A stretch of 64,000 bases of DNA from Burkholderiaceae bacterium (GTDB taxonomy: Bacteria > Pseudomonadota > Gammaproteobacteria > Burkholderiales > Burkholderiaceae_D). How positions within the stretch are numbered: the stretch's first letter is position 1; each line of letters begins with the position of its first letter. The position numbers and the translations under genes were made by a program. Positions 1 through 64,000 of the stretch are shown in pieces. The notes under the pieces are model-generated. The model ran no database searches. It was given only the letters and a program-made list of their open reading frames with translations, and was not told the origin of the DNA. The stretch spans positions 31,517-95,516 of the forward strand of contig JAOAUN010000055.1 of assembly GCA_030157545.1 (NCBI GenBank), in the 5' to 3' direction.

Positions 1-8735: not shown

Positions 8736-9445
8736 TGCAGTGGCGTCACTTTCTGCTCGCTCAGCGTTTGCAGGTTCAGTCGCAAGATCGCGTCCGGATA
8801 TTTGGCAACTTCGAGTTTTGCTTCCAGCCAGAACAGCCGCTTCGGATAACGTTTTATTTTTTCCAGATACGGCAGTAGCGCCAGGTAATTTCCCTTGATG
8901 ACGATTTCTACGCCGTGCTGATGAATCACTGCCGGCGGTGGCGCTGGCGGCGCCGAACCGGCAATCATCGGCGGCGCAGGTTTCAGTGCAGGTTTGCCAT
9001 CGGCGTCAAGCGGCGCGCGTGGCAGCAGCGGCAGCACCGGCAGAGTCCTTAACGACACCAGCTGCAAGCCGGGCGTGGTGTCGAGCAGCGACTTCAGCAA
9101 GGCTGTCAGTTTGAGCGATGTGCCATCGTCTTCCGACAGCAGGGCATCGGTTTCGGCAATCAGGCGTATCAGTTTGTCGAGTTCGGCTTTTTTTCGAACG
9201 TCACTGTGCTGCGCCAGTTCGGCGGACAGTGCGTCGATCTGATGCCGTGATTTTTCGGTATCTGCCAATAGTGTTTCCATTTTTCCATTCAATTGCCTGA
9301 AGCGTTTTTCCTGTGGCGATAACAGCAAACTATCGATTAAAAAAAATACCAGCACGACAGCAGCGAAGAGCATCAGTACACGTTCGCGCAGCGGTTTCTG
9401 TTCGAACAGAATGGCAAGAGCTTGCAAGGTGTGCTGGTTTTTCAT
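8732..9445 (-). CDS. mshJ: pilus assembly protein, PilO/MshJ-like
   Basis: N-terminal RERVLMLFAAVVLVFFLI TM anchor, a coiled-coil, then a periplasmic domain. Called by gene order within the MSHA-type block. Confidence 0.55.
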   Translation of the reverse strand: MKNQHTLQALAILFEQKPLRERVLMLFAAVVLVFFLIDSLLLSPQEKRFRQLNGKMETLLADTEKSRHQIDALSAELAQHSDVRKKAELDKLIRLIAETDALLSEDDGTSLKLTALLKSLLDTTPGLQLVSLRTLPVLPLLPRAPLDADGKPALKPAPPMIAGSAPPAPPPAVIHQHGVEIVIKGNYLALLPYLEKIKRYPKRLFWLEAKLEVAKYPDAILRLNLQTLSEQKVTPLQ

Positions 9446-9450
9446 TTTTT

Positions 9451-10044
9451 TTAGCGCAGCTTGAAGGCGAAAATCCTGGGTTGCGGCGTTTCTCCAGGCT
9501 GCGCCGGCGGCAATTGCGTGATGTCGACTTCACTGAACAGCGCGTCGAATTTTTCCATGCATGCATTGAGCCGGCGCGCATAGCTCAGCACCATATTTTT
9601 TTGCAGCGCGCGTCCTTCGATCTGAACACTGCGGCCGGCATTGCTGATCATGATCGACGTCAGCCAGACGCCGGGCTGATTAATTTTTGCCAACATCTCG
9701 AGTTGCTCGCCATAGCCGTTGATGCTGCCTAGTTCGCCATTTTTCAGTCGCTCCAGAATATCTTTCGAGACGCGGGTTTGCGGCTCCAGCGCGGCAATCT
9801 GCGCGGCCAGATTGCCCGGCGGCTCACCCAGTTTGCGCTTCAAAGACTGCACAATGGCTTGCTGACCCTGCAAGTGCTGCTCGGTACGTAGCACCATCTG
9901 ATGCAATTGGTCGGCCTGTATTTTTTGCCACTCTCCGTAAGCGAGCATCCACAACAGCCAAACTGACAGCAGCAGCAGTGAGCGCTTTGCAGAAATTGCG
10001 GGTGAGGCTGGCGCGCGCGGCAGCAGGTTGATTTGCTGGCTCAT
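9451..10044 (-). CDS. pilus assembly protein, PilN-like (equivalent to the C-terminal half of MshI)
   Basis: MSQQINLLPR start typical of PilN/fimbrial assembly proteins, a single TM segment, and a coiled-coil. ATGA overlap with the upstream PilM-like gene. Confidence 0.6.
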   Translation of the reverse strand: MSQQINLLPRAPASPAISAKRSLLLLSVWLLWMLAYGEWQKIQADQLHQMVLRTEQHLQGQQAIVQSLKRKLGEPPGNLAAQIAALEPQTRVSKDILERLKNGELGSINGYGEQLEMLAKINQPGVWLTSIMISNAGRSVQIEGRALQKNMVLSYARRLNACMEKFDALFSEVDITQLPPAQPGETPQPRIFAFKLR

Positions 10045-11042
10045 GAAGACTTCTCCATGCCGCGCAATGCCGCACCCAGCACGGCAAAGTAGCGCATGCC
10101 AAAGGCCGGGTCGCGCAATTTCGGCACCAGTGACAGGTCAAATAATGACTCCAGTGACAGCATGTCAACCGGCTCGCTGACAGAAGCAGCGAGCTGCTCG
10201 CAAAAATCGGGCGGCGCGCCGGCCACCAGAATGCGCCCCAGTTGCATGAAAGGCAGGTTGTCGTGCAGGGCATCCACAGAGCGCTGCACCTGCAGCAGAA
10301 TGCGTGCGTAAATTGCGGCGCGCCGGTCCGGATAGTCATCCATGCTGGCGATTGGCTCGGCAATCAGGCGGTCCATGTAAAGCTCGCCATGCCAGGTGAA
10401 CGTGATTTGCACATGACGCACACCAAACGACACCATGCCCAGCACCTCGTCCGGCTGCTCCGCCAGCGCAGCAATATTGCGCTGCGCAGTTTCACGAATA
10501 TCGATAGCCCGCAGCCGCAGCCTTGCCTCGCGAAAGCTGGCGGCGTACTGCTCCATCGTCGCGCTTTTGGCCCCGATGGCATACAGATCTTGTTGCTTGT
10601 CGGGTTGCCAGCTGGCCGTGGGAATGCTCATGTGCTCAACCACCGCTTCTTCGATGGCGAAATCTAGAACCGGCGCCAGTTGCCAGCGCACGCTCTGCGC
10701 CAGCTCGGCTGCCGGCACAGCCGGCTCGGGCAATACTGAAACACGATAGTCGTCGCGCGGCAGCAAGAGCGCATAAGGGTGATTCGGCGTGGCCAGTTGC
10801 GTTGCCATCGCCGTTAATGCGGCCGCTTGTAACGCGGGTTCCTGACTATCCCGTTCCAGCGATGCTACGCCGAGTACCTGCGGCAGATCGCCTTTGCGCT
10901 TGGGCGCTGCAACAGCGGCACCCAGCAAATGATGCTCGCCAACCGAGATGGCACACCAGCCTTGCGGCGTGCGCAGCCTGCTCAGTTGCAGGCGCTTCCT
11001 GAATGCCGTGATGGTCTCGCGCGCTAAAGTCGGCCAGTTCAT
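10041..11042 (-). CDS. mshI: pilus assembly protein, PilM-like (equivalent to the N-terminal half of MshI)
   Basis: Actin-like ATPase-fold-sized protein immediately upstream of the PilN-like gene. Start set at ATG 11042 (MNWPTLARE...), which forms an ATGA overlap with the upstream gene. The track start at 11057 is a GTG. Confidence 0.55.
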   Translation of the reverse strand: MNWPTLARETITAFRKRLQLSRLRTPQGWCAISVGEHHLLGAAVAAPKRKGDLPQVLGVASLERDSQEPALQAAALTAMATQLATPNHPYALLLPRDDYRVSVLPEPAVPAAELAQSVRWQLAPVLDFAIEEAVVEHMSIPTASWQPDKQQDLYAIGAKSATMEQYAASFREARLRLRAIDIRETAQRNIAALAEQPDEVLGMVSFGVRHVQITFTWHGELYMDRLIAEPIASMDDYPDRRAAIYARILLQVQRSVDALHDNLPFMQLGRILVAGAPPDFCEQLAASVSEPVDMLSLESLFDLSLVPKLRDPAFGMRYFAVLGAALRGMEKSS

Positions 11043-12286
11043 CAGTAGGGCTCCCACCAGTTATACGGCTGCATAAAGCTGACCAATCCGCGCGGGGTGG
11101 CAGGGTCGACATTTTTCAGGCACGCAAAGCCGGCTGCCCACTGATCGGTAGTGACGCCACTTTTAGTGATGTGAAAATCGGTCGGCACGCCGCTGGCAAA
11201 CAGGCTGTCGATGCCGCCGGAGGAGGCAGGCTTGTAGGCGTACCAGACCTCGGAATACATATCGGTATAAATCGAGGTATAGCGCTCCAGTAGCACCAGC
11301 GGCATGTTGACTGCGCCAAAGGTCACCGAGGTCAGCGTGTCATTGGTATTGAAAGACTTGGCCGAGAACCCGAATACGAGCGTGTCGGCGCCCTTGCACC
11401 AGCCGGCCGTACCTGTGGCGCTGGTGCCACTGCTGCGGCCATCGGTGACCTGGCCCATCACGATATTGGAAGTGCCGGTCGTACCCTTGTTGGAGGCGGA
11501 ACTGCCGTCGGCATAGGCGCCCAGATAGGTCACGCCTGTACCTTCAAAAATAGCGCCGACAGCGACATAGTTACGGTCGGCTTCAAGATTCTGGTTAACG
11601 TAATAGTCGCCGATGGAGGTCGTGGTGGCGATCGTGCCGCGTCCGCCTACGCTGTTGAGGCCCGAGCTCGATTCAATATTCCATCCCTGCGTGCAGGTGC
11701 CGGCATAGGTGCCGGTCTGGTTGCAGGTAGTGGCAGAGGCGTTGGGTCCGCCTGAATCGAGCTTGCGACGGAATGCCAGGTTGCTGACGACGACGGAGTT
11801 GGCCTGATAGGGGGTAATTTTTTGCGTGATGTTGCTGGTGTAGCCACCGAAGCCGGAGCTGCCAGCCTCCGTCGGCGAGCAGTAGGCAACATCGAGACTG
11901 ACAGTGCGCGCCGTCGCGCCGACGTTGGCTTGTGTCTGGATGCGGCAGCCTTTGCTGGTCAGCAGGCCGTTGCAGCTGGAAGCCACTGCCATCGAGCTGA
12001 TCTGGCTGGCGACAAGGCTGTAGCTGCCAGCACCGAGCGCGCCGGAAGGCTGCGCGCTGTTGGTGCAGGACAGCGGGCCGGCATTGCGCATTTTAGCCAG
12101 TGCGATTTCAACACCGCTGTCAGCCAGCATCAGTGCCTGCAGGCTTTGAGCGTGGATGACAGCGGCATAATTATTTGCTTCTGCTGCCGACAATAAAAAT
12201 CGCATCGACGTTGCCACCACGACTAGCAGCAGCAAGATCGCCAGATAGGTAAATGCGCCGCGCTGGCGTTGCATGGCGGCGTTCAT
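11042..12286 (-). CDS. large PilX_N/MshP-like pseudopilin, candidate pilus-tip adhesin
   Basis: N-terminus MNAAMQRQRGAFTYLAILLLLVVVATSMRF...LMLADSGVEIALAKM is the PilX N-terminal type and has no Glu5. The C-terminal ~300 aa is rich in Gly/Ser/Thr. Start set at ATG 12286 (ATGA overlap with the upstream stop). Confidence 0.55.
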   Translation of the reverse strand: MNAAMQRQRGAFTYLAILLLLVVVATSMRFLLSAAEANNYAAVIHAQSLQALMLADSGVEIALAKMRNAGPLSCTNSAQPSGALGAGSYSLVASQISSMAVASSCNGLLTSKGCRIQTQANVGATARTVSLDVAYCSPTEAGSSGFGGYTSNITQKITPYQANSVVVSNLAFRRKLDSGGPNASATTCNQTGTYAGTCTQGWNIESSSGLNSVGGRGTIATTTSIGDYYVNQNLEADRNYVAVGAIFEGTGVTYLGAYADGSSASNKGTTGTSNIVMGQVTDGRSSGTSATGTAGWCKGADTLVFGFSAKSFNTNDTLTSVTFGAVNMPLVLLERYTSIYTDMYSEVWYAYKPASSGGIDSLFASGVPTDFHITKSGVTTDQWAAGFACLKNVDPATPRGLVSFMQPYNWWEPY

Positions 12287-12918
12287 TTTGCAGCTCCCCA
12301 TGCGCCATTGCGCAAGACCACGCGCGTGCGCAACGATACGGGCGTCACGCCGGAATTGCCGGCCGGCGTGATCGTTAGTGTGATGTCAATGAAGTTCAGC
12401 AATCGGCCGAAGTTGGCGTCGCCTACCGTCAGGGCAACCGGTGTGGCGGTGCTGCCAAAAGACCAGTAGGTAAATTGCAGGTTGGCGACTTTGTCGCTCA
12501 GCGTGTTGGGTAAGACTGCGCTGCAGCCAGGGTAGCTGGTTGACTGGTCCAGCGTGGCCAGCGTGCCGCTCTTGCGTAGTGCAATGCTGGCCACGCTGGT
12601 GCCTGTGGTGCCGCCGGAGCGCTTGAAGCAGATGCCGTTGCTGCTGCTAGCGCTGCTGCTGGTGTAGTCCAGCGCCTTGAGCTGGAAGCCGCTGCCGGCG
12701 GCATCGAACTGGGTCTGGCGCAATTCGCGCACGATGCGTTCGGTTGCATAACGCAGGCTATCCACCGCATCAAGATTGTTTGCCACGCGAGCGCGCGCCG
12801 TAAATGCCTGTATCAAAGGCTGCACCGAAGCCGCCGCCAGTATGCCGGTCAGGACGATCACGATCACCACTTCGATGAGCGTAAAGCCGCGGATGGCAGT
12901 CATGGCGTCGGGACGCAT
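12283..12918 (-). CDS. minor pilin with prepilin-type N-terminal cleavage/methylation motif (MshO-like)
   Basis: ...AIRG|FTLIEVVIVIVLTGILAAA class III signal with Glu5. Confidence 0.7.
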   Translation of the reverse strand: MRPDAMTAIRGFTLIEVVIVIVLTGILAAASVQPLIQAFTARARVANNLDAVDSLRYATERIVRELRQTQFDAAGSGFQLKALDYTSSSASSSNGICFKRSGGTTGTSVASIALRKSGTLATLDQSTSYPGCSAVLPNTLSDKVANLQFTYWSFGSTATPVALTVGDANFGRLLNFIDITLTITPAGNSGVTPVSLRTRVVLRNGAWGAAK

Positions 12919-12919
12919 A

Positions 12920-13360
12920 TCAGCTATTTGCCAGCAACAGCGTGACCGTTGCCACGGTGCGGCCGCTACGGGTCATGGTGACGAGCACCTGCTTGCAGCC
13001 AGATGCCGGAACCGGACAAAGGGGACTGGAAGACGCACTGGTGATTTGTACGCTGCGCATCAGCGCGGTACCAGTTAGCGGATTTTCCATCGGATAGGCG
13101 CAACTGGCTGACACGGTAGCGCAGCTGGCGCTTTGCAATGGTACGTAGGCATAGCCGCGGTTTGGATTGCGCCGGTCCGCCAGCACCATTTCTGCACGCT
13201 CCTGCGCGTACTGCATGGCGCGCGATGACGCATCGATATCGGCGACTCGTTGCGCGGCTTCACGCGATACCGACAAGAGTGAAACGACGGCACCAAAAAA
13301 AACCACCATCAAGATGACCATCTCGATCAGGGTAAAGCCGCGCATGGTGTGCGTTTTCAT
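12920..13360 (-). CDS. minor pilin with prepilin-type N-terminal motif (MshD-like)
   Basis: MKTHTMRG|FTLIEMVILMVV with Glu5. ATGA overlap with the upstream gene. Confidence 0.7.
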   Translation of the reverse strand: MKTHTMRGFTLIEMVILMVVFFGAVVSLLSVSREAAQRVADIDASSRAMQYAQERAEMVLADRRNPNRGYAYVPLQSASCATVSASCAYPMENPLTGTALMRSVQITSASSSPLCPVPASGCKQVLVTMTRSGRTVATVTLLLANS

Positions 13361-13893
13361 TGATATACCGCAGTACTGACAAAGCCGGTGCCGGCCGCTA
13401 CGGTGACCGTGGCCATTAGTGTGCTGCCAACGAAAATTTGGTAAGTGGAACTGGCAGTCGCAAGCGGACGTCCGAGCAAGTCGAATTCAATTTCGGCAGG
13501 GCCGCTGAGTGAGACGCCGCTCTCGAGCGCAATGCAGAAAGGACCGTTATGCCCATGGTCGATGATGACTGCAGTGGGGTTCGGACAACTGGCGGCAGCC
13601 GGTGTGGCATTGCTGCATGCGGCGGGTGTGGAACAGGTGACGCGGTAACTTGCAGAGTCGGACTGGAATTTCAACGCCTTGCCCCATGAGAGTGCCAGCA
13701 TGCGGGTATGGCGCAAATTGTCAGCCAGTTTCAGGGCTTGGTAGCCGGCGGTGCTCTTGCCTGCACTGGGCATCATTTTCGGAATGACGTAGGCAGCGAG
13801 AATGCCGACCATGGACAGCACAATGATCAGTTGCATCAGTGTGAAGCCACTGTTGCCGTGGACTCGCTGGAATGCGGTGTCCCTGATGATCAT
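13357..13893 (-). CDS. minor pilin lacking Glu5 (MshC-like position)
   Basis: ...HGNSG|FTLMQLIIVLSMVGILAAYVIP has Gln at +5. Start ambiguous: ATG 13893 (MIIRDT...) is chosen over the TTG at 13920 used by the track. Confidence 0.6.
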   Translation of the reverse strand: MIIRDTAFQRVHGNSGFTLMQLIIVLSMVGILAAYVIPKMMPSAGKSTAGYQALKLADNLRHTRMLALSWGKALKFQSDSASYRVTCSTPAACSNATPAAASCPNPTAVIIDHGHNGPFCIALESGVSLSGPAEIEFDLLGRPLATASSTYQIFVGSTLMATVTVAAGTGFVSTAVYQ

Positions 13894-13942
13894 GAGTTTG
13901 TTCCATGGCCGGTGTTTCAATAGTTATCTGTAATGCTCGTAC

Positions 13943-14401
13943 TTAGCAACCAGTCAATGTAGTGGTGTAGTCAGGTGGCGTGGTCGCAGTTGCCGCGGTA
14001 TAGACCACCTTGCAGCTTGCCGGCGTGGTGGCGCCTGCATGCGAGACCGTGTTGGCTGTGGTGGTGGTGAAGTCCGAAGCCGGTGACAGGGTCACGCATT
14101 TGAGCAATTCGGTCGAATCAGCTGCATACCCATAGACTGTGCCAACGGTCGCATTGCAGGCCGAGACAGAACCGGTAGCACCACCCTGATTGGCGATCTG
14201 CGCTGCGGAATAAACGGCGGTATTGGCCGAGGCAAGACTGCCGGTCACGCCCTTGATGGTGGCAGCGCGTGCGTTGCCTGCCAGGTCAGTCATTTTTGGT
14301 AGTGCAATGGCTGCCAATATACCGATGATGACGATTACGATCACCAGCTCGATGAGCGTGAAGCCTTGATGTTTGTGCATGATGTGCAGTCGGGTGTTCA
14401 T
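13943..14401 (-). CDS. mshA: major type IV pilin (MshA-like)
   Basis: MNTRLHIMHKHQG|FTLIELVIVIVIIGILAAIALPK, 152 aa, first gene of the block. A strong AAGGAG lies 8 nt upstream of ATG 14401. Confidence 0.8.
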   Translation of the reverse strand: MNTRLHIMHKHQGFTLIELVIVIVIIGILAAIALPKMTDLAGNARAATIKGVTGSLASANTAVYSAAQIANQGGATGSVSACNATVGTVYGYAADSTELLKCVTLSPASDFTTTTANTVSHAGATTPASCKVVYTAATATTPPDYTTTLTGC

Positions 14402-14693
14402 GAAATGGCTCCTTGAAATAATTGCAAACTTGCGGGCAGCGTGGTCAACCCGACTGATATTTTTGAAGTCAGGCGGCGTGCCTTAACAGGGCGGGCGTAG
14501 CGATGTTTAAAAACCGCTGCTCGCCTTTCCGTATGACATAAGTTAATCCTGAGTGAGACTACTTAGTCAGTAGAAAAGAGGGGGAAAAGCAGTGTTGTTC
14601 GGGTACTTGAGGAATAGAAGTTGTTGCGATCTATGGCGAGAATTTTTTCCAGGGGGCGGAACGAAAGCGGTTGTAGCCGATTAGAATTGAACG

Positions 14694-15830
14694 CTAAATA
14701 ATATCGAGCCCAGCCGTGCCAGCAGCCAGATCACGGCTTTTCGATTCTTTGCCGTAGAGCTTCAATGCCAGCCGCAAGTCGTTCACGGAATCGGCATTGC
14801 GCAGCGCGTCTTCCATGGATATCTTGCCAGCCTCGACCAGGTCAAACAGCGCCTGATCGAAGGTCTGCATGCCAAGTTCGCGCGACTTTTTCATGATCTC
14901 CTTGATCTGGTGCACATCGCCTTTGAAGATCAGATCTGAAATGAGCGGAGAATTGAGCATGATCTCGACCGCGGCACAGCGTCCGTTACCCTCTTTCAGC
15001 GGGATCAGCCTTTGCGAAATCATGCCTTTCAGGTTCAGCGATAAATCCATCAGCAATTGCTGGCGCCGTTCTTCCGGAAAAAAATTCACGATCCTGTCCA
15101 GCGCCTGATTGCTATTGTTTGCATGCAGTGTGGCCAGACAGAGGTGGCCGGTTTCGGCAAAGGCAATTGCATGGTCCATTGTTTCACGGTCGCGGATTTC
15201 ACCGATCAGAATCACGTCCGGTGCTTGTCGCAAGGTGTTCTTGAGTGCGGTATGCCAGTCGGCGGTATCAGTGCCGATTTCGCGCTGTGTGATGATGCAA
15301 TTGATGTGCGGATGCACATACTCGATTGGATCTTCGATGGTAATGATGTGGCCGTGGCTGTTCGCATTGCGGTGCCCGATCATGGCCGCCAGCGTGGTCG
15401 ATTTGCCGGAGCCGGTTGCGCCTACCATGATCACTAAACCGCGCTTGGACATCACGACTTCTTTCAACACCTGCGGTACGTGCAATGCATCGAGTTCGGG
15501 AATATCGGTAGTAATGGTGCGCAGTACCATGCCGGCTTTTGCCTGCTGCACGAAAGCTGATACGCGGAAGCGGCCGATGTCGTCGGGGCTGATCGCGAAA
15601 TTGCATTCTTTCGAAATGTCGAATTCTACGCGCTGGCGTTCGTTCATGACTGCCTGCACCAGTGCTGCCGCATCGTCGGGCGACAGCGGTTGTGTTGATA
15701 CCGGCATCAGCTTGCCGCTGAATTTGATGGCAGGCGCAAAGCCGCTGGTGATGAACAGGTCGGAGCCGCCCTTGCTTTTCATCAGCCGCAAAAGCTCATG
15801 CATGAGTTTTTTTGCGCTGTCGGATTCCAT
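14694..15830 (-). CDS. pilU: PilT-family retraction ATPase PilU
   Basis: Walker A GATGSGKST, plus the ITIEDPIE and ILIGEIRD boxes. 378 aa, second of a pilT-pilU pair. Confidence 0.85.
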   Translation of the reverse strand: MESDSAKKLMHELLRLMKSKGGSDLFITSGFAPAIKFSGKLMPVSTQPLSPDDAAALVQAVMNERQRVEFDISKECNFAISPDDIGRFRVSAFVQQAKAGMVLRTITTDIPELDALHVPQVLKEVVMSKRGLVIMVGATGSGKSTTLAAMIGHRNANSHGHIITIEDPIEYVHPHINCIITQREIGTDTADWHTALKNTLRQAPDVILIGEIRDRETMDHAIAFAETGHLCLATLHANNSNQALDRIVNFFPEERRQQLLMDLSLNLKGMISQRLIPLKEGNGRCAAVEIMLNSPLISDLIFKGDVHQIKEIMKKSRELGMQTFDQALFDLVEAGKISMEDALRNADSVNDLRLALKLYGKESKSRDLAAGTAGLDII

Positions 15831-15833
15831 TTG

Positions 15834-16877
15834 TCAGCCCGCGAAGTTTTCAGGGGTCTTGGCAGCGCTGCGTGCCGTAGCCATGGAAATCTGGTTGCGC
15901 TTGACCAGATCCATCAGGCTTGCGTCCAGCGTCTGCATGCCGAAGCTGGCGCCGGTTTGTATGGCCGAATACATTTGCGCGACCTTCGCTTCGCGAATCA
16001 GGTTGCGTATCGCCGGTGTGCCCAGCATGATTTCGTGCGCGGCAACGCGGCCACTGCCGTCCTTGGTTTTCAGCAGCGTCTGCGAGATCACCGCCTGCAA
16101 TGATTCGGACAGCATCGCGCGCACCATTTCTTTTTCATCGCCGGGAAAGACATCGACAATCCGGTCTACCGTCTTGGCGGCCGATACCGTATGCAGTGTG
16201 CCAAACACGAGATGTCCGGTTTCTGCTGCCGACAAAGCCAACCGGATGGTTTCGAGGTCGCGCAATTCGCCGACCAGAATGACGTCCGGGTCTTCGCGCA
16301 GTGCCGAACGCAAGGCGGCAGAAAACGAATGCGTATGCGAGCCCACTTCACGCTGGTTGATCAGTCCTTTTTTCGATTCATGCACGAACTCGATCGGGTC
16401 TTCCACCGTCAGGATATGCGCGTATTCATTTTCATTGACATGATTGACCATCGCCGCCAGCGTGGTGGATTTGCCCGATCCTGTCGGGCCCGTCACCAGC
16501 ACCATGCCGCGCGGTTTCATCGCCAGGTCGGCAAAGATTTTGGGTGCATTCAGGTCTTCCAGAGTCAGGATTTTTGACGGGATGGTGCGCAGTACTGCTG
16601 CCGCACCTCGATCCTGGTTGAAGGCATTGACGCGGAAGCGCGCCAGGCCCGGAATCTCGAACGAAAAATCGACTTCAAGATGTTCTTCATACGTCTTGCG
16701 CAGCGCGTCGTTCATGACTTCATAAATCATGCCGTGCACGTCTTTGTGTTCCATCGCAGGCAAATTGATGCGCCGCACATCGCCGTTGACGCGAATCATG
16801 GGTGGCAAGCCAGCCGACAGATGCAGGTCGGAGGCCTTGTTCTTGACGGAGAAGGAAAGCAATTCGGTAAGGTCCAT
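15834..16877 (-). CDS. pilT: twitching-motility retraction ATPase PilT
   Basis: MDLTELLSFSVKNKASDLHLSAGLPPMIRVNGD..., GPTGSGKSTT, ILVGELRD and the AIRNLIRE motif. Confidence 0.9.
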   Translation of the reverse strand: MDLTELLSFSVKNKASDLHLSAGLPPMIRVNGDVRRINLPAMEHKDVHGMIYEVMNDALRKTYEEHLEVDFSFEIPGLARFRVNAFNQDRGAAAVLRTIPSKILTLEDLNAPKIFADLAMKPRGMVLVTGPTGSGKSTTLAAMVNHVNENEYAHILTVEDPIEFVHESKKGLINQREVGSHTHSFSAALRSALREDPDVILVGELRDLETIRLALSAAETGHLVFGTLHTVSAAKTVDRIVDVFPGDEKEMVRAMLSESLQAVISQTLLKTKDGSGRVAAHEIMLGTPAIRNLIREAKVAQMYSAIQTGASFGMQTLDASLMDLVKRNQISMATARSAAKTPENFAG

Positions 16878-16979
16878 GGTCTGTCATTCTGACCTGAACG
16901 GAATGGCACTTACAAGAAGAACAGAGGGGAATTTACCGCGCTGTTGTGAAGATGCGGCAGAGCCGGCGAGCGCAGTTCG

Positions 16980-17843
16980 TTAGCCGAGAACGATGCCCGC
17001 AAACACCGCTGCACCCAACCAATTGTTATGACGAAAGGCGGCGAAGCAGGCCATCCGTTCGCGATGGCGAATCAGCGTCCAGTGGTAGAACGCGATGCCG
17101 GCGGCAATTACCAAGCCGGCATAAAAACCTGCGCCCAGCCCGAGCTGCCAGCCTGTGACCGCGATCAGCCCCAGACTGATCGTGTAGCAAAACATCACGG
17201 CCAGCACATCAAAGCGACCAAAGGTGATGGCCGAAGTGCGGATACCGATTTTCAAATCATCTTCGCGGTCCACCATCGCATATTCAGTGTCGTAGGCAAG
17301 CGCCCAAAATACATTGGCAAGCAACAGCACCCATGCTTGCGGCGGCACTTGCCCCATGACCGCTGCATACGCCATCGGAATACCGAAGCCGAAGGCAATC
17401 CCCAGATAAGCCTGCGGCAAGGCGAAAAACCGTTTGAAGTAAGGATAGCTGCCGGCAATCAGGACCGCGGCCACGGAGAGTTGTTTTGTCAGTGTGTTGA
17501 GCGGCTGTATCAGCAGCAAAGCCAGCACAGCCAGTAGCGCGGCGACTGCCAGCGCCTCCCAGGGCGCGAGCTGGCCGCTGGTCAGCGGTCGCTGCGCAGT
17601 GCGTTCTACATGCTTGTCGAAATCGCGGTCGGCGTAATCATTGATGGCGCAACCGGCCGAGCGCATCAGCACAGTGCCTATTGAAAAAATGCCGACCAGT
17701 TGCCAGTCGGGATGGCCGCCGCTGGCCAGCCATAGTGCCGACAAGGTGGGCCATAACAGGAGCAGGCTGCCGATCGGTTTGTCCAGCCTTAGCAGCTGCG
17801 CATACAGCCGCAGACGATGGCGCAGAAGGGTGGCAAACCTCAT
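16980..17843 (-). CDS. ubiA: 4-hydroxybenzoate octaprenyltransferase
   Basis: UbiA prenyltransferase motifs NDYADRDFD and [13 protein letters not shown], with multiple TM helices. Confidence 0.9.
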
Positions 17844-17847
17844 TTAA

Positions 17848-18795
17848 TTAACCCTCTAGCGGCAGAGCATCCGGCAGCATGCTGACGCCGTTCAACTTGC
17901 AAGACAGCACAGCCTGACGCAAGACTTCGATGGCACCTGCGCGGGTAAAACTTTTACGCCAGGCGATGACGACACGGCGTGAAGGGACAGGGGCTTTGAA
18001 CGGCACATAGCGCAACATGCTGTTACTGTCGGGCTGTAGCTGCACCGACGCTTGCGGCAGCACTGTAATGCCGATGCCGGAGGCAACCATATGCCGTATA
18101 GTTTCCAGCGACGAACCTTCAAAAGTGCGCGCAATACCAACGCCGGCAGTCGAGAAGCGCGACATTTCGGGGCAGACTTCGAGTACCTGGTCGCGGAAGC
18201 AGTGGCCGGCACCCAGCAGTAGCATGGTTTCGCTTTTCAAGTCTGCGCTGCTGATAGCGGCACTTTCGGCCCAGTGGTGCTGACGCGGCAGCGCGACGAC
18301 AAAAGGTTCGTCATACAGTGCCTGTACATTCAAACCCTGATCCGGAAATGGCAGCGCCATGATCGCCGCATCAAGCTCGCCGGCGCGCAGCAATTCGATC
18401 AGCTTCACTGTGAAATTTTCCTGCAGGATCAGCGGCATTTGCGGCACGGTCTCTATCATCGTGTGCACCAGCTGCGGCAGCAAGTAGGGCGCGATGGTGT
18501 AGATGATGCCCAGCCTGAGCGGACCGACCAAAGGGTCCTTGTTTTGTTTGGCAATGCTCTTGATGGATGCGGTCTGCTCCAGCACGTGCTCTGCTTGCGC
18601 GATGATCTGCAGCCCGATCGGTGTGACCGATACCTCAAGGCCGCCGCGCTCGAAGATGGCCACGCCGAGTTCGTCTTCGAGTTTCTTGATCGCCACCGAC
18701 AGCGTAGGCTGGGCGACGAAACAGGCTTCGGCGGCGCGGCCAAAGTGCTTTTCGCGCGCAACTGCCACGATATATTTAAGTTCAGTCAGAGTCAT
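17848..18795 (-). CDS. oxyR: LysR-family hydrogen-peroxide sensor OxyR
   Basis: MTLTELKYIVAVAREKHFGRAAEACFVAQPTLSVAIKKLEDELG HTH. GHCFRDQVLEVC carries the two redox Cys 9 residues apart, as in OxyR C199/C208. Start set at ATG 18795, not the track start at 18831. Confidence 0.8.
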   Translation of the reverse strand: MTLTELKYIVAVAREKHFGRAAEACFVAQPTLSVAIKKLEDELGVAIFERGGLEVSVTPIGLQIIAQAEHVLEQTASIKSIAKQNKDPLVGPLRLGIIYTIAPYLLPQLVHTMIETVPQMPLILQENFTVKLIELLRAGELDAAIMALPFPDQGLNVQALYDEPFVVALPRQHHWAESAAISSADLKSETMLLLGAGHCFRDQVLEVCPEMSRFSTAGVGIARTFEGSSLETIRHMVASGIGITVLPQASVQLQPDSNSMLRYVPFKAPVPSRRVVIAWRKSFTRAGAIEVLRQAVLSCKLNGVSMLPDALPLEG

Positions 18796-18843
18796 GGGCG
18801 TAGTTTCGCATAGTCGGTGCCTACGAGGCAAAACTGAGAAAGA

Positions 18844-18916
18844 CGCTGGATCCCAGCCTGCGCTGGGATGACGTTTATTAATCTACCGTCGCCCCAGCGA
18901 AGGCTGGGGCCCAGCG
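18844..18916. repeat. REP/BIME-like pair of inverted 30-nt palindromic units
   Basis: Unit cgctggatcccagcctgcgctgggatgacg (18844-18873) and unit cgtcgccccagcgaaggctggggcccagcg (18887-18916) are reverse complements of one consensus. Each can form a CCCAGC/GCTGGG hairpin. The same family occurs at 53828-53911. Confidence 0.75.
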
Positions 18917-18925
18917 TCTTTCGTA

Positions 18926-20980
18926 TTAAACCCGCAAGAAATCCTCCCGCGACCCCAGCCAGCGCGCCAGATGCGCTTCGGCCACTGCCGTATTCTCGAT
19001 CAACAAACGCTGAGCCAGATTGCGCGCCAGCTCAACCAGCCACTGATCCGTTTCCAGATCGGCAAAACGCAGCATCGCCTGCCCCGACTGGCGCGCACCC
19101 AGAAATTCACCAGGGCCGCGAATTTCGAGATCGCGGCGCGCGATCTCGAAGCCGTCGGTGATTTCACGCATGATCGCCAGCCGCTGTTTCGCAATCATGC
19201 CAAGGGGGCTTTGAAACAACAGCAGGCAAACGCTGGCTGCTGCGCCACGTCCGACCCGGCCGCGCAGCTGGTGCAATTGCGACAAGCCGAAACGCTCCGC
19301 ATGCTCAATCACCATCAGCGACGCATTCGGCACATCGACGCCAACTTCGATGACAGTGGTCGCTACCAGCAGCTGCAATTCGCCACGCGCAAACGCATCC
19401 ATCACGTGCTGCTTTTCCTGCGTCTTCAACCGTCCATGCACCAGACCGATCTTTAAATCTGGCAATGCTGCTGTCAGCGCCGCATGGGTATCGGTGGCGG
19501 TTTGCAATTGCAAGGCTTCGGATTCTTCAATCAGCGGGCACACCCAATAGATCTGTTTGCCATCCAGCGCTGCCGCATGCACGCGCGTGACGACTTCATC
19601 GCGCCGGTCCTGATCGATGAGCCGCGTAACGATCGGTGTTCTGCCCGGTGGCAGTTCGTCAATCACGGAGACTTCCAGATCGGCGTAATACGTCATGGCC
19701 AGCGTGCGCGGGATCGGGGTAGCCGACATCATGAGTTGATGCGGCACGCTGGCGACGCCCTTGTTGCGCAGAGTCAGGCGCTGAGCAACGCCGAAGCGAT
19801 GCTGCTCATCCACGATCACCAGCCCGAGCCGGTCGAAGTTAACGTCTTCCTGTATCAACGCGTGGGTGCCGATGACAAGTTTGGCTGCGCCGGACTCTAT
19901 GCGTTCGCGTGCGGCCTCTTTCTCGCGTTTTTTCAGGCTGCCCGTCAGCCACGCGACTTCAACGCCGAGCGGCTCCATCCAAGCGGCGATTTTGCGGAAG
20001 TGCTGCTCGGCCAGAATTTCAGTCGGCGCCATCAAAGTTGCCTGATACCCGCTGTCGATGGCTTGCGCGGCAGCCAGCGCCGCGACGATGGTCTTGCCGC
20101 TGCCGACGTCGCCTTGCAGCAGTCGCTGCATAGGGTAAGGCGCGCGCAGGTCGCTACGGATTTCGTCCAGCACCCTATGCTGTGCCGCTGTCAGTGCAAA
20201 CGGCAAAGCGAGCATGAAAGCGGTGGATAAATTGCCAACGGTCGTCAGCATTGGCGCGCCCTGCTGGCGGCGCGCTGCTTGTGCGCGTTTCATTGACAAC
20301 TGCTGCGCGAGCAGTTCATCAAATTTCATGCGCGTCCAGGCCGGATGGGTGCGTTCCATCAGCGCGTTTTCATCAACGTCTGTGGGCGGGTTGTGCAGCA
20401 GGCGCACTGCGTCTTCAAACGGGATCAGATCCAGCGACTTGCGCAATGCATCCGGCAGCGTATCGTGCCAGTCTGCGCGTGTCATGGCAGCAGAGATCGC
20501 TTTGCGCAGCAGCGTCTGCGACAGGCCTTCGCCGGCCGGATAGACCGGTGTCAGCGCCTGCGGCAGCGGCGCGCCTTCTTCCACGGCCTTGACAATCGGA
20601 TGCACCATCTCGTTACCAAAAAATCCGTGCCGCATTTCGCCACGTACGCGCAGGCGTTTGCCGATAGCCATCTGGGCGGCCTGACTGCCGTAAAAATTCA
20701 GGAAGCGCAAGACCAGTTCGTCGCCGTCATCGCCAATTTTTACGACCAGTTGCCGGCGCGGCCGGTATTGCACGTCACAACTGCTGACGATGCCTTCGAC
20801 CTGCACCGTGTGGCCGTGCAGCAGGCCGGCTTCATGCAGCGAATAAATCCGGGTTTCGTCCTCGTAGCGCATGGGCAGGTGCAGCACGAGCGCCATGTCG
20901 GTGGACAGGCCCAGGCGGGCCAGCCGGTCTACGGTGCGCAGGCTTTTGGCCGGAGCGGATTTTTTTTTCGGTGCTGGCAT
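18926..20980 (-). CDS. recG: ATP-dependent DNA helicase RecG
   Basis: 684 aa. Wedge domain, then helicase motifs GDVGSGKT, DEQHRFG, SATPIPRT and QLHQLRGRVGRG. Confidence 0.9.
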   Translation of the reverse strand: MPAPKKKSAPAKSLRTVDRLARLGLSTDMALVLHLPMRYEDETRIYSLHEAGLLHGHTVQVEGIVSSCDVQYRPRRQLVVKIGDDGDELVLRFLNFYGSQAAQMAIGKRLRVRGEMRHGFFGNEMVHPIVKAVEEGAPLPQALTPVYPAGEGLSQTLLRKAISAAMTRADWHDTLPDALRKSLDLIPFEDAVRLLHNPPTDVDENALMERTHPAWTRMKFDELLAQQLSMKRAQAARRQQGAPMLTTVGNLSTAFMLALPFALTAAQHRVLDEIRSDLRAPYPMQRLLQGDVGSGKTIVAALAAAQAIDSGYQATLMAPTEILAEQHFRKIAAWMEPLGVEVAWLTGSLKKREKEAARERIESGAAKLVIGTHALIQEDVNFDRLGLVIVDEQHRFGVAQRLTLRNKGVASVPHQLMMSATPIPRTLAMTYYADLEVSVIDELPPGRTPIVTRLIDQDRRDEVVTRVHAAALDGKQIYWVCPLIEESEALQLQTATDTHAALTAALPDLKIGLVHGRLKTQEKQHVMDAFARGELQLLVATTVIEVGVDVPNASLMVIEHAERFGLSQLHQLRGRVGRGAAASVCLLLFQSPLGMIAKQRLAIMREITDGFEIARRDLEIRGPGEFLGARQSGQAMLRFADLETDQWLVELARNLAQRLLIENTAVAEAHLARWLGSREDFLRV

Positions 20981-21099
20981 AGGATTCTATTTTCAGAGCC
21001 AGCGTAGAATACCGGCTTTTCCTCATTGTTTGCCAGCGCGATGAAAGCCGCTGGGTCCCGGCTTGCCCGGAATCCGGTGTCGTCTGTGCACGGACCATC

Positions 21100-23252
<2,153 letters not shown>

Positions 23253-23300
23253 TTTTTCCCTCAGTCCATGCTGTTTCCCTTCTATCACAGGAGTATTCGC

Positions 23301-24353
23301 ATGGACAATTCACCACCGATTCCACCGTCGGGCACCCGTATGCCCGAGCCACACAGGTCACCGCCTCAAGGTACGCCGCCGCAGCAAGTGCCGCCCCGTC
23401 GGCCCATGATGCAGCAATGGGTAGATGAGCTCAGTTCTGGTGAGGACTCCATCGAAGAACTATGGGCTATCCCGGCCGATGCAGAGCCGCACGACTGGAT
23501 GCACAGGCTGATGCCGCTGTCCCGTTTCTGTTGCGAGGCCGGCGAGCTGCTCGTTGAATGTGGCCCGGATGTCGTATTGGGACAAGCGAGGGTATTGCTG
23601 GAGCAGGGCGCCGCACTCAATGAAATTGACGCTGTTACCGGGCGCACGCCACTGCACTGGGTGTGCCACGGCGGCTGCGTAGAACTGCTGGCTTTCCTGT
23701 GCGAGCAAGGTGCGGCCCACATGCCGGACATGCTGGAGTGGAAGGATAACAAGGGTGCAACGCCCTTGTACCTGGCCATACAGTCTCCGCTGTTGACGCA
23801 ACCCGCACCGCTGATCGAATTCTTGCTGAAGCAGGGCGCGCAACTTGCGCAGTTGCCGAACCGGGGCAGTGAACTGCTGCATACCGATTTTTTGACGATC
23901 ACGATCGTCACCTATCTTGAGGCTGCAGGTATCAATATCGACGCAGGCGACCGCTTTCGCGAAACGCCGCTGCTGCGTGCCTGCACCGGCGGCAAGCTGG
24001 CGCTGGCTGAATACCTGCTGCAGCATGGCGCCAACCCCAACCCGCACGGGCTGTTTCAGCGCACCATACTGCATATTGGCGACCTGAAACCGGAGGCAGC
24101 CCTGCTGCTATTACGCAATGGCGCTGATGTCGATGTCAGCGACGAACTGGGCATGACGCCGCTCATGTATGCCATCAATTGCGAAAACATGGCGCTGGCA
24201 CGCGTTCTGGTGGAGCACGGCGCTTCCCTTTACAAAAAGTCGGTCGATGGCATGAGCGTGCTGGATCATGCAAGGCAGGCAGGCGAGTCTTTCACCTTTT
24301 TTATTGTCCAGAAAATGGGGCTGTTGCCTGACACCAGACCGGCATCCAGCTAA
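23301..24353 (+). CDS. ankyrin-repeat protein with proline-rich N-terminus; eukaryotic-like
   Basis: Several ANK units: TPLHWVCHGGCVELLAFLCEQGA, ETPLLRACTGGKLALAEYLLQHGANPN, MTPLMYAINCENMALARVLVEHGA. N-terminus is MDNSPPIPPSGTRMPEPHRSPPQGTPPQQVPPRRP. Start ATG 23301 has AGGAG 8 nt upstream. Confidence 0.8.
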   Translation: MDNSPPIPPSGTRMPEPHRSPPQGTPPQQVPPRRPMMQQWVDELSSGEDSIEELWAIPADAEPHDWMHRLMPLSRFCCEAGELLVECGPDVVLGQARVLLEQGAALNEIDAVTGRTPLHWVCHGGCVELLAFLCEQGAAHMPDMLEWKDNKGATPLYLAIQSPLLTQPAPLIEFLLKQGAQLAQLPNRGSELLHTDFLTITIVTYLEAAGINIDAGDRFRETPLLRACTGGKLALAEYLLQHGANPNPHGLFQRTILHIGDLKPEAALLLLRNGADVDVSDELGMTPLMYAINCENMALARVLVEHGASLYKKSVDGMSVLDHARQAGESFTFFIVQKMGLLPDTRPASS

Positions 24354-24419
24354 ATTCGGACGGACTGCTTCCAGTGCTAAAATGCTGGGTCGTTTAAAAA
24401 CCATAACCCGGAGCAGTCC

Positions 24420-24707
24420 ATGTTTTCAGCTAGCGCATTTTCCCAGTTTTTGCCCATCATCCTGATGTTCGTGGTGCTGTACTTCCTGATGATTCGTCCG
24501 CAAATGAAACGCCAGAAAGAGCAAAAAGCGATGATGGATGCGCTGACCAAGGGTGACGAAGTCATCACCGCCGGCGGCATTCTGGGCAAGATTACCAAGG
24601 CAGGCGACGCCTACCTGACCCTGGAAGTCGCGGCCGGCACCGAGATTGTGGTGCAACGTGCTGCTGTCACCCTGCTACTGCCGAAAGGCACCATCAAGTC
24701 GCTGTAA
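24420..24707 (+). CDS. yajC: preprotein translocase subunit YajC
   Basis: LPIILMFVVLYFLMIRPQMKRQKE...GDEVITAGGILGKI. Confidence 0.9.
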   Translation: MFSASAFSQFLPIILMFVVLYFLMIRPQMKRQKEQKAMMDALTKGDEVITAGGILGKITKAGDAYLTLEVAAGTEIVVQRAAVTLLLPKGTIKSL

Positions 24708-24721
24708 GACAGGCGCGCACC

Positions 24722-24753
24722 ATGTCCGGCATGACAGCCGGACATTTTCTTTT
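24722..24753 (+). terminator. hairpin plus T-tract between yajC and secD (attenuator or partial terminator)
   Basis: 9-bp stem atgtccggc/gccggacat with a 6-nt loop, followed by tttctttt. Confidence 0.45.
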
Positions 24754-24767
24754 CAAAGCAGGACACT

Positions 24768-26627
24768 ATGAACCGCTACCCCCTCTGGAAATACATCCTG
24801 ATCGTGTTCGCGCTGCTGTTTGGCGCCTTGTACACGATACCGAATTTCTTTGGCGAGTCGCCGGCCGTGCAGGTCAGCAGCGCCAAGGCAACCGTTAAAG
24901 CCGGCCCCGACTTGCTCGCTGCTGCCGAGCAGGCGCTCAATACTGCCGGCGTACGTGCCGAGAGTATGTATTTTGAAAACATCGGCAACAACGGCACGGT
25001 GCGCATACGCTTTGCCAACACGGATTTGCAGTTCAAGGCCAAGAGCGTGCTGGAACAGAGCCTGAACCGCGACCCGTCCGATCCGACTTATCTGGTGGCC
25101 TTCAACCTGCTGCCGAATACGCCGCAATGGCTGCAAAGCCTGCATGCCATGCCTATGTATCTGGGACTGGACTTGCGCGGCGGCGTGCATTTCCTGATGC
25201 AAGTCGATACCAAAGCAGTCTTTACCAAGCGCATGCAGGGCTTGCAGACCAGCGCGCGCTCTTTGCTGGTAGAAAAGCGCGTGCGCTTTGCCGGTATCAC
25301 GCGTGACGGCGATGCTGTCGAGATTCGTGTGCGCGATCAGGAAACCCTGAACGCTGCCAAAAATGTACTCGCTGCGCAATTGCCCGAGCTGGCGCTGACC
25401 GAGATGACCGATACTGATGGTCTGAAACTGCGCGGCACGCTGAACCCGCAAGCCTTGAAGCGCACGCTGGAAGAAGCGGTTCAGCAAAATATTTCAACCT
25501 TGTCCAAGCGCGTCAATGAACTCGGCGTGGCAGAACCGATCATCCAGCGTCAGGGCGCGGACCGTATCGTGGTGCAGTTGCCAGGCGTGCAGGACGTCTC
25601 GCGCGCCAAAGATATTATCGGCCGCACCGCTACGCTCGAAGTGCGTATGGTCGATGAAACCGTGCGTCGTGGCACCGAAGAAACGGCGGCTGTGCCTTTG
25701 GGCTCCGAGCTGTTCAAAGTCGGCAAGGGTGCGCCCGTGGTTTTGTATAAAGACCCGATCATCACCGGTGACTATATTTCGAATGCAGGTGCAAGTTTCG
25801 ACCAGGACCAGCAAGCAGCGGTCAGCATTGATCTGAACGGCGACGGTGGGCGCAAAATGCGCGAAGCCACGCGCAGCAAGATCGGCAAGCTGATGGCCAT
25901 CGTGCTGTTTGAAAAAGGCAAGGGCGAAGTCCTGACCGTGGCGAGCATTCGCGACGAACTCGGTTCGCGCTTCCAGATCACCGGCATGGATTCACCGGAA
26001 GGCGCCGCTGACCTGGCGCTGCTGTTGCGCGCCGGTTCTCTGGCCGCGCCTATGGAAATCATAGAAGAGCGCACCATCGGCCCGCAACTCGGCGCTGAAA
26101 ACATCAGCAAGGGTTTCAACTCAACGCTGTATGGCTTCACCGCGATTGCCATCTTCATGGTCATTTACTACATGCTGTTCGGTTTTTTCAGCGTCTTCGC
26201 ACTGGCCGTCAACGTCATGCTGCTGATTGCGCTGTTGTCCGTCATGCAGGCAACACTGACGTTGCCGGGTATTGCCGCTATTGCGCTGACACTGGGTATG
26301 GCAATTGACGCCAACGTACTGATCAATGAGCGCATTCGCGAAGAGCTGCGTGGCGGCGCATCACCGCAGGCAGCCATTGCGACCGGTTTCGAGCGCGCAT
26401 GGGCGACCATTCTCGATTCGAACGTAACGACTCTGATTGCCGGTCTGGCCTTGCTGATTTTCGGTTCAGGTCCGATTCGCGGTTTTGCGGTTGTCCACTG
26501 TCTGGGCATCCTGACCTCGATGTTCTCGGCCGTGGTGGTGTCGCGCGCGTTTGCCAACCTCTGGTATGGCCGTCGCAAGAAACTCACCAGCGTCTCCATC
26601 GGACAAGTATGGAAGCCCAACGCCTGA
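24768..26627 (+). CDS. secD: protein translocase subunit SecD
   Basis: MNRYPLWKYILIVFALLFGALYTIPNFFGE..., LGLDLRGGVHF, and a C-terminal 6-TM domain. Confidence 0.9.
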   Translation: MNRYPLWKYILIVFALLFGALYTIPNFFGESPAVQVSSAKATVKAGPDLLAAAEQALNTAGVRAESMYFENIGNNGTVRIRFANTDLQFKAKSVLEQSLNRDPSDPTYLVAFNLLPNTPQWLQSLHAMPMYLGLDLRGGVHFLMQVDTKAVFTKRMQGLQTSARSLLVEKRVRFAGITRDGDAVEIRVRDQETLNAAKNVLAAQLPELALTEMTDTDGLKLRGTLNPQALKRTLEEAVQQNISTLSKRVNELGVAEPIIQRQGADRIVVQLPGVQDVSRAKDIIGRTATLEVRMVDETVRRGTEETAAVPLGSELFKVGKGAPVVLYKDPIITGDYISNAGASFDQDQQAAVSIDLNGDGGRKMREATRSKIGKLMAIVLFEKGKGEVLTVASIRDELGSRFQITGMDSPEGAADLALLLRAGSLAAPMEIIEERTIGPQLGAENISKGFNSTLYGFTAIAIFMVIYYMLFGFFSVFALAVNVMLLIALLSVMQATLTLPGIAAIALTLGMAIDANVLINERIREELRGGASPQAAIATGFERAWATILDSNVTTLIAGLALLIFGSGPIRGFAVVHCLGILTSMFSAVVVSRAFANLWYGRRKKLTSVSIGQVWKPNA

Positions 26628-26655
26628 TGGCGTAAGGCACACACAGAGGAAAATT

Positions 26656-27600
26656 ATGGAACTGTTCCGAATTAAAAAAGACATCCCGTTCATGCGTCAT
26701 GCGTTGTGGTTCAACGCAATTTCGGCGCTGACGTTTGTGGCAGCAGTGTTCTTCCTGTTTCATCAGGGCTTGCACCTGTCGATTGAATTTACCGGCGGCA
26801 CCGTGATGGAAGCCTCCTATACCAAGCCGGCCGATCTGGAAGGTATACGCAAGACCATCAATGGCCTGGGTTACACCGACAATCAGGTGCAGAGTTTCGG
26901 CACCGCACAAGATGTATTGATCCGGCTACCCGTTCAGAAGGGGACCAATTCAGCACAGATCAGCAATGCCGTGATTGATGCACTTAAGGCACAGGATCCG
27001 ACCGTTACCCTCAAACGCGTCGAATTCGTAGGTCCTCAAGTTGGCGAAGAGCTTGCGCGTGACGGTCTGACTGCACTGGCCTTTGTGGTGGCTGGCATCA
27101 TGATCTATCTGGCGTTTCGCTTCGAATGGAAATTCGCGGTCGCAGCCATCATCGCCAACCTGCACGATGTCATCATCATTCTTGGCTTCTTCGCGTTCTT
27201 CCAGTGGGAGTTTTCACTGACCGTGCTGGCGGCGGTGCTGGCGGTCTTAGGTTATTCGGTCAATGAATCGGTCGTGGTGTTTGACCGGGTGCGCGAAGCA
27301 TTTCGTGACCGCCGCTTCGGCAAGCTGAATCCGCCTGAGGTACTGAACCACGCCATTACCAGCACTATCTCGCGTACGGTGATTACTCACGGTAGTACGC
27401 AGTTGATGGTGTTGTCGATGTTGGTCTTTGGCGGGCCGACGCTGCACTATTTCGCGCTGGCGCTGACCATCGGTATCTGCTTCGGCATTTACTCTTCCGT
27501 GTTCGTCGCGGCAGCGGTGGCGATGTGGCTGGGCGTGAAGCGTGAAGATCTGATCAAGCCGGTGAAGGTGAAGGATGAGACGGATGGTGCTGTAGTTTGA
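26656..27600 (+). CDS. secF: protein translocase subunit SecF
   Basis: MELFRIKKDIPFMRHALWFN..., GIEFTGGT-like SIEFTGGT. Start set at ATG 26656 rather than the track start at 26551, which overlaps secD. Confidence 0.9.
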   Translation: MELFRIKKDIPFMRHALWFNAISALTFVAAVFFLFHQGLHLSIEFTGGTVMEASYTKPADLEGIRKTINGLGYTDNQVQSFGTAQDVLIRLPVQKGTNSAQISNAVIDALKAQDPTVTLKRVEFVGPQVGEELARDGLTALAFVVAGIMIYLAFRFEWKFAVAAIIANLHDVIIILGFFAFFQWEFSLTVLAAVLAVLGYSVNESVVVFDRVREAFRDRRFGKLNPPEVLNHAITSTISRTVITHGSTQLMVLSMLVFGGPTLHYFALALTIGICFGIYSSVFVAAAVAMWLGVKREDLIKPVKVKDETDGAVV

Positions 27601-27616
27601 TGTGGCATCAATATTG

Positions 27617-27645
27617 AAAAGCCGGCTTGCGAGCCGGCTTTTTTT
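27617..27645. terminator. bidirectional rho-independent terminator (secF / antitoxin convergent)
   Basis: 9-bp stem aagccggct/agccggctt with a 4-nt loop, flanked by AAAA and TTTTTTT. Confidence 0.8.
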
Positions 27646-27662
27646 ATGTACAGTGTCTGCTT

Positions 27663-27959
27663 TTAATGTTCTTCAGTTTCCATATGCAGCTTCAAGCCAA
27701 GAGCCTTGATGACTTTCATGATGGTGCTGAATTCAGGGTTGCCTTCGGAGGACAGCGCTTTATAGAGTCCCTCGCGCGCCAGTCCTGTGTCACGCGCAAG
27801 CTGGCTCATGCCACGTGCGCGGGCAATGTCGCCCAGCGCTGCACGAATCAGGCTGCCATCGCCCGGATCGTCTTCCAGGCAGGCCTCGAAATACAGAGCA
27901 ACGTCTTCGTCGGTCTTGAACTCAGCGACCGCATCCCATTGGGTAAATTTTTCTGTCAT
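27663..27959 (-). CDS. addiction-module antidote protein (HigA-family, XRE-type HTH antitoxin)
   Basis: MTEKFTQWDAVAEFKTDEDVALYFEACLEDDPGDGSLIRAALGDIARARGMSQLARDTGLAREGLYKALS... is typical of the antidote partner of RelE/ParE-superfamily killer proteins. Its ATG overlaps the upstream toxin stop (ATGA). Confidence 0.75.
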   Translation of the reverse strand: MTEKFTQWDAVAEFKTDEDVALYFEACLEDDPGDGSLIRAALGDIARARGMSQLARDTGLAREGLYKALSSEGNPEFSTIMKVIKALGLKLHMETEEH

Positions 27960-28258
27960 GTCTCGGTTCTCCATTCTTCAGCGATTGCAATGGCGCGTTC
28001 TATGTCGGCCTGTTGTGTGCTTTTGTCGCCGCCTGCTAGCAGGAGAACAACAAATTTCCCCTTGTGAGTAAAGTAGACCCGATATCCGGGGCCATAATCT
28101 ATTCTTTACTCACTGACTCCATATCCAATCGTTTTCGCGTCACCGTAATTACCGTTCGATAAGCGTCGAATTCGTGCATTGATTCTTGCGACAGCGTGTC
28201 TATCCCTAAGCTTTGTTTGCCAGCGTTGAAAGGTCTCGCTCTGCAGTATTTCGATCAT
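27956..28258 (-). pseudogene. RelE/ParE-superfamily addiction-module killer protein, inactivated by an in-frame TAA at codon 51
   Basis: Minus-strand frame reads MIEILQSETFQRWQTKLRDRHAVARINARIRRLSNGNYGDAKTIGYGVSE*RIDYGPGYRVYFTHKGKFVVLLLAGGDKSTQQADIERAIAIAEEWRTET. The stop (TAA, plus-strand tta at 28106-28108) sits where homologues have Leu (GVSELRIDYGPGYRVYF). The frame is otherwise intact. Neither half appears in the track because both fall under the length cutoff. Confidence 0.7.
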
Positions 28259-28264
28259 CCGGGT

Positions 28265-28305
28265 ATTGTTATCCATGGATTACATTTCGTCAATCATGGA
28301 TTACA
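28265..28305 (-). promoter_or_regulatory. candidate TA promoter with two 11-bp direct-repeat operator sites
   Basis: Minus strand: TGTAATCCATG-attgacgaaa-TGTAATCCATG-gaTAACAAT-acccgg-ATG. The repeats lie at 28274-28284 and 28295-28305, 21 bp apart. A TTGACG -35 (28288-28293) and a TAACAAT -10 (28265-28271) have a 16-nt spacer. No SD is visible, and only about 6 nt separate the -10 from the ATG. Confidence 0.4.
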
Positions 28306-28377
28306 CATATATTGTTCAGTAATTGTGTTAAAAAATAGAGGTCAAGCCTTGCATTCAAACTTTTCCAGCTAATGTGT

Positions 28378-28532
28378 GTGATTGCAAGACTTGACCCTGG
28401 GTCTGCTGGGTCTGTGACCCTGGGTCTGCGTGATTGCAAGACTTGACCCTGGGTCTGTGCGTGATTGCAAGACTTGACCCTGGGTCTGTGACCCTGGGTC
28501 TGCAAGACTTGACCCTGGGTCTGCTGGGTCTG
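28378..28532. repeat. nested minisatellite built from the modules gtgattg / caagact / tgaccctgggtctg / ctgggtctg
   Basis: A 28-nt unit gtgattgcaagacttgaccctgggtctg occurs at 28378, 28430 and 28461. The core tgaccctgggtctg occurs 6 times (28392, 28415, 28444, 28475, 28489, 28510). The core contains the near-perfect palindrome GACCC(T)GGGTC. Confidence 0.9.
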
Positions 28533-28579
28533 GAACAACAAATTTTCCCTTGTCAGGCATTTCCAGCGGCGTCTGCAAT

Positions 28580-29776
28580 TTACCGCGCTGCCACTTTCAC
28601 GCCACCCCGCACACGATCATCCGGATGGACTATCACTTGCTCGCCTGTTTGGAGGCCTGACAGCACCTGCGCACCGCTGCCATTGCGCTGACCAATTTCG
28701 AGCCGTCGCTTGACGGCACGGCCTTCAGCGACTGTGTAGGCAGCCCAGCTGCTTCCGTCGCGAAACAGGGCACTGGCGGGGATTTGCAGCACATCGTTCG
28801 CTTCCCATAAAATGAAACTGGCTTCCACCCGAAAGCCGTCGCCCAGTCGTTGCCACTTTGACGCGGCCGAGGTAAAGGCGACGATGACCCAGACGCGCTG
28901 TTCTTCCACGCCGAGCGCCGAAACTTTGGTAAAGCCGGCCGGTTCGATCACGCGCACCGTACCTTCGAGCGCGCCATCACCACCCCAGCGCTCGAACAAC
29001 ACGCGCGCACCGGGATGAATACGCACTGCATCGGCTGACAACACGTCCACTTCCACTTCCAATGCACCCGGATCGCCAATCTCCATTAAGGCTTGGCCGG
29101 CAGCGACGGTCCCTTCGCTCTTGTGGATGACCCTCAGCACACGTCCGGCCACGGGGGATGGGATGACGACAGGTTTGCCGCTGCCGCCACTGGCTGCATA
29201 TTGCAGACTGGTGCGGGCTGCTTCAAGTTCATGTTTTGCAGTGGCCACCGCAAATTGTGCCGAGCGCAGTTCCGCTGCACTGCGCTCCGCGTTGCTGGTG
29301 GCTTGATCGGCTGCGGCGGCGCTGATATAGCCTGACTGACGCAGTGCATGCAGGCGCTGACTTTCTTTTTGTGCGAGGCTTGCATCGCTGGCTGCTGCGC
29401 TTGCATGTTGTTCAGCCGCGCTGACGCTGGCTGTCGTCGCACCGATGCGTGCCTGTGCCTCGGCGCGGCGACGTGCGTCCAGTATCTCGGCGCGCAGGGG
29501 CTCAAGTTCAACCAGTGTGGCGCCACGCGCTATGGCATTGCCGGCCTCATAGTGGATGCGCCGCGCATAGCCATTTACCGGAGCCGTGACGACATAGCGA
29601 TCCACGACCCGGGTGCGGCCTTCCTGCCCGATCGTGACGCGCAGTGGCGCGCGCTGTGCAGTGGCCAGATCGACCTCGATGGGCTGAGTGCGAAAGCACA
29701 GGAACAGTCCTGTTGCGACCAGCAGGGCGAGCAGGGCAAGCATGAGACGGCGACGATTTTGCACCTTGATTTTCAT
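28580..29776 (-). CDS. HlyD-family periplasmic adaptor (MacA/DevB-like membrane fusion protein)
   Basis: N-terminal TM anchor, Ala-rich coiled-coil hairpin (AEAQARIGATTASVSAAEQHASAAASDASLAQKE...), then a beta-barrel domain. Start is ATG 29776 or the GTG at 29782 that overlaps the permease stop. Confidence 0.8.
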   Translation of the reverse strand: MKIKVQNRRRLMLALLALLVATGLFLCFRTQPIEVDLATAQRAPLRVTIGQEGRTRVVDRYVVTAPVNGYARRIHYEAGNAIARGATLVELEPLRAEILDARRRAEAQARIGATTASVSAAEQHASAAASDASLAQKESQRLHALRQSGYISAAAADQATSNAERSAAELRSAQFAVATAKHELEAARTSLQYAASGGSGKPVVIPSPVAGRVLRVIHKSEGTVAAGQALMEIGDPGALEVEVDVLSADAVRIHPGARVLFERWGGDGALEGTVRVIEPAGFTKVSALGVEEQRVWVIVAFTSAASKWQRLGDGFRVEASFILWEANDVLQIPASALFRDGSSWAAYTVAEGRAVKRRLEIGQRNGSGAQVLSGLQTGEQVIVHPDDRVRGGVKVAAR

Positions 29777-29778
29777 AG

Positions 29779-32142
29779 TCACTCCGCTGCTTTCAGAACA
29801 GCAACCAGGTCAAGTTGATCCAGTCGGCGGCGCACCGCCAGACCGGATAGAAGCGCAGAAAACAGTACGACGCTTGCCGCAAACGCATAGGTTTGTGGTG
29901 CCAGCACTACGGGCACGCGGAAGAGGTCGTTTTGCATCGTGTGCGCGATGTAATAGCACATCCACTGTCCCAGCCACAGGCCAAGCGGTATCGCCGCCAA
30001 TGTCAGGATGCCCAGTTCGCCGAGCAGAATATAGGCAATCTCGGCGCGCGTAAAACCCAGTACACGGAGGCTGGCCAGTTCGCGCCCGCGCTCCGTGAGC
30101 GCGATGCGCGCACTGTTATAAATTACACCGAAGGCGATGATGATCGCAAACACGGTAGCGACGTAGGTAAAGAAAAGCATGGTCTCGTTCATCATGCGGT
30201 TGAAGTTACGAATTTCCTGCACGCGTTCGGCTACACCGGCAATCCTTGGCATACTTTTCAGGCGTGCATACAGTGAGCTTAACTGCGCGCTGTCTGTGCT
30301 GAGGTAGGCGCCCGAGAGCGTCGGGCCTTCCTGCATGAAGCGGTTCAGTGCTGCCAGTTGCATGTAAGCTGATACGCCGAGATATTCGCGCACCAGACCC
30401 GACACGACCGCTTCGCGCACCGGCCGATTACCTTCCAGTACCTCGACGATGACGCGATCTCCCACCCGCACATCGAGCAATTTGCCAAGAAAGTCTGTCA
30501 GTAAAATGCCTTCCGCCGGCAAGGCGACCGGCTGCAAATCGGCATCCAGCACGCGCGCGATATCACCGCCCGGCTCTATGCCGCGAATGCCGGTGCGATA
30601 AGTATGCTGTGCATGCCGCAGTCTTACCGGAACGCTGCGGAAACCTTCCACGTGCTGCACACCCGGCAGTGCGAGCAGGTCGAAGCGGGCGCGGTAAGAG
30701 GTGGGGTCGGTGAAAGTCAGCGACAGGTCTTCACGCTGTGCCATGCCGAACTGTATGTTGACCATATAGCTCACTGTGTCGCGCTGGAACAGGCCGGTCA
30801 GGATGATCCCGCATGCCATCGCAATGCCGAGCACAGTGAACGCAGATTTTACAGTCTGGCGCTGGATATGGCGGATGATCATGCGCGTCGGTTGCGACAG
30901 CCAGCGCTTCATCCCCAGTTTTTCCACCCATGTTTCGCGATAGCGTGCCGGCGGCTCCGGCCGCATCGCTTGCGCCGGCCGCAAGCTGGCGGCACGCCAT
31001 ACGGCAAACACGGTTCCAAGTCCTGCGGCCATCAGGCTGGCGATGGCGGCCTGCAGCACGGTGGCGGGGTGCAAGCTGAATTTCAAATAGGGAAAATGAT
31101 AAAACTCGGTGTAGATATCGGAGAGTCCCTTGCCCAGCCACGCACCAAGCGCGATGCCGCCAATGATGCCGAGCCCGACAATTACCGAGACCATTTTCAG
31201 GTAATGCCACAGCACGTCAACATTGCCATAGCCGAAGGCCTTGAGCGTAGCCACCTGTTCGCGTTGCATCGCCACCAGTCGCCCGATGACGACATTCAAC
31301 AGGAAGGCGGCGATGCCCATGAACATGGCGGGGAACAGGCTCGCCAGTGTGCCGAGTTGCTCCAGTTCCTGATTCAGAAAGCGATGCGAGCGTTGATCCT
31401 TGCGCGCGTCCGCGCCCAGTCCGCCATAAGGCTTGAGCAGTTCATCAAGGCGGTCGATGATGGCTTGACGGTCTGCCCCCGGACGCAGGCTTAATGTCAG
31501 GTCGTTGAAGGCGTTGTGCATGTCATAGGCCTGACCGAAGGCGCGTCGCTCCATCCACATCACGCCATAGCGCTTGAAATCGGGAAAGGCAGAGCCGGGT
31601 CGCAGCTGCTGTATGAATTCCGGCGACAGGGCGCTGCCGGCTACGGTCAGTGCCTGACGCCGGCCGTTGAGAATGGCGTAAATTCGGTCGCCCGGTTGCA
31701 GCGCATGGGCTTTCGCAAAGGGCGCACTCACCACCACCTCGTCCGGCCGATCTGCTGCCGGCAATCTGCCTTCGCGCAAGTGCAGGGCATTCAGGCCCTG
31801 TCTGCCATTGTCGGACACCGACACCATCAGCGCTGTGACTGGCTCATCAAAATCCGGCATGTCCAGCCTGACCTGCGCCACTACCCGTGTCTCGACCTTG
31901 TCCACGCCGTCTATGTCCTGTATGCGCTGGCGCAGCGATTCCGGTGCGCGCTTGAGCGAGACGAAGATGTCGGCGAAACGGTAGTCGCGGTAATAGCTGT
32001 CTTGTGTTGCGCGCAGCGCCTGCAATGCGCTGAGGAACATGATGAAGGTGCCGACACCGCACATCACCACCAGCGCAATCGCCAGTGCCTGGCTTTTCAT
32101 CTGCCCGAGGTCGCGCCAGAGCTTGCGATCCAGTGCTTTCAC
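29779..32142 (-). CDS. ABC transporter permease with two FtsX/MacB-type domains
   Basis: 787 aa with a duplicated 4-TM FtsX-like module and large periplasmic loops. GTG start overlaps the ATPase stop (GTGA). Confidence 0.8.
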
Positions 32143-32798
32143 CAGCGCAGCTCCGCTGCCGGTTTTTTATGCGCGTTGCGCTCTATGCGGGCCACTACGC
32201 CGTCGCCGAAATAGATGACACGATCGGCCATCTCTGCGATCACGGCATTGTGGGTGATGACGACTGTGGTCGTGCCTAGTTCCTGATTGACGCGGGCGAT
32301 CACTTCCAGCACCAGCACGCCAGTTTGTACATCCAGTGCGCCGGTTGGTTCGTCACATAACAACACCTGTGGACGCTTCGCGACGGCGCGTGCAATCGCC
32401 ACGCGCTGTTGTTCGCCGCCCGACATCTGGGTTGGAAAATGATCCATACGCTGGCCGAGTCCGACTAAGCTCAGCGCTTCTTCCGGTGTCATCGGCTTGT
32501 CGGCGATCTCGGTGACGAGGGCAACATTTTCGCGAGCGGTCAGGCTGGGGATGAGATTGTAGAACTGGAATACGAAGCCGATATGCGCGCGGCGGTATTG
32601 CGTCATCGACGCATCATTATCGAGATGCAGTTCCTGCCCGGCATAGCGCACCGTTCCACTACTTGGTGCGTCGAGACCGCCCAGGATATTGAGCAGGGTT
32701 GATTTGCCGCTGCCGGAAGGTCCGAGCAAGACCACAAATTCACCGGGAAGCAGATCCAGATCTACGCCGCGCAAGGCTTGCACCTGCACTTCGCCCAT
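32139..32798 (-). CDS. ABC transporter ATP-binding protein (MacB/LolD-type); true start probably upstream of the annotated ATG
   Basis: Walker [10 protein letters not shown], signature [14 protein letters not shown], Walker [12 protein letters not shown]. The open frame continues upstream to 32888 and encodes ...[13 protein letters not shown], which resembles the first beta-strand of ABC ATPases. That stretch has no ATG, GTG or TTG. Confidence 0.85.
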
Positions 32799-32990
32799 CT
32801 GGTAAACCTTGGTCAGGCCGCGTGCTTCAAAGAGTGGGTCTGGCGTAGCTTTGGTCTGTCCAAAATTCGGATCGATTTTAATCTCGCATCAGAGGTTCAG
32901 ATATTTGTAACTATGCCTTCTGGAGAGGCAGTGCACAATGGAAATAATCTTTAGACTGATACAAATCAATCTGAGAGTTCTTGAATGTAG

Positions 32991-33016
32991 AAAAGCCGGC
33001 GTTGCAGCCGGCTTTT
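32991..33016. terminator. hairpin downstream of purB
   Basis: aaaa-gccggc-gttgca-gccggc-tttt, followed by ctgttttt. Confidence 0.55.
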
Positions 33017-33045
33017 CTGTTTTTACTAATGTTTCTTTTGTTTGC

Positions 33046-34449
<1,404 letters not shown>

Positions 34450-34573
34450 CTATCAAGCCGACATTTTACCATTCGCGCATACGAACAATTTGGCTGGCCA
34501 TTATTGCTTTACGCCTGCTTTTTGTAAGATATGCCGATGCTATAATCATCATCCCTACATTTGCCTGGTCACC

Positions 34574-35185
34574 ATGAAACTTATTGGATCTCTCGCCAGT
34601 CCCTACGTCCGCAAAGTCCGCGTTGTCATGGCGGAAAAAAAGCTGGATTACGAGTTAATTCTGGAAGACGTCTGGGCGCCTGACTCGACGATCAGCCTGT
34701 CCAATCCGCTTGGCAAAGTACCTTGCCTGATTATGGAAGACAACGGTGCGATGTTTGATTCGCGCGTGATTGTCGAATATCTCGACACCATGTCGCCGGT
34801 TGGCAAGCTGCTTCCTACGCAAGGGCGCGAGCGCGCCAGCATCAAGTGCTGGGAAGCGCTGGCTGATGGCGTGCTCGACGCCGGCATTCTGGTGCGTCTG
34901 GAACGTACCCAGCGCCAGCCCGAGCAGCAGAGCGCAGCCTGGATAGAACGTCAGCTTGCCAAGGTCGACAATGGCTTGAAAGCGATGTCGGCCGGACTTG
35001 GTGAAACCCCGTATTGTGTAGGTAATTCGTTAACGCTGGCCGATGTGGCCGTGGGCTGTGCGCTCGGCTGGCTGGCATTCCGCTTTCCGGAAATCACCTG
35101 GCGCGACGATTATGCCAATCTGGCGCGCCTGTTTGACAAATTGTCGGAGCGGCCGTCGTTTAAAGACACCGTACCTATTGCGTAA
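34574..35185 (+). CDS. yibF: glutathione S-transferase (YibF-like)
   Basis: MKLIGSLASPYVRKVRVVMAEKKLDYEL...NPLGKVPCLIMEDNGAMFDSRVIVEYLD is a thioredoxin-like GST N-domain. Start set at ATG 34574, not the track start at 34412. Confidence 0.7.
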   Translation: MKLIGSLASPYVRKVRVVMAEKKLDYELILEDVWAPDSTISLSNPLGKVPCLIMEDNGAMFDSRVIVEYLDTMSPVGKLLPTQGRERASIKCWEALADGVLDAGILVRLERTQRQPEQQSAAWIERQLAKVDNGLKAMSAGLGETPYCVGNSLTLADVAVGCALGWLAFRFPEITWRDDYANLARLFDKLSERPSFKDTVPIA

Positions 35186-35199
35186 TTTGCCGGCAGCAT

Positions 35200-35237
35200 A
35201 AAAAAAACGGAGCCATGTGAATGCGCTCCGTTTTTTT
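35200..35237. terminator. bidirectional rho-independent terminator (GST / bfr convergent)
   Basis: aaaaaaaa-cggagc-catgtgaatgc-gctccg-ttttttt. Confidence 0.75.
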
Positions 35238-35252
35238 ATGCCTGAACCTGCT

Positions 35253-35726
35253 TCAGCCCGGTTCGACTTGCGATTGCAAATAATTCGGCAGCCCGAGCTT
35301 GTCGATCAGGTCGATCTGCGTTTCGAGCCAGTCGATATGTTCTTCGGTGTCGTCCAGAATATGCTGGAAAATTTCACGCGATACATAGTCACGTGCCGCC
35401 TCACAGGCGGCGATGCCTTCTTTCACAGTCTTCTGTGACAGATGCTCGAGCTTCAAGTCGCAGGCCAGCATTTCCGGCGTTGTCTCGCCCAGCAAAAGCT
35501 TGTGCAGCGTTTGCAGGTTCGGCAAACCTTCGAGCATAAGAATGCGGTTGATCAACTGATCCGCATGCTTCATTTCACCGATCGATTCTTCGTATTCTTT
35601 TTTCCCTAGCTTGGCAAAGCCCCAGTGCTGATACATGCGGGCATGCAGGAAATACTGATTGATTGCAGTGAGCTCATTGGTGAGTTGCGCATTCAACAGC
35701 TTGATGATTTGTGCATCGCCTTTCAT
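35253..35726 (-). CDS. bfr: bacterioferritin
   Basis: MKGDAQIIKLLNAQLTNELTAINQYFLHARMYQHWGF...EMKHADQLINRILMLEGLPN (ferroxidase ligands and the haem Met). Start ATG 35726 gives 157 aa. Confidence 0.9.
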   Translation of the reverse strand: MKGDAQIIKLLNAQLTNELTAINQYFLHARMYQHWGFAKLGKKEYEESIGEMKHADQLINRILMLEGLPNLQTLHKLLLGETTPEMLACDLKLEHLSQKTVKEGIAACEAARDYVSREIFQHILDDTEEHIDWLETQIDLIDKLGLPNYLQSQVEPG

Positions 35727-35741
35727 GGGGGCCTCTAAAAA

Positions 35742-35769
35742 ATAAGTGGAGCAGTTATAAGTGGGGCAG
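35742..35769. repeat. tandem 13-nt direct repeat 16-43 nt upstream of the bfr ATG
   Basis: ataagtggagcag (35742-35754) and ataagtggggcag (35757-35769), period 15 nt, 12/13 identical. Confidence 0.6.
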
Positions 35770-35846
35770 TTAAGCAATAAACAGCATGTCATCATACCTG
35801 AGGAGCGACGGCTTGCCATGCTGCGGCTTCGTTTCGTTAGTGGGAA

Positions 35847-36893
35847 TCATTCCGGTGGGGCTTTCAGAATGGAAGCGACGTTCGCAAACCCAGTCAACGC
35901 CATCGTCATTTCCAGTTCATCGCGTAGCAAGCGAATGACGTGCGCAACGCCGAGCGCGCCGGCAGCGGTCAGCCCCCAGATAAAAGGCCGCCCGATCAGG
36001 ACTGCATGCGCCCCTAGTGCCAGAGCCTTGAACGCATCACTGCCGCTGCGGATGCCGCTGTCGAACAGGATCGTTGTCTGCTCGCCGAGTCGCGCTGTAA
36101 TCGCTGCCAGAGAATGCAGGCTGGCCGGCGTGCCGTCGAGCACGCGCCCGCCGTGGTTGGAGACGATGATGCCGTCACAGCCGATGGCAATCGCCTGCGC
36201 TGCATCCTCTGCATGCAGCAAGCCCTTGACCAGCAAGGGCAGCCTGGTCTGTTCCCTGAGCCAGGCCACATCAGACCAGCGCGGTGCGCGCGCCATCCAG
36301 TGGTCGAACACTTCGCTTTGGCCTTGTGCCAGCGCCGGCACGGGCGACTTGGCGGCATGGCCGGCTTCAAGATTGACTGCGCTGATGCCGGGTGGCAGAT
36401 TGAAATTCGCTTGCTTGACCGGCGCGTCGACCGTCAACACGATGGCCTTGCAAGCCGCGGCCTCAGCTTTGCGCAACAGCGCAAGCGTCGATTCACGGCT
36501 GCCTTGCCAGTACAGTTGAAACCATAGCGCAGCGCCTGATTGGGCAATGCTTTCTATCGTCATGCTGGCGAGACTGCTCACAATGTAGGGCGCGCCCTGC
36601 GCTTCTGCTGCCATAGCGGCAGCGAGTTCGCCATCAGCATGAAACAGACGCTGGTAGGCGATCGGCGCCAGCAGCAGCGGATGTGCATAGTCTTGTCCAA
36701 ATAATTTGATGCGGGTGTGGCCGCCGCTGACATCGACCAGCGGACGGGGCATCAGTGGTGTGTCGTTCAGCGCAGTGATGTTGGCTGCCATAGTGCGGCC
36801 TGCACCGGCGCCGTCGCTCAGATAGCGCCAGACTTCAGCAGGCAGTTTTTGTTGTGCCAGCTGCTGGTAATCTGCAATCGATATGGTTTGCAA
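35847..36893 (-). CDS. FMN-dependent alpha-hydroxy-acid dehydrogenase/oxidase family protein
   Basis: ISIADYQQLAQQKLPAEVWRYLSDGAG..., SNHGGRVLDG, FDSGIRSGSD. TTG start lies 1 nt after the piuC stop. Confidence 0.75.
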   Translation of the reverse strand: MQTISIADYQQLAQQKLPAEVWRYLSDGAGAGRTMAANITALNDTPLMPRPLVDVSGGHTRIKLFGQDYAHPLLLAPIAYQRLFHADGELAAAMAAEAQGAPYIVSSLASMTIESIAQSGAALWFQLYWQGSRESTLALLRKAEAAACKAIVLTVDAPVKQANFNLPPGISAVNLEAGHAAKSPVPALAQGQSEVFDHWMARAPRWSDVAWLREQTRLPLLVKGLLHAEDAAQAIAIGCDGIIVSNHGGRVLDGTPASLHSLAAITARLGEQTTILFDSGIRSGSDAFKALALGAHAVLIGRPFIWGLTAAGALGVAHVIRLLRDELEMTMALTGFANVASILKAPPE

Positions 36894-36894
36894 A

Positions 36895-37581
36895 TCAGCT
36901 CTCCGCCCACTGGCGCAGCAGGTTGTGATAAGTGCCTGTGAGTTTCACCACAGCGCCGGTCTCGCCCACTGTTTCGCGCAATTCCAGCAATGCCATATCC
37001 ATGTCATACAGCAGGCGCCGTTGCTCCGGACTCCTGACCATGCTTTGCATGAACATGAAAGAGGCTACGCGTTCGCCGCTTGTTACCGGCGTCACATGGT
37101 GAACGGAAGAAGACGGATACAGCACCAGACCGCCTGCCTTGAGCTTGATGCCATGTTCGCCAAAAGTGTCGACGATGGTCAGCACGCCACCTTCATATGA
37201 TTCGGGGTCGGACAGGAACAGCGTGGCAGAAATATCGGAGCGCATTGACGTGCCCGCACCGTTCGGTATCTGCCGCATCGCGCTATCGACATGCGCGCCG
37301 TAGGTGTTCGATTCACCCGCGTAGCGATTGAAGAATGGCGGCAGGATTTTAAGCGGCAGTGCCGCTGCAAAAAACAGGGGGTTGCGGTTAAGTGCACTCA
37401 GCACCAGCCGGCGCAGCGCAGGCAAGTGTTCGGCATCTTCGGGCAGTTGCTGATTATTTTTTACCTGTGCCGCTTGAGAGCCGGCCGTGATCTGGCCACT
37501 CGCCCATTGGCTGCGGGCGAGCAGGTCGCGCGCCAGTGCCAGCTCGTCAGGGTCCAGCAAATTATCGATGGTGACGAGCAT
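36895..37581 (-). CDS. piuC: Fe(II)/2-oxoglutarate-dependent PKHD-type hydroxylase (PiuC/YbiX family)
   Basis: MLVTIDNLLDPDELALARDLL...GSQAAQVKNNQQL..., HVD...H facial-triad context. 228 aa, next to a TonB-dependent receptor as in piuC loci. Confidence 0.8.
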   Translation of the reverse strand: MLVTIDNLLDPDELALARDLLARSQWASGQITAGSQAAQVKNNQQLPEDAEHLPALRRLVLSALNRNPLFFAAALPLKILPPFFNRYAGESNTYGAHVDSAMRQIPNGAGTSMRSDISATLFLSDPESYEGGVLTIVDTFGEHGIKLKAGGLVLYPSSSVHHVTPVTSGERVASFMFMQSMVRSPEQRRLLYDMDMALLELRETVGETGAVVKLTGTYHNLLRQWAES

Positions 37582-37596
37582 GGCGTAGCGGTCCTG

Positions 37597-39783
37597 TCAG
37601 TATTTGATCTCGGCTGTCAGGATGAGTGTCCTGCGGGTACCCGGTATGGTGAAGCCGCCGTTGTCATAAACGGCATCGTAGTACAGCTTGTCAAAAACGT
37701 TTTTCATGTTGAGTTTGACTGTATAGGCCTTATGTTCGTATGCAAGCATCGCATCCCAGCGATGATACGAAGGCGCCGTGTTCGGATGATAGACGCCGTT
37801 CAGAGTTGGCACCGCAGCAGCGCTGCTCGGGTTCAAGGCCTGACGGTCGCCCTTGGCTTCGACGCCGCCACCGATTTTCCAGTTGCTGTTGATCTTGTAG
37901 GTAGACCATACATTGAACGTGTACTTTGGCGTGTTGCGCGCACGCTGGCCAACGTAGCCGGCATTGCCCGTCGTGACAACGCTGGTTATGGCGTTTATAT
38001 TCTCTGCCACTTCCAGTATGCGCGCATCCATCAGCGCCAGTCCTGAGAAGATTTCCCAGTTGCTTGTGATGCGGCCTGCGGCCTCCAGCTCGAAGCCGTC
38101 GGTGCGGCGTTTTTTGGTCAGGATGCTGGCTGTCGATTCAAGGTCTGCGTTACGTTCCCAGTTTTTAGTCGCCCGGTACAGCGCAGCACGCAGAGACAGG
38201 TTGCCGTCAGCCAGCAGCCACTTGGCGCCGAGTTCGATGATGTCGCTGCGCTCCGCCGGTTGTGGAACCACTGTTAGTTGGTAAAGGTCGGCAGTCGGAC
38301 TGAAGGAATCGCTGAAAGCCAGATAGTAATGTCTGTCTTCTCGTGGGTGGAAAGACAGGGCAGTGCGATAACTCATTTCACCAAATTTCAGGCTGGGCGA
38401 AGTCGCACTGGAGTAGCTTGCATTCATTTGGTCGCGGCGGGCGCCCAGTGTGGCCTTCCATTTTGGTATGAACTCCACCGTGTCCTGTGCATAAACGGCG
38501 TAGGAATCACTCTTGAACGTGCTCGGCGTAGCGTTACCTACATACGGATAGTAGATGGGCGTACTGTTCGCGTCGCCGCTTGCTCCGCTTCCAAAATCCT
38601 GCAGCGCGCGGCGCGAACCTTCTTCGCTCAGGTATTCAAGACCAGTTACTACTTCATGCTTCATGCCCAAAGCGTTGAATTTTTTGCTGTAGTCCGATTG
38701 CAGCGTCGTGGTTTTGTAGGACGCCATGCGCGTCTTGTTATTGTTGCCGCGGATGCCATCGATATCCGGCGCAGTTGTCTGCGGCTCTGATGCCCAGTAG
38801 CTGCGCTGGTAATCTGCATAGCGCAGTTGAGTACGCAACAGGCTGCCCGGATCAATGCGAAATTCATGAATCAGTGTGGTCATCGACGTTTCGCTGTTAT
38901 CGAATGTTTTTGGCGTGCCCCAAAAATAATTCGATGGATATGCGGTGGTCGGCGCACGAGTCGCAGTATCAAAGCGCAGGCCGTAATCCGGATTGTCGCG
39001 GGTCTTCAGATAGTACTGATTGATCCAGAATTTATTGTCGCCCTGCTGGTTCAGTGCCAGGCTCAGAGCCAGTCCCTGGCGATGAATCTCCGGCTCGGCG
39101 CCGTTGGTCGGGTTTCGGCGCCAGCTACCTTCGTCGCGATTCATCAAATTTACACGCAGTCCGGTGTCGTCATTGATGGACTTGTTCAAGTCGAAAGTTT
39201 GTTGGCCGTAGCCGCGTGAGCCAATGCTCATGCTGGCTTTGTACTGGTCGAAATCCAGCGGTGTCTTGCTGACCTGATTGATGACGCCGCCAGCCTGGCC
39301 ACGGCCAAACAGCATTGCGCCGGCGCCGCGCAGCACATCAACTTGTTCGAGGTTGAAAGTCTCGCGGTTGTATTGCGCCGTGTCGCGTATGCCGTCGAGA
39401 TACATATCGCCGAAAGTGTAGAAGCCGCGCAGGTTCATGTTGTCGCCAGCGCGTCCGCCTTCGGCTGCATTGAAGCTGATGCCGGACACATTGCGCAAGG
39501 CTTCCTGCAAAGAGCCGACCTGCTGTTCCTGAAGAAGGTTGCTGGTGACGGTGGTTAGCGCCTGCGGCACCTCGTGCGGGTCCTGCATGATTTTGCCAAC
39601 GCGGGTCTTGGTGGCCATGTAAGCGGGTTCGTCGCGCAGCGCTTTGACTTCAACGGCAGGCAGCGAGCCGGCCTCTGACTTGGAGCTTGTGCCGGTCGTC
39701 TCTGCTATAGCGCCGGAGCCACTGCAAATGACTAGTCCGGCCATTAACGCGCCGAGTGGTTTTAAATTTGGATTCGATGGCAT
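37597..39783 (-). CDS. TonB-dependent siderophore/catecholate receptor
   Basis: Signal peptide, plug domain (...NLRGFYTFGDMYLDGIRD..., VDVLRGAGAMLFGRGQAGGVIN), and a 22-strand barrel-sized C-terminus. Confidence 0.85.
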   Translation of the reverse strand: MPSNPNLKPLGALMAGLVICSGSGAIAETTGTSSKSEAGSLPAVEVKALRDEPAYMATKTRVGKIMQDPHEVPQALTTVTSNLLQEQQVGSLQEALRNVSGISFNAAEGGRAGDNMNLRGFYTFGDMYLDGIRDTAQYNRETFNLEQVDVLRGAGAMLFGRGQAGGVINQVSKTPLDFDQYKASMSIGSRGYGQQTFDLNKSINDDTGLRVNLMNRDEGSWRRNPTNGAEPEIHRQGLALSLALNQQGDNKFWINQYYLKTRDNPDYGLRFDTATRAPTTAYPSNYFWGTPKTFDNSETSMTTLIHEFRIDPGSLLRTQLRYADYQRSYWASEPQTTAPDIDGIRGNNNKTRMASYKTTTLQSDYSKKFNALGMKHEVVTGLEYLSEEGSRRALQDFGSGASGDANSTPIYYPYVGNATPSTFKSDSYAVYAQDTVEFIPKWKATLGARRDQMNASYSSATSPSLKFGEMSYRTALSFHPREDRHYYLAFSDSFSPTADLYQLTVVPQPAERSDIIELGAKWLLADGNLSLRAALYRATKNWERNADLESTASILTKKRRTDGFELEAAGRITSNWEIFSGLALMDARILEVAENINAITSVVTTGNAGYVGQRARNTPKYTFNVWSTYKINSNWKIGGGVEAKGDRQALNPSSAAAVPTLNGVYHPNTAPSYHRWDAMLAYEHKAYTVKLNMKNVFDKLYYDAVYDNGGFTIPGTRRTLILTAEIKY

Positions 39784-39914
39784 TACTAAGTCCCGGATAT
39801 TGAAACCAGATCAAGCTGGAAAGAAACTTGGCTGGCTATCGGGGCTGTCAGGCCGTGATTGGCTGGCTAATTGAGGTATTTACGAACTCTGCCTGAAGGT
39901 TCAGGCTAAATCCA

Positions 39915-40127
39915 TCAGACTGCTGCAAAGGCAGGCTGGAAAAAAGCGGGTTGGTTCGCCTGATCTTCAAGGCATTCACGCAAAATCGTTTTGGCGCATG
40001 AATTGCATTTGCCGCAGCAATTGCCCACTTCGAGCGTTTCGCGCAAGGCCGACAGCGAGGTGACACCGTTATCCACCGCTTTGCGGATGGCTTTGTCAGA
40101 AACGTTATTGCAGATGCATACGATCAT
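39915..40127 (-). CDS. bfd: bacterioferritin-associated ferredoxin
   Basis: MIVCICNNVSDKAIRKAV...GNCCGKCNSCA is the BFD-like [2Fe-2S] Cys pattern. Confidence 0.85.
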   Translation of the reverse strand: MIVCICNNVSDKAIRKAVDNGVTSLSALRETLEVGNCCGKCNSCAKTILRECLEDQANQPAFFQPAFAAV

Positions 40128-40159
40128 GGGGTAATCCTGTCGGTCATTTTCGGTCCGGA

Positions 40160-40339
40160 TCAGGCCGTCAAGATCAATTTATTGGCATGCGTCAGTCGCA
40201 GCCGGTAGATCTTGCCGTCGTGATCAATCTCGATCTCGCGTGTTTGCTTCAATAATTCCTGCACTTTGATTCTGTTCAATGCGCTGCTGCCGTTGTTGCT
40301 TGTAGCTGCTTGTGCAACGAGTTTTGGCACTGCTGTCAT
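40160..40339 (-). CDS. hemP: hemin-uptake protein HemP-like small protein (59 aa, below the ORF-track cutoff)
   Basis: Minus-strand ORF MTAVPKLVAQAATSNNGSSALNRIKVQELLKQTREIEIDHDGKIYRLRLTHANKLILTA. The C-terminal I.H.G..Y.LR.T...KLILT pattern is the HemP signature. It sits at the head of the iron block. Confidence 0.6.
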   Translation of the reverse strand: MTAVPKLVAQAATSNNGSSALNRIKVQELLKQTREIEIDHDGKIYRLRLTHANKLILTA

Positions 40340-40340
40340 G

Positions 40341-40400
40341 GTGATTATTGTTAATCTGTGAATGCGAACAATTCTTGTTTAGATTATTGACTATCTACAT
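40341..40400 (-). promoter_or_regulatory. AT-rich region with several partial Fur-box-like hexamer arrays upstream of hemP
   Basis: Minus strand contains gatagtcaataatc, gaattgttcgcattc and gattaacaataatcac immediately 5' of the hemP ATG. Each is only a partial match to GATAATGATAATCATTATC. Confidence 0.25.
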
Positions 40401-40549
40401 TCCAAATGCAAGTGATTTGTATTTGGAGCTTATTTCCAGAAATTCAGAGCGCAGCGAAACCCACGGCAATGCACAAAGAAATGAAGGATGGAGCAGGAGG
40501 AAACCGGGAGACCGGGCCGGCAGTAACTGCCGCTCCGAAAGACAGGAAG

Positions 40550-41665
40550 CTAATCGGCAGCTGTGGAGGAGTGAATGATGCCGCCGCCCAGGCAGACGTC
40601 ACCGTCATACAGGACGGCGGATTGCCCGGGAGTGACCGCCCACTGAGCCTGCTCGAAATGCAGCGCGATGCTGCCGCCGGCGTCCTGATAAGTGCAGCCA
40701 ACATCAGCCTGCCGGTAGCGGGTTTTGGCGGAAAGCGCGCCACTGGCCGGCGGCGTGCCTGCCACCCAGCTGGCCTGATCGGCGCTCAGTGACGCTGAAA
40801 GCAGCCACGGATGGTCATGGCCTTGCACCACATACAACACGTTATTGACGACGTCTTTACGCGCCACGTACCAGGCGTCGCTGTCGCCATTGCTGTTTTT
40901 GTGGGTCTTCATGCCGCCTATTCCTATGCCTTTGCGCTGGCCCAGCGTGTAGAACGACAGGCCGACGTGTTCGCCGACGGTCTGGCCTTCGGGCGTTTGC
41001 ATAGGACCCGGCTGAAATGACAGGTAGCGGTTTAAAAATTCGCGGAACGGCCGCTCGCCAATGAAGCAAATGCCGGTCGAGTCTTTTTTCTGCGCGTTGG
41101 GCAGCTTCAGCTCGGCGGCGATCTTGCGTACTTCAGTTTTATGCAGATCACCCAGCGGGAACAGGGTGGTCGCCAGCTGAGTCTGGTTGAGGCGGTGCAG
41201 GAAATAACTCTGATCTTTGCTAGCGTCGACCGCCTTGAGCAACTCAAAGCGGCCGGCGTCTTGCGACTCGCGCACACGCGCGTAGTGGCCAGTCGCAATG
41301 CAGTCGGCGCCAAGCGCCATGGCGTGATCCAGAAAGGCTTTGAACTTGATTTCGGCATTGCACAGCACGTCAGGGTTGGGCGTGCGGCCGGCCTGATACT
41401 CGCGCAAGAACTCGGCAAAGACGCGGTCTTTGTATTCGGTAGCGAAGTTGACGGCGTCGATGTCGACGCCGATCACGTCGGCCACACTGGCCGCGTCCAG
41501 CCAGTCCTGGCGGGTCGAGCAGTACTCGTCGTCGTCATCGTCTTCCCAGTTTTTCATGAAAAGACCGATTACTTCATAGCCCTGCTGCTTCAAGAGCCAC
41601 GCTGCGACTGACGAATCTACGCCGCCGGACATGCCGATCACTACGCGCTTTTTAGGCATTGCCAT
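40550..41665 (-). CDS. mnmA: tRNA 2-thiouridine(34) synthase
   Basis: [35 protein letters not shown]-loop, CNAEIKF. Confidence 0.9.
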
Positions 41666-42137
41666 GCCCCGTTACGCTGGGGTGGGTGTAAATGACGTCA
41701 AGCGGGCTGCGCTTGCCGGCCAGATAATCGTCGACGCATTGCAGAACCAGCGGGCTGCGGTGCGTGTCCTTACAGGCCAGCAGTTCTTCATAGCTCATCC
41801 AGACCGTGCGGATGATGCCGTGGTCCAGTGGCTGGTCGTGCAGCGTGCCCAGCGTGCCGGCAAAGGTAAAGCGCAGGTAGGTGACGTTTTCATTGTTGCG
41901 GCTGGAAACATAGCGCGACATATAGACGCCCACCAGGCTGTCCGGCGTGAAATCGTAGGCGGTTTCTTCCAGCACTTCGCGGCTGACTGCCGTTTCCAGC
42001 GTTTCGTCGGGGTCGAGGTGACCGGCAGGCTGGTTAAAGCGCACGCCATCACTGGTCTCTTCTTCCACCAGTAAGAACTTGCCAGCCTGCTCGATAATGG
42101 CCGCTACCGTGACCGAGGGTTTCCAGATAATTGACAT
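41652..42137 (-). CDS. nudJ: NUDIX hydrolase (NudJ-like)
   Basis: [57 protein letters not shown] (NUDIX box). The nudJ-mnmA pairing is as in E. coli. ATG 42137 follows AAGGA; the track start at 42149 is a TTG. Confidence 0.75.
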
Positions 42138-42356
42138 GGTTTCCTTCAAAGAGCGGGCATTTTACCTTGCCGCAGACGCTAAATGACGGAGACGAATCGT
42201 TGCAACTCTTGTCAAATATCAACAGTCGAGGTTGGCTTTGGGGACGAAAAACGGGCAAAATGCGGTAACTTTCTTTCCACTAAAGAAATAGAGCCGTAAT
42301 TCTATTTTTTGTTTTAAGTGTAAGATTCGGACGAAATTTTATTTTTGGAGAACTCC

Positions 42357-43472
42357 ATGAAAATCGGCATTCCCGCCGAGACGCGGCTGGGTGAAGCGCG
42401 AGTCGCAGCTACACCCGAGACAGTCAAAAAACTGGTCGCGGCTAAACATCAGGTTATTGTGCAGTCCGGAGCCGGCGTATCAGCCAGCGTAACGGACGAC
42501 GCTTACAAAGCTGCCGGCGCGCAGATCGGTTCTGCCGCTGACGCCTACGCTTGCGAGATGGTGCTCAAAGTACGGGCGCCGTCTGCAGATGAGCGTGCGC
42601 AGATCAAATCCGGCACTGTCGTCGTCGGCATGCTTAATCCATTCGACACCGAGAACATCGCCGCGATGGCCGCTGCAGGCCTGACTGCGTTCGCTCTCGA
42701 AGCCGCGCCCCGCATCACGCGCGCGCAATCGATGGATGTACTGTCTTCACAGGCCAACATCGCCGGCTACAAAGCCGTGCTGCTGGCAGCAAACACGTAT
42801 CAGCGCTTCATGCCTATGCTGATGACCGCTGCCGGTACCGTCAAAGCCGCGCGCGTGCTGATCATGGGTGTGGGCGTAGCCGGTCTGCAAGCGATTGCAA
42901 CCGCCAAACGTCTGGGCGCCGTCATTGAAGCGTCGGATGTGCGACCACCAGTTAAAGAACAAGTTGAATCGCTCGGTGCAAAATTCATCGACGTGCCTTT
43001 CCTGACCGATGAAGAGCGCGAAATCGCGCAAGGCTCTGGCGGCTATGCGCGTGCGATGCCGGCTGAATGGATGAAGCGTCAGGCCGAGCTGGTGCATGAG
43101 CGTGCCAAGCAGGCAGACATCATCATCACCACGGCGCTGATCCCGGGCCGCAAGGCACCGATCCTGATCAGCGAAGAAACCGTCAAGGCGATGAAGCCGG
43201 GCTCCGTGATTGTCGACATGGCCGTCGAGCAGGGCGGCAATTGCCCCTTGTCCGAGCTGGGCAAGACCGTCATCAAGCATGGTGTGCACATCATAGGCGA
43301 GGCCAACCTGCCGGCACTGCTGGCAGCGGACGCCTCGGCGCTGTATGCCCGAAACGTGCTGGACTTCCTGAAACTCATCATCGACAAAGACGCCGCGCTG
43401 GCGATTGACCGTGCCGATGAAATCGTCGCAGCCACCATGGTCTGTGCCGGTGGCGAAGTGCTGCGTAAATAG
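42357..43472 (+). CDS. pntAA: NAD(P) transhydrogenase subunit alpha, part 1
   Basis: [26 protein letters not shown]..., Rossmann [25 protein letters not shown] 42357 is preceded by GGAG. Confidence 0.9.
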
Positions 43473-43480
43473 GGCTGGCC

Positions 43481-43840
43481 ATGCAACGTATCATGCTGCG
43501 CGCGAAAATTCATCGCGCAACGGTTACCCAGTGCGACCTGAACTACGAAGGCTCGTGCGGGATTGACGAAGAACTGCTGGAAGCGGCTGACATTCGCGAG
43601 TTTGAAAAAATCGAACTCTACAACGTCAACAACGGCGAGCGTTTCTCCACCTATGCAATCAAAGGCAAGCGCGGCAGCGGAGAGATCTCGCTCAACGGTG
43701 CGGCAGCACGTCTGGCCCATCTGGGCGACTTGCTGATCATCTGCACCTATGCGCCGATGACGGATGCCGAGATCGGGAACTACAAGCAGAAAATCGTATT
43801 CGTTGACGAAAAAAACCGCATCACTGGTCTTAAAAAATAA
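43481..43840 (+). CDS. panD: aspartate 1-decarboxylase
   Basis: [33 protein letters not shown] contains the G-S self-processing site. Confidence 0.9.
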
Positions 43841-43895
43841 TCTCTGTCCGCCTGCTGCAAACAAGCGGTCTACTGTCTATCAATAAGAGGACATC

Positions 43896-44213
43896 ATGGA
43901 AGTCAGTCATACCATCATCAATCTGATCATCTTCGTGCTGGCAATTTATGTCGGCTACCACGTCGTGTGGACCGTCACACCAGCGCTGCATACACCGCTG
44001 ATGGCCGTCACGAACGCGATCTCGGCCATCATCATCGTCGGGGCCATGCTGGCAGCGGCGCGTACCGAAGGCCAGCTCGGCCAGTTCATGGGTACGCTTG
44101 CAGTGGCACTCGCCGCAGTCAATGTCTTCGGTGGCTTTCTGGTGACCCAGCGCATGCTGGAAATGTTCAAGAAAAAAGAGCCTAAAGCCAATGCTGCAGA
44201 GGGAGCCAAATAA
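43896..44213 (+). CDS. pntAB: NAD(P) transhydrogenase subunit alpha, part 2 (membrane)
   Basis: 105 aa, 3-4 TM helices, ...[12 protein letters not shown]...[12 protein letters not shown]. Confidence 0.85.
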
Positions 44214-45667
44214 TGAGCATGAATCTTGTCACTCTGCTGTACCTGATTGCAGCTATCTGCTTTATTCAGGCACTCAAAGGCCTGTCCCATCCATCCACAG
44301 CCCGCCGTGGTAATGCGTTCGGCATGACCGGCATGGCGCTGGCTGTTGTCACTACGATTGCACTGATCGTCAAACTCAAGTCCGAATCAGTCACCGGTTC
44401 CGGCCTCGGTTATGGTCTGCTGGCATTGGGTGCCGTGGTCGGTGGCAGCATTGGCGCTATCCTCGCCAAGCGCGTCGAGATGACCAAAATGCCGGAGCTG
44501 GTCGCTGCGATGCATTCGCTGATCGGTCTGGCTGCTGTTTGTATCGCTGTCGCTGCTGTGTCCGAGCCATTCGCGTTCAGCATCACCGCTGCCATCGGCG
44601 AAGCCATTCCTATGGGTAATCGCGTTGAATTGTTCATCGGTACCTTTGTCGGCGCAATCACCTTCTCCGGTTCGGTCATTGCCTTCGGCAAGCTCGCTGG
44701 CAAATATAAGTTCCGGCTGTTCCAGGGCGCGCCTGTGGTATTCAAAGGCCAGCACATGGTCAATCTTGTACTGGCCATCGTGATGATTGTCAGCGGCATA
44801 TTGTTCGTGACTGCTGATGGCGCCGCGCCGGCATGGGGCCCGTTCGTGATCATGACCGCGATTGCCTTCGTGCTCGGTGTGCTCATCATCATTCCTATCG
44901 GCGGTGCCGATATGCCGGTGGTCGTGTCCATGCTCAACAGCTACTCAGGCTGGGCAGCAGCAGGCATTGGCTTCTCGCTGAACAACTCCATGCTGATCAT
45001 TGCCGGTTCGCTGGTTGGATCATCCGGCGCGATTCTGTCTTACATCATGTGCAAGGCGATGAACCGTTCGTTCTTCAACGTCATCCTTGGTGGTTTCGGT
45101 GGTGATGCTGCCGCGGCAACAGCAGGCGGCGCGCAGCAACAGCGTCCGGTCAAATCCGGTTCGGCTGACGATGCCTCTTTCCTGATGGGGAATGCAGAGA
45201 CCGTCATCATCGTGCCGGGTTATGGCCTGGCGGTAGCGCGTGCGCAGCACGCATTGAAAGAACTGACAGAAAAACTCACGCACAAAGGCGTCACCGTCAA
45301 GTACGCCATTCACCCGGTGGCAGGTCGTATGCCAGGCCATATGAACGTGCTGCTGGCCGAGGCCGAAGTGCCGTATGACCAGGTGTTCGAGATGGAAGAC
45401 ATCAACAGCGAATTCGGCCAGGCCGATGTCGTGCTGGTGCTGGGTGCGAACGACGTTGTGAACCCTGCTGCGAAAGATCCGAAATCCTCGATCGCCGGCA
45501 TGCCTATCCTGGAAGCCTACAAAGCCAAAACCATTATCGTGAACAAGCGCTCGATGGCAGCCGGTTATGCCGGTTTGGATAACGAACTCTTCTACATGGA
45601 TAAAACCATGATGGTGTTTGGTGATGCGAAGAAAGTCATTGAAGATATGGTGAAGGCAGTCGAATAA
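44213..45667 (+). CDS. pntB: NAD(P) transhydrogenase subunit beta
   Basis: N-terminal multi-TM domain plus C-terminal dIII (VPGYGLAVARAQHAL...HPVAGRMPGHMNVLLAEA...GANDVVNP). TAATG overlap with pntAB. Confidence 0.9.
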   Translation: MSMNLVTLLYLIAAICFIQALKGLSHPSTARRGNAFGMTGMALAVVTTIALIVKLKSESVTGSGLGYGLLALGAVVGGSIGAILAKRVEMTKMPELVAAMHSLIGLAAVCIAVAAVSEPFAFSITAAIGEAIPMGNRVELFIGTFVGAITFSGSVIAFGKLAGKYKFRLFQGAPVVFKGQHMVNLVLAIVMIVSGILFVTADGAAPAWGPFVIMTAIAFVLGVLIIIPIGGADMPVVVSMLNSYSGWAAAGIGFSLNNSMLIIAGSLVGSSGAILSYIMCKAMNRSFFNVILGGFGGDAAAATAGGAQQQRPVKSGSADDASFLMGNAETVIIVPGYGLAVARAQHALKELTEKLTHKGVTVKYAIHPVAGRMPGHMNVLLAEAEVPYDQVFEMEDINSEFGQADVVLVLGANDVVNPAAKDPKSSIAGMPILEAYKAKTIIVNKRSMAAGYAGLDNELFYMDKTMMVFGDAKKVIEDMVKAVE

Positions 45668-45681
45668 AACTAGCCCGCCGC

Positions 45682-45715
45682 AAAAAACGGACACAGAGAT
45701 GTGTCCGTTTTTTTT
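45682..45715 (+). terminator. rho-independent terminator after pntB
   Basis: 7-bp stem cggacac/gtgtccg with a 6-nt loop, then 8 T. Confidence 0.8.
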
Positions 45716-45809
45716 CGTCCAAATAGAAATGAATCATAGGGATTTATTGAACTCTCTCAGATGACTTGATACAAACGGCGCTCCAGAAATAGTCATCGTG
45801 AAGAGCCTT

Positions 45810-47054
45810 ATGTCATTCCACCCTTCCAGTACGCCTGTTCGACCTAAAGAAATCGTGAGCGAGAGCCAATCACCGGATTCAGAAGGGGCGGCCACGGGCA
45901 GTAAGCAGCCTGGTGAAACCGGGCAGCCCGTTTTAGAATCCCGACAGCCAATTGCACACCCTTTACGTATCAAAGATCTGAAGAGCGTTAAAAGCACATC
46001 AACAAATACATCAAAAAGCAAATCGTCTTACGCTTCCAGTGCCGCCGTCTTCAATGCCAGAAAAAGAATCCGGTTCGAGGTGGATGAGTCACAGGAGCTG
46101 ACACCCGAAATGTGCTCGGTGTTCAAAAAAATACAATCGGGCGAACTGGCATTTTTTGATCTTGTATCGGGCAATCGCACTGAGCGCGAGATTTACGGTA
46201 TCGATCTCGATATGGTGCATCCGGAAACCTTGCACACGCCGTTGACGCTGGCGCTGCAAAGCGGGCAAATCGGCATTGCTGTTTACTTGCTCGTACTCGG
46301 CGCCGATCCGCTGGGGCTGGATGGCCATGAGAAACCGCCGTCAGACTACGCCACAGCTTTGTGCAGAATGTTTCTGCGTTTTTTCAATCTGCGTCGCCAG
46401 TCTGCAGTTCGCATCGACAATTCGGAGCCGCGCAATCGCTTCCTTCAACTGCTCAATACGCTGGATGTTGGCAGTGGCCAAACGATGCTGAGCTGGGCAG
46501 TCATGCAGCGTCAGGACAAGGTGGCAGCGTTGCTGATTGCTGAAGGCGCTGATTATGTCAGCAGAAATGCCAGCGCTTACGCGCCGCTGGAAGTCGCTAC
46601 CCGTTGTGGCAGTTTGCGGATTGTGCGTGCCATGCTGGATCGCTGGCCGCAATTGGCAAGCCGGCCCAAGCTTCCGTATTTGAAGCAAGCCATTATTGGT
46701 GCCGTTGAAATGGACAGGCCGGCCATACTGGCTTGCCTGCTTAGTTTCTTTCGCGCAGAATTTCGTGCTGCCGAAGCGAGTGAAGACGAGGAGGACGTGG
46801 ATTCAATCGATCTGCACGAAATTATTCTGCGTAATTCGCAGACCGAAGATGATGCCTTCGAGTTTTTCATGAAAGCCAAACTGCCGCTGGCTTTGACTGT
46901 TCAGCAGCTCATGCGCAAGACCTCAAACAATTACCTGCTGACAGAACATGAATGCTGGCTGCTGGGACTGGAGAAAGCTGCACTGCTTGCCAAAAAAATG
47001 GGTCATCAGCGGATTCTGGAAATTATCGCAGCCCAGACCCTGCCGCGGAATTGA
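45810..47054 (+). CDS. ankyrin-repeat protein with Ser/Thr/Pro-rich disordered N-terminus; eukaryotic-like
   Basis: ANK units HTPLTLALQSGQIGIAVYLLVLGADP, GQTMLSWAVMQRQDKVAALLIAEGADY and YAPLEVATRCGSLRIVRAMLD. Start ambiguous: ATG 45810, or the GTG at 45798 used by the track. Confidence 0.7.
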   Translation: MSFHPSSTPVRPKEIVSESQSPDSEGAATGSKQPGETGQPVLESRQPIAHPLRIKDLKSVKSTSTNTSKSKSSYASSAAVFNARKRIRFEVDESQELTPEMCSVFKKIQSGELAFFDLVSGNRTEREIYGIDLDMVHPETLHTPLTLALQSGQIGIAVYLLVLGADPLGLDGHEKPPSDYATALCRMFLRFFNLRRQSAVRIDNSEPRNRFLQLLNTLDVGSGQTMLSWAVMQRQDKVAALLIAEGADYVSRNASAYAPLEVATRCGSLRIVRAMLDRWPQLASRPKLPYLKQAIIGAVEMDRPAILACLLSFFRAEFRAAEASEDEEDVDSIDLHEIILRNSQTEDDAFEFFMKAKLPLALTVQQLMRKTSNNYLLTEHECWLLGLEKAALLAKKMGHQRILEIIAAQTLPRN

Positions 47055-47084
47055 ATGTTTTGCGTAAACTGATGTGTTAGGCGT

Positions 47085-48224
47085 TCAGCGCCAGCCAAAT
47101 ATCATGTGATCAGCCAGGCCGCGCTTCAAACGCGGCAGCACATCGACCAAACCCAGCGACATGCCAAGTAAGCCCTGACTTAATGACTGGTCCGGCCCGC
47201 TGGCAAAGACGCGTGCCATCAGATCGGTAAGTCGTAACGTGATATTGCGGTCACTGCCACGGCTGGCGATAAACTGCGCAAGCTTTTCCGGTGTGCTTGT
47301 CTGCGCCAGCAGGCTGGCCAGCACCGCTGCATCACGCAGTCCCAGATTCAGGCCTTGTCCCGCAACAGGGTGCAGCGTCTGCGCTGCGTTGCCGATGGCA
47401 ACGGACCGTGCGGTCGATGCCGGGTTGGCGTTCAATCCCAGTGAATAACTGTTTCGTGCGCCGACTTTGGTGAAGCTGCCGACGCGTTGCCCGAATGCCT
47501 GTTGCAGCGCCAGCAGAAAATCGGATTCGGGCATCGCCAGCAAGGTCTCAATGCGCGCTGGCCGCGCACACCAGACTAGCGAATAGCCATCATCCTGCGG
47601 CAGCAAGGCGAGCGGACCTTCCTCGGTAAAGCGCTCAAATGCGCGACCGGCAAGCGGTGCGCTGCTGTGCACCGTCGCCACAATGGCGCTCTGTTGATAA
47701 TCGCGGCTGAGTGCTTTTTGCTGCTGCGTGCCATAGACGCCACCTTCGGCTTGCACCATTAGCGCTGCCTCAAGCGCAGAGCCATCTGCCATCTGCAGCA
47801 TGAGCTTGTCTGCAGTTTCGTTCACTGCACTAACTGTAGCCGGCCGCAGCATGGTGACGCCGCTGGTCTTCAATGCTTCATGCAGAGTCTGTACCAATGA
47901 GCCGTAGCGACACACATAACCGAGCGCAGGCAAATCATAGTCGCGGCTCTCGATCAGGCTGCGACCAAAACTGCCACGTCGCGAAATATGGATTTCTGTA
48001 ATGGGTGTGCCGGACGAAGGCCACGCATGGACTTGCTCCAGCAGTTGACGGCTGCCGTAAGACAGCGCAATCGAGCGCGCATCTTGCTGCGCTGCTGCTG
48101 GCGTTTTGGTGTCGATCAGCACAATGCCACTCGCGTTCACGCCCCGTGCGACGAGCATAGCCGCTAACGCCATCCCGACCGGGCCGGCGCCAACGATGGC
48201 AATGTCGACATGGCCTTGCGTCAA
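47085..48224 (-). CDS. ubiH: UbiH/UbiF/VisC-family FAD-dependent ubiquinone-biosynthesis hydroxylase
   Basis: VDIAIVGAGPVGMALAAML dinucleotide fold, GNAAQTLHPVAGQGLNLGLRD. The pepP-ubiH pairing is as in E. coli. TTG start lies 1 nt after the pepP stop. Confidence 0.8.
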   Translation of the reverse strand: MTQGHVDIAIVGAGPVGMALAAMLVARGVNASGIVLIDTKTPAAAQQDARSIALSYGSRQLLEQVHAWPSSGTPITEIHISRRGSFGRSLIESRDYDLPALGYVCRYGSLVQTLHEALKTSGVTMLRPATVSAVNETADKLMLQMADGSALEAALMVQAEGGVYGTQQQKALSRDYQQSAIVATVHSSAPLAGRAFERFTEEGPLALLPQDDGYSLVWCARPARIETLLAMPESDFLLALQQAFGQRVGSFTKVGARNSYSLGLNANPASTARSVAIGNAAQTLHPVAGQGLNLGLRDAAVLASLLAQTSTPEKLAQFIASRGSDRNITLRLTDLMARVFASGPDQSLSQGLLGMSLGLVDVLPRLKRGLADHMIFGWR

Positions 48225-48225
48225 A

Positions 48226-49557
48226 TCAGCCCCGCATCAGCGTTTCAATTTCAGCGACCGTCTTCGGTGCCTTGCGACTTAGAATCACGCAGCCTTCGTT
48301 CGTCACCAGCGCATCATCTTCAATCCGGATGCCGATGTTCCAGAAAGCTTCCGGCACACCTGCAGCCGGTCGCACATAAATGCCGGGCTCGACTGTTACC
48401 ACCATGCCGCTTTGCAGTTTGCGCCATGGCTTGTCTGCGCCTGCATAGTCAGGGTCACGATACTCTCCGACATCATGCACATCCATGCCCAGCCAGTGGC
48501 CGGTGCGATGCATGTAAAACTGGCGGAAGTCGCCGTTGGCAATCACATCGTCGAGTGTGCCGACTTTGTTTTTATCGAGCAGGCCGGTGTCGAGCATGCC
48601 TTGCGCGAGTATTTTAACGGCGGCGTCATGTCCGTCAGTAAACAGCATGCCGGCTTTGGTCGCGTCAATGGCAGCGTATTGTGAAGCGAGCACGATTTCA
48701 TACAAGGTCTTCTGCGCGCCGCTGAATTTTCCATTCGCCGGAAAAGCGCGCGTGATATCGGAAGCATAGCTGTCGAGTTCGCAGCCGGCGTCAATCAAGA
48801 CCAGGTCGCCGTCGCGCAACTCGGCGTCGCCGGCACGGTAATGCAGCACGCAAGCGTTTGCGCCGGTGGCGACGATAGAACCATAGGCAGGGTATTGCGA
48901 ACCGTGACTACGGAATTCGTGCAGCAGTTCAGCTTCGAGGTGATATTCACGCAGACCCGGACGCGCGAGTCGCATGGCGCGTGCATGCGCTTCGGCTGAA
49001 ATATCGGCAGCGCGCTGCATGATCGCGATTTCGTCTGCGTCCTTGATCAACCGCATTTCATTCAGGATCACGCGTCTGTCAAACACGGCAGCGGGCGCGC
49101 TGACGCCAGCGCGCACTTGCGAACGCACCGTATTGAGCCAGCCCTGAATACGCGCATCAAGTCTGGGGTCGCTAGCCAGCGCATAAAACAGCGCAGCAGC
49201 GTTGGCCATCAACTGCGGCAGTACGGTGTCGATGGAGTCGATTGCATGCGCTGCATCGAAACCGAATTGTTCTTTTGCTGCGGCTGGGCCGAATCGATAG
49301 CCATCCCAGATTTCGCGCTCAGGATTTTTGTCGCGGCAAAACAGGATCGACTGTTCATTAGCCCCGGCGACCAGCACCAGCGTCGCTTCCGGTTCGGTAA
49401 AGCCGGTCAGGTAATAAAAATAGCTGTCGTGCCGGTACGGATAATCGGCATCGGCATTGCGCATGACTTCGGGCGCGGTATGAATGATGGCAACGCCGCC
49501 GCCCTGTGCCTGCATTTTTTTGAGTACGGCAGCGCGCCGCTTTGCATAGACATTCAT
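48226..49557 (-). CDS. pepP: Xaa-Pro aminopeptidase
   Basis: Creatinase-like N-domain plus a pita-bread domain (LIDAGCELDSYASDITR, HRTGHWLGMDVHD, VEPGIY). Confidence 0.9.
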   Translation of the reverse strand: MNVYAKRRAAVLKKMQAQGGGVAIIHTAPEVMRNADADYPYRHDSYFYYLTGFTEPEATLVLVAGANEQSILFCRDKNPEREIWDGYRFGPAAAKEQFGFDAAHAIDSIDTVLPQLMANAAALFYALASDPRLDARIQGWLNTVRSQVRAGVSAPAAVFDRRVILNEMRLIKDADEIAIMQRAADISAEAHARAMRLARPGLREYHLEAELLHEFRSHGSQYPAYGSIVATGANACVLHYRAGDAELRDGDLVLIDAGCELDSYASDITRAFPANGKFSGAQKTLYEIVLASQYAAIDATKAGMLFTDGHDAAVKILAQGMLDTGLLDKNKVGTLDDVIANGDFRQFYMHRTGHWLGMDVHDVGEYRDPDYAGADKPWRKLQSGMVVTVEPGIYVRPAAGVPEAFWNIGIRIEDDALVTNEGCVILSRKAPKTVAEIETLMRG

Positions 49558-50282
49558 GGTGTTCTTCCGTGATGAAGAGGTGCGTTCAATTGTTCAAGCC
49601 GTTCGACGGTGCCGACATCGGTCCAGTCGCCACGGTAGACTTCGCCGCCGATGCGGTGTGTGCTTGCGTACTCGCGCAAAATAGGCGCGAGCTTGGCGCT
49701 GCTGCCGGTGATTACGCTATCAAATAATTCAGGCCGGTAGACACCGATGCCGGAAAAGGTAAAGCGCGGTGTGCCAACGTTAGCCTCATTAGCAATACTG
49801 AAATTCTCCAGCGCAAAGTCGCCTTCCGGATGATGCGCCGGATTTTTCACCAGATACAGCCAGCCGAGATCGCGGGTTTCAGGCGGGTAGGGATTGCCCC
49901 ACAGGTCTTCTTCTTCCAGCACATCTTTAACCTGCGCAAAGTCGAAATGCGGGCAATAAATATCGCCCGCCACAGCCACGAAAGGCGCGTCGCCCAGCAA
50001 GTGACGCGCGTTGGCAATGCCGCCTGCAGTCTCAAGCGCAGTGCCCTCGGCGGAGTACACAATCTGCGCGCCGAATTTGCTGCCGTCACCGAGCGTGTCT
50101 TCAATCAGCTGCCCCAGATGCGCATGATTGATCACGATCTCGGTAATGCCGGCGCGCACCAGATTGACGATATGCCAGACAATTAGAGGACGCCCGCGCA
50201 CCTTCAGCAAGGGCTTGGGGCAGGTATCCGTTAACGGCCGCATGCGCTCGCCGCGGCCGGCGGCGAAGATCATCGCTTTCAT
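49554..50282 (-). CDS. murU: N-acetylmuramate alpha-1-phosphate uridylyltransferase-like nucleotidyltransferase
   Basis: MKAMIFAAGRGERMRPLTDTCPKPLL sugar-nucleotidyltransferase motif. Paired with an AmgK-like kinase next to lptD, as in Pseudomonas. Confidence 0.7.
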   Translation of the reverse strand: MKAMIFAAGRGERMRPLTDTCPKPLLKVRGRPLIVWHIVNLVRAGITEIVINHAHLGQLIEDTLGDGSKFGAQIVYSAEGTALETAGGIANARHLLGDAPFVAVAGDIYCPHFDFAQVKDVLEEEDLWGNPYPPETRDLGWLYLVKNPAHHPEGDFALENFSIANEANVGTPRFTFSGIGVYRPELFDSVITGSSAKLAPILREYASTHRIGGEVYRGDWTDVGTVERLEQLNAPLHHGRTP

Positions 50283-51317
50283 TTAAAAAGTGTAGCCGAC
50301 CTGCGGCGTTTTATCTTCAAAGCTTTCCAGCAGCCGGATCAGTGGCTTGAGTTCAATGTAGCGATGCGCCGTCTTGCGCACGTATTCCATCACCAGCGGC
50401 ATATCCTTCAGATAAGCGTCCTTGCCATCGCGATGTGACAGGCGAGCAAAAATGCCCAGCACTTTCAGGTGGCGCTGCAGGCCCATGAATTCGAAGTCGC
50501 GGTAGAAAGCGTCAATATCGGGGTTCACCGGCAGGCCGGCGCGCTTGGCGCGTTCCCAGTAGCGGATTGCCCAGTCGAGCACCATTTCTTCATCCCATTG
50601 GACATACGCGTCGCGCAGCAGCGAGACCAGGTCGTAAGTGATAGGGCCATAGACGGCATCCTGAAAATCCAGAATGCCAGGGTTGGCTTTGTCGAGCACC
50701 ATCAGATTGCGCGAATGATAGTCACGGTGCACATACACCTGCGGCTGCGCGAGGTTATTCGCCAGCAGCACATCAAAGACTTTATGCAGAGTCGTGGTCT
50801 GGTCGTCGGTCAGGGTCACGCCCAGATGTTTGTTCAGATACCAGTCGGGGAACAACATGAGTTCGCGCTGCAACAGCGCACGGTCATACTCGGGCAGTAC
50901 GTCAGGCTGGCTTTGCACTTGCAGCAGCACCAGCGCATCAATCGCATCCAGATACAACTTGTGCGCGGTGTCGTTGTTGAGCAGCTGCAGATAAGTGGTA
51001 GCACCCAGATCCGACAACAGCAAAAAGCCGCGTTCCACATCTTGGGCCAGCACGCTCGGCACGGTGACGCCAGTGGCGCCAAACAGCTCGGCGACTTTGA
51101 TGAAAGGGCGTACATCTTCCTGCGGCGGCGGCGCGTCCATCACGATATAGCTGGCGCCGTCGGCTGCATTTGCAGCATCTATGCGGAAATAACGGCGGAA
51201 GCTGGCGTCAGCTGAGGCAGGGCGCAGGCTGCTGATAACCAGGGCAGGCGTTGTCAGCGTGGCCAGCCATGCGGAGACTTGATTAAAACGGGGGTCGGTA
51301 TTGTGCAATTCTGACAT
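50283..51317 (-). CDS. amgK: anomeric MurNAc/GlcNAc kinase-like phosphotransferase (APH family)
   Basis: APH-fold catalytic motif HRDYHSRNLMV...ILDFQDA. Supported by synteny with murU. Confidence 0.7.
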   Translation of the reverse strand: MSELHNTDPRFNQVSAWLATLTTPALVISSLRPASADASFRRYFRIDAANAADGASYIVMDAPPPQEDVRPFIKVAELFGATGVTVPSVLAQDVERGFLLLSDLGATTYLQLLNNDTAHKLYLDAIDALVLLQVQSQPDVLPEYDRALLQRELMLFPDWYLNKHLGVTLTDDQTTTLHKVFDVLLANNLAQPQVYVHRDYHSRNLMVLDKANPGILDFQDAVYGPITYDLVSLLRDAYVQWDEEMVLDWAIRYWERAKRAGLPVNPDIDAFYRDFEFMGLQRHLKVLGIFARLSHRDGKDAYLKDMPLVMEYVRKTAHRYIELKPLIRLLESFEDKTPQVGYTF

Positions 51318-51489
51318 GAGAAAAATGAATGGGCGTTATAAATCAGTGAGTTAGTCGAAGACCGCCACTAGTTTGGCCAGGCAGTCTTGTTCAATCAGCA
51401 CCAGACTAGCGGTTTGACTACTGTGAGTTCCCATATAATAAGGGATTCATCACGCATACGCGCCGCTTAGACGTGCGATTCACTTTTCA

Positions 51490-53727
51490 ATGACCCGGCG
51501 ATTGCTCTTCTTACAATCCAGTCTGCCCAAGCAAGTGACTGCCATTGCAGTCTTCTTTGCCGTGGGCGCAGCCCCTGCCAGTGCGCAGCAAGCTGCACCC
51601 GCGCCAGTCAATGATGAGCGTGATCCGCCGCTGCAGATGGAAGCCGAAAAAATGACCGGTCGCCCCGATCGCGAAGTCAAGCTTGAACGCGATGTCGTCA
51701 TCCGGCGCGGCATCACCACCATTGAATCTGATTCCGTGAACTACAACATCGTTGATGATAAGGTCGATGCAGTAGGCAATGTGGAGATTGATCGCGCCGG
51801 CGACCATTACAGCGGCACAGAGCTGCATCTGAAGATGGATACCGGCGTGGGCACCATGAATAGTCCGGTCTACCAGCTGATGCGAAAAAATGCGCGCGGC
51901 AGCGCCGAGCGCGTTGACTTTGAATCCGAAGATTCGGCCACTATTGTGTCCGGCATTTATACGACGTGTGAAGGTCCGAACCCCGACTGGTATCTGAAGT
52001 CCAGCAAGCTGAGCCTTGATAACAGCACTGAAACAGGCGTCGCGCGCGATGCCGTTCTGGTTTTCAAGGGCTTGCCGATAGCGGGCACGCCTTACATTTC
52101 CTTTCCGCTGACCGATGAGAGGGTGTCCGGTTTTCTGGCGCCGAGCATTGCGACGTCGACCACTGGTGGTCTGGAAGTCATGACACCGTACTACCTCAAC
52201 ATTGCACCGAACCGTGACCTGACCATTTATCCACGCTACATTTCACGTCGTGGTCTGATGCTGGGAGGGGATGCCCGTTATATAGGCCAGACTTATTCGG
52301 GTTCAACCCGTGCTGAATGGCTCAATAATGATGCGATTACAGGCGAGCAGCGCTATGCCTTGTCGTCCATTCACAGACAAAATCTGGCGCCGGGACTGAA
52401 TTATTATTCCGACCTGAACTTTGCTTCCGATAACGAATACCCGAAAGACTTTCCGCTCACGCGTACCCTGGCCAACCGCCGCCTGTTGTTGCGCAATGTT
52501 CAGCTCGACTACGCAGCCAGCGACTGGACCGCAGCAATTCGTGTCGCTGACTATCAGGTACTGCAAGACCCGCTGGCAACAATTGTGTCGCCCTATGGAC
52601 GCTTGCCTCAATTGCTTTACTCGCGCTTTGGTTATAACGACAGCGGCCTGAGCTGGAATTTTGCTTCCGAGATGACCCGCTTTACCCATTCAACCTTGGT
52701 CGCGGGTGATCGTCTGGTACTCAACCCGCGCGTCAGCTATGCATGGAATCGGCCGGGCTTTTTCGTGCGTCCCAGCATGTCGCTGCATGGCACGCTCTAT
52801 AATCTTAATAATGTGAGTGATCCGGCCGTGATGACTGCGCCTACGCGCGTGTTGCCGACCGTATCACTGGACACGGGCCTGATATTTGAACGCAATGCGA
52901 CTTTCTTTGGTCGTGACGCCTTGCAGACGCTGGAGCCGCGCCTGTTTTATTCGTACACACCGTATAAGCAGCAGGACGCATTGCTGTATCCTACTTTCGA
53001 TTCCAGCGAGGCAGACTTCAACTATGCGCAAGTGTTTCGCGAAAACCGTTTTGTCGGTAATGACCGTATCGGCGATTCCAATCAGGTGACGGCCGCGCTG
53101 ACGTCGCGCTTTATTGAACTTAATGGCATGGAGCGCGTCAGGGTTGCAGTGGCGCAGCGCTTCTCGATGGCCGAGCAACGCGTGATACTGGGCGTGCCGA
53201 CCAACACGCCCGCTGCCACAGCGGAAACCCGCTCCGATATTTTGTTGCTGACATCGGGCCGCATTACCAATGAATTGCGTGTGGATGCCAACATGCAGTA
53301 TAGCCAGGCGCTTAACGAAGTTAATCGCGTCAACTTTGGCACCTACTGGCAGCCTGAGGCGATGAAGTTATTGAATTTTCAGTATCGGCGTGATGTTCGC
53401 AACACGACTAACAGTGCAGCGACCAATTTCGAGTTGATCGACATATCGGGCCAATGGCCATTGTCACATCGCTGGTACGGTGTGGGTCGCATTAACTATT
53501 TGTTGAAAGATAAAAAGCTGGGGCAGTCCCTGCTTGGTCTTGAATACAAAGCTGATTGCTGGATTTTCCGTTTTGTAAGTCAGCAGATTCCAACTGCGGT
53601 AGGCGTTGCCAACACCACGTTTTTTATACAATTGGAATTTAACGGGCTATCTAGCCTCGGTTCCGATCCTATGCGCGCATTGCGCAACAACGTGCCCGGC
53701 TATCAGCGGCTGAATCAGCAGCAGTAA
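51490..53727 (+). CDS. lptD: LPS-assembly outer-membrane protein LptD
   Basis: 745 aa with a signal peptide and an OstA-like N-domain (...MEAEKMTGRPDREVKLERDVVIRRG...). Large barrel. lptD-surA-pdxA-rsmA synteny. Confidence 0.9.
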   Translation: MTRRLLFLQSSLPKQVTAIAVFFAVGAAPASAQQAAPAPVNDERDPPLQMEAEKMTGRPDREVKLERDVVIRRGITTIESDSVNYNIVDDKVDAVGNVEIDRAGDHYSGTELHLKMDTGVGTMNSPVYQLMRKNARGSAERVDFESEDSATIVSGIYTTCEGPNPDWYLKSSKLSLDNSTETGVARDAVLVFKGLPIAGTPYISFPLTDERVSGFLAPSIATSTTGGLEVMTPYYLNIAPNRDLTIYPRYISRRGLMLGGDARYIGQTYSGSTRAEWLNNDAITGEQRYALSSIHRQNLAPGLNYYSDLNFASDNEYPKDFPLTRTLANRRLLLRNVQLDYAASDWTAAIRVADYQVLQDPLATIVSPYGRLPQLLYSRFGYNDSGLSWNFASEMTRFTHSTLVAGDRLVLNPRVSYAWNRPGFFVRPSMSLHGTLYNLNNVSDPAVMTAPTRVLPTVSLDTGLIFERNATFFGRDALQTLEPRLFYSYTPYKQQDALLYPTFDSSEADFNYAQVFRENRFVGNDRIGDSNQVTAALTSRFIELNGMERVRVAVAQRFSMAEQRVILGVPTNTPAATAETRSDILLLTSGRITNELRVDANMQYSQALNEVNRVNFGTYWQPEAMKLLNFQYRRDVRNTTNSAATNFELIDISGQWPLSHRWYGVGRINYLLKDKKLGQSLLGLEYKADCWIFRFVSQQIPTAVGVANTTFFIQLEFNGLSSLGSDPMRALRNNVPGYQRLNQQQ

Positions 53728-53766
53728 GCGCTTCTTAGCCGGATAACAGATTGTAGTGAATGAAAT

Positions 53767-53792
53767 AAGCAACGAAACTAAGCAACGAAACT
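53767..53792. repeat. 13-nt tandem duplication aagcaacgaaact x2, part of a degenerate ~13-nt periodic array
   Basis: Two exact copies at 53767-53779 and 53780-53792. Degenerate relatives (taagtaacgtaac, taagcgacgcac, taagctaataaac, caagcgaataaac) lie at 53937-53989, just before the surA ATG. Confidence 0.7.
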
Positions 53793-53827
53793 AAGAGCTT
53801 CTAACAAAATGCCCCTAATGTTAAATC

Positions 53828-53911
53828 TGTCGCCCCAGCGAAAGCTGGGGTCCAGCGACTTAGGTAGTGCACAACAAAAGCCACTGGGTCCCAGCGTGCG
53901 CTGGGACGACG
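53828..53911. repeat. REP/BIME-like pair of inverted palindromic units (same family as 18844-18916)
   Basis: tgtcgccccagcgaaagctggggtccagcg (53828-53857) and cactgggtcccagcgtgcgctgggacgacg (53882-53911), in the opposite relative arrangement to the first locus. Confidence 0.75.
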
Positions 53912-53994
53912 GTTTGGGTCTTTTTGTTAGAGCTTCTAAGTAACGTAACTAAGCGACGCACTAAGCTAATAAACCAAGCGAATAAACTAAGCCC

Positions 53995-55362
53995 ATGACG
54001 ATGATGAAAAATCCAGTCTCCCTGCTCCGATCCAGCCGTTGTCTGCTGCTGGCGGCTTTGCTTTGCAGTGTGCCTTTTGCTCACGCTCAGGGTAAGGCAT
54101 CGCAGCCCAAATTGGTCGACGCCATTGTTGCAGTCGTCAATAATGAAGTGATCACGCTTAAAGAACTCGACGAACGGATACAGTTAATCGAGCGTCGCAT
54201 GAAGAGCCAGAATATGCAGATGCCGGCGCGCACGGTACTGCAGCAGCAAGTGCTCGAGCGGATGATAGTCAATCGTGCGCAGATGCAGCTGGCGCGCGAA
54301 TCCGGCATACGGATCGATGACATCATGCTTGACCGCGCCGTAGCGCGCATCGCCGAGCAAAACAATTTGCCGCTGCAAGAGTTCCGCGATCAACTGGAAA
54401 AAGACGGCATCTCGTTCGGACGCTTCCGCGAAGAGATACGTGAAGAAATCACTTTGCAGCGCCTGCGCGAACGCGAAGTGGATAACAGGCTCCAGATCAC
54501 CGAATCCGAAGTCGACAACTATCTGGCTAGCGCTGCTGGCAATGCGCAGGGTGCTGAACAGGAAGTCAACCTCGCGCAGATTCTGGTGCGCATACCCGAA
54601 AATGCATCGTCACAGCAAATCGCCGAGCGGCGTCAGCGTGCCGAAGCCGCGTTTGCGCAACTCAGGTCAGGTGCCGACTTCGCCAAAGTGGCAGCCAGCT
54701 TTTCGGACGCCGGCGATGCCCTGACCGGCGGCGATCTCGGGTGGCGTAGTGTTTCGCGTCTGCCGCAGTTGTTCATCGATGCGACTGAAAAACTCAACAC
54801 CGGTGAAGTCAGTGCGATTGTGCGCAGCGCCAACGGCTTTCATATTTTGAAGCTGGTTGGCAAGCGCAGCGCCAGCATCATGAAGGGCAGCAATGTCAGT
54901 GTGGTGCAGCAGACCCATGCGCGTCATATCCTGATCAAGGTAAACCAGATCGTTTCGGCAGCCGATGCGCGCCGCAAACTTGTCGAGGTCAAAGCCCGGC
55001 TCGATAACAACGCGGCAAAATTCGAAGATCTGGCCAAGCTCTACTCCAACGACTTGTCTTCGTCCAAAGGCGGCGACCTCGGCTGGATATACCCGGGCGA
55101 CACCGTACCGGAATTCGAGCGCGCAATGAATGCCTTGCAACCAGGGCAGGTCAGCGAGCCAGTTGAATCGCAATTCGGTTATCACTTGATCGAAGTCATC
55201 GAGCGCAAGACAGAAGAAATCTCGCGCGAGCGTCAGCGTATGATCGCGCGGCAGGCAATGCGCGAGCGCAAGCTTGAAGAGGCGTATGAAGACTGGCTGC
55301 GCCAATTACGCGACCGCGCCTATGTCGAATACCGCCTCGATGAACTCGCAACACGCCCCTGA
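53995..55362 (+). CDS. surA: periplasmic chaperone / peptidyl-prolyl isomerase SurA
   Basis: Signal peptide, SurA N-domain, and two parvulin domains (...[15 protein letters not shown]..., ...[20 protein letters not shown]...GYHLIEV). Confidence 0.9.
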
Positions 55363-56323
55363 AAATAAAAGGCCGCGCATCGCCATTACCTGTGGCGAAC
55401 CGGCCGGCATTGGCCCCGAAATCGCGGTGCGCGCCGTGTTGCAGACGCAGTCCTTTGCCGACTGCATGCTGTTGGGCGATGCTGCACAATTGACAGCGCT
55501 GGCTGCTCAGGTGGATGCGAGCGCTTCCCTGAACATCCTCGACTGTCCGCTGGCAGAGCCGGCAGTGCCGGGGCGGCTCAATCTGCGCAACGGCGCCGCG
55601 GTCTTGCAAACCCTGGACAAGGCGATTGCTGCCGCCCTCGCGCACCAAGTCGATGCCGTCGTTACCGCGCCAGTTCAAAAAAGCACCATCAATGAGGCCG
55701 GCATCGCCTTCACTGGGCACACAGAATATTTCGCTGAAAAAACCGGCACAGCACAAGTCGTCATGATGCTGGCCGGCGGCGCCGGCATCGGCATGCTGCG
55801 CGTCGCGCTGGCAACCACGCATCTGGCTTTGAAAGACGTGCCTGCTGCAATTACACGCGACAGTCTTGCGCAAACCATTTCAATTATTCATCACGACCTG
55901 CAGAACCGCTTTGGCATCGCGCAGCCGCGCATTCTCGTGGCTGGACTGAATCCGCATGCAGGTGAGGGCGGCTATCTGGGGCGCGAAGAAATCGACGTCA
56001 TCACCCCCGTGCTGCAAGACGCGCAGGCTAAAGGCTGGCAAGTCTCAGGCCCGTACCCGGCTGACACACTGTTTCAACCCAAATACTTGCAAGACGCCGA
56101 CTGCGTGCTGGCGATGTACCACGACCAGGGGCTGCCGGTACTCAAGCATGCAAGCTTTGGCCGCGGCGTCAATATCACGCTTGGACTGCCCATTATCCGC
56201 ACATCAGTTGACCATGGCACCGCACTCGACCTGGCGGCTGCCGGCCTGGGCAATGCCGATTGCAGCAGCATGGTTGAAGCGATACGGGTGGCCTGCATAA
56301 TGGCTGAAAAAAACGGCCGGTAA
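55340..56323 (+). CDS. pdxA: 4-hydroxythreonine-4-phosphate dehydrogenase
   Basis: [43 protein letters not shown]. Start is ATG 55340 (or 55322) and overlaps the surA 3' end. Confidence 0.9.
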
Positions 56324-56360
56324 AGACGGCTGGCAAAGACGGCAACAATAAAGATAAATA

Positions 56361-57131
56361 ATGAAACACATTCCCAAGAAGCGCTTCGGTCAAAACTTTT
56401 TGACCGATCAATTTGTGCTGCAAGATATCATCAGTGCCATTGATCCCCATGCGGATGACAGCATGGTCGAGATCGGCCCCGGGCAGGGCGCAATGACACA
56501 GCTCTTGCTCAATACGCTCGATAGTTTGCAGGTCGTAGAACTGGACCGCGATCTGGTCGCGCTATTGAAAAAAAAGTTTGATCCTGAAAAACTCATCGTC
56601 CATTCAGGCGACGCGCTACAGTTTGATTTTGGCGGGTTGCCGACTACGCCCGGACGCAAGCTGCGCGTGGTTGGCAACCTGCCTTACAACATATCGACCC
56701 CCTTGCTATTTCATTTGGCGCAGTTCGCTGACCAGATTGAAGACCAGCACTTCATGCTGCAAAAAGAAGTCGTGCAACGCATGGTGGCCGCGCCCGGAGG
56801 CAAGGACTACGGTCGCTTATCTGTGATGCTGCAATGGCGCTACCAAATGGATTTACTGTTCATCGTGCCGCCGACAGCGTTTGATCCGCCACCCAAAGTC
56901 GAATCCGCCATAGTACGCATGCGCCCGCTTGCTGCGCCGCTGGATTGTGAAGAAGCCAAACTGCAGCTGGTGGTGACCAAGGCATTTTCACAACGGCGCA
57001 AAGTACTGCGCAATTGCGTCGCCGGCATGTTCACTGAGGCGCAATTGCATGACGCTGGCGTTAACCCGCAGGCGAGGCCAGAGACAGTGCCGCTGGAGCA
57101 GTTTGTTGAACTTGCGCGTAGAGTGGTGTAG
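56361..57131 (+). CDS. rsmA: 16S rRNA (adenine1518/1519-N6)-dimethyltransferase
   Basis: KKRFGQNFLTDQFVLQDII, VEIGPGQGAMT, GNLPYNISTP. Confidence 0.9.
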   Translation: MKHIPKKRFGQNFLTDQFVLQDIISAIDPHADDSMVEIGPGQGAMTQLLLNTLDSLQVVELDRDLVALLKKKFDPEKLIVHSGDALQFDFGGLPTTPGRKLRVVGNLPYNISTPLLFHLAQFADQIEDQHFMLQKEVVQRMVAAPGGKDYGRLSVMLQWRYQMDLLFIVPPTAFDPPPKVESAIVRMRPLAAPLDCEEAKLQLVVTKAFSQRRKVLRNCVAGMFTEAQLHDAGVNPQARPETVPLEQFVELARRVV

Positions 57132-57278
57132 AGCGCAGCGAAACCCACCATCACGCCACCATTTGAAACTCACTCCAACACGCTTTAGCATCTGTAGTTC
57201 ATGCAACAAATGGCGCACTCTGTGCAAGTTGTGCATGTTGAACTAAGTTTGTTGACGCACAATCCGGCAATCCATAAA

Positions 57279-57312
57279 TTTGCATCCTTTCAAGTTTTGC
57301 CAAGGATGCAAA
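57279..57312 (+). promoter_or_regulatory. 11-bp perfect inverted repeat covering the SD of the ABC exporter gene
   Basis: tttgcatcctt (57279-57289) and aaggatgcaaa (57302-57312) with a 12-nt loop. The right arm contains AAGGA and abuts GTG 57313. Confidence 0.5.
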
Positions 57313-59445
57313 GTGATATCAAGTATCAGCCGTTCAAAGCGATCAGCGCCCGACTGTGTCGCTCTTGATACGCAACATTTGCTCTGGGCGCTCGCTAGTC
57401 TGTGTGCGATAAAGAGGATACCCTTCGATGCAGAACTCTTCCTGCGTCAATTCCCACCACCTTATACGACTGATACCTTGCTGCAGGCAGCACGTGATTT
57501 GGGCCTGCGCATCAAACGCAAGCGGCGCGCACTCACAGCGCTAGATCACCGCTGCCTGCCGTGCCTGGCACTACGCATCACGGCAGCAGATGAGCGAGCC
57601 AGCCTGGACCTGATCACCGATGTCACGCCCGAACAGATCGTTTTTTTTGCCGCAAGCGAGAACGCCAGCACAACGCAGTCATGTGGCGATTATGCGACCG
57701 ACTATAGCGGCATCGTATTTCTGGTCGTAGGCGTAAGCTCGCCGCAGCAAGATCCGGATGCGCCAGCAGTCGGGTCGCAATTCGGCTTTCGCTGGTTCTT
57801 GCCTGAATTGCTCAAGCATCGCCGCGTCTGGCGCGATGTCTTGCTGGGCTCGCTGGTCCTGCAATTGCTTGCGCTGGCTACTCCCTTATTTACGCAAGCT
57901 ATTATTGATAAAGTAGTCGTACATCGCACCACCAGTACCTTGCTCGTGATTGGTATTGCGCTGGCCGTGTTCATGTTTTTCTCTGCGCTGCTTGGATGGG
58001 CGCGGCAAATCCTGTTACTCCATACCGGTAATCGCGTCGATGCCGTACTGGCGATGACGGTGTTCAAACACTTGTTCAATTTGCCGCCGCGTTATTTCGA
58101 GAAGCGACCGACTGGTGTCATTGCCGCGCGATTGCAAGCAGTCGAAACCATACGAGAATTCATTGCCAGCACGGCCGTCGCATTGATACTCGATATTCCA
58201 TTCCTGATTATTTTCATCGGCATCATGTTCTGGTACAGCGTCATGTTGACGTTGATCGCTTTATCAGTACTCACAGCTATTGCCTTGCTCAGCATGGCGA
58301 TCGCACCCTTATTCCAGTCGCAACTGAATCAGCAATTTCTGCTGGGCGCGCGCAATCAGGCTTTCATCACGGAATATATTGCCGGCGTCGAAACCGTCAA
58401 AAGCCTGCAATTGGAACCGCAATTGCAGGCGCGCTATGCCGTCTTTCTGGGCGACTATCTGAATGCGACATTCAAGACACGCCAACTGGCCAATCTTTAC
58501 AACACTATCGCCGGCACGCTCGAGCAGTTGATGAAACTACTGATTCTGATTGTGGGTGCGTATATCGCCATGCAAAGTACGGAGTTCACCATCGGCATGC
58601 TGGTCGCGTTCCAGATGTTTGCCGGTAATTTGTCGAGCCCGATGATGCGACTGGTCGGCCTGTGGCAGCAGTTCCAGCAAGCGCGTCTGTCAGTCACGCG
58701 CCTGGGCGATGTCATGAACGCGCCCAGCGAGCCGTATTCGATACTGCCAGTCAGGGCAGGACAAGGTTCTGGCAATATCGAGATTGAAGGACTGGCATTT
58801 CGGCATAGCGACAAGCATCCGTGGCTGTACCGCGATTTCAATCTCGTCATGCCTGCGGGTAGCAGGATTGCATTAATGGGGCCATCAGGCTCGGGCAAGA
58901 GCACCTTCGCCAAACTGCTGCAGGGTTTCTACCAGGCCGAAGGCGGACGCATACGCATAGACGGCACTGACATTCATAATATGTCAGCCAATGCCTTGCG
59001 CAGTTACTTCGGCGTTGTGCCACAAGAAACCGTCCTGTTCTCCGGCACCCTCTACGAGAACCTGCTGGTAGCCAGCCCGCATGCCGGCTTCGAAGAAATC
59101 ATGCATGCCTGCATGTTGGCTGAAATCCACGACACGATCGAACAACTGCCAGATGGTTACCAGACTGCCATCGGCGAGCGCGGGGCTGGTTTGTCTGGCG
59201 GCCAGCGGCAGCGCATTGCCATTGCACGCGCATTGCTGAAGCGGCCGCAGATCCTGATCTTCGATGAAGCGACCAGCGCTCTCGATGCCGACACAGCTGC
59301 GCAATTTGCCCGCACTATCAACCACCTGCAAGGGCAGGTCAGCATGCTGTTCATAACGCATGCGCTGCCACCCGGCTTGAAAATAGACAGAGTAATTTAT
59401 TTGCAGCCAGAGCCTGCGCTGGCAGTGGATGGAGTCCGCTCATGA
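57313..59445 (+). CDS. HlyB-like type I secretion ABC transporter with N-terminal C39-like (apparently non-catalytic) domain
   Basis: N-domain ...DTQHLLWALASLCAIKRIPFDAELFLRQF...LLQAARDLGLRIKRKR...LPCLAL aligns by eye with the HlyB C39-like domain. 6-TM domain; Walker [37 protein letters not shown]. The track start at 57280 is a TTG; GTG 57313 has an AAGGA SD. Confidence 0.8.
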   Translation: MISSISRSKRSAPDCVALDTQHLLWALASLCAIKRIPFDAELFLRQFPPPYTTDTLLQAARDLGLRIKRKRRALTALDHRCLPCLALRITAADERASLDLITDVTPEQIVFFAASENASTTQSCGDYATDYSGIVFLVVGVSSPQQDPDAPAVGSQFGFRWFLPELLKHRRVWRDVLLGSLVLQLLALATPLFTQAIIDKVVVHRTTSTLLVIGIALAVFMFFSALLGWARQILLLHTGNRVDAVLAMTVFKHLFNLPPRYFEKRPTGVIAARLQAVETIREFIASTAVALILDIPFLIIFIGIMFWYSVMLTLIALSVLTAIALLSMAIAPLFQSQLNQQFLLGARNQAFITEYIAGVETVKSLQLEPQLQARYAVFLGDYLNATFKTRQLANLYNTIAGTLEQLMKLLILIVGAYIAMQSTEFTIGMLVAFQMFAGNLSSPMMRLVGLWQQFQQARLSVTRLGDVMNAPSEPYSILPVRAGQGSGNIEIEGLAFRHSDKHPWLYRDFNLVMPAGSRIALMGPSGSGKSTFAKLLQGFYQAEGGRIRIDGTDIHNMSANALRSYFGVVPQETVLFSGTLYENLLVASPHAGFEEIMHACMLAEIHDTIEQLPDGYQTAIGERGAGLSGGQRQRIAIARALLKRPQILIFDEATSALDADTAAQFARTINHLQGQVSMLFITHALPPGLKIDRVIYLQPEPALAVDGVRS

Positions 59446-59909
59446 TTATCCGCTTTGCCCATGTCAGCGACATACCGGCGTGCATAGAGCTCGGTCGACA
59501 GCTACATCAGATGACACGTTTTTCCCGCTACGGGTTTGAGCCTGAGCGCATTGCGACCAGCCTGCATGCACTCATCACCGTCGGGCAGGAGCAGAAGCGC
59601 AGCCATTGTCTTCTGCTGGCAGAAAATCGTGGCGCGCAACTGACGGGTTGTTTGCTCGCCTGCATAGAGCGACATATTTTCTCCGACCAACCGGTCGCAA
59701 GCGTCATCACCTTCGGCGTACTGCCGCAAAATCGTATGGGTGGCACAGCCCTTAAATTATTGGAAGCGTTTAAACGGTGGGCGCAGAATCGTGGCGCATT
59801 TGAAATCAATGCCGGTGTCAACAGCGGCTTGCACATAGATAAAACAGATCGACTCATGAAGCGTCTTGGCTTTGAGGCTACCGGCGGAAATTACACATTA
59901 CGTTTGTAG
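59442..59909 (+). CDS. GNAT-family N-acetyltransferase
   Basis: 155 aa. Acetyl-CoA motif A VLPQNRMGGTALKLLEAFKRWAQNRGA and a C-terminal ...MKRLGFEATGGNY. Its ATG overlaps the ABC exporter stop (ATGA). Confidence 0.7.
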   Translation: MIIRFAHVSDIPACIELGRQLHQMTRFSRYGFEPERIATSLHALITVGQEQKRSHCLLLAENRGAQLTGCLLACIERHIFSDQPVASVITFGVLPQNRMGGTALKLLEAFKRWAQNRGAFEINAGVNSGLHIDKTDRLMKRLGFEATGGNYTLRL

Positions 59910-59930
59910 AGATTAAACAGAGGTTGCCCC

Positions 59931-60599
59931 ATGCTCAGGAAATTGACACAGCAAGATATCGATATCCTGCAAACTTATCAGATTAAAGGGCAGTGCGATC
60001 GTTATTGGAAATATCTCGCCAACCTTGGCGAACGCTATGCAGCATTGTCCCCGGGTGTAGTGTTCGATGAAAACGATGATGGTGCGCCACTGCGTCATTT
60101 TTACTGGACCCAGTACCGCGGCGCAAACGGCGAAAAACCAGACAACAACGAGCGTAGTCGATTTGGTCATGCGTTGATGCGCGTAGACATCGCCCAGCGT
60201 AGCGTGTTGTTACAAGCAGGCGAAAAAAAGTCTGCGCTTCATTTATCGGCCTCACATATTTATCATCAGCATAAGCGCGTACTGCGCTATAGAAACTGCT
60301 GGACGCCCATGCAAATACTGCAGCCGTTTTATGACAGTCCCAATCCGAATGTCAATATCGCGCAGAAGATCTGGGATTCGTTTGTCGATATGGCTGATAT
60401 CTATGCTGAACAGACCACCCTATCTGAGATTTTGGGATCGATCTCTCTTTTTCAGGCACATCTATTTTGGTTGGCCAAACAAGATCCGCGCGCTCTTAAT
60501 CAACGGGTGATGCACTGGATTGAGTCCGACATCTTGCCGGTCATGATGGCGGCAGCAACGGATGCTGATACTGATCCTGATTCAAGCCCCGATCAGTAA
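59931..60599 (+). CDS. hypothetical protein (222 aa), first gene of a repeated 3-gene module
   Basis: ATG with an AGAGG SD, no recognisable domain, acidic D/P/S-rich tail. A decayed second copy of its 3' end lies at about 61339-61424. Confidence 0.5.
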   Translation: MLRKLTQQDIDILQTYQIKGQCDRYWKYLANLGERYAALSPGVVFDENDDGAPLRHFYWTQYRGANGEKPDNNERSRFGHALMRVDIAQRSVLLQAGEKKSALHLSASHIYHQHKRVLRYRNCWTPMQILQPFYDSPNPNVNIAQKIWDSFVDMADIYAEQTTLSEILGSISLFQAHLFWLAKQDPRALNQRVMHWIESDILPVMMAAATDADTDPDSSPDQ

Positions 60600-60666
60600 G
60601 TCAGCAATCGATATTCGTTAAATAAATTTATCCATTTACTGAAATACATTCCGAATAACTAGTCTT

Positions 60667-61158
60667 ATGAAATTACTGCATTCAATACTTTTAAGAATTG
60701 CAATCGCTACCATTGTTTGCGTACTTGCTTCTTGTTCGACAGCTGGGCCAAAGGTAGTTTTCCATTCATTTGAATTTAATGCGAACTGGGATAGCCCTGA
60801 CATTGAAGTGCTTGATTACAAATACGGGAATTCAAAGAATCCGGGAACGCATCCACCTGATTGGGCATACGAGACCGGACAGATAGCACAAAGATCAGCG
60901 ACCGGTGGATATATGTTGCTCGGCGATTTTCTTTACGTGAAATGGCGACTGAAAGGAGCGAGCAAGATTTACGAAGCGAATGTTGATCTGCGTAGTCGCT
61001 TACCTAAAAACATGTTGGACAACACAATTTATTTTGTAGTCAGAGGACCTCAGCTGTACGTCTATCTGATTACACCAAAACATCTACCTCCCGGTGCGCC
61101 ATCAAACGGATTGCGCATGTACGGGTCGCGCATAATAAAAACGCTGTATCCAGATTAA
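60667..61158 (+). CDS. lipoprotein (163 aa), candidate immunity protein
   Basis: MKLLHSILLRIAIATIVCVLASC has an LASC lipobox. Paralogue of 61492-61977, sharing LDY+YG.S..P..PDWA, LYVKWR, VYLI and YP. Confidence 0.65.
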   Translation: MKLLHSILLRIAIATIVCVLASCSTAGPKVVFHSFEFNANWDSPDIEVLDYKYGNSKNPGTHPPDWAYETGQIAQRSATGGYMLLGDFLYVKWRLKGASKIYEANVDLRSRLPKNMLDNTIYFVVRGPQLYVYLITPKHLPPGAPSNGLRMYGSRIIKTLYPD

Positions 61159-61176
61159 TTTAATTGAGAATTTGTT

Positions 61177-61424
61177 GTGGCCGGTCGTGTGGCAGATAAG
61201 TCAAGGCACTAGAAATATTCAACATCAGCCAACACAAGCCGATGCAATTGCTATTGAAAATATTTCGCTACCCTTGGCGAATGCTTTGCAGTTTTTGACC
61301 CTTGGTGTCGCTATTAATTGCTAGTGCAAGATTGTACGGTGCTGGATTGAGCTCGACTCTTGCCAGTCATGATGGCAGCGGCAACGCATACAGAACTGAT
61401 CCTGATTCAAGACCCGATCAGTAA
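61177..61424 (+). pseudogene. chimeric gene remnant: 5' fragment resembling the 62020 toxin gene fused to the 3' end of a second copy of the 222-aa gene
   Basis: 61177-61260 resembles the first ~28 codons of the 62020 ORF. It shares ATTCAA-N18-GATGCAATTG (translating TRNIQHQPTQADAIAI versus TKQEIQAQVQQVDAIV) but has a stop and a frameshift. 61339-61424 is near-identical to 60512-60599, the end of the 222-aa gene including its TAA. Confidence 0.45.
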
Positions 61425-61491
61425 GTCAGTAATCGATATTCGTTAGATAGATTTATCTATATACAGAAATATATTCCAGATAACTGGCCTT

Positions 61492-61977
61492 ATGAAATTA
61501 CTGCATTCAATACTTTTAAGAATTGCAATAAGTACCATTGCTTGCGTGCTTACTTCATGTTCAACAACTGAAGGTAGGGTTGTTGAGCATGGTTTTGGTT
61601 TTGATGTTCGTCGTGCTAATCCAAGTGTAGAAATTCTCGATTACCGCTATGGCGATTCCAGTTTTCCGGTAAGAGCTCCAGACTGGGCCGTAAAAGAAGG
61701 TAAGAAATTTTATTTTAACAACGTGTATGGAGCGATGAGAGTTGCAGATGTTTTATACGTTAAATGGCGAATCGAAAATTCTGAAAAAATCAATGAGGAA
61801 TTCATTAATTTAAAGAGTCGAATGCCTGCTGATTTAAAAGGCCAAATAGTCTACTTCGACATCAATGAGGCAGAACTTTCTGTGTATTTGATTTCCCGAA
61901 AATTACGATCACCGGAAATGGAAAAGATCGGCCCGGAGATGTATCAGTCACGAGTAGTAAAGAAAATTTATCCTTGA
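61492..61977 (+). CDS. lipoprotein (161 aa), paralogue of 60667-61158, candidate immunity protein
   Basis: MKLLHSILLRIAISTIACVLTSC has an LTSC lipobox. The signal peptide and about 70 nt of upstream DNA are near-identical to copy 1. The mature part is strongly diverged. Confidence 0.65.
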   Translation: MKLLHSILLRIAISTIACVLTSCSTTEGRVVEHGFGFDVRRANPSVEILDYRYGDSSFPVRAPDWAVKEGKKFYFNNVYGAMRVADVLYVKWRIENSEKINEEFINLKSRMPADLKGQIVYFDINEAELSVYLISRKLRSPEMEKIGPEMYQSRVVKKIYP

Positions 61978-62019
61978 GCCACTTCTTGGCTTGCTAATTA
62001 GGTTCATAGGGAAACGAAA

Positions 62020-64000
62020 ATGACCGCTCGCTTTGCCGGAAGTTTGACTAAACAAGAAATTCAAGCACAAGTACAGCAGGTAGATGCAATTGTGAATTCA
62101 GCGGTGAGGACGGTGGGGGCGGAAGAATTTGTATTCTTGGCTGCATTTGATGGAACGAGAAATGATAAAAATGATATTCCGAGAGGGGAGGTTGGTACCA
62201 ATATCGCTCAATTGTGGGAGCAATATAGTACTAGTGTTTCTAAAAGTTCAGAATCCGGCGGTGGATATTATGCAGGACCCGGAACAGTAAATTCTCTAGA
62301 AGGTTCAGCGTTTCTCCCTGTTCAAGTAACACAGGAGGCTGTAAATACTGCAAATAGAGCATACAAAAATTTCCAATTTCAGGCAGTTGAATGGCTTAAG
62401 GATCACCCCGGGGGATCTATTGCAACTGCTATCACTGCATTCAGCAGAGGCGCTAGCGCAGCAGTCATTTTTTCTCAGCTGGTTTTCGAGCGAGGTTTGA
62501 CGGATCCTGCTACAGGAGCAATCCTCATCCCTCCCGGTGACGTCAAATTCGCCGGTGGTATTTTGTTCGATCCGGTCATGACTGGCGTAATGGGAAATAT
62601 GACGTTCCCGCCCAATACGCAAAATCTTGTCGTCATCCGTGCTTCCAGTGAATACCGCGGCATGTTCAATGCGGCGGATTATTCGAATCAACCTGGCGCC
62701 ACTACTTTTGATTTCATTGGCAATCACGCCAACATAGGCGGCTCCTACCTGAATGACAATATATCCGCATTGGTACTCGAAGCCGGGACGGGTTTCTTGC
62801 AAAGATTAGGTGTCACAATCAGTGACGTGCCTGCCCAACGAAAATTTGTGCCCGATAGCGTTGTGTTCGTACGTGATGAAGGAATCGACACTTACGGACA
62901 AACTATCTGGAGTACCTACGGCACTTACGGTGAGTATAAAGGCCCTCGTTTAACCGACAAGGTCGCCAGTTTTCCGGTCGTTTCGGATGATGGCAGCGTC
63001 AGAAGCTTTACCGATTACGCTGGAAGGCTAGTCACTTATAGTAAAACGCAGAATGCTGAAACCGGCACTAAAAGCGTGGTGACAATCAAGGACTACTTTA
63101 ACGCTACCACCAGTGTCGTTATGAATCGCGACTTCAATTCTGATGGTAATCCTGATCAATTTGAACTGATCAGAACCGATAGCGACGGCAGCAAAACCCA
63201 TGTCATACAGGATCTTGATAGCGCAAGAATTGTCGCCGATGAGCTAGCTTATCGCACTGATGCTACCAATAAATTTACCGAAGTCCAGCATTCAATCTAT
63301 GGCGTAGTCGTCAATCGCAGCTTCATCGAGGGCGAGGTCACGCAGACTGAGCTGGATAAAATCCGCAATAATGTGCCGCGCGATTTCCGTGAGTCCGGAA
63401 ATCAGGATGGGGTTTCACTGTATTCCAATTCTTTAAATACAAAAGGCATCGTCAATCTCGCAGCGCGGGTCGCTGAAAAATTCGCTGAAGTTCAGCTCGC
63501 AGCATATTTGGAAAATGTTCAGTACACGGCGGACGGTTCGCCTGCATTTTTCCCGATATCAGCGTCTCTTACGCCAGCAATGGAAATGCTACTTCAGTTT
63601 GAACTGAAGTCTTTTACCAGTAATGGCCGCGTCGATGTCAGACTGAACGATAAAAATCAGCTTGTCATAGCCAGCGTCAATCGTGAAATCATCATTGATG
63701 AAAATGGCGAAGTCTGGCGCCACTATCGTGACACACAAAATGGTGAAGTTATCGAACAGGCAGACAGTAATGGACAACTACTGACGCGTGTTAGCTTCAG
63801 TACCAGACAGGATGGCAGTGCAGCGCCCTTGCCTGTGACGACTATCGACTATTTCGACAAAGGCCAGCCCTATGCAAGGATTGCAACGACGACCCAGTCG
63901 AATGCATTAAGGCAGACCACGCTAAAACTCGCCGCGGATAAAGATAGCTTCACTGCAGACTACATCGACGCCCGACTCGTCAAGATCACGCACGCCACCA
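62020..64000 (+). CDS. large protein with N-terminal DUF2235 / Tle1-like alpha/beta-hydrolase (phospholipase-effector) domain; 3' end outside window
   Basis: I read 660 codons from ATG 62020 to the window end with no stop. An in-frame TAG lies at 61999 and AGGGA lies upstream. The ORF is missing from the track because it has no stop. Motifs in DUF2235 order: FVFLAAFDGTRND, GTNIAQLW, YYAGPGT, ITAFSRGASAAVIFSQLV (nucleophile-elbow type AFSRG). Confidence 0.65.
   Translation, partial: MTARFAGSLTKQEIQAQVQQVDAIVNSAVRTVGAEEFVFLAAFDGTRNDKNDIPRGEVGTNIAQLWEQYSTSVSKSSESGGGYYAGPGTVNSLEGSAFLPVQVTQEAVNTANRAYKNFQFQAVEWLKDHPGGSIATAITAFSRGASAAVIFSQLVFERGLTDPATGAILIPPGDVKFAGGILFDPVMTGVMGNMTFPPNTQNLVVIRASSEYRGMFNAADYSNQPGATTFDFIGNHANIGGSYLNDNISALVLEAGTGFLQRLGVTISDVPAQRKFVPDSVVFVRDEGIDTYGQTIWSTYGTYGEYKGPRLTDKVASFPVVSDDGSVRSFTDYAGRLVTYSKTQNAETGTKSVVTIKDYFNATTSVVMNRDFNSDGNPDQFELIRTDSDGSKTHVIQDLDSARIVADELAYRTDATNKFTEVQHSIYGVVVNRSFIEGEVTQTELDKIRNNVPRDFRESGNQDGVSLYSNSLNTKGIVNLAARVAEKFAEVQLAAYLENVQYTADGSPAFFPISASLTPAMEMLLQFELKSFTSNGRVDVRLNDKNQLVIASVNREIIIDENGEVWRHYRDTQNGEVIEQADSNGQLLTRVSFSTRQDGSAAPLPVTTIDYFDKGQPYARIATTTQSNALRQTTLKLAADKDSFTADYIDARLVKITHAT

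Follow-up and report, generated by a model that had tools for sequence, protein, structure and literature searches.

The genes considered here form a type I secretion operon, in which genes for an ABC transporter, a GNAT-like protein, a 222-aa protein, one to three lipoproteins, a 2527-aa RTX protein and a HlyD-type protein follow one another. Coordinates refer to the window, that is, the whole 64,000-nucleotide stretch of DNA that was analysed, in which the following features lie:

57280..59445, + strand: ABC transporter for type I secretion (HlyB type), encoded at the start of the operon (start at 57313 in the public annotation)
59442..59909, + strand: GNAT-like acetyltransferase, 155 aa, its start overlapping the stop of the ABC gene
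59931..60599, + strand: 222-aa protein, a stand-alone Smlt3024-family domain (NCBIfam NF050128)
60515..60745, + strand: repeat copy 1, with the 3' end of the 222-aa gene, its stop codon, a 67-nt spacer and a signal peptide (blastn)
60667..61158, + strand: lipoprotein 1, 163-aa type, lipobox LASC (open reading frame, family alignment)
61160..61252, + strand: remnant part a, the lipoprotein-to-toxin junction and the first ~24 toxin codons (nhmmer profile)
61243..61308, + strand: remnant part b, from another copy of the 222-aa gene (codons ~22-47, interrupted by an in-frame stop; blastn, alignment)
61342..61570, + strand: repeat copy 2, with the final ~29 codons of the other 222 copy, TAA, the spacer and the signal peptide of lipoprotein 2
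61492..61977, + strand: lipoprotein 2, 161-aa type, adjoining the toxin (mature-part identity, synteny)
62020..64000, + strand: 5' part of the RTX protein gene, which runs off the window; the full gene (2527 aa) is present in locus L001

The operon and its RTX protein

The ABC transporter gene heads all related loci that we compared, and its product matches NCBIfam TIGR01846 (type_I_sec_HlyB, E 2e-171) as well as Pfam ABC_membrane and ABC_tran. The GNAT-like protein scores 20.9 bits against Pfam Acetyltransf_1 (cut-off 20.7 bits); in each of the related loci, as well as in L019, its gene directly follows the ABC gene, and its dN/dS is 0.04-0.16. In L001, a HlyD-type gene (HlyD_3/AprE-type) lies directly 3' of the RTX gene. 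The RTX protein thus has what defines a substrate of a type I secretion system (T1SS), namely nonapeptide repeats near its C-terminus (HemolysinCabind, E 5.5e-55, 13 stretches) and dedicated ABC and membrane-fusion genes. The genes called in locus L001 (20 kb) include none for a T6SS. An earlier note on this DNA had drawn an analogy with T6SS; the toxin proves instead to be a 2527-aa RTX substrate amid type I secretion genes. The same note had described the region as more AT-rich than its flanks, with which a GC content of 0.39-0.44 across 60500-62000, against ~0.55 in flanking genes, agrees. The order of 222-aa gene, lipoprotein and toxin is kept in ten loci of the close family.

The RTX protein begins with a Tle1-like alpha/beta hydrolase head (residues ~1-440), the first ~130 codons of which are hypervariable. 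The window head falls below the Pfam cut-off for PF09994 (21.1 bits, cut-off 27, E 2e-4, profile positions 6-124 of 287), while the orthologous heads of L011 and L018 exceed it (28.2 and 35.3 bits), and most homologs found for the head carry precomputed PF09994. Three motifs, AFSRGA (Ser142), LFDPV (Asp184) and GNHANIGG (His236), are invariant in three orthologs; GNHAN has Asn where the DUF2235 consensus GxHxD (Zhang et al., 2012) and the relatives in L023 and L024 have Asp. With this score and this motif, lipase activity of the window head is putative. Searches of the head against PDB sequences returned no match, either with the single sequence or with a three-sequence profile. A 48%-identical relative of the head, P0235, bears an XVIPCD T4SS signal (PF20410, E 6.5e-27).

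The RTX body also holds adhesin-type Big_9 and cadherin domains, along with a hydrophobic stretch (residues ~790-910) that could serve membrane insertion. It includes two modules resembling a self-processing module (SPM; 6SJW, E 4.7e-24), from which the scissile Asp is absent; Arg-Pro stands at 1091/1092 and Lys-Pro at 1540/1541 in all four proteins examined. Release of the head by a FrpC-type 'clip' was set aside because the Asp-Pro bond is missing.

A repeat and a composite remnant between the lipoprotein genes

When the region was compared with itself by blastn, 60515-60745 aligned with 61342-61570 at 86.6% identity (231 nt, E 1e-74). The earlier note had reported a block at 60512-60745 recurring at 61339-61570, comprising the last ~29 codons of the 222-aa gene, TAA, a 67-nt spacer and the lipoprotein signal peptide. 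Both the repeat and its content stand, the signal-peptide part reaching as far as the lipobox, and only 'near-identity' was slightly generous. In copy 2, the end of the second 222 copy carries two 1-nt deletions.

The remnant lies between lipoprotein 1 and repeat copy 2. From a GTG at 61177, a toxin-like stretch that a stop and a frameshift interrupt runs to ~61249. When the 5' ends of four orthologous toxin genes are combined into an nhmmer profile, it matches 61160-61252 (E 1.6e-9), its sole significant match within window positions 1-61990. Start-anchored global alignments of the remnant with toxin 5' ends give 44-52 identities over 76-77 columns (z = 5-9 against shuffles), the L014 toxin reaching 52 over 76 columns (z 9.2). 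The head type of the remnant is ambiguous, with 52 and 50 identities to two ends of head type II (defined below), but 44 to a third and 44-46 to type I ends. The earlier note's statement that 61177-61260 resembles the toxin 5' end had a mixed passage against background: stringent local alignment (+2/-3) to the window's own toxin 5' end did not rise above it (p~0.09; blastn likewise found nothing), whereas the ortholog profile did. We regard the toxin 5' remnant as real because the ortholog profile and the start-anchored alignments are both significant. On the window's own 5' end alone it would have been rejected, a verdict that the ortholog profile reversed.

Part b belongs to a second 222-aa gene copy. 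By blastn, 59994-60042 aligns with 61243-61291 (82%, E 7e-8; p<0.0005 against shuffles), and part b as a whole is 77% identical to the 222-aa gene over 66 nt. Parts a and b join at a TGCRAT microhomology. That the sequence changes at ~61243 from toxin to 222-aa gene (codons 22-47) had been overlooked in the earlier note. The remnant consists of a toxin 5' end, a 222 5' part, a ~430-nt deletion and the 222 3' end. Of the tandem array of two [222-aa gene, lipoprotein, toxin] units proposed earlier, the duplicated and partly deleted module survives. The single deletion does not, as the remnant requires the junction between toxin 5' end and 222 codon 22 plus a second, internal deletion of ~430 nt. 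The simplest origin for this junction is a tandem duplication, of which it would be the novel joint, so that there is no need to postulate a second complete toxin gene.

Two strain variants chained through the 231-nt repeat could also yield such an arrangement as an assembly artefact. The source is a metagenome-assembled genome (MAG), contigs from other samples (L003, L004, L006) break inside or next to the repeat, and a 99%-identical strain has a single-copy arrangement. However, the unique remnant at 61159-61341 must in some genome physically lie between a lipoprotein-1 gene and a block of 222 3' end, spacer and signal peptide, and the identical 20-kb arrangement occurs in two assemblies (L001, L002). 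The repeat copies differ by 13%, enough for assemblers to separate them, and arrays of two to three copies are found in independent genomes. We consider an artefact extremely improbable.

The lipoproteins, the 222-aa protein and their relatives

Lipoproteins 1 and 2 are 46% identical over 162 aa (E 1e-51) but just 38% identical in their mature parts, which bears out their earlier description as homologous and strongly diverged. The lipobox Cys23 is nearly invariant in the family alignment. In its mature part, lipoprotein 1 is 84% identical to the lipoprotein next to the toxin in L011, and lipoprotein 2 is 85-87% identical to L014b and P0032, from which its signal peptide differs. Lipoprotein 2 is chimeric at the lipobox, because a 163-type signal peptide precedes a 161-type body. 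It ends 42 nt from the RTX start codon and is the putative cognate immunity gene, lipoprotein 1 being a putative orphan or extra one.

This lipoprotein family is uncharacterised and unannotated, with ~500 detectable members. Searches of both window lipoproteins against Pfam, NCBIfam and PDB sequences yielded nothing, including DUF3304 and Tli, the families suggested for comparison in the earlier note, as well as FrpD and Smlt3025 (NF050129). An AF2 model of lipoprotein 1 (pLDDT 92.9) is beta-rich. Foldseek found no PDB match for it at E<=0.001, with best TM-scores of ~0.19 to unrelated chains; the signal-peptide helix was left in the model, which may depress these scores. As a check for the FrpD/Smlt3025 fold, neither 5EDF nor 6PDK was among the best 50 matches listed.

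Among relatives, the lipoprotein copy number ranges from one (L005, and L012, in which an IS element right behind the lipoprotein ends the contig) through two (the window and L011) to three (L014 and L025). The earlier note had proposed comparing copy number and remnants in related genomes, and remnant arrays indeed occur elsewhere too. Each lipoprotein type is 83-90% conserved between genomes and 38-60% identical to other types. L005 passes from repeat copy 1 to copy 2 inside the spacer. L007 speaks against an immunity role, since its sole lipoprotein seems to carry a frameshift while the toxin 5' part next to it appears intact; L007 is a metagenome contig at 6x coverage.

The toxin gene shows a comparable partition, with its first ~400 nt 46-63% identical between genomes and the rest 75-95%. 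The first 130 residues fall into type I (window and L025, 75% identical), adjacent to a 161-type lipoprotein, and type II (L014, L011 and L007, 67-73% identical), adjacent to a 163-type lipoprotein, a co-variation that rests on these five loci only. Residues 131-440 are 81-95% identical whichever the head type. Copy number, shared lipoprotein types and type co-variation fit the polymorphic toxin/immunity-like array proposed earlier, and the conserved 5' ends, diverged lipoprotein bodies and truncated toxin remnant on which that proposal drew are all present.

Linkage of lipoprotein and hydrolase extends further. A Tle1-like head gene lies directly 3' of the lipoprotein in L015 (Sterolibacterium) and L018 (Halothiobacillus), and in L023 a gap of 26 nt separates the lipoprotein from the downstream gene for a 341-aa PF09994 protein that stands alone. 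L020 (a Noviherbaspirillum MAG) reads lipoprotein, 62-aa head fragment, lipoprotein, 81-aa head fragment and RTX scrap, and is an independent case of two successive units of lipoprotein plus toxin 5' fragment. Lipoprotein homologs in L016, L017 and L021 have no toxin gene nearby, which counts against an immunity role.

If not immunity proteins, the lipoproteins might be FrpD-like docking partners that tether the RTX head to the producer's outer membrane, for adhesion or retention. The FrpD/FrpC precedent speaks for this, as do the two SPM-like modules and the Big_9 and cadherin domains of the window toxin. Against it, the predicted fold matches neither FrpD nor Smlt3025 and NF050129 is not matched, the lipoprotein also pairs with the stand-alone 341-aa hydrolase, which lacks an RTX body, and intact lipoproteins persist beside the destroyed toxin genes of L020. 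Several diverged types per genome suit immunity better, and we find docking unlikely, although the two are not mutually exclusive, as FrpD itself has been proposed as an immunity protein (PMC6759196). A lipase-specific foldase or activator of the Tle1-like hydrolase, by analogy with Lif/LipA, would account for the tight two-gene linkage with the hydrolase across lineages and for a lipobox, which implies an envelope location. Such helpers are normally single-copy and co-conserved, whereas here one to three strongly diverged copies occur, with orphans beside IS elements and copies kept after toxin decay, and the hydrolase heads have no signal peptides. We give this helper role very little credence.

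The 222-aa protein has no signal peptide and a variable acidic tail. Its residues 5-154 match profile positions 4-164 of 436 in NF050128 (43.8 bits, E 1.4e-11), a homology at the domain level only, as the full-length equivalog cut-off (800 bits) is not reached. No Pfam family was matched at E<=0.1, including XVIPCD (PF20410), which the same Pfam library does detect in P0235. A profile search found 104 relatives, among them ~430-445-aa proteins, the size of T4SS effectors, and giant RTX proteins with the domain at the N-terminus (P0132, E 2.5e-36). P0132, the RTX giant of L019, carries the 222-like domain at residues 4-205, and from residue 442 on its body aligns with the window toxin end to end, at 44% identity. 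Upstream of it lie two Smlt3025-like genes, one at E 1.6e-6. Modelled with AF2 from nine sequences, the 222-aa protein came out all-helical with a pLDDT of 50.6, too poor for a fold search. Its gene is under purifying selection (dN/dS 0.07-0.16), and a decaying vestige was ruled out on this ground (dN/dS ~0.1).

These findings bear on the model of the earlier note, in which a 222-aa adaptor or chaperone, an immunity lipoprotein and a lipase toxin resemble a T6SS trio and arose by tandem duplication and one deletion. The gene order conserved in ten close-family loci, the toxin and 222 pieces in the remnant and purifying selection on the 222-aa gene all favour it. Yet the 222-aa protein belongs to an effector-domain family and to no known adaptor family, and its domain is the head of an RTX giant in a related operon. 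The 222-aa gene is absent from most other pairings of lipoprotein and Tle1-like gene (L015, L018, L020, L023), and L019 has the domain fused as an RTX head and lacks a window-type lipoprotein. Secretion is by T1SS, and two rearrangements are required, so that the trio is quite improbable. Immunity of the lipoprotein to the 222-aa protein was likewise judged unlikely, as the lipoprotein pairs with the hydrolase where the 222-aa gene is absent, and the 222-like head in L019 has Smlt3025-like genes as neighbours instead of a window-type lipoprotein.

A putative immunity array and its counterparts

We consider it rather probable that the upstream lipoproteins form an immunity array for a polymorphic T1SS RTX toxin whose variable end is N-terminal, and that this array is reshuffled by recombination. 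The RTX protein combines a conserved body with a head at the N-terminus that can be exchanged and that is, in this case, the Tle1-like (DUF2235) alpha/beta hydrolase. Most likely, the lipoproteins serve in the periplasm as immunity proteins that neutralise the head by binding it, probably at its first ~130, hypervariable residues. The copy next to the toxin would be cognate, and further diverged copies may guard against other head variants in the population.

Recombination would act in two conserved stretches, the block of 222 3' end, spacer and signal peptide and the toxin 5' end. At TGCRAT, a tandem-duplication-type joint may have linked toxin codon ~24 with codon ~22 of another 222 copy, which a later ~430-nt deletion would have emptied, leaving the order 222, lipoprotein 1, toxin5'::222' remnant, lipoprotein 2 and toxin. 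Recombination between the 231-nt repeats could explain the single-copy arrangement of the 99%-identical strain. The 222-aa protein would stand outside the repeated immunity/toxin unit proper; its domain was probably stranded when a cassette of lipoprotein and Tle1-like head replaced it on the RTX gene, the 222 gene still being retained by selection.

A shuffling toxin/antidote array, as this one seems to be, has not yet been described for type I secretion, which is hardly represented among well-studied contact-dependent interbacterial weapons. Antibacterial FrpC-like RTX effectors with lipoprotein immunity have so far been a hypothesis only (PMC6759196), and the locus offers a concrete, testable system, with a head bearing hydrolase motifs, two head variants each with its own lipoprotein type, and strains differing in their array. 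For an unannotated lipoprotein family, it suggests a likely role, and it shows that T1SS and T4SS cargo have effector heads in common.

Known systems share parts of this organisation. Like the window toxin, MARTX toxins are giant T1SS RTX scaffolds with exchangeable enzymatic domains, and MARTX effector domains include alpha/beta hydrolases. Unlike them, the window toxin has a single N-terminal head and no internal effector array with a cysteine protease domain; dedicated lipoprotein genes lie upstream, and no eukaryotic target is implied. In Tle1-Tli1, phospholipases of the DUF2235 family delivered by T6SS are paired with periplasmic or lipoprotein immunity proteins; Tli1 is a lipoprotein, and tandem Tli copies sometimes occur. 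With this system, the window shares a DUF2235/Tle1-like domain and adjacent small envelope lipoproteins in multiple copies. The window differs in delivery by T1SS on a 2527-aa RTX scaffold, in a lipoprotein that matches no described family and in a divergent domain, below the Pfam cut-off and with GNHAN instead of GxHxD. The DUF2235 toxin domain has been listed only with T2SS and T6SS trafficking (Zhang et al., 2012).

In Neisseria meningitidis, the gene for the lipoprotein FrpD lies directly upstream of that for FrpC, a T1SS RTX protein with an SPM, whose N-terminal domain FrpD binds with sub-nanomolar affinity; an antibacterial effector/immunity reading of this pair has been proposed (PMC6759196). 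The window has the same placement of a lipoprotein gene immediately upstream of a large T1SS RTX gene and SPM-type modules in the body, and by analogy its lipoprotein would be expected to bind the RTX N-terminal domain. In contrast to FrpD, however, the window lipoprotein is about half the size, has no detectable FrpD/Smlt3025 similarity in sequence or predicted fold and forms arrays of diverged copies with toxin remnants; the toxin has a Tle1-like hydrolase head, and its SPM-like modules start after Arg/Lys, not Asp.

Smlt3024 of Stenotrophomonas maltophilia has been shown experimentally to be a periplasm-acting T4SS effector neutralised by a lipoprotein (PMC6759196), and it forms an X-T4SS effector-immunity pair with Smlt3025. 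Smlt3024-family domains have been noted in print at the head of large RTX proteins, which P0132 bears out. Similarity of the 222-aa protein to this family covers the family's N-terminal ~150 residues, and the RTX gene of L019 is preceded by Smlt3025-like genes; in the window, by contrast, the domain is a separate protein with no XVIPCD, RTX body or Smlt3025-like neighbour. An antibacterial flavour would attach to both heads, the Smlt3024-like one and, through its XVIPCD-bearing relative, the hydrolase.

An organisational likeness also exists to the orphan toxin-immunity arrays of CDI (CdiA-CT/CdiI) and Rhs and to polymorphic toxin systems as defined by Zhang et al. (2012), with their conserved scaffold, exchangeable toxin end, adjacent cognate immunity gene, orphan immunity arrays with truncated toxin fragments and recombination at conserved junctions. 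In the operons compared here, Smlt3024-like and Tle1-like heads stand on 44%-identical bodies, a variable toxin domain placed on a conserved scaffold by recombination, and an adjacent cognate immunity-like gene, orphans and toxin fragments are all present, their neutralising role being putative. Unlike in the classical definition, which places the toxin domain at the C-terminus and the immunity gene after it, the polarity is mirrored, with the variable end N-terminal and the immunity genes, orphans and remnants upstream, which fits a C-terminal T1SS secretion signal. More tentatively, and at somewhat less than even odds, T1SS RTX giants of this type may be a class of mirror-image polymorphic antibacterial toxins. 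Their N-terminal heads (Tle1-like hydrolase, Smlt3024-like domain) would then come from the same pool as X-T4SS effectors, with specificity encoded in the first ~130 head residues. Immunity genes and orphan modules of immunity gene plus toxin 5' fragment would pile up upstream, and the 140-residue lipoprotein would represent a new immunity fold family with hundreds of members.

Gene layout and the remnant between the lipoprotein genes

The ORF listing and direct reading of the region gave the following layout.

59931-60599, + strand: 222-aa ORF
60667-61158, + strand: 163-aa lipoprotein (lipoprotein 1), lipobox LASC
61159-61491, + strand: non-coding stretch
61492-61977, + strand: 161-aa lipoprotein (lipoprotein 2)
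62020 (start), + strand: long ORF, continuing past the window end

Self-comparison of the region bore out the repeat block described in an earlier note: 60515-60745 and 61342-61570 are 86.6% identical over 231 nt (E 1e-74), covering the 3' end of the 222-aa gene, the spacer and the lipoprotein signal peptide. It also returned a match absent from that note, between 59994-60042 and 61243-61291 (82%, E 7e-8). Identity between the two lipoproteins is 46% over their whole length and falls to 38% when mature parts are compared, and GC is 0.39-0.44 over 60.5-62.0 kb versus ~0.55 in flanking genes.

The earlier note had also claimed a toxin 5' remnant between the lipoprotein genes. In strict local alignments, 61159-61345 matched the 5' part of the 222-aa gene above shuffled background (p<0.0005), while its match to the window’s own toxin 5' end did not rise above it (p~0.09). 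The latter value suggested that the toxin remnant was a misreading, but this was overturned by orthologous toxin 5' ends. In start-codon-anchored alignments, the remnant shared 52 identities over 76 columns with the toxin of related locus L014 (z 9.2) and 50 over 77 with that of L007 (z 7.5). A profile of four toxin 5' ends (nhmmer) matched 61160-61252 at E 1.6e-9, its sole significant match in positions 1-61990, and the claimed remnant is thus real. It follows the 163-type lipoprotein 1; given 52 and 50 identities to two toxin ends of type II (see below), 44 to the third and 44-46 to type I, we left it unassigned to a head type. By alignment, the remnant as a whole is a chimera of three pieces.

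61160-61252: lipoprotein-toxin junction and toxin codons 1 to ~24 (nhmmer profile, ortholog alignments)
61243-61308: codons ~22-47 of the 222-aa gene, joined to the toxin piece at a common TGCRAT
from ~61342: last ~29 codons of the 222-aa gene with two 1-nt deletions, beyond a ~430-nt deletion

The joint between toxin codon 24 and codon 22 of the 222-aa gene is exactly the novel joint that a tandem duplication of the segment from codon 22 of the 222-aa gene to toxin codon 24 would create, so there is no need to postulate a full-length second toxin gene.

The operon and its RTX protein

NCBI MAG contigs encoding the 222-aa protein, 100% identical to the window (GCA_030157425.1, GCA_030157845.1), gave the full locus (L001). 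The operon opens with a T1SS ABC transporter gene (TIGR01846, E 2e-171) and continues with genes for a 155-aa GNAT-like protein, the 222-aa protein and the lipoproteins. Next comes the gene for a 2527-aa protein that combines Big_9 and cadherin domains with 13 stretches of RTX repeats (E 5.5e-55), and an HlyD/AprE-type membrane-fusion gene closes the operon. The ABC gene, the RTX repeats and the HlyD/AprE-type gene mark the "toxin" as a type I secretion substrate, and the T6SS analogy drawn earlier gives way to a T1SS/RTX locus. For the ABC transporter, mechanical ORF calling places a TTG start at 57280 (721 aa), versus 57313, 33 nt downstream, in public gene calls (710 aa).

Toxin residues 1 to ~440 are, judging from profile scores and motifs, a divergent Tle1-like (DUF2235) hydrolase. 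The window head scores 21.1 bits against a Pfam cut-off of 27, and the L011 and L018 orthologs 28.2 and 35.3; the motifs AFSRGA, LFDPV and GNHANIGG are unchanged across three orthologs. Putative hydrolase activity is not assured, because GNHANIGG carries Asn at a position that is Asp in relatives and in the published consensus. Two modules of the RTX body show homology to the self-processing module of FrpC (6SJW, E 4.7e-24). They lie past the end of the window and start at L001 15363 (toxin residue 1092) and 16710 (residue 1541); in each of the four proteins examined, the residues just before them are Arg and Lys instead of the scissile Asp. Modules lacking this Asp would either not cleave or use other chemistry.

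The body also contains a hydrophobic Gly/Ala-rich stretch (toxin residues ~790-910; L001 ~14460-14820; Kyte-Doolittle up to 2.25 over 19 residues), kept in the homologous protein P0132 and possibly a membrane-insertion or translocation region. The gene for the GNAT-like acetyltransferase (155 aa, 59442-59909) is translationally coupled to the ABC gene and kept in every related operon, including L019 (301-852), which has a different RTX head. By analogy, this protein could play the part of an HlyC-type RTX acyltransferase, a role with which the hydrophobic region of the RTX body would be consistent.

The 222-aa protein and alternative heads

The 222-aa protein has no Pfam match, and its predicted structure was of too low quality for further analysis. 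Its N-terminal ~150 residues match the NCBIfam Smlt3024 T4SS effector family (E 1.4e-11, far under the equivalog cut-off), an effector-type head domain; nothing supported the adaptor role suggested previously. A profile search of 1.8 billion representatives found 104 relatives, many of ~430-445 aa, the size of Smlt3024-type effectors, and several giant proteins that open with the domain at residue 1 (P0132, 2255 aa, E 2.5e-36; P0156; P0179; P0187). P0132, likewise an RTX protein, has a body (residue 265 onward) that shares 44% identity with the window toxin between residue 442 and the C-terminus. As these bodies are homologous and the N-termini differ, the Smlt3024-like and Tle1-like domains are alternative heads on one RTX scaffold.

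Smlt3024 slows growth when placed in the periplasm, and a lipoprotein with a FrpD-like fold, Smlt3025, neutralises it; Smlt3024 homologs also head RTX proteins (PMC6759196). Upstream of the P0132 gene, in L019, lie a GNAT-like gene and two tandem paralogous genes (1010-3276; 328 and 363 aa), the first matching the Smlt3025 inhibitor family; immunity-gene duplication thus occurs in the sister system too.

In the window family, the Smlt3024-like domain is a separate gene, intact in 10 of 10 loci and under purifying selection (dN/dS 0.07-0.16) similar to that on the ABC and GNAT genes. We infer that it was stranded when a cassette of lipoprotein plus Tle1-like head replaced it on the RTX gene, with a function kept or gained.

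Lipoprotein arrays and comparison with known systems

The lipoprotein types are 83-90% conserved between genomes and 38-60% between types. Over their first 130 residues, type I toxins (window, L025) are 75% identical, and both have a 161-type lipoprotein immediately 5', with a conserved lipoprotein-to-toxin spacer; type II toxins (L014, L011, L007) are 67-73% identical, and all three have a 163-type lipoprotein 5'. Residues 131-440 are 81-95% identical whatever the type, and the DNA identity profile of the toxin genes has the same break at ~400 nt. Both lipoprotein types are present in genomes, the toxin-adjacent one matching the head type. This co-variation over five loci is suggestive, though not proof, of a cognate system.

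That recombination acts on the conserved 231-nt block is suggested by three findings. In lipoprotein 2, the signal peptide is of the 163 type and the body of the 161 type; orthologs of this lipoprotein have a different signal peptide, and the repeat ends exactly at the lipobox. In L005, a 99%-identical strain, the order is 222-aa gene, lipoprotein 2, toxin; the sequence tracks repeat copy 1 across the 3' end of the 222-aa gene and the greater part of the spacer before switching to copy 2, the pattern that an exchange between the repeats would produce. Contigs of three other samples end in or beside the repeat. Separately, a REP-like element, GAGCGCAGCGAAACCCACC, occurs in the window at 57131-57149 and 40447-40465 (two copies versus 0.05 expected), and an inverted pair lies between both lipoprotein genes of L011 (11295-11375). 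Spurious ORFs often run through it, giving '...GFAAL...' or '...RAQRNP...'.

The lipoprotein family comprises 476 proteins (E<=0.001), all without Pfam annotation, and the lipobox cysteine hardly varies among them. The structure predicted for the lipoprotein, beta-rich and of high confidence (pLDDT 92.9), had no fold match in the PDB and was not FrpD- or Smlt3025-like. Among about 15 loci inspected for genomic context, array copies between the 222-aa gene and the toxin number one (L005, L012), two (window, L011) or three (L014, L025). Outside the close family, and without the 222-aa gene, lipoprotein homologs lie directly 5' of a Tle1-like gene in Sterolibacterium and Halothiobacillus MAGs (L015, L018) and of a stand-alone 341-aa hydrolase on a metagenome contig (L023). 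A Noviherbaspirillum MAG (L020), also without it, has an independent case of the window-type array: lipoprotein, 62-aa head fragment, lipoprotein, 81-aa head fragment, RTX scrap. The recurring unit is a lipoprotein plus a toxin 5' end, correcting the three-gene module (222-aa gene, lipoprotein, toxin) of the earlier note.

No toxin neighbour was found beside three lipoprotein homologs (L016, L017, L021), two of which adjoin IS elements. Since orphan immunity genes are usual in such systems, we do not take these as refuting the putative immunity function. In L007 (8600-9060), the sole lipoprotein gene is split into 54- and 58-aa ORFs beside an intact toxin 5' part (271 codons, to the contig end), either a real pseudogene or an error of the 6x-coverage assembly. 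In L012 (11440-11601), an IS30-like transposase start, identified by eye from the translated N-terminus only, follows the lipoprotein where the contig ends, which may reflect either an interrupted toxin gene or a break in the assembly. Chromobacterium sp. ATCC 53434 (L024, 4466-6491) encodes a stand-alone 496-aa relative 47% identical to the hydrolase head. The protein encoded just before it, of 172 aa, is unrelated and has a signal peptide, which suggests that the same head family uses different immunity-like partners.

We propose that the variable warhead is N-terminal because T1SS exports the RTX protein C-terminus first. The lipoproteins would reside in the envelope and bind the variable N-terminal part of the head, protecting the producer either against its own head, while this is being exported or afterwards, or against kin-delivered heads. 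Both head kinds serve as X-T4SS cargo elsewhere (Smlt3024; P0235, which carries an XVIPCD), which argues for a bacterial envelope target. The hydrophobic body region is, by analogy, a candidate for moving the head across the target’s outer membrane.

On an entirely comparative basis, the polymorphic toxin/immunity reading is supported in outline by arrays, fragments and type co-variation, shorn of its T6SS analogy and adaptor. Our literature searches turned up no earlier account of an RTX protein with a DUF2235 head beside a lipoprotein array, though the incomplete coverage of the literature searched makes this weak evidence of absence; a standard catalogue of toxin domains lists DUF2235 with T2SS and T6SS alone. 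The nearest known counterparts are FrpD/FrpC, Smlt3025/Smlt3024, Tle1/Tli1, CDI/Rhs orphan arrays and MARTX toxins: the locus departs from each in at least one defining feature, while sharing architectural features with every one of them.

Follow-up and report, generated by a model that had tools for sequence, protein, structure and literature searches.

The window, a stretch of 64,000 nucleotides from a Burkholderiaceae bacterium, ends inside a large gene of a predicted type I secretion system (T1SS) operon. The operon lies downstream of lptD-surA-pdxA-rsmA and contains, in order, genes for an ABC exporter, a GNAT acyltransferase, orf222, the lipoproteins orf163 and orf161, the toxin, and a HlyD-type adaptor (Table 1). 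The toxin gene had been described as an open frame of more than 660 codons that was absent from the mechanical ORF list. The frame is indeed uninterrupted on the plus strand, with 660 codons and no stop between the ATG at 62020 and the end of the window. The list has only short antisense ORFs in this region (62305-62802, 62475-62669, and 63589-63777), because an ORF cut off by the end of the source is not included. The predicted ORF is a real gene, but its full length is 2,527 codons, and the window holds the first 26%. A public contig, L081, is 100% identical over the 1,981 bases from 62020 to 64000, and a gene for a protein of 2,527 aa is called there. It was reached through an exact protein match of the small ORF upstream of the toxin gene. 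The 3' three-quarters of the gene, outside the window, were read from this contig (10529-18112), which comes from a near-identical strain.

Table 1. Features of the predicted T1SS toxin operon within the window
Feature	Position	Strand	Basis
HlyB-like T1SS ABC exporter	57280..59445	+	ABC_membrane, ABC_tran; TIGR01846
Classical GNAT acyltransferase, 155 aa	59442..59909	+	PF00583, 20.9 bits (cutoff 20.7)
orf222, stand-alone homologue of the Smlt3024 N-terminal toxic domain	59931..60599	+	NF050128, E 1.4e-11; PDB 9P3H
orf163, lipoprotein paralogous to orf161 (lipobox L-A-S-C), additional or orphan candidate for immunity	60667..61158	+	aligns with orf161; leader near-identical
orf161, predicted lipoprotein (lipobox L-T-S-C), candidate immunity protein	61492..61977	+	signal peptide and lipobox read from sequence
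RTX toxin gene, 5' 1,981 nt (aa 1-660) of 7,584 nt; product 2,527 aa	62020..64000	+	open frame; match to L081
Tle1-like (DUF2235) alpha/beta-hydrolase head, aa ~36-290	62125..62889	+	invariant columns, family profile, AF2 model
Predicted catalytic triad S142, D184, H236	62443-62445, 62569-62571, 62725-62727	+	invariant or nearly so in relatives
Start of delivery scaffold, aa ~324-660 in the window; acidic, with DFNSDGNPD loop and YD-like hairpins	62989..64000	+	collinear with P0047 and P0048

Judged by comparison with its relatives, the frame at 62020 is a genuine gene under purifying selection. The orthologue P0044 (contig L087) is 72-78% identical, and dN/dS between the two is about 0.09 overall (dS is saturated) and 0.17 across the lipase domain. 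The best match among GTDB representative genomes is 48% identical. The N-terminus of the toxin (MTARFAGSLTKQEIQ...) has no hydrophobic signal sequence. The parts of the protein follow in the order Tle1-like lipase, scaffold, helical hydrophobic module, first SPM, Ig/cadherin-like domains, second SPM, RTX repeats, and C-terminal tail.

The head of the toxin is a predicted Tle1-like hydrolase with a Ser142-Asp184-His236 triad, as indicated by conservation and a structure model. All of the motifs named in the original prediction are in place: DGTRN (aa 44-48), TNIAQLW (60-66), YYAGPGT (83-89), and AFSRGA (140-145) in the head, and DFNSDGNPD (371-379) and DENGEVW...TRVSF (560-593) further along. 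The alanine that replaces the first glycine of GxSxG is ordinary variation within the family, which has A, S, or G at this position. The identification as DUF2235/Tle1-like held up through relatives, the family profile, and the structure model, but not through Pfam on the lone sequence. In the HMM search that had been proposed as a check, PF09994 did not reach its gathering threshold of 27 bits, an operational cutoff, scoring 21.1 bits with the 660-aa fragment and 23.6 bits with aa 1-340, and the alignment covers only model positions 6-124 of 287, that is, the N-terminal half. As a single sequence, aa 1-340 had no significant match in the PDB. PF09994 is found at E ≤ 1e-3 in 53 of the 54 short relatives of the head. 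The profile of the head family matches the PDB sequences of the solved Tle1 proteins 9J3F (E 3.9e-14), 6SJL (1.8e-12), and 4O5P (1.5e-8), and the motifs FDGTxN, GFSRGA(A), FDxVA, and GxHSxxGGGY line up with 9J3F and 6SJL. The AF2 model of the head has a pLDDT of 74.6 and a pTM of 0.78. Its sole Foldseek matches in the PDB at E ≤ 1e-3 are the DUF2235 structures 4O5P (two chains), 4M0M, and 9J3F, each with a probability of 1.0.

The long uncharacterized region that had been noted after the lipase domain is instead the beginning of a 2,200-aa RTX delivery scaffold. Its first part, about 400 aa (324-720), is homologous to P0047 and P0048 at 20-36% identity, although both of these proteins carry other heads. 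Collinearity with them begins at aa ~324/371, and P0047, collinear from aa ~324, has a different lipase head. The alignment with P0045 starts at aa 562, and that with the giant gene of L085 starts at aa 661. No match to the part of the scaffold inside the window was found in Pfam, NCBIfam, or PDB sequences, and nothing significant was found for aa 300-1100 against the PDB. The YD/RHS-like character suggested for aa 560-593 has no RHS/YD match in Pfam. An RHS element at this place was therefore rejected; at most one or two YD-like hairpins are present at the start of the scaffold. The next module (~736-1085) is a seven-helix hydrophobic bundle with a compact alpha/beta domain, and it directly precedes the first SPM. 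The helical part is modeled with moderate confidence (pLDDT 60-74), and a fold search found no significant neighbor (best E 0.44). Faint matches to seven-helix rhodopsin-like proteins were discounted as evidence.

The two SPMs lack the bond that is cleaved in FrpC. SPM1 (1092-~1230) and SPM2 (1541-~1705) were assigned to the SPM family (PF26745) by direct matching to 6SJW and 6SJX; the 6SJW matches have E values of 2.3e-25 and 6.2e-24, respectively. Both keep the tryptophans that align with FrpC W451 and W519. Between them (~1270-1500) are Ig/cadherin-like domains, only about two in number. The N-terminal junctions of the SPMs are R1091-P1092 and K1540-P1541, and across the family the junction residue is R in 53 cases, K in 40, and D in 2. 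The cleavage chemistry of SPMs depends on the Asp side chain (PMC7078468). Since Arg or Lys replaces the reactive Asp in both modules, they are most likely Ca2+-triggered folding modules or structural modules, not agents of FrpC-style "clip-and-link." Filing the toxin as a clip-and-link protein was rejected because the scissile Asp-Pro bond is missing. The RTX repeats, read on L081, occupy about 600 aa (~1735-2340), with 15 stretches matching PF00353 (E 1.5e-61) and 18 matches to the strict nonapeptide GGxGxDxUx between aa 1735 and 2331.

The genes that flank the toxin predict its export by type I secretion. The upstream exporter had been called HlyB-like, in agreement with a score of 571.7 bits to TIGR01846 (type_I_sec_HlyB), which is under the model's cutoff of 725. 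Its ORF begins at a TTG at 57280, while the public call begins at 57313 and gives 710 aa. The original prediction had left the export route open and proposed extension of the contig. The extension revealed the RTX repeats and, directly downstream of the toxin, a HlyD-type adaptor or MFP (TIGR01843, 335.1 bits, cutoff 208.65), and it was decisive. RTX repeats, ABC exporter, and HlyD adaptor occur together, and therefore the predicted route is settled in favor of the T1SS over the T6SS. VgrG, PAAR, and Hcp are indeed missing, both from the ORFs scanned across the window and from the genes called on L081. Genes for a T6SS or T4SS were likewise not found in the scanned window ORFs or in the 2.4 kb that follow the toxin gene on L081, virB and virD4 were not found among the scanned window ORFs, and there is no TolC-like gene within the locus.

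The GNAT gene, whose start overlaps the stop of the exporter gene by 4 nt, belongs, judging by its distribution, to the conserved core of the operon. Homologues are present in L001, L014, and L024, and an orthologue in L089 is 59% identical and occupies the same position. The protein has the classical QxxGxG/A motif (QNRMGGTA), and its PDB matches are classical GNATs only, of the AAC(6') and Naa20 types. Reading the 155-aa gene as an acyltransferase of the HlyC/CyaC type was rejected on the basis of these matches and of a weak match to Acetyltransf_1.

In 49 of 80 unrelated loci, homologues of the two upstream lipoproteins are encoded just ahead of a Tle1-like gene and on its strand, and for this reason orf161 and orf163 are candidates for cognate periplasmic immunity proteins. 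The homologues end 15-213 nt 5' of the Tle1-like gene, and the 49 loci span short, XVIPCD-type, and giant RTX forms. Gene order across these loci shows that the family of predicted lipoproteins goes with the lipase domain regardless of the delivery module to which that domain is joined. The family was not detected near more distant Xanthomonadales relatives, and orf161 has no match in Pfam, NCBIfam, or the PDB. The gene for orf163 is on an 827-bp cassette that is missing in L082 and is flanked by direct repeats of about 231 bp (60515-60745 and 61342-61572). The neighboring orf222 matches NF050128 at model positions 4-164 of 436 and PDB 9P3H with an E value of 8.4e-10, and it may be a vestigial head or an orphan one. 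About 220 RTX proteins begin with a Smlt3024-like domain (PMC6759196).

Heads are swapped among the members of this family together with their upstream genes. A profile of the module shared by the scaffold family finds 261 protein clusters, and the heads of the 85 complete module-bearing members fall into 34 clusters. The heads, of which there are at least 34 kinds, include Tle1-like domains, class-3 lipases (Lipase_3/Mbeg1-like), and Ntox44. The matching chromosomal site in L089 has orthologues of the ABC exporter (60% identical), GNAT, and MFP (63%), with a different head and an unrelated 313-aa gene upstream of it. In L085 a truncated head cassette lies 5' of the intact gene. Comparison of such loci shows that the predicted head and its adjacent upstream gene or genes are exchanged together between genomes, while the ABC exporter, GNAT, body, and adaptor stay orthologous. 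Two hallmarks of polymorphic toxins, a shared delivery region with alternative unrelated heads and a co-varying adjacent candidate immunity gene, are both found.

Taken with the secretion genes, this suggests that the protein is probably a polymorphic antibacterial RTX toxin exported by a dedicated T1SS, and the locus points to a largely unstudied form of interbacterial attack through type I secretion. The unfolded toxin would leave the cell C-terminus first through the ABC exporter, the MFP, and a TolC-like channel encoded elsewhere. Binding of extracellular Ca2+ by the RTX repeats and SPMs would then fold it. The Ig/cadherin and RTX part may attach to a neighboring Gram-negative cell, and the helical hydrophobic module may insert in the target envelope and aid the N-terminal lipase into the periplasm, where the lipase would hydrolyze membrane phospholipids. 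We know of no established route by which a protein released by a T1SS crosses the outer membrane of a target cell. Sibling cells would be shielded by orf161 and orf163 as periplasmic lipoproteins anchored in the outer membrane. Modification of the toxin or of its export is the probable role of the GNAT, and this is the weakest step of the proposal.

The toxin may instead be directed at eukaryotes, as an RTX cytotoxin resembling CyaA or MARTX, although this seems unlikely. In that case the phospholipase would be carried by the hydrophobic module into the cells of protists or a host, and the lipoproteins would have a role other than interbacterial immunity. An N-terminal enzyme followed by hydrophobic helices and then RTX repeats recalls what is generally known of Bordetella CyaA, with which the toxin also shares a T1SS signal, here only predicted, and an acyltransferase-superfamily gene conserved in the operon. 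A further hint of interaction with eukaryotes comes from ankyrin- and LRR-like proteins encoded in other parts of the window. However, no solved structure matches the hydrophobic module in sequence or fold, and the GNAT is of the classical acyl-CoA type, not an activator of the CyaC/HlyC type. The cognate partner, a predicted lipoprotein of the periplasm, co-varies with the head, which makes sense only if the toxin enters a bacterial periplasm from outside, and these immunity candidates point to bacterial targets. In addition, the head has relatives among the XVIPCD effectors of bacteria-killing T4SSs, and Ntox44, a polymorphic-toxin domain, is among the other heads.

There is a slim chance that the protein is a giant surface adhesin of the LapA/MpIBP type, with an N-terminal domain that plugs the T1SS channel and a lipase fold that is structural or acts on the surface of the producer. 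Its size, Ig/cadherin-like extender domains, RTX repeats, and T1SS operon would fit, and from what is generally known of T1SS adhesins the N-terminal domain, as the last part out, could stall in the channel. Adhesins have long extender arrays, though, in place of the roughly two domains seen here; the catalytic triad is invariant; and hypervariable toxin-type heads with co-varying upstream genes are a pattern foreign to adhesins. By eye, no LapG-type di-alanine motif was noticed near the N-terminus, and the operon has no LapD- or LapG-like genes.

A Tle1-family phospholipase effector of a T6SS encoded elsewhere shares the DUF2235 fold and motifs but is scarcely credible here, given the lack of VgrG, Hcp, PAAR, or other T6SS genes among the scanned window ORFs and the genes called on L081, the RTX repeats, the position of the gene between an ABC exporter and a HlyD adaptor, and a size and architecture unlike those generally known for Tle1 cargo effectors. 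An effector (X-Tfe) of a bacteria-killing T4SS like those of Xanthomonadales has almost no probability either: P0009, P0010, and 6 of the 54 short relatives of the head end in an XVIPCD (PF20410), the upstream lipoprotein fits the X-Tfe/X-Tfi pattern (PMC6536674), and orf222 resembles the X-Tfe Smlt3024, but no segment of the 2,527-aa protein has an XVIPCD, its C-terminus consists of RTX repeats and a predicted T1SS-type tail, and the scanned window ORFs include no virB or virD4. Three relatives of the head (L036, L037, and L042) are on contigs given as bearing an X-T4SS in PMC6536674. The C-terminal ~100-150 aa of the short relatives other than these 6 have no XVIPCD detectable with Pfam.

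An antibacterial RTX toxin of this kind combines features of several known systems. Like FrpC, FrpA, and ApxIVA, it is a T1SS RTX protein with an N-terminal functional domain, an SPM, and RTX repeats in that order, and as with FrpC/FrpD, a gene for a predicted outer-membrane lipoprotein adjoins the toxin gene and the SPM homology is strong (E ~1e-25). Unlike FrpC, it has two SPMs, both without Asp-Pro, which is a family-wide trend, as well as a helical hydrophobic module of about 390 aa before SPM1 and a head that is recognizable as a lipase. The toxin's immunity candidates show no sequence relationship to FrpD, and its operon includes a conserved GNAT. With the Tle1 proteins (PA3290/4O5P, EAEC 6SJL, and TleB 9J3F) the toxin shares the DUF2235 fold and the motifs FDGTxN, GxSRGA, FDxVA, and GxHxxxGGxY, and with Tle1/Tli1 the logic of action in the periplasm and a candidate periplasmic immunity protein. 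In contrast to Tle1, the domain is compact (~290 aa), aligns with only the first half of the Pfam model, and is joined to an RTX body; predicted export is by T1SS, and the immunity family is a different one without a database match.

The X-Tfe/X-Tfi systems and this family draw on a common repertoire of N-terminal toxin domains, which in X-Tfe includes DUF2235, Lipase_3, DUF2974, and Smlt3024. Both have a candidate lipoprotein immunity gene immediately upstream, and the closest relatives of the head include true XVIPCD proteins. The delivery signal differs, being an RTX scaffold of ~2,200 aa here and a C-terminal XVIPCD of ~120 aa in X-Tfe. As in CdiA, Rhs, and MafB, there is a conserved delivery body with hypervariable tips, a co-varying adjacent gene, and orphan or truncated cassettes. 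Unlike in those systems, the toxin tip lies at the N-terminus and the candidate immunity gene is upstream, a mirror image that fits a predicted C-terminal T1SS signal.

The locus may also represent something more general, and this wider reading is offered tentatively. It would be one allele of an undescribed, widespread T1SS polymorphic toxin system, the mirror image of CDI/Rhs, with at least 260 clusters, swappable heads with their own upstream immunity genes, a new hydrophobic translocation module of seven helices joined to non-cleaving SPMs with Arg or Lys at the junction, and a conserved GNAT. The T1SS would serve generally to deliver toxins between bacteria into the periplasm of neighbors, and FrpC/FrpD would be one instance. 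The heads, put forward just as tentatively as part of the same reading, would comprise Tle1-like domains, class-3 lipases, Ntox44, and about 30 unknown types.

The substrates commonly associated with type I secretion are host-directed RTX cytotoxins, adhesins, proteases, and small bacteriocins. To our knowledge this pathway is not usually tied to modular effector-immunity warfare of the kind carried out by the T4SS, T5SS/CDI, T6SS, and T7SS. The locus supports, at the level of bioinformatics, a system of this type based on the T1SS, with a family of heads that is also used by bacteria-killing T4SSs and an RTX body that takes dozens of heads at a fixed junction. The survey of polymorphic toxins by Zhang et al. 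(2012) does not give the T1SS as a trafficking mode, and FrpC/FrpD was proposed as an antibacterial T1SS effector-immunity pair by Bayer-Santos et al. (2019, PMC6759196). Nothing beyond this 2019 hypothesis, and no experimental description of antibacterial T1SS RTX toxins with immunity genes, was found in the open-access literature.

If the proposed role is true, the T1SS would be added to the delivery routes of polymorphic toxins, and the long-unresolved role of FrpC-like RTX proteins would be explained. Two new parts would be added as well: a helical hydrophobic module that resembles no known structure, and a subclass of SPMs that lack the Asp-Pro clip site. This subclass may be relevant to protein engineering of the NeissLock type because it would separate Ca2+-triggered folding from cleavage. 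Many of the heads have no Pfam match, and these make up a reservoir of potential new toxins, each accompanied by a predicted immunity gene.

The open frame at the end of the window is a real gene and encodes the first part of a predicted giant RTX toxin. The frame starting at ATG 62020 on the forward strand is stop-free over 62020-64000 (660 codons), and its translation contains every motif of the original prediction in the expected order and position. Only short antisense ORFs appear over this interval in the mechanical ORF list, because ORFs running off the end of the source go unreported. A near-identical 498-kb public contig, L081 (NCBI GCA_030157425.1, JAOAUV010000035.1), has 100% identity to the window over these 1,981 bases and carries the complete gene of 7,584 nt. 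The long region that had been described as uncharacterised and C-terminal proves to open a giant RTX body; the whole protein has 2,527 aa, with one cysteine in all and, on inspection of its N-terminal sequence, no signal peptide. An orthologue (P0044, in locus L087) has 72-78% identity, with a dN/dS of about 0.09 overall, where dS is saturated, and 0.17 over the lipase domain.

Features of the window and of the toxin (aa positions refer to the complete protein on L081)
Feature	Location	Strand	Remarks
Type IV pilus/MSHA-like assembly cluster	window ~3754-16877	-	secretin, MshE-like and PilT-like ATPases, T2SSF platform protein, pseudopilins
GNAT, 155 aa	window 59442-59909	+	start overlaps the stop of the ABC gene by 4 nt
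orf222, 222 aa	window 59931-60599	+	stand-alone homologue of the Smlt3024 N-terminal toxic domain
orf163, candidate immunity lipoprotein	window 60667-61158		lipobox L-A-S-C
orf161, candidate immunity lipoprotein	window 61492-61977		lipobox L-T-S-C
Tle1-like hydrolase	aa ~36-290
Acidic region	aa ~324-720		no database match
Bundle of seven long helices	aa ~736-915		one strongly hydrophobic ~36-aa stretch, Kyte-Doolittle up to 2.25
Alpha/beta domain	aa ~920-1085		confident model, pLDDT above 90
SPM1 homologue	aa 1092-~1230
Big_9 and cadherin-like domains	aa ~1270-1500
SPM2 homologue	aa 1541-~1705
RTX nonapeptides	aa ~1735-2340		15 HemolysinCabind stretches, E 1.5e-61
C-terminal tail	~190 aa

The GC content falls from ~0.56 elsewhere in the window to 0.43-0.48 over 60001-64000, an interval that takes in the 3' part of orf222, both candidate immunity genes and the toxin gene's 5' part. 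In the ABC exporter and GNAT acyltransferase genes (58-60 kb) it is near the genome average (0.537). The drop fits horizontal acquisition of the immunity-gene and toxin 5' segment. In the 10.5 kb preceding 62020 the window and L081 differ at 43 positions, 41 of which cluster at the 5' end of lptD within ~470 bp (window 51506-51979); the rest of 52-64 kb is identical but for two positions. Recombination of a short tract between closely related strains could account for this cluster. The host is an uncultured betaproteobacterium of Burkholderiales type; the named entries nearest to its SecD share 86-87% identity with it and are all MAGs.

The DUF2235/Tle1-like domain at the N-terminus (the head) is genuine. 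On the single sequence the PF09994 score stays below threshold (21.1-23.6 bits against 27), with a match to the first half of the model only. Close homologues score above the threshold, and a PF09994 match at E<=1e-3 is present in 53 of the 54 short relatives; this family context settles the question raised by the low score. The family alignment has invariant columns at D44-G45-T46-x-N48, F141-S142-R143-G144, D184, and H236. The family profile matches the solved Tle1 sequences 9J3F (3.9e-14), 6SJL (1.8e-12), and 4O5P (1.5e-8), and the nucleophile elbow, Asp motif, and His motif are all aligned in 9J3F and 6SJL. The only significant PDB neighbours of the AlphaFold2 model (pLDDT 74.6, pTM 0.78) are the DUF2235 structures 4O5P, 4M0M, and 9J3F (E 1.6e-8 to 1.5e-6), while generic cutinases and thioesterases match only at E above 1e-3. 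The alanine seen in place of the first Gly of GxSxG is not a defect, since A, S or G occurs there within the family.

Type I secretion is the predicted export route of the toxin. Directly 3' of the toxin gene is a 444-aa adaptor that scores 335 bits against TIGR01843 (HlyD-family T1SS adaptor; curated cutoff 208.65), and upstream is a gene for a HlyB-like ABC exporter (TIGR01846, 572 bits); together they point to T1SS. Contig extension, which the original prediction had proposed, thus finds both RTX repeats and a downstream HlyD-type adaptor on L081. The T6SS framing of the lipase is not upheld: T1SS components flank the toxin, and the ORFs scanned across the window, a type IV pilus/MSHA-like cluster and housekeeping genes, include no T6SS or T4SS component. 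The pilus cluster is the sole other envelope-spanning machine within the window. Among the housekeeping genes are two ankyrin-repeat proteins (window 23268-24353 and 45798-47054) and two proteins with weak LRR-like matches (1108-2346 and 2444-3700), all on the forward strand. These domain types are suggestive of eukaryote interaction, and no link between these genes and the toxin locus was found.

The candidate immunity genes appear to belong with the lipase domain. orf163 and orf161 are paralogues with near-identical signal peptides and lipoboxes and diverged mature parts. A tblastn search of 80 loci encoding relatives of the head places a lipoprotein homologue on the same strand as the Tle1-like gene in 49 of them, with its end 15-213 nt upstream of that gene, and tandem arrays of two or three copies occur at several loci. 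This adjacency holds for stand-alone (~340 aa), ~450-570-aa, and giant RTX forms of the lipase, which ties the lipoprotein to the lipase and not to the delivery module. A periplasmic lipoprotein could not shield the cytoplasm of a T1SS producer, and its conservation argues that the toxin would enter the periplasm from outside. In that case the targets would be Gram-negative bacteria, siblings included. An 827-bp segment carrying orf163 is missing from contig L082, which is 98-99% identical elsewhere. Direct repeats of ~231 bp (window 60515-60745 and 61342-61572) flank this segment and span the upstream leader and signal-peptide coding region, and thus candidate immunity cassettes seem to be gained or lost through recombination at the conserved leader.

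The body of the toxin belongs to a family in which the heads are exchanged. For aa 290-1090, a search of 5.8 billion proteins yields just three relatives that share words with it. Searching 1.84 billion with a profile of the module at aa ~700-1091 gives 261 representative clusters at E<=1e-3, of which 103 reach E<=1e-30. Proteins with the module are mostly 2,000-4,500 aa long; in most cases 300-850 residues precede it, and SPM1, SPM2, and RTX repeats come after it. A Tle1-like head is present in only about 12 of 154 members analysed, and the N-terminal regions of 85 complete members form 34 unrelated clusters. Most heads lack a Pfam match; the recognised ones include Lipase_3/Mbeg1-like and Ntox44. 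One relative (P0047, 2,565 aa) aligns collinearly with everything in the toxin past aa ~324 (54.7% identity over 2,221 aa), whereas its N-terminus is a GHSLGG-type lipase, unlike the Tle1-like head. In another genome (locus L089) its gene occupies the same chromosomal site, lptD-surA-pdxA-rsmA-ABC-GNAT-X-toxin-MFP-glyoxalase-YgjP, with identities of 60% (ABC), 59% (GNAT), 63% (MFP, the adaptor), and 75% (RsmA) to the proteins of the present locus. Protein X is unrelated; it has 313 aa and a hydrophobic N-terminal segment of its own. Thus head and upstream gene appear to have been swapped as a unit, and the predicted junction is at about aa 320.

Other traces of exchange are found. At positions 1-12574 of locus L085 an IS-type transposase fragment precedes a truncated head and scaffold that end inside SPM1 (P0045), a 136-aa gene that lacks a signal peptide, and an intact gene for another giant protein (at least 2,493 aa), whose head is of a third kind and contains a hydrophobic Gly/Ala-rich stretch of its own. 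Such an order resembles that of orphan N-terminal cassettes. orf222 (NF050128, E 1.4e-11; PDB 9P3H, E 8.4e-10) lies between GNAT and the candidate immunity genes and has neither an XVIPCD nor an RTX body. No FrpD/Smlt3025-like partner was seen for orf222, which might be an orphaned or vestigial head remaining from an earlier cargo swap. As judged from sequence, the swapped heads, truncated cassette, repeat-bounded orf163, and orf222 are hallmarks of polymorphic toxins in mirror image, with the variable tip N-terminal and candidate immunity genes upstream, a layout that fits a C-terminal secretion signal.

The seven-helix bundle sits between the head and receptor-like domains. CyaA and diphtheria toxin have a catalytic-translocation-receptor layout, which the domain order of the toxin recalls, and a role in membrane insertion or translocation is proposed for the bundle. 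The hydrophobic module has no sequence match in Pfam, NCBIfam or PDB, and its model has no significant structural neighbour. GNAT is kept at the same position in L089 and is present in three other loci (L001, L014, and L024), suggesting a core-operon gene rather than cargo. It has a classical acyl-CoA motif and resembles AAC(6') and Naa20; on these grounds identity with HlyC/CyaC was rejected.

The SPM homologues form a distinct subclass. Both match the solved FrpC self-processing module (6SJW/6SJX, E about 1e-25), and in both the tryptophans that align with FrpC W451 and W519 are retained. In FrpC, Ca2+-induced folding strains the Asp414-Pro415 bond, and the Asp side chain attacks its own carbonyl, giving an anhydride that cross-links to lysines (PMC7078468). 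Every engineered or natural SPM tested so far cleaves at Asp-Pro (PMC12538545). In contrast, the residue before the first Pro is Arg in SPM1 (L081 13802-13807, aa 1091-1092) and Lys in SPM2 (15149-15154, aa 1540-1541); across 154 proteins the tally for this residue is R 53, K 40, and D 2. The known anhydride chemistry should be unusable with these residues, and the subclass presumably folds with Ca2+ yet forms no aspartic anhydride. SPM1 and SPM2 may have Ca2+-triggered folding or structural roles, and an external protease could perhaps cut them at the conserved basic residue.

Of the systems described so far, FrpC/FrpD comes closest. In 2019 Bayer-Santos et al. detected homology between the X-T4SS effector Smlt3024 and the N-termini of ~220 RTX proteins, as well as a resemblance of the Smlt3024 immunity lipoprotein to FrpD; their hypothesis was that FrpC acts as an antibacterial effector secreted by a T1SS (PMC6759196). 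No experimental follow-up was found in the open-access literature searched. A 2012 survey of polymorphic toxins gave DUF2235 as a lipid-targeting toxin domain, and T1SS was not among its trafficking modes. Secretion, toxicity, immunity, and entry route of the toxin are predictions made from sequence. The locus adds to the 2019 idea an enzymatically recognisable head, a co-varying candidate immunity family, a defined swap junction, a new scaffold module, and a predicted non-cleaving SPM subclass.

Some relatives of the head are antibacterial effectors of an established type, with an XVIPCD at the end of P0009, P0010, and six of the 54 short relatives. In the Xanthomonadales-like killing T4SS, the XVIPCD is the domain that VirD4 recognises. 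Three of the loci (L036, L037, and L042) are on contigs listed as X-T4SS-bearing by Sgro et al., whose review names DUF2235 among the head domains of X-T4SS effectors (PMC6536674). Many of the short (~440-465 aa) Tle1-like relatives from Methylophilaceae-type genomes (L004, L008, L009, L011, L013, and others) share a conserved ~120-aa tail ('...NIEQGNLP...'). By Pfam this tail is neither XVIPCD nor RTX, and it may be an unrecognised delivery signal.
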